A DNA stretch of 64,000 nucleotides from assembly GCF_032062105.1 (NCBI RefSeq), contig NW_026931583.1:372001-436000 (forward strand), written 5' to 3'. Position 1 is the first letter of the stretch; every line of letters begins with the position of its first letter. Shown here one piece after another: positions 1 through 64,000 of the stretch. The notes beneath the pieces were generated by a model. It made no database searches and had not been told where the DNA came from. It saw only the letters and a program-made list of their open reading frames with translations. Source of the DNA: Saccostrea cucullata. Lineage: Eukaryota. A program made the position numbers and the translations under genes.

Positions 1-13000: not shown

Positions 13001-16000
13001 CCCAATTTCTTCGTTACCGAAAGCAAAAACAGGAAATAGCATTACGTAAGAAAACTGGAAACCCTTCACACAGAAGTTCAATTTAGGAAGTATCTTTTTG
13101 ACTTCTCTCTTAGAATAAGGGTCTTATAGCACTACATCTGAGGAGTTTTTATAGCATTGTTTGCCATATTTTTTTGTTAAAAAAATGGTTTTGACTAGCA
13201 GCCTTTTCATTTAATTACAAATATAAATTAATATGGCTGCATAGATTAGAATAACAATTCATTGAGAGTTCAAGAACTTCTATATTTACTAAAACAATCC
13301 AGAGTTTTCTTATGACCTTAAAATATTTGTTTGTTGACTTTTTTTTTTTTTACCAATAATGGATTGTAAATTAGAATTGAACTTTTTGCAATATTTGATT
13401 TGGTCAATACTTTAAAAACTCTTGCACTTATGCAATTTCATTTCCGGTAAGAATTTGATTTTGAGGAGTTCATAATAAGTAAAGGGACAATTAATTCAGG
13501 TTTTTAAATATGCAGATATTCAATGTACATACACTAGTAATTTCTCCTGGTAGTGTAAAATAAGCTTTTAGAATTTATTTACTCATATAAATAGCTATCT
13601 ACAAGACCACACCTTTGAACAAAGGTAAAACTATTGATTTCAGACAGAATTAATGTTTGGGTTAATTACAGGTCTGGTATGAGGGTATGAATACATTACT
13701 GAGGGTCAAATACTCAGGTACATTAATAAATGGCCACCTGACCAGTGTAACCTTGATTGGGACATCGGCAAACCTATATATAGCATCTGCGTATTTTCTT
13801 TTCATACATGCATGCATTTTAAAAATTGATTTTAATTTCACACACACTCACTATGATTAAGGGGGGAGGGAGAGATTATCTATTTTTTAGTTTTACCCCC
13901 CACCCCAAACTTTAATCTTTGGTTTAATAAACCCAGGAATATGTTAAGAATTTTTACTTACTCGTAGAATGGCTAGAATGACCTTGGAGCGCCCAGACTG
14001 GACGGCCACTGTACTGATAGTCGTAGTTGAGGGGGGTAATTCCGAAAGATCGGTTATGTCCGATGCTCTGTCTGACATTTTGGTTTTTTCAATGGATGAT
14101 TAAGCACATGTGTAGCAAAAAAGCAGCAAAACACTGTAAAGGGTTTCACTAAAGTACTGGGTCCAAAATTTTGTATCTTTTTTTAGGCATTACACAATAG
14201 CATACAATAGGCATGCATGCAGAAGACTGGAATGGCTCTTTATCACTTCACAGTCTCTGCTCTTCTCAACCTCTTCAAGAGAATACCTATCACTATATAC
14301 AACTGCTTACTGGACCAGTTCATCTCCAGCCTCCCCTAGGGGGGATCAGCATACACCACTACTTCGTTAAATGTTTGCTTTCTTTAAATATCACTCTCAA
14401 TACTCATGATTTTAATTAGTATACTTCTTTCATAAAGAACCCTGATTAAAAACCTTGTATTTGAGATAAATAGTATTTTAAAACTTCTAAAGTTAAAGAT
14501 TCATGCTTATGAAACAGACTGATCCCCCTGTTGTGTTAAGTGATTCTACCCAGGAGGTCACATGACATTCCATCCCCCCAATATGGTAAGTGGTTCTTGA
14601 TGTAAACAGACATGGGTAACCAGCCGAGCTGTGCCTTCTGTCTGTAGGAGCTTATGTAATGTACGTCTTATCTACTGATTCTCTCTCTCTCCTCATAAAT
14701 CACATGTCAAACTCAAATCACTGCAATGTGATTTTTAATAAATTAGCTTTAATAATTTTCAGTATTTTTAGAACAAAAATATTAACATGTGAAGGGCTGG
14801 GGGAGGGGGGTGGGGGGTGGCACAAGTCATCATACAATCAATTTATAAGATATTTCAAAATAAAAATTAAATTATTCTCTTATATAGTTTCTCAAACCTA
14901 CATTTGTTCCATTGTAAGAACTGCAGAACCCAGATACACAGAATTAATTGTATTATTTTTACTAGACAAAATTAAACGTTTATTGATGATCTGCATAGAA
15001 CTTTTCTATTTCAAAAACTTTAACTTACATAAAACCAACATTTATCAATTAAAGGAAAAACATATTTTCAAAGTATATAAATTCCAGATAAATATTTTCT
15101 ATTTTAAACACTTTTAGAACCTGTGCCAAAATACAGAAAGAAATTCACTTCTAGAAGCAGCTTCTCAAAAAAAAAGGTTGTTGAAATATCTCACACATCA
15201 CAAGCCAAGATAAAGCTGTTTGATTTTCTGAAAATGTTACTTTGATATCTACAAGAAGAAATCTCTGGCAGAATAAATTAAGAATCAAGATAGGTTTAGC
15301 AAGACCTCAAAATGAAAGTACATTCAATTGAATATTGTTTTATTATGACTCATTTATATCAATCAGTCCTATAGGGCTTCTGTGTCATGATCTGGCAGAG
15401 GAGGTACTTTTTTTTTTTGCTAAATACTTCAGAATTTGAATTAGCTTCATTATTTGATTGGGAGCAATAAGAGTGCATATGCCAACCTGCAAATCCATTT
15501 TTTCTGGCTTTTAATTGCTCCAAATATAACTGTCAAAATGTACATGCATGTATTTAAACTAAAATATGTATATCCATAATACAAAAAAGTCAGAGTGGCA
15601 TGTTTCCAGAAGTCTATGATATGAAGAGAGCTAGGAAGCTGGATTCTCCAAGAGCTGCTACATCCAGTATGTACTAGAGTCCATATATCAGTGATAATAC
15701 CTCAGATTTAGACATTTATTGTAGATGTACTGTTATTTTCTGATCCTGGCAGCCATTAAGCAGTACTTGTACTTGTGCCAGAGTTTTTAGCGACACTTGT
15801 TGATCTCTCCCTCACACACATAATATACGTATACAAGTTGTATCACTACGTGTATAAACTGTGTTCTGTGTAAACCCTCTCTGACAAGACAATGCCCTAT
15901 ACCAAGAACACATGTGTTTTGAATATATCATCTATTAATGTATTTGAATTTACATACAATATGGCAACTCTGCCAGGTTAAACCAAAAAAAGAACATGGG

Positions 16001-19000
16001 CAGCTATAGATTGAAATGTTAAAATTGCCAACAACTTTATTAATGATTTTTTATCTATCCATTTGTAATCTACAAAATGCTATATGTGGGATGATCACCA
16101 ATCAATCTTCATCTCTACTGAAATGATTAAGTATTACTTCATTCTAAAACTAGATATCATTCAGGTGGTGATCATTTTGAATAGTTCCAGTTTTGGTAAA
16201 CTTAAATACGAGAGCAAATGGAACTTGCTAGTGTTGCGATATTTCTTACATATGTAAAATAGTTTTTGTACAAGGCCGGAGAACATTAATTTCCAGCAGT
16301 GCTAATATTTTTTTAAAGATGAAAAAATTGCATAAATGAGAAAAAACTTTTCATTCTATCCAGAATTTTGTAGCTCATATTAATTAATACCTTCTTGGAA
16401 TGTTGGAGTTTAAATAAAAATCTGTTTTGACCATGACCTTTGATGAAATTGAAGTGCAAACACTGCAAACAACCTTTATCCAAGGTCTTCACTATTGAAA
16501 TGTAAACCAAATGAATGTATTCTATGTGCAGAAATTATAAAGTAAAAGACAAAGATTCAGATAAAGAGAGCTACTGATCATACTGAACAAAACCTGATTT
16601 TCTAATATTTCCATTCTCTCAAAACACTTTCACACATGTATTTCTTTTATTTTCTAATACCCTTACAAAATGACCCCCTTCCTTTATCAATTAAATTATA
16701 ACTTAAGATAAATGTACTTTAATTTTTTAGAGCAAACTAAAATACCCTGACTGCACATGCAGACAATAGGTTCTCTGCTAATAAGAATGCAGGTAAAATG
16801 TCAAAATATTAACTGGTCTAACAGATAGAAAATAATTATTCCAGCCAATAAACCTCAAAAACTATCATCATTAGATGGAAATAATTATATTCTATTCAAG
16901 CTACATGCTCGTCGCTGAGTAACATGCAGATGATCATGTTCTTACATTACTTGCAGTTGCAACATTAGTGAAGTGCAAATTGATAGAATTTTTGTGATGA
17001 GCTCATAGCAAACACATAATGGTTCATCATCTGATGTTATGCAATTTACTTTATTTCATCTGACAACCATTATAATTTAGCTAGGATAGTCCATACAACA
17101 TTACAGAGCACATACATGATGCCACATTTTTTTTCAATTCTTACCTCTTCCAGCTGTTGTTTGAGGGTATTAGGGGATGAAGGCCTAAAATTCCTTGGGA
17201 GACTCTGTGCTTTGGCATTGACTGGTTGACTATAGCTGCTGGTGACCAGCCCCTCCCTAACTGGGGGCTTTACATTGTGATGAAGGGAACCAGATCTCTC
17301 CGGAGGTCTGGGTTTTTCCCGAGTTCTGACCGCCCTCTCTGGGGCTATTGGCTGATTTCCGAGGTCTGATGTAGACCGCCTCTGTCTTTTTTGTGAAGAC
17401 TGTGGTTTGTTCCTACCAGCATCATACCCTGAGAACGTCTTTGTGCGGGATGGCTGCCGTTTACGAGATTCTCCGTATTGCACTGCTGACGGGGGTCTTC
17501 TAGTCCGCTCCATTTCAGACCAGTACCGGTTCAGATCCTTTGTCTTTTGTTCCATTTTTGTAAGTTTACTGCTAATGACCTCCACAGCCTCATGGTCATC
17601 CAAACTTAAAGTCTTCTCCTTCCTGAATTACCAAAAAATGGATTAATAAAATATATTCAGAAGTCAAATTGATGCTATATTATAAAATTGTAACAATAAG
17701 GTCAAAGGTAATTGGTCTTTCCATGGAGGGAAACATACTGCGGTTAGCATTTGGATTTCATTACACAAAAAGTCAGAATTTTTGACAACCCAACATTTGA
17801 AAACACAAAGTTATTAAGAAATGATAAAAATCCTTTTGTTATATGTTTACAAGTCTTCTTTTAATCATTAAATTTGTCTTGGAATTATAATAAAGTTACA
17901 ACTTTGCACATTTCCCTTGTACTGGCTTTTGAGACTTACCCCTCAGTGAGTATTATTGGCATGGCCAGCCTCTCTAGCAGGGCCCGCCCCATACGATCCG
18001 TCTCCTGGTGGTCCCTCTCCACCTGACCTTTGATCGGTGTGTATTGTTTGAGGATGTCTGGCACAGTGGCCTCTCCTGACATTGTCCAGGAAATTGGAAT
18101 CAGAAGGTCATCCACTCGATCCAGAATCTGTTAACGGATCAAAAATTGGTAAATACATTTTCAAAATTAAGTCTTAAAAAAATGACAAAAAAAATAATTA
18201 AATCTGAAAAATTCTCATTTTGAAAAAAATAATGGCTTCTCGGATGTATATTTTTGAATATTTCTAAGCTTATTTATTAATGTATTAAACAATCTGCTTT
18301 AAAACGTAAAATGCTCATTGCACTTGTACATACAGTAATTAGGGTTTACTAGGACTCTAAATGACCGTTATCGTCTGTGGCAGTGTTTATACAGTAATTA
18401 TCGTGACCAAGCACCTGGGGTACCTGACCTTTCTCACCTTCGGCTGTCTTTCACCCTTATTTTTTGTCTGGCTTTAATTATTTGTTTTCACTGAACATCG
18501 TTTAAATCCATTACGTTTAAATAAATTTGATAATTTTGTCAATTCTCCGAGAAGCCGTAATTAAATTCTCGGGAAAAGAGCGGATGATATTACACGTGCG
18601 ATTGTTGATATGGCTGTGTTTGATTATATGCCAATACAAGTGGTTGAAGGCAAAGGCTTTAAAAAAAACGATGACCATCGTTGCACCAAACTACAAAATA
18701 CCGTCCCTTAATATTATAAAATCTAGGATTGAAAAAGTGTACGAAAATCGTAAATCCGCTCTGTTAGGAAAACTTTATCAAGTTCAAGTTGATCCTGTAC
18801 GTAGCTCTGACGACTGATGCCTTGTCGTCAAACGCGAGAAAGAGTTACATTACAATTACGGAGCAGATTATTTTTTTTAAACAAAAATACTGTGAACAAC
18901 TTTTGATTTTATTTCTTGTGTTTATTTGATAAATAAATTTAATTTTAAAAAATGTTATATTAAATTTAGTCGGGCACGAAGTGTTCATCATCATTATTAC

Positions 19001-22000
19001 AACAGAAATACATTTACGGAAAAGCCTCACATCAGTTTTATTTCAACAAGAGTTTACAATTTTTTACAGTCTTCAATTTACTTGTTCATATTTATTTACA
19101 CTTTTACCATATCCCGGGTCTGATGGAAAAACGTCCGAGTAACCAAGTATTGAAAATTGACCGATTTGACATCCCTAGTAAATACATTTTCAAAATTAAG
19201 TCTTAAAAGAAATGACAATAAATAATTGCATATGAGAAATTCTCTTTTTTTTTAAAAAATAATGGTTTCTAAAAAATGTTTTCTGAAATATGTGAACAAT
19301 TCCATACTTTGTCAGCTGATGCGAGGAACATGGCTGACACGGTGAGTCTGTTGGCTCGCTCGTTGGTCCCCTGTGAGAATCTTTTCCAGGCTTCCTCCAG
19401 TCGGTGAGATCTCTCATTATTCGGGGCCAGGTCGTATCTCAGTGACCGACGCAGAACCAAGCCTGCTTGTAGCAACTGCTTCCCATACTCATAAGTTCCC
19501 TACAGTAAATAGATTTAAGCTTAGAATTAAAAATACAGTAGTTGAAAGATACAATTTTTTACCATAGGTATGATTAAAGGAAACTGAAATGATTGTATTT
19601 TGTAGCTGTTAACATGTAATATAAGTCTTGAAAATCTATATTCGGTCATATTTTTGTACAATGTCACAGAAAAAGAGACAAAGCATTAAGTTCTACACAG
19701 AGTACAATCCCCTTACAGCAGCTGTGGTCTCGAACTTCTTGTGCTCAAGCTGGAGGTTCTCTGCCTCCTCCTGGGTACTCCCCATACTGGTGTGGGTGGC
19801 TGCCATCACCTCACACAGCTCCAGGATCCAGTCTATAGCCTAGGGGGACAAATAAAAATCTGTTAACCTCCATATCTTTCGGTATACAGGGAAATTTTTG
19901 CCCCCATGTTATTTTTGCCCCTTTCGCCCTCTTCCTGACAGGGCGAATTTAAAATGGTGTGAGTTCAAATTACACAGCATAATATCATAAACAAAACTAC
20001 AACTGGACAAATTTAAAATGGGGCAAAATAGTTTGCAAATGCAAAAGGGTGAAAATAAGCCTGTATACAGTATACAGTTGATCCTTGTAATCCCAAAGAC
20101 TGATACCTCGAATACCATGGATATGTTAAAGTGACTTGGAAGTCCCCAACCCTTATTCCCTACATCAGATATCTCACACATTTTTCTTGAACCCATTCAG
20201 TAAATGAGATTTGATTGAACATGTTATCATAATTACAGGAAAATTTTAGATTCTTGACAGTACTTATTCAGCAGTGAAATCAACCTTCCATAGCAAAGTT
20301 TTATATGACACTCCTGTACCTGATCAGCGTCCCTTTCACAAGTGCGTAGTTGAAGTATCTGTTGTAGTTTGAGTTTGCGGACATCAGACAGTTCGTCACA
20401 GCGTAATTTTCTCTCCTGGAGGTCCTCCAGTTTCTTCTGGACGTGTTTAATCTGTGAGGCGTAGTCTGGGGTGATGTCCTTACCCATGGCATTCTTGACA
20501 GGGCGGGACATTTCATCCAACAGGCTCTGGCCATCATCCAAGGTCTGCTGAGCCAAATTGTCTGGAGAGGACAATAAACGAAATGTACAGTTAATGTTTA
20601 TTTCATTTTCTTAGGACAACTTTCACTATAAGAATGATTGAACATATTTTATTTTAAAAATTTCAACAGTAGTTGAAATATGGTACCATATTAATTTATA
20701 ACAGGGGACTGTTTATAAAAGTCTTCAAATGAGATACACTACCCATCTCTAACAAAAGGATACTTTTTTAATTTAATTATTAAATACATGTAAATGTATC
20801 TTAATTTTTTTTTGATTGAGGGATACTGAAGAAAGACCTATGAATCTCTGTATACAGTACCTATATTTTCACATTTGTCATTGAGATTCTGAATGGCTGC
20901 CTCAGCAGAAGGGACATCCTCAGCCTCTATCTCACTACACAGCATCTCAAGTAGGTCATCCAACTTCACAGAAAACTGGGGAAAAAATAAGACACTCTTT
21001 ATATAGTCCTCTTACAAGATTTTCAATGATTGGAAGCTAATACTGTTGAATCTTTCTCAAAAAATATCTTTTCTGATATATTACAGAAAAGATGTGTGAT
21101 TAAGGAGAATTCAAAAGTTTTCTGCCAATACACGTTTTTTTTTATCAAAACAGTGGATGACATTTGTTTTTAATGGTCCACCAGTCCTGTACTAACCTCT
21201 TCTGCCAGTCTGTGGAATCGTACGGAGGTGATCAACAGAGTGCGTCGACGTTCCAGTCGACTGGCGAAGCTCCGGCAGACCGTGTCCATGTAGTCCCGGG
21301 TTGACCTGATGTCCGCTGTGGCTGGATGTTCCTCACTGATCAGCTCCTCCGCTGTGTGTCGCAGTTCTGCGTACTGACCATACGTGTCCTGAATGACAAA
21401 AGAAATACAGTTGTGTATTTAAGTGTAGTGTTTGCTGAAAATTAACTCATGTTTTTTCAATCAGTAGAAGAGCCATGAAGGATTTATCATAATGTTATTT
21501 TATTTTTCAATGCAATACATAACATTTCCAGTGATTTGCACCTTAAGAACAAGTGACAATGAAGCATAGAAAACTCTGAAACCCAATAAGGGTAGCCAAT
21601 TCTTTGCATTTTTACAAGGTTCTTTATCTAATAGTTTACTTTATTCATATATACAGAAATTTTACTTTTTAATAATGTAGACAACACACTTATGTGTGTC
21701 CATGAAAACAACACAAAGATATCAGAGAAATAAGATATAAGTCCTACTGTGCATTTGATTTCCATTTCTTCATGTCTTTTCCTCAGTTCCTCAGCAGCAT
21801 GGTAAGAATCCCCAATCCCCACCTGTGAGGCCAGCAACTTCTCCCCAGGACCAAGAATCCAAGTCACCACCTACCAAATTATCAAGTAATCTCGATAATA
21901 GAGATTGTTCTGATACCTTATTGATGGACGCCTTTAAATAATTCATCTGTACGTTTTATTCTAATACACAAAATATTACAAAATGTATGTGCATTGGTAC

Positions 22001-25000
22001 ATTTCCATAGTTAAACCCCGAAAAACCAACAAATTTTGGGCCAATCTTAATTTCTTTCAAGCTTCAAAAAATAGAACTGAAGCCCATCCAAATTCCCTAG
22101 AAAACTAAGACTCACATTTTTGACGTTTCTCTGGAAGTCCTCGTAGTGTAGGTTGAGATTGAGTGAGCGATCTCGGTCCTCCAGTAGGTTCTGTAACTTG
22201 TCTACGCGGTTCTCTAGGTACGTGATCAGCCGCTTCACCTGTTTCTGTTCCTCAAGGTTATCCAGCGTACTCGCTGTGTCCTCCTCCGAGTTCCCCGGCC
22301 TCTTAAGTCGGGTCAAAAGGTCACGACCTGCAAAACAAATTCAGGAAAATTTACAAAGATTTTTATTGAATGTCAAAAAGTATGTGTATAACTTCAGTCA
22401 CTGTTACTATTTTATCTGTTTTGCTATGCATCTCACAAAACTGACATACATAGTATTTTTAAGATAAAGATTTATACTTGTAAAAAATAAGCTGTCTGCT
22501 ATTTTTTTTTTAAATAAGCAAATATTCCTTTAAAAGCATTAAAAGTACTTTTGATTAAGTATTAGTTGATGAAAAATGATTTAATCATAAACAAAGAATG
22601 CTTCTTTTGTACAACTTCAAGCTATAACTTTCAAACAACTTTCCATCAGAAAAAAAAATATTACACTGAATCTGGCAATATTTTATGCACTGAACTATGA
22701 ATTACAACCAAATTGAATACTACATGTACAAAAAATAATTTATTTGTTCATGCAAACAAACTCCAAAATGAAAAAATAAATGCATTTCCAAACTGGCACC
22801 AAACCTGCAGTCTTTAGTACATCATCCCTGTTAATAAATTTCATATGAACTTCTACTTTATCAAATTTTACTTTATCAAATATGATGTGTTTTGAAACAA
22901 ATGCACCCCCTCCCTCTCCCAAACAGCTGTTGTGTGGATATATTTGACCAAATAACTGTTGTTAATAGGGAAAAATACAGCTGTCATCCTGTTCAAATGA
23001 ACCTAAAATCAAAAGCTATCATCTCACTTTATACAAAGTCTCTAGGTTGCTTTGCTTCAAAATTGGATATAACTTGGTACAATGATGTAAAAAGACAATG
23101 GCTAACAAATCACTGCATGGTCTAAAACTCATAGGAATAAACATTACAGACATATTTATCTATTTGGGTGATATGGCTATCTTCGAAATTTCAGCTTACA
23201 ACGCTTGAATCAAGTCATTTACATGTGTAGAGTATATAATAACATTGAATGCCCTTAAAAGATTACAAGAAGTGGGTTTTACTTTTCTTATCTTCCCAAA
23301 ACTTATTGCCCTGATGTTAAGGATGTCTTGAGGATTAAAAAGACCAGACCAGGTATTTAAATCCAGATATCCATATCATTCCAAACACTAACATCCATAT
23401 ATATCTGACTCATGTATACATAATATAATAAAAAAGAAGAAAAAATATGTTCTGTACATTCATCAAATACAAACCATGATCTTCCAAGATAGGAATTGGG
23501 ACAAATTTGTCTGAAAATTACATGAATCTCAGTAAAACTAGAAACTGATAAGAATTTCATACAAAACCATTTTTCAAGTGAACCATATTTAGAATCATGT
23601 TTAACTTGGCGAAAACATTTTTTTCTGTAATGAGGCTTTTGTCTCATAAATGTAAAAAATCTTAAGAAGCTATTCAAATTATAAATTGAGAGAGAAAGGG
23701 ATGAGAGAGAAAAAAAAGACAAATGTGAAATAATAATGAGATTATACCGTCGCGTATGACTTGGGTGGGGACACTCATGATGGACTCCTGGAAGAAGCGG
23801 TGCTGACGGAGGGACTCCAGGGGACTGGTCAGGGTCTCCTTCTGGGAGTATACCTGGTGTATCTGGGTCTCCGAGTCGTCCAGGTGTGACGAGGCCGCGC
23901 GCGACTCACGGATAAACTTCTCCAGGTCCTACAAAAAGACCAGATTCATTCCAACACCTCTATCAACATTTTTATAGGTATATCATTTAGAGGGGATTTT
24001 CAATTTACTATGAATGCAAAAAGGATATATTCAAATCTAGTGACAGGATTGAGATTTCAAACTAGTGCCATTCTGCATTCTACGATATGGACCAAATTGT
24101 TTACCAGTGTTTGGGCATCAGGCTAGTGCTTTTGGTCCAAACTGAGCCAATTTTAATTGAATTTCATATTAAACAAGCAAAAGGACTTACAATTCTGTTT
24201 TGGAGCCACTCATGATGGTTGTACCACAGCAGTCCTCCATAACTGTGAGTCAGCTGATTCTTATCTACGTAAGTGTACAGTCTCTGGAGATTTACAAACT
24301 GGGGCTGAAATATCAATAGAAAGAAGGCATATATATCAGTCTTCTCTAATTTCTGAAATTTTTTTACATAATTTCTCAAATATAGCAAGTTCAACATTAA
24401 CTTTCAGTCCTATCCTCACCTCTAGGTTTGGGTTGTTTCTGTCTCTCCTGAAGCTGCTACTACTGGACCGTCTGTCCATCTGTTGGTCAGCCTTCAGTAC
24501 TAGCACTTGCTTCATGTATTCTCCAAGAGATTGCTGAAAAAGAATGTTTTGTTGTAATGTTGGGAAATTTGTAATAAATTTCATTTTATTGTCATTAATT
24601 AGACTAGAATTTCTTTTTAAAAAAATCTTCAATTTATCTTTACAAAAACAGTTTATAGCAAATCACAGCAATAAATTTGTTAATTGATATCTAAAGATTC
24701 CCTGGGTGTTTCCTTACTTTGAGACAGCCCAGCACTGTGACCAGGTTCTGCCAGGACCCATCTCTACTGTCCACAATAGCTGTGAAGCCCCGCCTCTTAG
24801 ACTCCTCACTGAAAAGTTCATCAAAACTGCCAATTAATCAATGTCTTCAATGGGAATGAGTATCTCCAAAAATTTTGTATCACGAAATATCCCAAATGTA
24901 TATAATAGCATGACTTTTATTACACCTAATTTTTACTATGATTTCAAATGAATTTTCAAGTTTTTTCCAATAAATTTTGTGTAAAAATGTAACTTTGCTT

Positions 25001-28000
25001 TTCATTTTTATTTTACATGCTACTAAAGCATGTTTGTTTGCTAAGATTCTATTTTTTTTACTGTTTTATACATGTAATATTTTTACAATTCTTGTAATTA
25101 TAATTCAACATCGAGTCTGAAAAAAATGTTAATTATTTCTGGATTTATAATTACAAAACATTACATATTGTGATACACCATATCACAATATGTATCATGC
25201 AAAAAAAAATCACGATATACAGGTATATTGATAAAATAGCACATCCCTAGTCAGGGATCGACACTAACTTTAAAACCATAGTTGCCAGCAGGGATAGCCA
25301 TTTCTAATTTCCACTAGCCCTGTTTATGTATTAGTTGTCCAGCAGCCAAAGGCTGGTGGCCGAGTCACGAAGCGATGAGGGGGGTAGGTGAGGGAGGGGT
25401 CTTTCCCCTCCTGCTGGTGGGGGTACGGGGGGCCTCCCCCGGGAAATTTTGAAAATAGAGATACCAAATCCCGCATTCTGGCTGTATTTTGGGTAAAATT
25501 ATGTCACTCTATGATTGTACCTAAGACATTTTTCTGTTCAAAAAATTCCATATTTATAATCATTTAGGGTATTTCGAATCACCTTCAAAGTTTTACATTT
25601 TGACTTACAAAAATAATAAGTATGACGATAAAACATATGTTTGAAATTAAATTTAACAATGATCAGGTACATTGTGTGTAAATTATAATTATTTTTGTTG
25701 CTCTGAGTGAGTGTTTGGTAAAATTTACAGTAGTCCTGCAGGGCATGTTTAGTATCCTGACCTCAATATTCACTTGTCCCGGGCCAGCGGGCTACCGTTA
25801 GTATCGAACCCTGCTAGTCTTCAACAATACAAGTTTGTAATTGAATCTTAAATATTAGTCCTAAACAAGCAAAAAGTCTTTAACATTTGTGTAAAAAAAA
25901 TGTATAAACAATGACATATTAACATAGCTTTCAGGTATTCATCCTCGATAAGTATTATTTTAATATGTGAGGTAAAAAAAAGTTAAAGATGTATTGTGGT
26001 TTTGAAAAAGTTGCAGTACTTTTGCAAATTGTGTTAAAAGGGAGCTAACTCTGAAATTCAACCACTAAGTCTGGATATATAATGATAAAGCTCCTAAATA
26101 TTGTGTGGGTGTTCCTCAGATATCTTAAAAAATGTCCTTAAAGTTTTTCCACTAATGTGACTTTTAGATGATCTTGTTCAGATAAAGTGCCTTGGCCATT
26201 GTTCTGCCCTGAGGCTGCTTGTTTACAGCCAGGTTAAGCATGAAATAACCGTCCCTAATCTACGGACAAACATCAGACACGGTCTGAGGACAATGGTACA
26301 CGGGATTATCTAACATACCTAGACTTGTGTGTGTAGATCTCTATCTTGTTTACTTACTGCTGATTGTAGAAAACATTAATAACTCAATCTCTTATCGGAG
26401 TACCTGCTGTTTTATAACCAGGTGTAGGAGCTCGTAAATTTTGTAAATAAATATTTACTTTTCTACAGGATGTCCTACCCTTTTTGCTACAGTGTATTGA
26501 CAATTGATTATATACTCAAATAAATGACCAGTGGTTTACTGGGACAATACTAGCTGGGGGGAGCATTCCTTTTTCAAAAGCCAAACAACAGAGGCATAAA
26601 GAATATATTGTATTATGTGTCACAAGCAAAAAACTTAAATGTACAAATTCAATTCTACTGCAAACCATGTGCACCAGCACTCTCAAAACCAAGAGATTTG
26701 TTTTGTCAACATAATACAAGATTCTTGATTAACTTTGACAGGTATAATAATGTATTTGTGACAATTTTTCTGTATTTACCAGCATGGGCATTGGTATATC
26801 TCAATGATTTAACTGAAGTTAATTTGAGCTGGTTACCTTACCTGGGTATCTGAGACAGGTACTTGAGGCAGATATTGATGTCATGTGAGTTGTATGTAAG
26901 CTGGTTACCTTACCTGGGTATCTGAGACAGGTACTTGAGGCAGATAGTGATGTCATGTGAGTTGTATGTAAACTGGTAACCTTATCTGGGTATCTGAGAC
27001 AGGTACTTGAGGCAGATAGTGATGTCATGTGAGTTGTATGTAAGCTGGTAACCTTACCTGGGTATCTGAGACAGGTACTTGAGGCAGATAGTGATGTCAT
27101 GTGAGTTGTATGTAAGCTGGTTACCTTACCTGGGTATCTGAGACAGGTACTTGAGGCAGATAGTGATGTCATGCGAGTTGTATGTAAGCTGGTAACCTTA
27201 CCTGGGTATCTGAGACAGGTACTTGAGGCAGATAGTGATGTCATGTGAGTTGTATGTAAGCTGGTAACCTTACCTGGGTATCTGAGACAGGTACTTGAGG
27301 CAGATAGTGATGTCATGTGAGTTGTATGTAAGCTGGTAACCTTACCTGGGTATCTGAGACAGGTACTTGAGGCACATAGTGATGTCATGTGAGTTGTATG
27401 TAAGCTGGTAACCTTACCTGGGTATCTGAGACAGGTACTTGAGGCACATAGTGATGTCATGTGAGTTGTATGTAAGCTGGTAACCTTACCTGGGTATCTG
27501 AGACAGGTACTTGAGGCAGATAGTGATGTCATGTGAGTTGTATGTAAGCTGGTTACCTTACCTGGGTATCTGAGACAGGTACTTGAGGCACATAGTGATG
27601 TCATGTGAGTTGTATGTAAGCTGGTTACCTTACCTGGGTATCTGAGACAGGTACTTGAGGCAGATAGTGATGTCATGCGAGTTGTATGTAAGCTGGTAAC
27701 CTTACCTGGGTATCTGAGACAGGTACTTGAGGCAGATAGTGATGTCATGTGAGTTGTATGTAAGCTGGTAACCTTACCTGGGTATCTGAGACAGGTACTT
27801 GAGGCAGATAGTGATGTCATGTGAGTTGTATGTAAGCTGGTAACCTTACCTGGGTATCTGAGACAGGTACTTGAGGCACATAGTGATGTCATGTGAGTTG
27901 TATGTAAGCTGGTAACCTTACCTGGGTATCTGAGACAGGTACTTGAGGCAGATAGTGATGTCATGCGAGTTGTATGTAAGCTGGTAACCTTACCTGGGTA

Positions 28001-30526
28001 TCTGAGACAGGTACTTGAGGCAGATAGTGATGTCATGTGAGTTGTATGTAAGCTGGTAACCTTACCTGGGTATCTGAGACAGGTACTTGAGGCAGATAGT
28101 GATGTCATGTGAGTTGAAGCTGGGGTTGACAGGTTGAGGGGGAAAGGTCAGCACTGGTCCTCCTTGTCTGTCCCTCCCTCCTTTAATATAAGGTCAAGGT
28201 CAAATCAATGTTAACCCATAAATCATTATTCTAAATATTTACATGTGTAGTTCTACACTGCACGTAATATTTCTCTAATTATGGTAGTCATAGATTTAAT
28301 TTCAAATTCAATACATTTAGTGTCTAAAACAAAATTAACTATTCTTAACATATGAGAATATTCCATTCAATTATAATGCTAAGTATAATGTCACTGTATG
28401 TATATGTATCAGATTTCTAGCTGCATATTTATTTCAGTCAACGTGGAGACAGTTTTCTGGATTGCTGACAAATACAAGTGTATCAATTGCACAGGCATAG
28501 GTTTTGAAATGACACTTAATGCTGATAATGTAATGTGTTGAAAAAATTCATCTGTGCATTATCACCCTATGTAATATGCATAAGGTTGGCTGAAATCTAA
28601 GAGCAACACAACGGGTATATACCTGTAAGGTAGACAATCTCTGTTTTCAGGATTTCAATGATGTGAGAGGCCTCCATTCCTCGGGCTGTCAAGTAAAAAA
28701 GAATTTTGGTATAGATCAAAATAATCTTAATTTTAGTCACAAGTAAAATATATATCTTCTGGCATACATAAAAAGACCATTTTCCTACTTCAAAGTTACA
28801 AATATATATTGATATATAATTGATTCAATCTTGTCTCTGTAGAGACTTCCAACATTCAAAGAAAAAAACACTCCTAAAGCATTTCAATTTCAAAAAGTTA
28901 ATATGGTTTTCAAATTGACTGAAAATTTAGAGGCTCTGAATATGATAATATTATATATTACATGTCTATGAATTTATTGAAGGAAGAGAGCTAATACACT
29001 ATGCATGCTCTGTATTTTGATCATGCCAGCGTTTGCCAAGTTCCCAATCCTATATCCTTACACATATAATGTGACATATTGGCTTAATGTGACAACAAGG
29101 TCATTCATATACTGTGTTTGTAAAATATTTCACTTTTATAATAGGATTAATTCTGCTTTACAAAAGATAGATTAAATTCATAAATGGTCAAGTAGACATG
29201 ATTTATTCTATCAAATGTGGAATGTTTTCTATTCAAAAACCATTGATTTCAATGTCAGCCGCTGATAAACATACACTGAGTGTAATGTCTGTTAACTTTG
29301 ATCAGTTTTTAAACAAAACATGGTCAGTCATCAGTTTATCAGTGAATTTGGAAATTCAAGTACAGATACATCATACATGTATTTCACACAGTCATTAAAC
29401 CACATGATTTAATGTGGTTGTTTTGTTGAATGCTTTCAAGTCATATGTATTGTTGTGAACTATCAACCTAGACTTAGCATCATACTAGAGAGATTTTCTG
29501 CTTCTTTTCACAGTAATTGGTAACCACCTCATAACACCTACCTTCAGGTATTGGGTGAGCACCACTCCCCGAGCTGGCCAAGGACATCTGACTCTGAGTG
29601 CTCTGCTGAGTTCGAGTGCTCCGCTGAGCGTGTGAGTACTCACTCCCCTTCCGCGACATCATGGGTGTGGTGTGTGGTGGACTCGCGGCGTCCTTCCTGG
29701 AAGGATAAGGTGAGGTCTGGGACCTCAGTGATCTTCTAGAATCATGTGTGGAGTACCCATTCTGTTTAGGGGAGTACTGAGGGCTTTGGTGGGAGGCTGT
29801 GATTTGTTCTGGCTCCCTCTGATAGGGAGGGGGACCTTCACTGTCCTGGCGAAGGATGGGTTGATTGGGTAGGTATTTGGGAGAGGTTGATTGTGGACTA
29901 GTTTCCTCAGGGTAGAGTGACCTTTGACCCTGAGGTGAGGATGGAGATGGCTGATTCTGTGCATAATTTTGAACTTTTGGTCTAGGACCAGACACAGATC
30001 TCTGGCTCTCACTACGAACTAAGTTCCATTGCTGATCAAGACTCAAGTTCTGGAGACTGACAGGTCTGGATAAGTTTGACCCTTCATTTGTCTTCGGTCT
30101 GATTGGCTGATAATGTGGCTTTTGATTGGTTGGTGAAGATAAGTTTTGTTGACTGCTGTACTGTGATTCGTTCAACTGACTTTCATCACCTCTGATTGGC
30201 CGATATGCTGGTTTGCTGGATTTTTCTTGTGGTCTGATTGGCTGGTATGTTGGCTTAGGAGAAATCTGTTGGCTTCCATAGTGCTGTTTCTCCATTTCAT
30301 GACGGGAGAGATTTGGCTGGGACACATACTTCTGGGTCTGTGCCTGACCAGATGAATGGCCTAGGATCTGGGATTGACTCCTAGGATCCTGGCGAACTGA
30401 TTGGGTGAGGTTGGAGGGTTGGAGTCTGTGATGGGATGAATAAGGGTCATAACCTGGGGGACCCTGCAGAGAATGGTGGCTCCCCTGTCGTGACAAGTTA
30501 GGGGCAACACCACCCTGATAGGCCAT
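36..30526 (-). CDS. Giant SEC14 + spectrin-repeat + Ig-domain protein (SESTD1/CCDC141/titin-like; zormin/sallimus-type). 38 coding exons in the window, 3' end beyond the window start.
   Basis: Hand-spliced exons, all GT-AG and phase-consistent: 30526-29542, 28685-28623, 28180-28066, 24808-24718, 24533-24420, 24304-24191, 23928-23748, 22327-22116, 21870-21748, 21388-21197, 20975-20861, 20561-20320, 19839-19717, 19499-19308, 18127-17940, 17622-17145, 11251-11129, 7972-7781, 7569-7461, 7262-7018, 6729-6610, 6417-6028, 5886-5773, 5565-5443, 5338-5147, 4954-4784, 4430-4257, 3912-3787, 3423-3235, 3040-2864, 2458-2309, 2180-2058, 1890-1699, 1584-1401, 1275-1157, 1065-941, 811-591, 332-36. No internal stop. 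The 17145->11251 junction is inferred. Confidence 0.85.
1157..11251 (-). CDS. CCDC141: CCDC141-like spectrin-repeat exons (19 exons)
   Basis: GAEWIRVRVHQMEPDLTDVGSTLEEALQLRQEHNEMLAKLK / ...ENRSQADVYAAMAETLNEAW... resembles the recalled CCDC141 N-terminal region (..[23 protein letters not shown] ..VYDAMAETLGEAW); followed by many W-containing spectrin-like helical repeats. Confidence 0.85.
10900..11128 (-). repeat. Degenerate tandem copies of the 3' end and donor of exon 11129-11251 inside the following intron
   Basis: Plus strand ggactcactttgagttaagcgagcatttgattgtgtt and ttgagcttagcaagcatttcatt..gtgttcttgtctgtcagtt resemble the exon end gaactcaccttgagcttggcgagcatttcgttgtgttcttgtctgagtt. Confidence 0.7.
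12192..12300 (+). mobile_element. Degenerate tRNA-derived (SINE-like) fragment
   Basis: tRNA-like A-box gtagctctgtgattcgagcacctgactagt and a degenerate B-box region, ending ..ttcctgttaca. Confidence 0.4.
13962..14078 (-). CDS. CCDC141: Internal alternative first coding exon encoding a CCDC141-like N-terminus (MSDRASDITDLSELPPSTTTISTVAVQSGRSKVILAILR)
   Basis: AAAATG start at 14078; in-frame TAA 8 codons upstream with no AG in between; phase-0 donor CGA|GTAAGT at 13962 joins exon 11251 in frame; peptide resembles recalled human CCDC141 STTTVSSVAVQAGDSKIVIAVIK. Confidence 0.8.
17145..23928 (-). CDS. Spectrin-repeat exons of the SESTD1-like half plus an R/S/P-rich linker exon (17145-17622)
   Basis: Helical repeats with spectrin signatures (VVTWIL..GIGDSYHAAEELRKRH; AIDWIL..MGSTQEEAENLQLEHKKFE); ORFs 22047, 21628, 20233, 19269 and 17070 overlap these exons. 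Confidence 0.85.
18340..19177 (+). mobile_element. Degenerate hAT (ZBED-like) transposon remnant in an intron
   Basis: Frameshifted peptide DYMPIQVVEGKGFK/..APNYKIPS..IEKVY../VALTTDALSS..SYITIT (hAT catalytic TTD-W region); right end GACATCCCTA is the reverse complement of a hAT-type TIR TAGGGATG. Left boundary approximate. Confidence 0.75.
19880..20069. mobile_element. Short Tc1/mariner-type MITE
   Basis: Inverted ends cggtatacagg / cctgtatacag-TA with internal inverted ttttgcccc / ggggcaaaa motifs. Confidence 0.6.
24191..28685 (-). CDS. SESTD1: SEC14/CRAL-TRIO domain exons, SESTD1-like (5 exons)
   Basis: Spliced peptide MEASHIIEILKTEIVYLTGGRDRQGGPVLTFPP...LKYLSQIPSEESKRRGFTAIVDSR...QLTHSYGGLLWYNHHEWLQNRI matches the recalled SESTD1/Trio-type SEC14 pattern (MEAS..., GGxD, YLxxIPSE, GFTxIVD, GGxLxYxHxxWL). 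Confidence 0.85.
25252..25813. mobile_element. Non-autonomous TIR element with a 5-bp TSD (hAT5-like)
   Basis: TIRs CAGGGATCGACACTAAC / GTTAGTATCGAACCCTG; CTAGT flanks both sides (25247-25251, 25814-25818). Confidence 0.8.
26827..28116 (-). repeat. 72-bp minisatellite, 18 copies, made of the exon 3' end plus the 5' splice site
   Basis: TGGGTATCTGAGACAGG recurs every 72 bp from 26843 to 28067; copies nearly identical; the rightmost copy lies in coding exon 28066-28180. Confidence 0.97.
29542..30526 (-). CDS. First coding exon: ~328-aa Q/S/P-rich low-complexity N-terminal extension
   Basis: ORF 29480..30529; acceptor TTTTCAG just before 30530; ATG at 30526; phase-1 donor GAAG|GTAGGT at 29542 joins in frame to exon 28685. 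Confidence 0.8.
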
Positions 30527-31541
30527 CACTCTGAAAATAGATATGCAAAGGAAAATACTGTATTAAATGTAGCAAGCAAACTGGGAATATGTAACCTGCA
30601 TCCAATCATATCAAATCTGATTCATTGTTTTTTACCTTTAAAGTCATGGAGTTCGCTGAGCTATTCATGCATTCTCAACAAATCTTTCGTCAAATTAATG
30701 ACACAATATCTGATAACCAATTTACTATTCTCAGTGACATCATTTACATTTTGTACCTAAACTGTGCATATCGTTCTTTACGAATGTAAAGCATTTGACA
30801 AGAGTATTTGCATAAATGATCTTGGATTTTATTGTCAGTTCTAGAGTTTCAAGTACAGGAATTGATTCTTCTACAGTGTGAATATATATGTATATAACAC
30901 TGCAGTATACACCTTGATCAAAGACTGTCAACATTGAATTTAAAATACAGGTTGGGAAATTTTTAAATAGTGCATATTTTCAAGGTTGAGTAATCACGAC
31001 AAGGATAATTTCCAGTAGCGTTCCATTGAAGACGGCTATTTTATGTATGGGAAACCCTAGCCTCTACACTCGTAAATGACAGCATCGGGGGTTTAGTCGC
31101 TGTGAGATCTTCTTTCTAAAGCAATTTAAAATTCTGTCTTCTTAAACTCTTTGTTAGTCTGCTAATTCAGTAGCTGACAGATCTAGATAACAATTTATTT
31201 TTCTTATTATCTAATAAAAGATAAATAATTCTGATACATGAAAGCTGAGACATTACAAATGGAACATTTATATCACAGCTTGAAAACATCACAGGCCTGT
31301 GGGCCTTAAAGGCCACCTAAGAGTAGTATATATGTCTGTTATGAGTTTCTCTTGATATGACCAACTCAGCCACTAAGGTACTGAATTGCATTAATTTTCA
31401 ACTTTGACTGATGTTCACTCTCATTCTAGTTATCTTGATCCTATGTCATTAGGAGTGCAATATTGAAGAATCTGAGAAATAAATTTATTCAAACCTCGTT
31501 ATCTCAAATTCAATGGGACTTCATAAGAAAAAAAAGATCTA

Positions 31542-31716
31542 TAGCAAAACTCATTTAGTACGAACACTGATAGAGCGAATTTACGGATATAGCGAAGTCA
31601 TTTTTGATCCCAAGCTATATAAATTTAATGAATTTCTTATACAATTATAACGAATTATGGATTTAGCAAAGTAATTTCATAGGTCCCAGTGACTTCATTA
31701 TAACCAAGTTTTACTG
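31542..31716. mobile_element. pogo/Tigger-like MITE nested in an older MITE
   Basis: TA-tagcaaaactc ... aagttttactg-TA; flanked by aacctcgttatctcaa / ttcaagatatcgagg remnants. Confidence 0.55.
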
Positions 31717-32785
31717 TATAATCCTGAAGTTCAAGATATCGAGGGTAAAATACTCGAGAAATATACATGGTTGCATGGATCCCCCAACCACTTCGACATA
31801 TATTATTCCATTGGTATACTGATTACTGAAGTTCAAATAATGTACATGTACTACAATGTATATGATACCAAGAATAGCCAATGGAAACTCAAAAGCTTAT
31901 TTCCAATGGGGGTCCTTTGCATGGATGTTGGCATGGGGGGGGTCATTCCTAAAGGAGGAAACTACTATACAGCATCCAAAGAAATTCTGCATGTTCAAGT
32001 GGCATTTACCTCTGCCAATCACAGAGATTGAACTCAGATTTTAGCACTTGAGAAGCATCGAGTGCACTACCAGTACAATTTAATTTAATATGTAGATTTT
32101 AAAGATGCTCATATCAAGGATATGATACCTACTAGCTCCCCTCTCTCATCTGTGAACTTGGAACAAACAATATTTCACAGATCAGCAAATAAGTAATGAC
32201 TCAGATGTCCTCAAATTATAAACCATGATAGAAGTAAATGTCTCAATAGTGTACAGTTTTGACTACAGAAATGACCTTGGTACACATACCAGGTATGTAA
32301 CTCAAAAACTATAAAAGGCCTCCCCTTTTAACAAGTAATTAACATTCAATGAACTTTATTTTTACCTGACAGATAATTGCTGTGATTAATTTTATCTTTA
32401 CAATCTGCATTATACAGCTCTGGGTAATGATGTCGCAATTGTCAATTTACTCCATTACCTAAACCCTCCAAAGACTAACTTGAATATAGGGCTCAATTGT
32501 CCACAAGGAATGCATTCTAATGTCCTCTATCCAAGAATAAGAGGAAAATTTACACTGCAGTAAACATTTAAAAGTAAGGTTAGCAAAGAACATGATCATA
32601 AGGTTTCTACACGCACTGAATGATATATTTTACACAAATTCAGGAGAGAGTAAATCATAGCAAGGACAGAGAAGAAATTCTATACAAGCAGAAGTCTATA
32701 AATAAGAGGTATTTTAATTGTTATGAATCAGTGTTTATTATCATGCATCACAGAACGAAGGAAAATGAATCATCATATTGCATTA

Positions 32786-32982
32786 CTGTAGATTCCTAAT
32801 TATACGCGAGGAATTAATTTCCACGTAATTACGCGAGGAGCATCACTCGCGAAAAAATATTACTCACTTTTATTTTCATGGTGCTGAAATCTATGTAAAT
32901 TCCATTAATCAACCGTCGATTCGCGAATTATAATTCTCGCGATCTGACGTTGAAGTACTCGCAACAAATAAGGAATCTACAG
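32786..32982. mobile_element. MITE with TA TSD (Tc1/mariner-like)
   Basis: TA-CTGTAGATTCCT..AGGAATCTACAG-TA; internal CGCG-rich repeats. Confidence 0.8.
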
Positions 32983-35329
32983 TAATCATTATATTAAAAT
33001 CACACATTGGTCATAGGTAGTACATGTATACAGCTTTCTATTTATGCTAAATACTATCTCGATCATAACACATCGATACTGATACTCAATTTGTAGCATT
33101 ATCATACCTACATGTAATTTCTCATGTCTTTGAATTAATTTTGTTTCAATTATAACCTTAGAAATCTGTAAAATTTACAGCACAATTAACTATTTATGAC
33201 ATATTGTTTTCAGTGTTGGGGCCTAATATTGTTACATTGATTTTGTGTTAAATTTGTTCAGAGCTAGTGATATGCATGCAGTTTTGTAATTATTATCTCA
33301 CCAAGAAGTCTGACAGGTGCATTCTTCTAGAACAGGATATTGTCCTATCAGATTATCCGTATATTGTTACTGGCGTTCCATTAATATTTGACCATTTTCA
33401 TAACTTTACTTTTGGGGGGGGGGGGGGGGGGGGGGGTTGAAAAAACTACAGAGGATAAAATCTGATATATAAAATTGTAATTTTCTACAGACATACAGAT
33501 CCAGTCCCTTTATATACCTGGTACCTACACCTCTTTACATCTACGTGTGAATATTACATGATTTAGTCCTACAACTTCTACTCCAAACTGCAGAATAATG
33601 GGAGTGGGACATTGGGGGGGGGGGGGGTTAGGGGGGCACTCTCTGTGCATAACCTCTATAAAACAACAAGTATTCTTCAAATTAGCTGTCATACATTGAT
33701 CTAATAATGATTAAAATTGTCAAAATAATATTCTTATGTGGCTGGTTCTCAGGAGAAGATGCAGACTTTGCCACTAAATTTAACAGAGCCTGAGGGGTAT
33801 GGCCATGCAGACAGACCCTTTGGTCTGGCAATCTTATATATAATGTATCTGTGTGGAACCCTCCCAGCTATCTTTTCCTCTTTCCTCCCTGTTTTTTTTT
33901 CCCACTAGAACTTACATGGTGTACTTCTTCTACAAGGACAGAGTCCTGCATGCTCAGTCCATTAACACTAAAGATTCCCAAATGTTGGCTTTATTTTCTG
34001 TGTCTTGCACAAAGCCTATACCTCTCATGAAAATAAACATCTGAATAAGCAGTGCACTCAATAAACCCTTCAATGAAACTTATAAGGCTACTGATTACAT
34101 TACTCCTTACTAATACTAAATTCATACAACATTTATTGTAGACTTTAATAGTGATTGTCCATACATTGTATCATACATATTAAAGCACTGATTCAGAAAA
34201 CATTTGTTTCATTTTTACGAGTTGATGGCATCAACTCAAGTTATGTTACTGGTAAGGGATTCCCCATGTATCGAAACTAATCACATTTTCGTTTGAGTAT
34301 TTTGCATACAGATTCTTGTATAATATTGGCTTATTTACAATATTCATGATCTACAGAATAAGAATATGTTTCCTGATATGATTTGAAGTGTTTATAAACT
34401 TAAATACTTATTATTTTATTTTTTTGGAATTTGTGTCAATCCGCGAGAGAAAATAGTGCAAGGGGCATGCAGTCAAAAATTGTGACATGTCGTGCAAACA
34501 AAGTTTTGATTTTTAAGTCAATAAATACTAGTATTTCTAACTATTTCAACTTATTTTAAGTAATTTGAAAATAGATTTTGAAAGAAAATTTACACAATTA
34601 AATATTGTACAAACCAGGTTATTTTTACAAGACTGACGTGTTAGTGGTATATAAATAAACTAATCCTTGCGCTGATCTAGTATGCTAATGACCAGTGCAA
34701 TTTTCCCGCGATAACTAGTGATGAAGTATTTATATATAGAACACTACTTATGTTTGTAAACAAAGCGAGAAACACCTAGTTAAGAGGGATAGTCAAAGTG
34801 AAATCAAATATTAACCTGAAAGGGAAGAAATGAACTGTACCAGTTGATAAAATATTTTTTATGTAAATGCCATTACTTCTTGTGCAAACAATAAAAGAAC
34901 CACTGTCTTCCACAATTTAGATCTGCATCACAGCAAGTTTTAATTACAGTAGAGGTCACTTAACATGCCTGTTATTCTTATCTTATTGTCTGCGCTACTT
35001 TAGAAAGAGAGTTCCTTTACTATATCCAGCTGTGTCTTACCATCAGATGCTGGCAATGTGATACAGTGAATTAATTTAAAGTACAGAAGACAGTAAAAAA
35101 ATAACCAAAAAAAAAAATATATACAGAAAGATTAAATCGGGTGTTATTCATAAATAAAATGAGAAATGTTTGTTTATAAATGTTAATCAAGAGACTGAAA
35201 ATTCAAATATATTCAATAGTAAATAGATTATGTAAACGATTAATATACCATGCCATTGTGATAAAGTTTTAGTCTTCAGTCAAAAAGCCAAAAAGAATAA
35301 AATTATTAATCCTTCATGAATTTATCAAT

Positions 35330-35810
35330 GAAAGTCATGTAGTTGAATTACAAAAGAGCTCAATTGAAAGAAATGAAATATTACACGTGCAAATCAATGA
35401 ATTGAAGTCAGGTAGATATATTTCAAGAGTGTCTAAACCAAACGAAAAAAAAAAATTAAAATGTTCATTTCAACTAAAAGTCAAAAAGCGTTGAATTTTA
35501 AGAGCAGCTAAATCGGGAGAATTGGAGTATTTATTTTGCATATCAAAGACCATACAAGACAAGGAGTTGAATTTCACGAGAGGCTAAATCAAGAAAATAT
35601 CAAATATACATGCAAATTTTGAAAGACGAGGAGCCGAATTTCAATAACCATATTAAACAAATCAAAATTTTGAATTTTGTAATATGCATATCAATGAAAA
35701 TAGAGGATTTGAAATTTAAGAGTGGCTTAATCACGAGAAATAAAACATATTGATGTGCAATGAAAATGTCAATTTATGAAAATAGTGAAAATATTTGATG
35801 TGCATATTAT
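35330..35810 (+). repeat. Highly diverged tandem repeat (~65-80-bp units)
   Basis: Recurring motif gaaagNcaNgagttgaatttNaagagNggctaaatcaNgaga...tgcaNatcaa about 6 times. Confidence 0.5.
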
Positions 35811-36014
35811 GGTGCATTTTAATGATTTTATTCATTTGCGCTCTTTTTAAGTTATAATTCCCTATTCTAATATTGTTGAAGGTTGGTCCTCTTAGTTTGA
35901 AATATTTGTGTGAAAAGCTGCTTTATTTATTTTTTTCATCAGAGCACATAACACATATAACCCAAATATGTATCAGTGATCTCAACTCATTTTAACAGTA
36001 AGTAGTTGATCCTT

Positions 36015-36240
36015 ACATCGTGCGTTCGAATCCCACTATTGGACGTGGCGACCGATCCTTCAGATGAGACCTAATAAATCGAGGTCCTGTGTGGCAGTAT
36101 GTGCTGACACAAAAAAACCATCACTGATCAATGGCCGTAAAGTGATGAGTATAGGGCAAAAATTGAAGCACTAAGTGGTGATGCCTAGTCATATGAGTAA
36201 AAATTCTCGAGAGGGATGTTAAACAACGTACAAACAATAC
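36015..36240 (+). mobile_element. tRNA-derived SINE (5'-truncated)
   Basis: B-box GTTCGAATCCC at ~36024; 3' end ..attctcgagagggatgttaaacaacgtacaaacaa with an AAC-rich tail, as recalled for bivalve SINEs. Confidence 0.65.
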
Positions 36241-39200
36241 CATCAACTCGTAGCAGTACTTTCAGTACTTTGATTTATCATATGCCTTCATTAACCTACG
36301 TAAAGTAAATGTTCAAAATGCATGTTATAAAAAGTATTTGAGAGACTATATTTTATCTGATCTGACCTGACTGTTTGAACAACTGCTTTAATATGAAATA
36401 GTTGTGTCTTACACTGTCATTCCTCTAAGTAACACTAATTTTTATTTCTTGTGTTTCAAATAAGTGACTGTATATTTGATATATACATCAGGCTTTGAAG
36501 TCTTAATACATCATCAACATTTGTGTGTGTTGTGTGTATACAAAATAAACATCCCCCATCCGTGTGTTAATTCCTCTACACCTATAGATATATATTTGAC
36601 TTACATAACTGTCCATATTGATATTTGTACCTTTATTCATCACCCAGTGTAAATGTCATAGGTGAGATAAGTTGTTCCACAATATAAACACACCAAACAA
36701 ATGGATTTGGACAATGACACTTCTAACCTGTTAAAACCTTCTAAACTATACAGGCAATTTACAGATAAACTCGGATCAAGTCCTGGTCAAGAATCTTCTA
36801 ATGCTATTGTAATAGCCAGAAAATCTAACTAGCTTAACTTTTCTTTACTAGCTGACTTAAAAAAGGATCTTTGTTATGTAATGTTTATAAGGATAATGAC
36901 ATTCCTTTTCTTTGTTTTCATTCATTGATTGAATATAATCTTCTTCACAAACAGAATAAAACCATCAAGAGAACATAGACAGGACTACAGTGTGTATATG
37001 CCTATAATCAGTTGAAATTAGTCCAAAAAATATTGTTTTTAAGTGACAATTACAATTGTGTAACAGGCATGAATGGTAGATCAACAAATAGCATGTCAAT
37101 GTGAAACATTTCAATACAGACATTTAAAAGTCTATCTCTTGTCTTTCCACTTGACAATAACATATTCATCGTGGATCTACTTCAATCTCAAAGTGGATTT
37201 TTTTTTTTTTTTTGAGTTTCAATTATTTTACTGTTTTCAATAACTGTTACAATAATTATCAATAATTTATATCACAATGGACTGAAAGACAAAACTTAAT
37301 TGTATATTTTTGTCTGTCTCTTTGATATTTTAGGCTTCTGAATAAATTTTAATAGTAGCCACCAGGTATCCATGCATGCTGAACTGTCAGGCTTTAAAGT
37401 CGTTATGATAATCAGGCAACTTGACAGCTGAGAGCTCATAATATATATAACTATAATAAACATATATTATTATTTTTTTTTACAATTATTTTCATTTTTT
37501 TTAAATTAAATATTTAAAATAAAAAAATATGTAACGTCACACCGACAGGGAGAACTTCTTTGCATTTTTGGCAAAATGAATTCAAAAAGGGCCTAGTTGT
37601 CTGTTTTTGCATGATGGATAAACTTTCATTATTCTTCTAGATTCCATATAAAATGTACGAGTATTTTTCTGAAACCCTAAATACATTAACCTATATCAAC
37701 TTTTATTCAGTAATTACTGAATAACAGACTAATTATTAATAAGTCAGGTAGATTACTGTTACTTTAAACTCCTACTCAAAACACCCTGCACCTAAATTCC
37801 TTAAAAGTTTACCATTGATTATATTGATTTTTAAGTTTAAAAGTTAAAGGTAAAACATTCCTGGCGATTTGTCTCATTTTATCTTTCAACTAGCTGCAAA
37901 CAAAGAAGACTTTTGGCTGAGTTGTCTAGCATTCAGAGCTTCAGCAAAACTTTAAATAGTTCTCTCAGTCTGTCCTGACCGAGTTCACATACTTACCTGA
38001 ACCACTTATTTGGGGTGAGAAAAAAAAAATTGTGACCGTTAAATTACTACCTGACCTTACATTTTCCTGCTTTTATTGCGTTTTCGAAAGTGAAATGCTG
38101 CATAGAGAATAAATAGAAGATAATTCTTCCAGATAATTCTGAATAAATTATATACTATAATCATAAAATCTGAAAAAAAAACCATCATAATATTAACCCA
38201 TCATGATACTAACAATAATTGAACACTGTAATGAACGTTTCTTATTAATCAAGAGCTTCAGTTTATTCTAAATTTGTCTGAGGAGAACAGTCCATTTGTA
38301 TACACTTTCTTTTGAAAAGAATCTAGATTGAAATCAGGAATACACGAGGGGAATGGAATGTGTCGGCTGTCAACACAGGTGTGAATAATGGCCACATACC
38401 AGATACAGACTATAGATTTACAGGTAGACCCCACAAGACCTGTTTCTCGACTGGCGATTTTCATTTAAAACTGTGTAAACTATCACAAAGAATCAAACAA
38501 AAACCCCATATATCTACAAACAAACTATCTTATTAAAAAATCTCATTTAGTATCTGCATTTCTGACGCATCAAAATGCCAGAACCATTTGTTGACATTCA
38601 CGAAAATTCATCAGACCCAAAGACGGAAGAGGACTAGCGCTCTATTCATTGATTATGCACTGCAATCAATCACTGTATACTTTTAAGAATTATTTTATAA
38701 GCCTACCTCTGTTTTGGTGTTCAAAACTACTCCATTCCATAAACGAAATTTCAGTAAAGTCCCGAATGTGGAATGGTCACCAAACTTTCAATATACTTTT
38801 TTCTCAAACAGCTCTCTGACATAGACCAAACTTAAAAACCGCTCAGGTGACACGGATTTACAGGTAAGTCGACCATGACGAGGTTTCCACCCCTGTCATC
38901 TGTCAGCACGACAAATGAATGAAAAATAAGATATGTCTGCTATTTAATATTTTTTAATTAATTGTAATAATTACGATTTACATACAAAAGAAATGTACAA
39001 TTTAGAAGAGTTTAAATACAACAGCATGTCCTATCTTCGCAGGCTAACAAATAAGCCTGTACATTACAAAAATTAAATTATCTATATAGCCTATAGATAC
39101 AGGTGTAGATTCATTAATATCTTTTATTCATTTTATTTTTCTAACTATTTTTCGGGTGAAATATTTATTAACTGTTAAAATTCCCCCTTTTTTTTTTAAA

Positions 39201-39251
39201 TCACCACATTTGCATAAATTCATTCTTTAATTACATCAGAAGGTATTGATA

Positions 39252-40581
39252 CGAGGGGCATTTCAAAAGTTCTGGCAACTGTTTGATAAAAAATTAACCG
39301 TTTTACGAAAATTATTGAGTTTTATATCATTGGAAAGATCAAAAAATATACACATATTGTGACGTCATGTTATAATTTTTATGACGTAATAACTCAGAAA
39401 ATGACGTCACAATATAGACTGTTTAGCATACTGAAAAGTCTCGATTTTATCCAAATGAGACGATCGTAAAAGTGCTGCCAAAGGCTTATTTGAAAAAAAA
39501 ATTCAAAGAAATTTTTTATATGCAAAGAAGTAGAGTAGGACTATGATACTATTTATCAGCAATTCCATTATTCTTTGTATGGTTTGTTTACGAGCACAGT
39601 TTATGTTCGGTTATGCTATCATCGACATTAATTTAAGATTTTTATTTACATGATACGGCTGGATATTCAGTCTTTTATATAGCTCTCCATTGTTTGAAAT
39701 AAAACAAGTCTTGTATTAAACTGAAGTAGTTTAATGCAGTTTTCCTCTAATATATTTTGAGTAATAGGACTCTTACCGTTTACGAATAAAATGTACTAAA
39801 TCTTGCCCCTGACTTGATTCTGTGCGTATTTTTTCATATAAATTCAACTTTGGCGCCCCAAAACTCACTATTGCTTTTGACTTTTGAATCCAAAAAATGA
39901 ATATAAGTTACACAGACATGTAAAATCTTATTTATTTTCCAGGAATTAAAATTTGCGAATATGTGGAGGTACGGTGGGGCTACAACTGCGCTGCCGCCAT
40001 TTTGGATTTTACAAGAAATTATAGGGCACACTAACTTCTCTTGAGCCTTCATCGATCCCATAAATGTGGTTAAAACGCCTGACGAATTTATGCCATGAAA
40101 TTTTGTAACACGATCGTCTATTTCTCTTTCATTGTCAACTTTGTCTTTTTCTCACAGTGAGGTATTTTTTACGCAATAGCTTGAGCGAGATTCGACAAAA
40201 ACATGCTAAGTTTGACACTCGCTAAAACCATTTCAAAACAAAAAGATCTCTGAAATAAAACACCATATGATAGATTGTAGTCCATATAAACATTCCACCA
40301 ACTGGTATATGCTTCCGTTAGCTTGCGTCCGAGTACTGAGCAAAAGTTGTCTTGAACATTTTAATTTGATCAAATTGTTCTTTTGTTACGTCATTTTTAT
40401 GGTCAGTATGCTAAACAATCTATATTGTGACGTCATTTTCTGAGTTATTACGTCATAAAAATTAAAAAGTCACAATATGTATGTATTTTCCTGATCTTTC
40501 TAATGATATCAAACTCAATATTTTCCGTAAAACGGTTAATTTTTTATTAACCAGTTGCCAGAACTTTTGAAATGCCCCTCG
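39252..40581. mobile_element. Non-autonomous Tc1/mariner element with ~180-bp TIRs
   Basis: TA-CGAGGGGCATTTCAAAAGTTCTGGCAACTG ... CAGTTGCCAGAACTTTTGAAATGCCCCTCG-TA; inverted identity extends to ~39433/40403. Confidence 0.9.
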
Positions 40582-40596
40582 TAAAACGTCGATTAA

Positions 40597-41081
40597 GGTC
40601 AAGATCTAGTAAATGAAAGGTGCCTACAGATTTATCAAACTTGAGAAATAAATTCCTTTATTGATACTTTACAACTTTAGCTTGGTCAAATAAGGTGTTT
40701 CGGGGCATAATTTGTAGGTAAACAAGATGAAAAACTGTATTTTAAACTGTCATTTTCAATGAAAAATTAAGAAAACCAGTCATGAATATGGGAGTTTTTT
40801 TCGTATTCGGCAAAGTGAATGTATCCAGATTGCCTACAGTCTCTCAGAAAACGGTAATTAGTATGTTCATGGCATCTTCTTTAAATCAATATCAAATTTA
40901 ATATAGGTATCCGGTTTACTTTTCAAATGATTTCAAATTGATTGACATGAAAATACTATATTTTCTACATAATTCTGCTAAAGCCGTAAAGTACGGGAAA
41001 AAGAAAATTGAAATTGATTATGACGTCATAATGGATCTAGCACCAAAAAATTAGTCTCAAGTTATTTACTAGATCTTGACC
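40597..41081 (+). mobile_element. Kolobok-like MITE, copy 1 (TTAA TSD)
   Basis: TTAA-GGTCAAGATCTAGTAAAT ... ATTTACTAGATCTTGACC-TTAA; a closely similar inverted copy lies at 58943-59426. Confidence 0.88.
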
Positions 41082-41708
41082 TTAAATATATAAAACACCA
41101 GTAAAAACTACCGACAGATACTAGTAGTTGTTATTATGGGGGGGGGGGGTGGTATTTTCTGGGTTTGGTCATTTTGATTGAATCATTTTTTTTTTGGATA
41201 TCAGTAAATTAATAAAATCTGTAGAAATTTCTTGAAACACATAAATATATTTATTTATTCAAGAATTTATTAGATTTTGTAGAAGGGGGTGTGGTGGCAT
41301 TTGCACCCAATGCACCTTTCCCTTCCAGTGGCCTTGATAATCTTAAGCTTCAATAAGAAAAAAAAACGTGGTGGTGGTGGGGGGGGGGTTAAGATAGTTC
41401 CAATTTTCAATTCTCTTATTATGCCTTACCCTATCATTCTTTAATTATCTTAAAAGGTAATTATTTTATTAAAAAGGTTGGGGTTGTTCCTACAAAAGCC
41501 CACTGAGCTAATTTTTGAAGTTTGCGAAAGTGCAAGGACGAGTAAATCAAACACGACCAGAAATTTAAAGTTTCAATAACTTCAAAATGAAAAAGATATT
41601 TATCATATTTTCTTGTGAAATGCTATTGCAATACATAAGTCGTAAAATTATGGTACAGAAAATTTGAGAAAATATGAACTTCAAATCTGTGTCTATATGC
41701 ACCTTTAC

Positions 41709-42205
41709 AGGGACATGGACATTTTAAAGTTTCAACTGATTTAAAACAAACAAACAGTTTTAATGTTTACAATTCCTACTTAAAGCAAATCAAATGATCA
41801 CCAAAATTTGAACATCGTTCGTTGATTTATAAAGGGGACGCAGAACTAAAAATTCATCATAATGTAAACAATGCTCGTGTCTTGTTCTTGTTTATAAAAA
41901 AAAAAATGATATTCATATTAAAAAAAAAAAAAACAATATTCAGCAAATCACTACAAACTGTCTAATCGTATTTAGATTTAACTTCTCTATTAAAAAAATC
42001 TGCTTTGAAAGAATATAAATCAGCATTTACCTATGTAAACAAAAAAACATGGAACGGGGCTTGTTTACGTAACAAAGATTTGGAGATCTAAATCTGTCTC
42101 GACAACTGAAGTTCAAATTTTTGATAATCATTAAAATACCTTTCTAAGGATAAAAAAGGAAAAATACATCTTAAAACGTTAAGCTTAAACTGTGTCCATG
42201 CCCCT
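41709..42205. mobile_element. Kolobok-like MITE (older, different family)
   Basis: ttac-AGGGACATGGACA ... TGTCCATGCCCCT-ttaa; internal tgtaaaca/tgtttac inverted motifs. Confidence 0.65.
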
Positions 42206-42409
42206 TTAAAAATGATTTTGATTCTTTATAAAAGTACTCTGAGGTATACATAAAATATTTTTCTTACAAAATAAAGAGAATTGAAGTTGATGGCAAAAGA
42301 AGCAACAGTTCCTCAGTGAAATTACTGAGGTATTGTAGTCTTCCAACAATCTGCTTGAATTTTCATGGACACAAACACTAGCCGCCCCCCCCCCCCCCCT
42401 TTATTAACC

Positions 42410-42720
42410 AACTTGTTATTGTAGTCATATGAAGTAGAAAATTTTCACAAAAAAATCTATAGGATCAGATAAAGCCTCTTGCTGATGCCTTCAATTCGGT
42501 AATTTATTAGATATATCAACGATGCCTTATCAATTGATTTTTTGGGGGTTCGATAAATCTAGTGAACATGAAATAACGACACAACAGAATCTGCAAAATC
42601 TGCTTCACATTTGGTTGCTTTACTAAAAAAAAATATTCACGAAAACTCAACTAGAGAACAGATAAGACGACTTCAGAGACATTATGGTTATGCTATTCTC
42701 ATTTGAAGGTTAGCATTTTA
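42410..42720 (+). pseudogene. Highly degenerate Penelope-like reverse transcriptase fragment
   Basis: Decayed motifs attagatatatcaacgatgccttatcaatt (RYIDDxLSI-like) and gacacaacagaatctgcaaaatctgcttcacatttg (DTTESAKSASHL). Confidence 0.5.
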
Positions 42721-43224
42721 TATTCACACACCTGAGAAAATTTTATTCCATCCAGTACTTTTATATTTTTAATCTATAGATACATGTATGGAATACATGT
42801 GTATATGGAAATAAGGAACAGTATTCTAGATCAAAAGTCTATCCAAAGATAACAAATTAAGAGCAGAGCAAAGGTTGATAGGCTACCATCAGGTGCCACA
42901 TCCCCTGCCGACCTGTCACACCAGCCGTATGCTCCAAATCTTAAGTGAAAATATGGAATAACAATTAGTATATAAAAAAGTCATTCAGCGTTTGCCTTAC
43001 TGTATTCACATGAACAGAACTTGCAAAATGACGACTTTAAATGAGACTGTTGATATCCTTGATTCATCAACTTGTTTGTCAATAGCTTACCTCTTTTGAG
43101 AAGTGTACAACATGCCCTTTTGTATCGGATCTACTGAGAGACATAAACAGATGATAAAAATATATTGCCGTATACATGTATTAAGAAAGATAGATGGCGA
43201 TTGAAAAGTTGGAGTCATTATGAA

Positions 43225-43500
43225 TGATATTGTCTCAAGCCACGGTCAGGAGTCCGCATATAGCTCTCTCCAGAATGGGAGAGGATCGTACATTTTGGCC
43301 GTGGTTTGCGACGATGTATGAATGGAATGAAACAAATGGAGATAACAAACAGTATTCAAGATCAAAAGCCCATAAAACAATACAAAATGGGAGCAGAGCA
43401 AACACGGACATCCAAAACATCAGAGCTGGGATCAGGTGCCATACAAGAGTGAACATCCCTTGCCGACCGGTCACACCCGCCGTGTACTCCTTGTCATGAC
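43225..43500 (-). mobile_element. Dispersed repeat (probable Penelope-like retroelement terminal region); partial copies at 42810-42930 and 60070-60172
   Basis: Three copies share aacagtattc.agatcaaaag..gagcagagcaaa..tcaggtgcca. Confidence 0.6.
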
Positions 43501-44148
43501 AGGTAGTAACTATTTATAAACCGTAATTGATAATTTATCGTCAATATACACATGTATCTACATAATGTTAAGTTGATGGCCATGGAAAGTGTTTTTTTCC
43601 CATGTAGAAGTTTTTGAATAAATTCTGCTTCATATGATTATACAAATAAGTCTAATTTGAACATATTCATTTTGTAATAAAACGAATACATCAATGGATT
43701 AAGCAGCAACCCTCTCCACAGGTACAAGATTAATTAAAATACATCAAACTATACATGTATATAGTTACAGGTTCATATATCACCAGTAAGTTATAGTTAA
43801 GTAACACAAAATGGAATTTCGGAGAAAAAAAAATAAGAGTGAAAAAGTTCAAATAAGTCTGTTTACAACGGGGCGAATTAGTACCCATGGGAAATACAAC
43901 GGATTGTTGGAAGATCTGTCACCGTACACTACATAGAAATTGTCGATCAGAAACTCGATTGAAAAGTCGTACGTTTTGCTTTAATTTATTTCAATAAAAA
44001 AATTTAAATTCCAATCTGATTAGCACCACTTTTCGAATATATTGTACAGTACCCTTGAAATTTCTCCCTCATTAATATGGATATTTTAGTCAAGTTATTG
44101 TTTTGATTTCCCTGTATTGACCACTTGAAGTCTCCTACTTTTCCGTCT

Positions 44149-44730
44149 AAAGAACTATATGCGGTATATTGCATATGTTTGCCCCCACAAAAGTCAAATT
44201 TTGAAAACTTCCTGAAATGTGCTGAATTCAATAAATTGTACGAGAAATATAAGTTAACAGAAAATATTATAGTTCCAGAGCAGTGTATTCACAATTTCTG
44301 TTTTATGACGTCACAAACTAGTCCGATTTTATATCCTTTTTCAGAAAGAGGACAAAATGGACAAAATTTCAACAATTTAAGCTTTAAAATTTATAGAGCG
44401 CATGTGTGTTCAGGAACAATATTGACATATTTCATTGATATTATCATTCTACACATTATATCAAAATATTTATCCTGAACACACGTGCGCTCGGTGACTT
44501 TTATTTAAAATATCGACGAAATATGTACATTTTTCTGCAAAATTCATAAAAAACTGAAATTTACGTCATGTCTGTGACGTCATTACGTACATATGACGTC
44601 ATTACTTATGAAATTATTCAGTGCTTTGAAGTCAGCATATACTCCCCTGTTTAAGGACTTAATTAAATATTACTCCATCAAAGTTTGATTTTGGGGGGCA
44701 AATGTTGGTTAATACCGCATATAGTTCTTT
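44149..44730. mobile_element. Foldback MITE with a central hairpin
   Basis: TIRs AAAGAACTATATGCGGTAT..TTTGCCCCCA / TGGGGGCAAA..ATACCGCATATAGTTCTTT; internal inverted repeat gagcgcatgtgtgttcagga / tcctgaacacacgtgcgctc. Confidence 0.8.
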
Positions 44731-45134
44731 GTACGTCCGTCCATCTGTTACGCTTTGGGATACCCATTCTTATCCGCAACTCCCCTTTTGCCACGGAATG
44801 AAATTGAAATGAAACTCTCACAGAATATTTGTTACATAGTGCCATAGTGACCTCCTATTTTACTTTTTGACCGGACACATATTTTTGGTTTCCCTAGCAA
44901 AACATGGACAAGGCCATTAATTCTTTTTATAATATTAAAGGGTACCCATCTCTTATCCGCAACTCCTCCTATACAACTGAATAAAATTTAATGATACTTT
45001 CAAAGATTCTTTATTACATAATGTCATTGTGCATATCCATTTTAAATTTTTTATCTGACACTTATTTCGGGTCTCCCAGAGCAAAACATGGACTTTGCCA
45101 TTATAACCTTATGGGGGGGGGGGTATCGTTTACT

Positions 45135-45301
45135 TAAACAATAAACTGCTTTCTTTGTTTGTTATTACTGGAATTAACGGAAGCAGTTGTTGCAGAAAAA
45201 ATTCATAACCCGCGTAAGGGTTATGTAAATTTTTTCTGCAATAGCTGCATGCGACCATTAATTCCAGTAATAACAATCAAAGAAAGACATTTTATTGTTT
45301 A
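45135..45301. repeat. ~167-bp imperfect palindrome
   Basis: taaacaataaa..tgttattactggaattaa..ttgcagaaaaaatt.cataaccc | gggttatg..aattttttctgcaa..ttaattccagtaataaca..tttattgttta. Confidence 0.85.
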
Positions 45302-46367
45302 CGAGGGTTGTCCCGTAAAATCGTGGACAAGTTGTCTAGTGTGAAAAATAAAAATCACTGCGTTCTGAAATTTTCACCATTTTTTAGTACATATATTTGT
45401 AATATACACAGCAAATTTCAGATAAATATATGCATAAATAAACATATTATGAGATTTTATGCCATGTATTGTATCACCTTACGGCGCATGGATTATAACG
45501 TCAAAGTGTCAAAAACAGCGTCACGTTTTATCTTTGCTGAAAATGAAGTTGGATGAGTCCGACTTAAATTTAGGAATTTCATTGATACACATTCTTTAGT
45601 CTCCATAAACAGCCGAAGAACCAGCTGGTACCCTCATGCGATCTTCTGAAGATTTATTAGTAATATAAGTTACGGACAATATTCTCACCATCATTCAACT
45701 AATAGAAAACCTCATATCGGCGGTCTACTGTGACAGCGTCTTTTGCTATTACATTAGGAGTTTGTCCGTATGTTTTGTACTCCCCACGGACTAGATAAAA
45801 AAAAACACTTCGCTAAGAAATCTCCTATTTCATTTGTATACTTAAGATATGGTGATATTTTTATAATCTTTTTTCTTCTATGCTCATTTCAAGTCTCTAA
45901 AGGAGTCATTACAACATCAAAATAAAAGTGAACTGTTCTCCGATGCGCCGTAACGTCATAAAACGTCGCCATTGTTCGTGAGTTGTGTTTACCACTTTCC
46001 CATTTCGAATGCTCGAGAAACTGCCAAATATTAAGCAAATGCCTTCAAATTTTTACAAAGACTACAAAATTGATTGTGGAATTGAATTAGGATAATTTTA
46101 ATCCAAATCTTATGTATTTAAAACTTTTATTTTGAATTCAAACTTGTGTATTCTTTAATAAAACCTTGGTTTTTCGACCGTGCGCCGTAGGACAATACCT
46201 CGTGCACTTACAAGCATAATAAAATCTTTATTTTTGCCTATATTTTATCAAAAAAATTATCATGCACTTAAATATGATACATAAACATTCACTGAAATTT
46301 TCAGCTTAGTGCGCCCATTACTTTTCGAGAAAAACGCTTTGTCCACGATTTTACGGGACAACCCTCG
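45302..46367. mobile_element. Non-autonomous Tc1/mariner element
   Basis: TA-CGAGGGTTGTCCCGTAAAATCGTGGACAA ... TTGTCCACGATTTTACGGGACAACCCTCG-TA. Confidence 0.9.
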
Positions 46368-46680
46368 TATATTTATATATCTGTTTAAATAATCAATTAA
46401 AGAAGGATTAAAAAGTTTAATTATTGTATTGATGATGCGAACGTCTTTGTACGTTTCATTGATGGAACAGCCACTGATCAAGAAATCTGTACAGGCGACA
46501 CCCCTAATGTAGTTCACGCAGTGATTAACGCAAAAAAGGAGAAAATTTTCAGTGGATGTAAATATATTGTATTGAGCTCATTGCTCACATTGCCTCTAGT
46601 TTAAACAGTTTGCGACAAATATAATTCTCCACTGACTATAGCACTTTTCATACCCCGACTCACGTACCAAAAATAAAATA

Positions 46681-49600
46681 CTGTAGACGTACTTTTTTCC
46701 ACGGGGTCATAATTCCGCGGAAATGCAATTTCTGTTTAATCCGCGTGTAGAAAACTACGCGGATTTCCTAGACTGTCACTATATGCCTTACATTTATATG
46801 TGAATTTAAACCACATATAAAGATTCTAAAAAACACAAAATCGGATTTTCAGTGGATTAAGTTAGAGAAAATTTTTTTCAATTTTGACCAAGATTTATTC
46901 ATATGTGTACTATATAACCCCCCGGAAAATTCATCTTATTCCAAAGGTATTGACTATGATATTCTCGAGTGTATTGAAAAAGACATACCTCATTACAAAT
47001 CACTTGGTAATATTCTACTTTGCGGAGATTTCAATGCAAGGGTATCTACAGAACCTGATTTCATTGAAAACGATGATGATAATTTTATTCCTCTTGATCC
47101 AAGATACAATGCTGACTTACAAATTATTAATCGACTTAACATGGACTCTAAATTAGATAATCGAGGCAAAGAATTATTAGATCTCTGTATATCAAACCAA
47201 TTGAGAATATTAAATGGTCGTACCTTTGGAGATACAGTTGGTAATTATACATGTTTTACACCAAATGGATGTAGCACAGTTGACTACGTGTTGGTTTCAG
47301 AAAAAATACTAAACCAAATATTGTCTTTTAGAGTATCAGAATTTTTACCTACTTTGTCTGATTGCCACTGTTTGTTGCAATGGTCACTATCTGCCAGGTT
47401 TTGTCTTAAATCTGATATGAATGATGTCAATTCAAGTCCTGTATCTCCTAACTACATTTGGTCTGATGATTCTTCTGCTCGCTTCGAAGCCGCTCTTAAT
47501 TCAGAGGACATTCAAAGAAAATTACATAATCTTTTAAATGGACCTAATCTTAATTCTCCCTCAACAATTGATAATGCTACATTAGAATTATCTAATATCC
47601 TTATTAATACTGCAGATAAGTCCCTTAGAAAATGCAAAAAAAATGCAAAAAGACAAACAAAAACCATAAAAAATGGTTTGATTCAGACTTGAATTCTATG
47701 AGAAGAAATCTATTTAGCTACGCAAAAATATATACTAAATACCCCAAAGATCCCGCTGTCAGAAATCACTATTACAAACTGTATAGAGAATATACCAAAA
47801 CAAGGAAATACAAATGCAGACAGTATAAACAATCTCTGCTAAAACAGTTAGAAACTCTACATGAAGAAAACCCAAAATCTTATTGGAATCTTATTGATAA
47901 ACTGCAAGGTACTGAAAACACGAACAGCTCGGATGCAATCGATCCAAACACCTTGGTCTCTCACTTCCAAAATCTAAACCAACCAAAACCCAAGTATGCT
48001 CAACGTCTGGCACAGCTTGATAATATTCTTACCAATCTGGAAAAAAGTAAATGTTTTAGTGAACTTGATAATCATATATCTGTAGCAGAAATTTCAAATG
48101 CTATCTCAAAATTAAAAAATGGAAAAGCCCCAGGTCTTGACAATATTTCAAACCATATGATCAAATGTAGTCAAACTTTTTTACTACCATGTCTCTATAA
48201 AATATTCAACTGTTGCCTTACATTTGGATATTATCCAAAACCTTGGTCTTCTGGGTACATTATTCCTATTTATAAAAGTAATGATAGTTCTGATCCAAAC
48301 AACTATCGGGGCATTACAGTTACAAATGCAATAGGAAAGTTATTCAATAAAATACTAGACATTCGACTTGATAAATTTTTAGAAAAACATCATGTAATAA
48401 GTGATTATCAGATCGGCTTCACTCGAAAAGCAAGAACATCAGACCATATGTATATACTCAAGACAATTATTGATAAGTACTATAATACTAAAGATGGTAG
48501 AGTATATGCCTGCTTTGTTGATTTTCAAAAAGCCTTTGATACTGTTATACACACAGGAATCAAAATTAAACTCCTCAAAATAGGGGTAGGAACAAATTTT
48601 TATGAAGTAGTGAAAAGTATGTATACATCAAGTAAATCCTGTGTCAGAGTCGATAATAAGATTACTAACTTTTTCCCAATAACTTTGGGAGTGAAGCAAG
48701 GTGACAATCTCAGTCCCAATTTATTTAAAATTTTTATTAATGATCTTCCAGATTACCTGAACTCAGCTACTGACCCTGTTTATTTAAATTCAAATTCAGT
48801 TAAATGTTTGATGTATGCTGATGACATAATTCTACTCTCCTCCACAGCGGAAGGTTTACAACAAGAACTTAATATTCTACAGCAATACTGCAACGATTGG
48901 TGTCTCTGTGTTAATACATCTAAAACAAAGATAGTTGTTTTTAACAAAGCAGGTAGACTCTCCAAAACAAAATTTTACCTCGATGATGTCGAACTGGAAT
49001 GTGTGTCTGAATACAAATATCTAGGTGTGACATTTTGTTCTTCGGGTTCTTTCTCCTTTGCTCAAAAGCAGCTTTATCAAAAAGCATTAAAATTATTTTT
49101 TAAACTCAGGAAAAATTTCATTTCCCTGAATCCTGAGGTTAAAACCACTATCCATATTTTTGACCATACAATTAAACCTATTTTATTGTATGCATCTGAA
49201 GTTTGGGGTTGTTTTAATCCATTTACAAAAAAAAAATAGCATACCCAATTGTACTATTGATAAAATATACTCCAACTTATTCTGTGAAAAACTCCACTTG
49301 AAATTTTGTAAATCAGTACTAGGTGTGCATAAAACTGCAACTAATTTTGCTGTATTGTCTGATTTAGGTAGATTTCCCCTGCACTTTGACATTGTAAGAT
49401 CAATGATAAGGTAATAAAAATCTAGGCCATTCTTTCCCAATTTTAAAAGATGCATATTGTGAATCCAAATCATTGTTTGAGAAAAACATCCCTTCTTGGT
49501 ACAATCCATTAATTTTCTTATTACCAATATCGAGGGTATTCGTGATTTAACTTCAGTCAAAATGCACAAATTCAAACGTGAACTTAAAGATTGTTTATTT

Positions 49601-50054
49601 AGATATTATATACAAGAGTGGAATTCTCAACTTAAATCACACTAAAAAGCTGAGATGCTATAGCACTTTTAAACAAAATTTTGGTCAAGAAAAGTATCTT
49701 AATTTAATTAAGAATTTTGAGCAGAGGAGAAGTTTTACTCGTTTTCGCATATCAGCTCACAGACTTAATATTGAAAGGGGTCGATATATAGGTATTCCTA
49801 GAGAAGAAAGACACTGCAATAGATGCAATAACAAAACAGTTGATGATGAGAAACATTTTCTCTTTTCATGTAATCACATTAAGGATGAAAGAAAAGTCTT
49901 GTATGAATTAATAAACAATTCCTGTAAGAATTTCCACAACTTGGACAGTGAAAATAAGTTAAATTGGCTCATGACTAATGAGGATGTGCAAATACTGATT
50001 CAAGTCAGTAAAATGATTATGAGAGCTGAAGTATGAAAAGTATTAGTAAACCTG

Positions 50055-50091
<37 letters not shown>

Positions 50092-50722
50092 AAATTTAAT
50101 GTGTCCCCTCATTCCCTTCTTAAATGTACAGAATCAGTCAGAATGGGTGTCTTGAATACTTAGAGTACGGGTTTGCCAGTATAATCGGCTGTGCAGAGGC
50201 ATCGTCCCCTGGTACCCTCTGTATCCAAGTTACCTTTTCTTTACATTAATTGTATGCTCCTTCAAGATCACAGATTTACATTTATACAGGATAGTACCAT
50301 TTGTTTATATATATACATATATTTGTGTGTAAATTATTATTTTTGTATGCATGGATATGTGTAACAATAAGTGTATGTTTATAATATATACTATACATAC
50401 ATATATTTGTATATGAATTATTATTTTTGTATGCATGGATTTGTGTAACAGTAAGTGTGTGTTTGTGTATGTGGGTATGCATATGTCAAATATCTATTGA
50501 ACTAACTCCAAGAGATTAGTTTGCATTAAATTTCTAATTATATGCTAAACTTATTAATTGAAATTACTATTTCTGTTAATACTTAAATGATTTTTTTTTT
50601 GAATGACCATCTTCAATACTTAGGGTACAGGTTTGCCAGACAGGCTGTGTAGAGGTATCATCCCCTGGTGCCCTTTGTATTCAAGATGCACTAGTTTTAT
50701 ATTAGAGTACTGCCATTACTAC

Positions 50723-50760
<38 letters not shown>

Positions 50761-64000: not shown

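What the first reader, a model, noticed from the sequence alone, without database searches (positions are those of the whole stretch)
13962..14320. Internal promoter and first exon giving a stand-alone CCDC141-like isoform
This 39-codon exon is too short for the ORF track. It has its own ATG, an upstream in-frame stop and no acceptor, so it cannot be an internal exon of the long form. It encodes STTTISTVAVQSGRSKVILAILR, close to the recalled vertebrate CCDC141 start. Inference: the CCDC141 promoter existed inside an intron of the long gene before any fission, marking the breakpoint. A TATA-like TATATA lies on the minus strand at ~14294-14299.
Basis: partly seen in the sequence, partly recalled or inferred. 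Interest (0 to 1): 0.75.

Follow-up and report, generated by a model that had tools for sequence, protein, structure and literature searches.

The report
First exon of CCDC141-like gene
This short exon is the conserved start of a bivalve muscle-protein gene (CCDC141/titin-like) lying just downstream of its neighbour SESTD1, to which it is probably also spliced; this layout was already proposed for the ancestor of titin.

Summary
On the minus strand, 14078-13962 is a 39-codon ATG exon with an in-frame TAA 8 codons upstream, no AG in between and a GTAAGT donor. Its peptide matches residues 1-39 of named bivalve models (Mytilus 92%, Pinctada 87%) and the N-terminus of 30 of 30 named vertebrate CCDC141 proteins retrieved. 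Upstream exons are SESTD1-type and downstream exons CCDC141-type.

The last SESTD1-side exon (17622-17145) has no stop. It ends in phase 0 at a GTAAGA donor that fits exon 2 (11251) in frame. Fourteen gene models from 12 other species join SESTD1 to the exon-2 peptide, and 13 of them lack the exon-1 peptide. Stand-alone SESTD1 models mostly end by reading through that same donor.

So an alternative first exon inside a SESTD1-CCDC141 unit is likely. The TATATA is uninformative.

The evolutionary idea is largely in print as "connectitin" (PMC12198301). The scan's only related notes are on this same window. Verdict: real, sound annotation, moderate interest, a new member of a known kind.

The parts
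13962..14078 (-). Exon 1 coding part: ATG plus 38 codons, the N-terminus of the stand-alone CCDC141/titin-like protein
   Evidence: It matches residues 1-39 of Mytilus P0210 (92%) and Pinctada P0208 (87%), and the N-terminus of 30 of 30 named vertebrate CCDC141 proteins.
13956..13961 (-). 5' splice site GTAAGT of exon 1 (phase 0)
   Evidence: Read-through stops after 5 codons.
14100..14102 (-). In-frame TAA eight codons upstream of the ATG
   Evidence: Read. There is no AG between it and the ATG.
14079..14320 (-). Presumed 5' leader and promoter region. The TSS is unknown. TATATA lies at 14294-14299, and five out-of-frame upstream ATGs lie at 14218, 14214, 14203, 14190 and 14109.
   Evidence: No CpG enrichment (CpG o/e 0.09-0.11 for 14101-14600). 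No RNA evidence.
11129..11251 (-). Exon 2 (41 codons, phase 0-0), shared by the short form and the putative long form. It begins the first spectrin repeat.
   Evidence: It is 97.6% identical to Pinctada P0208 residues 40-80. The same peptide lies internally in the long models.
17145..17622 (-). Last SESTD1-side exon (low-complexity linker). It has no stop and ends ...QQLEE in phase 0.
   Evidence: It matches Pinctada SESTD1 model P0167 residues 818-931 and Haliotis long model P0173 residues 316-396.
17139..17144 (-). 5' splice site GTAAGA, which would join exon 2 in frame to give the long form
   Evidence: The equivalent position reads V then S or R in 11 of 20 stand-alone SESTD1 models in which I could place the motif by eye.
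17050..17144 (-). Read-through tail (24 codons, stop at 17072-17070) plus AATAAA at 17055-17050: a candidate composite terminal exon for a SESTD1-only mRNA
   Evidence: AATAAA occurs about once per 580 nt per strand, so this is suggestive only.
20293..20562 (-). SESTD1-type spectrin exon. It marks the upstream gene part.
   Evidence: PF24915 at 6e-21, 75.3 bits against a cutoff of 27. It is 80% identical to Pinctada P0167.
7015..7272 (-). DUF7799 exon of the CCDC141-type part
   Evidence: PF25075 at 3.3e-15, 56.6 bits against a cutoff of 27. It is 90.7% identical to Pinctada P0208.
592..867 (-). Ig I-set exon. Further Ig matches run to the window start.
   Evidence: PF07679 at 8.6e-17.

Best explanation
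The 39-codon exon is the conserved first coding exon of the stand-alone CCDC141/titin-like protein of this bivalve. It is transcribed from its own start site somewhere upstream of 14078 and spliced from 13962 to 11251. It lies in the 5.9-kb interval between the last SESTD1-type exon (donor after 17145) and exon 2. That interval most likely acts as an intron of a longer SESTD1-CCDC141 transcript, in which the 17145 donor joins 11251 in frame and skips exon 1. A SESTD1-only mRNA would end by reading through the same donor into a nearby stop and poly(A) signal. One locus would then give three protein classes from two promoters and two ends. Shown here: the exon anatomy, the homology, the phase compatibility and the collinearity with short, long and SESTD1-only models elsewhere. 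Inferred: the TSS, the existence of the long and the read-through transcripts in this species, and any tissue pattern.
For: Anatomy of exon 1: ATG, upstream in-frame TAA, no usable acceptor, GTAAGT donor.

Start of the short form: the exon-1 peptide equals residues 1-39 of Mytilus P0210 (92%), Pinctada P0208 (87%) and Aplysia P0209 (67%), each followed directly by the exon-2 peptide. tblastn with P0208 and P0210 starts exactly at 14078. The peptide also hits the N-terminus of 30 of 30 named vertebrate CCDC141 proteins among 51 proteins scanned. The core motif lies within the first 84 residues in 43 of the 47 proteins that carry it, out of 265 fetched. The initiator Met aligns across molluscs, a flatworm, a hemichordate, amphioxus and vertebrates.

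Flanking gene parts: PF24915 upstream, PF25075 and I-set downstream.

Long form: exon 17622-17145 has no stop and a phase-0 GTAAGA donor, and exon 2 is phase 0. Fourteen models from 12 species carry SESTD1-type sequence followed by an internal exon-2 peptide. These are two crinoids, Owenia, Branchiostoma, Tubulanus, Lingula, Haliotis, Babylonia, Octopus, a locust, a bee (three isoforms) and a rove beetle. Thirteen of the 14 lack the exon-1 motif. All are collinear with the window, and no other coding match lies between 17144 and 11252 except exon 1. In Branchiostoma lanceolatum the long model P0159 and the short model P0023 are 98% identical from the first residue of the exon-2 equivalent onward and differ only upstream of it.

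SESTD1-only end: stand-alone SESTD1 models end just after the same motif. V follows it in 13 of 20, and V then S or R in 11 of 20, as translation of a GTRAG donor would give. Two of these are unnamed transcript-derived ORFs, P0172 and P0229.
Against: All bivalve models retrieved are split into a SESTD1 model (Pinctada, Mizuhopecten, Tegillarca, Mactra, Sinanodonta, Solemya) and a CCDC141/titin-like model starting at exon 1 (Pinctada, Mytilus). No bivalve long model was seen, although length filters would hide very long ones. Long models elsewhere are predictions whose RNA support I could not inspect, and some may be read-through merges. The region upstream of the ATG has no CpG enrichment, and the TATATA is uninformative. 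The AATAAA after the read-through stop is expected by chance about once per 580 nt. The V/S/R tail count rests on motif placement by eye.
Confidence: 0.62

Rival explanations
1. Two ordinary neighbouring genes. SESTD1 ends at or just after 17145 and the CCDC141/titin-like gene starts at exon 1 from a normal intergenic promoter. No long fused transcript is made in this species, and long models elsewhere are annotation merges or rare read-through.
For: All six bivalve SESTD1 models and both bivalve CCDC141/titin-like models retrieved are separate. The SESTD1 models end by read-through of the donor. The window has a stop 24 codons past the donor and an AATAAA 15 nt after it.
Against: The donor consensus after the ...EE motif is kept across phyla (V then S or R in 11 of 20 models), which argues that it is used for splicing. 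No alternative SESTD1 terminal exon is detectable downstream. The phases match. The same junction appears in 14 models from 12 species, including three molluscs.
Confidence: 0.28
2. Exon 1 is not the first exon of its transcript. One or more non-coding leader exons lie further upstream, within the same interval or even at the SESTD1 promoter. The promoter is then not at 14.1-14.3 kb.
For: No TSS evidence exists. The sequence between the TATATA and the ATG holds five upstream ATGs. There is no CpG or other promoter signal.
Against: No pyrimidine-rich acceptor lies in the 620 nt upstream of the ATG. Gene models in Mytilus and Pinctada start at this ATG, though protein models say nothing about leaders.
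Confidence: 0.15
3. The TATATA at 14294-14299 is the functional TATA box, with a TSS about 30 nt downstream.
For: The motif is present on the minus strand 216 nt upstream of the ATG.
Against: There are 95 copies in 64 kb and the motif is palindromic, so it is not strand-specific. The resulting leader would carry five out-of-frame upstream ATGs.
Confidence: 0.1

Closest known systems
Vertebrate CCDC141 (CAMDI), first coding exon and N-terminus
   Same: The N-terminal peptide has the same conserved core (S-T-T-T-x-S-x-x-A-V-Q-x-G...) 11-20 residues after the Met. The same following segment begins the first spectrin repeat. DUF7799, spectrin repeats and a C-terminal Ig domain are present, and SESTD1 lies upstream on the same strand (synteny as stated in PMC12198301, passages).
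   Different: The window's gene continues into several Ig domains, as in the titin-like bivalve models of 3092-3875 aa. The upstream SESTD1-type exon has no stop of its own before a splice donor.
'Connectitin' hypothesis and KALRN internal promoters (Hanashima et al. 2025, PMC12198301; abstract, section 13 and found passages read)
   Same: SESTD1-CCDC141-titin is treated as one ancestral gene paralogous to TRIO/KALRN. [quoted passage not shown]
   Different: The paper reports the joined gene in cnidarians and placozoans and describes bilaterians as having three genes. Here, public models from 12 bilaterian species still join SESTD1 to CCDC141 at one precise junction. Its text has no occurrence of words beginning 'mollus' or 'bivalv'; Crassostrea gigas and Octopus sinensis appear only in the species keys of two tree-figure legends. 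Its supplements were not visible to me.
Drosophila sls locus (zormin, kettin and D-titin isoforms)
   Same: A CCDC141-like protein (zormin) and titin are encoded by one locus as isoforms, and an SESTD1-like gene (CG15822) lies upstream (passages of PMC12198301 and PMC12657953).
   Different: That case concerns the CCDC141-titin join, not the SESTD1-CCDC141 join. I did not examine Drosophila sequences beyond the SESTD1 hits.
Composite terminal exon with intronic polyadenylation, competing with splicing (for example immunoglobulin mu secreted versus membrane forms; recalled general knowledge, no call)
   Same: One 5' splice site is either used, giving the long product, or read through to a nearby stop and poly(A) site, giving the short product.
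   Different: Here this is inferred only from the C-termini of models and two unnamed transcript-derived ORFs. No poly(A) site was mapped.

Membership tests
CCDC141 / zormin-type protein (orthologue) | Conserved N-terminal peptide directly after the initiator Met | tested here: met
   30 of 30 named vertebrate CCDC141 proteins hit at residue 66 or earlier. Alignment. Bivalve models 87-92% identical over residues 1-39.
CCDC141 / zormin-type protein (orthologue) | DUF7799 (PF25075) plus spectrin repeats | tested here: met
   PF25075 scores 56.6 bits against a cutoff of 27 on 6991-7278. Single-exon matches to spectrin models fall below their whole-protein cutoffs. The locus is collinear with full-length homologues.
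CCDC141 / zormin-type protein (orthologue) | C-terminal Ig (I-set) domain | tested here: met
   PF07679 scores 61.4 bits on 562-867. More Ig matches run to the window edge.
CCDC141 / zormin-type protein (orthologue) | SESTD1 immediately upstream on the same strand | tested here: met
   PF24915 scores 75.3 bits on 20233-20574. Fifteen or more collinear SESTD1-type exon matches lie at 17.1-29.8 kb.
Alternative first exon driven by an internal promoter | Exon cannot be entered in frame from upstream (own ATG, upstream stop, no acceptor) | tested here: met
Alternative first exon driven by an internal promoter | Mapped transcription start (capped 5' ends) upstream of the exon | not testable with these tools
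No CAGE or 5'RACE data are available.
Alternative first exon driven by an internal promoter | A longer transcript of the same locus splices across the exon | tested here: inconclusive
   The phases are compatible and 13 of 14 long models in other species skip it. There is no transcript evidence in this species, and bivalve models are split.
TATA-box promoter | TATA element about 25-35 nt upstream of a mapped TSS, more than chance | tested here: not met
   The hexamer occurs 95 times in 64 kb. The TSS is unknown. Five upstream ATGs lie downstream of it.
Composite terminal exon / intronic polyadenylation (SESTD1-only isoform) | Read-through of the donor to a nearby stop and poly(A) signal, with mapped 3' ends | tested here: inconclusive
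   A stop at 17072-17070 and AATAAA at 17055-17050 are present. Analogous read-through tails occur in models of other species. No 3' ends were mapped.

The most novel reading that the evidence does not exclude
This bivalve locus is a living intermediate of gene fission. One transcription unit makes a SESTD1-only protein (donor read-through and intronic polyadenylation), a long SESTD1-CCDC141-Ig protein (donor 17145 joined to 11251), and a CCDC141-only protein from an internal first exon whose Met is conserved from molluscs to birds. The same three-way layout, visible in amphioxus, molluscs, annelids, nemerteans, echinoderms and insects, would be the bilaterian ground state. Vertebrates would then have split SESTD1 from CCDC141 simply by losing one splice junction, with both 'new' genes already existing as isoforms.
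Probability: 0.45. Interest if true: 0.6.

Novelty: new member of a known kind. Interest (0 to 1): 0.4.

Why it matters
If the long and short forms coexist here, the locus shows how a gene can split without an intermediate loss of function. The daughter proteins would pre-exist as promoter and poly(A) isoforms, and fission needs only the loss of one junction.

It would also extend the published connectitin idea. That paper reports the joined gene in cnidarians and placozoans and three genes in bilaterians. This window suggests that many bilaterians keep the join.

For annotation, it fixes the true start codon of the bivalve CCDC141/titin-like gene. It also warns that SESTD1 models ending in V-S or V-R tails are read-throughs of a live splice donor.

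As it stands, the exon itself is ordinary and is already annotated in related bivalves.

Tried and rejected
TSS, junctions and tissue pattern therefore stay unchecked.

2. TATATA as promoter evidence: rejected. It occurs 95 times in 64 kb, and five upstream ATGs lie between it and the ATG.

3. CpG island at the exon: none. CpG o/e is 0.09-0.11 just upstream, against a window mean of 0.50.

4. Upstream acceptor: none with a pyrimidine tract of 70% or more within 620 nt. This was a crude scan, not a trained splice model.

5. Vertebrate SESTD1 C-terminus, to fix the SESTD1 side of the vertebrate breakpoint. The third homologue search returned only invertebrate SESTD1 and two DBS/MCF2L proteins, so this stays untested.

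6. Cnidarian connectitin: not retrieved, so whether the exon-1 peptide predates Bilateria is untested.

7. Hyalella P0130 and Scylla P0222 have the exon-2 peptide internally, but their upstream parts gave no SESTD1 Pfam match or were not tested. They are not counted as long forms.

8. Macrostomum P0105 and P0154 carry the motif internally, behind collagen-like repeats. I read these as model merges.

Exons were searched piece by piece, as required.

10. I did not search the window's own genome for paralogues of the exon.

11. Supplements of PMC12198301 were not visible. They may list invertebrate accessions that already show joined forms.

12. Print check. Four searches found only PMC12198301 linking CCDC141 with internal promoters. 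Subscription-only papers are not covered.
Full report
**What is there.** On the minus strand an ATG at 14078 opens 39 codons (MSDRAS...AILR). They end at 13962 in front of GTAAGT. Reading through that donor hits a stop five codons later. Eight codons upstream of the ATG is an in-frame TAA (14102-14100), with no AG between it and the ATG. A crude scan found no AG preceded by a 70%-pyrimidine tract in the 620 nt upstream. The next exon begins at 11251 after a long T-run and CAG. It is in phase 0, has 41 codons (GAEWIRV...) and ends at 11129 before GTGAGT.

**What the surrounding gene is.** Pfam on single exon ORFs gave three clear matches:
- Spectrin_SESTD1 (PF24915, 6e-21) for 20233-20574.
- DUF7799 (PF25075, 3e-15) for 6991-7278.
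- I-set (9e-17) for 562-867.

Local tblastn of full-length homologues against the window maps about 15 SESTD1-type exons from 29.8 to 17.1 kb. It then maps exon 1, exon 2 and about 20 CCDC141/Ig-type exons down to the window start, all on the minus strand and all collinear. Between 17144 and 11252 the only coding match is exon 1.

**Is the peptide a CCDC141 start?** Yes. A library-wide search with the DUF7799 exon, followed by two homologue searches, supplied named proteins. Local BLAST used the exon-1 peptide alone.
- It hit 30 of 51 proteins in the first set. These were exactly the 30 named vertebrate CCDC141 entries (bird, marsupials, cetaceans, carnivores, catfishes), at residues 1-33 or 11/12-33. 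One upstream-extended model was hit at 45-66. None of the 21 SESTD1 or long models was hit.
- In the second set it hit 9 of 22. These include Mytilus galloprovincialis 'titin' P0210 (92% over residues 1-39), Pinctada imbricata P0208 (87%, residues 1-39) and Aplysia P0209 (67%). In each, the exon-2 peptide follows directly.
- Macrostomum, Saccoglossus and Branchiostoma models also start with it.

A motif scan of all 265 fetched proteins found the core in 47, and within the first 84 residues in 43 of those. In the alignment of N-termini the initiator Met lines up across molluscs, a flatworm, a hemichordate, amphioxus and vertebrates.

**Is there a long gene around it?**

*In the window.* The last SESTD1-side exon (17622-17145) has no stop. 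It ends ...QQLEE in phase 0 at GAG|GTAAGA. Exon 2 is phase 0, so joining them keeps the frame.

*Long models elsewhere.* Fourteen models from 12 species carry SESTD1-type sequence followed by an internal exon-2 peptide:
- Anneissia and Antedon
- Owenia
- Branchiostoma lanceolatum
- Tubulanus
- Lingula (partial)
- Haliotis, Babylonia and Octopus bimaculoides
- Schistocerca
- Frieseomelitta (three isoforms)
- Dalotia

Thirteen of the 14 lack the exon-1 motif. The residues just before the exon-2 peptide in these models resemble the end of the window's upstream exon.

*Amphioxus.* The long model P0159 and the short model P0023 are 98% identical from the first residue of the exon-2 equivalent onward and differ only upstream of it.

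*Exception.* Bee isoform X4 (P0220) differs from X6 by a 67-residue cassette holding the exon-1-like peptide at exactly that boundary. In some lineages the segment can therefore be internal. In this window the upstream TAA forbids that.

**How SESTD1 alone would end.** Of the 26 C-termini printed, I could place the ...EE-type motif by eye in 21.
- One partial model stops at the motif.
- Of the other 20, valine follows in 13.
- Valine then serine or arginine follows in 11, which is what translation of a GTRAG splice donor gives.

These 11 include Pinctada, Mizuhopecten, Glandiceps, Branchiostoma belcheri, Littorina, Biomphalaria, Patella, Argonauta and two unnamed transcript-derived ORFs, P0172 and P0229. 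The tails then stop after 2-26 residues. The window does the same: V-R, 24 codons in all, stop at 17072-17070, and AATAAA at 17055-17050. AATAAA occurs once per about 580 nt per strand, so it proves nothing alone.

A donor consensus kept at one position across phyla argues that the site is spliced in those animals. The only downstream partner seen in any model is the exon-2 equivalent.

**Mechanism I commit to (confidence 0.62).** The locus has two promoters and two ends.
- Promoter 1 drives the SESTD1 exons. At the 17145 donor the transcript is either read through to a nearby stop and poly(A) site (SESTD1-only) or spliced to 11251 (the long SESTD1-CCDC141-Ig protein).
- A second start site upstream of 14078 gives exon 1 spliced to 11251 (the CCDC141-only protein).

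Shown: anatomy, homology, phases and collinearity. Inferred: every transcript-level statement for this species.

**What speaks against it.**
- All bivalve models retrieved are split into SESTD1 and CCDC141/titin-like genes. The length filters of those searches would hide very long fused models.
- The long models are predictions whose RNA support I could not see.
- The promoter claim has no support of its own. TATATA occurs 95 times in the window. CpG o/e just upstream is 0.09-0.11 against a mean of 0.50. A TSS just below the TATATA would leave five out-of-frame upstream ATGs in the leader.
- The RNA contig runs hold 0.08-0.11 of the sampled words of the 6.6-kb stretch. The three exons make up 718 of its 6601 nt. 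This is a coincidence worth noting, not evidence.

**Comparison with what is known.** Hanashima et al. 2025 (PMC12198301) propose that SESTD1-CCDC141-titin descend from one gene, 'connectitin', paralogous to TRIO/KALRN. I read the abstract, section 13 and found passages. The paper says the joined gene survives in cnidarians and placozoans and became three genes in bilaterians. [quoted passage not shown]

PMC12657953 repeats this and notes CCDC141-TTN spanning transcripts and the Drosophila sls/zormin case (found passages read).

What the public models add is that many bilaterians still join SESTD1 to CCDC141 at one precise junction that skips the conserved first exon. The four literature searches showed no paper saying this. 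Subscription journals and the paper's supplements were not visible.

**Verdict.** I rate this a new member of a known kind, interest 0.4.

Noticed in passing
window 3632-3760 and 3787-3915 (-): Two adjacent exons match the same 43-residue segment of the Haliotis and Owenia proteins but consecutive segments of the Pinctada protein. This looks like a tandem exon duplication, possibly used as mutually exclusive exons in some lineages.
   Followed up: partly
window 26819-28108 (-): A 429-aa ORF is made of repeated units of about 24 residues (a minisatellite). It lies between SESTD1-type exon matches at 28068-28190 and 24718-24819. Another note of the scan, s1-707187, covers it.
   Followed up: no
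window 29480-30529 (-): A 349-aa S/P/Q-rich ORF has no Pfam match. It aligns weakly (38.5%) with residues 16-129 of the Pinctada SESTD1 model, so it is probably a low-complexity N-terminal exon of the SESTD1 part.
   Followed up: partly
window 47141-50036 (+): Three consecutive ORFs of 183, 535 and 152 aa look like a non-LTR retrotransposon (endonuclease and reverse-transcriptase type, judged by eye). They were not run against Pfam.
   Followed up: no
P0220 residues 1159-1225 (Frieseomelitta varia isoform X4): A 67-residue cassette containing the exon-1-like peptide is inserted exactly at the exon-2 boundary of the long SESTD1-containing isoform. It is absent from isoforms X5 and X6.
   Followed up: partly
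window 32701-33000 and 18501-18900: These have the highest CpG observed/expected values in the window (2.0 and 1.5-1.7) at low GC. The first lies upstream of the SESTD1-type exons and might mark their promoter. Low C and G counts may inflate the values.
   Followed up: no
window 11100-17700: Four RNA contig runs hold 0.08-0.11 of the sampled words of this stretch. That is about the exonic share (718 of 6601 nt).
   Followed up: no
window 56233-57000 (-) and 59692-59976 (-): ORFs of 255 aa and 94 aa belong to other, unexamined genes upstream of the SESTD1 part.
   Followed up: no
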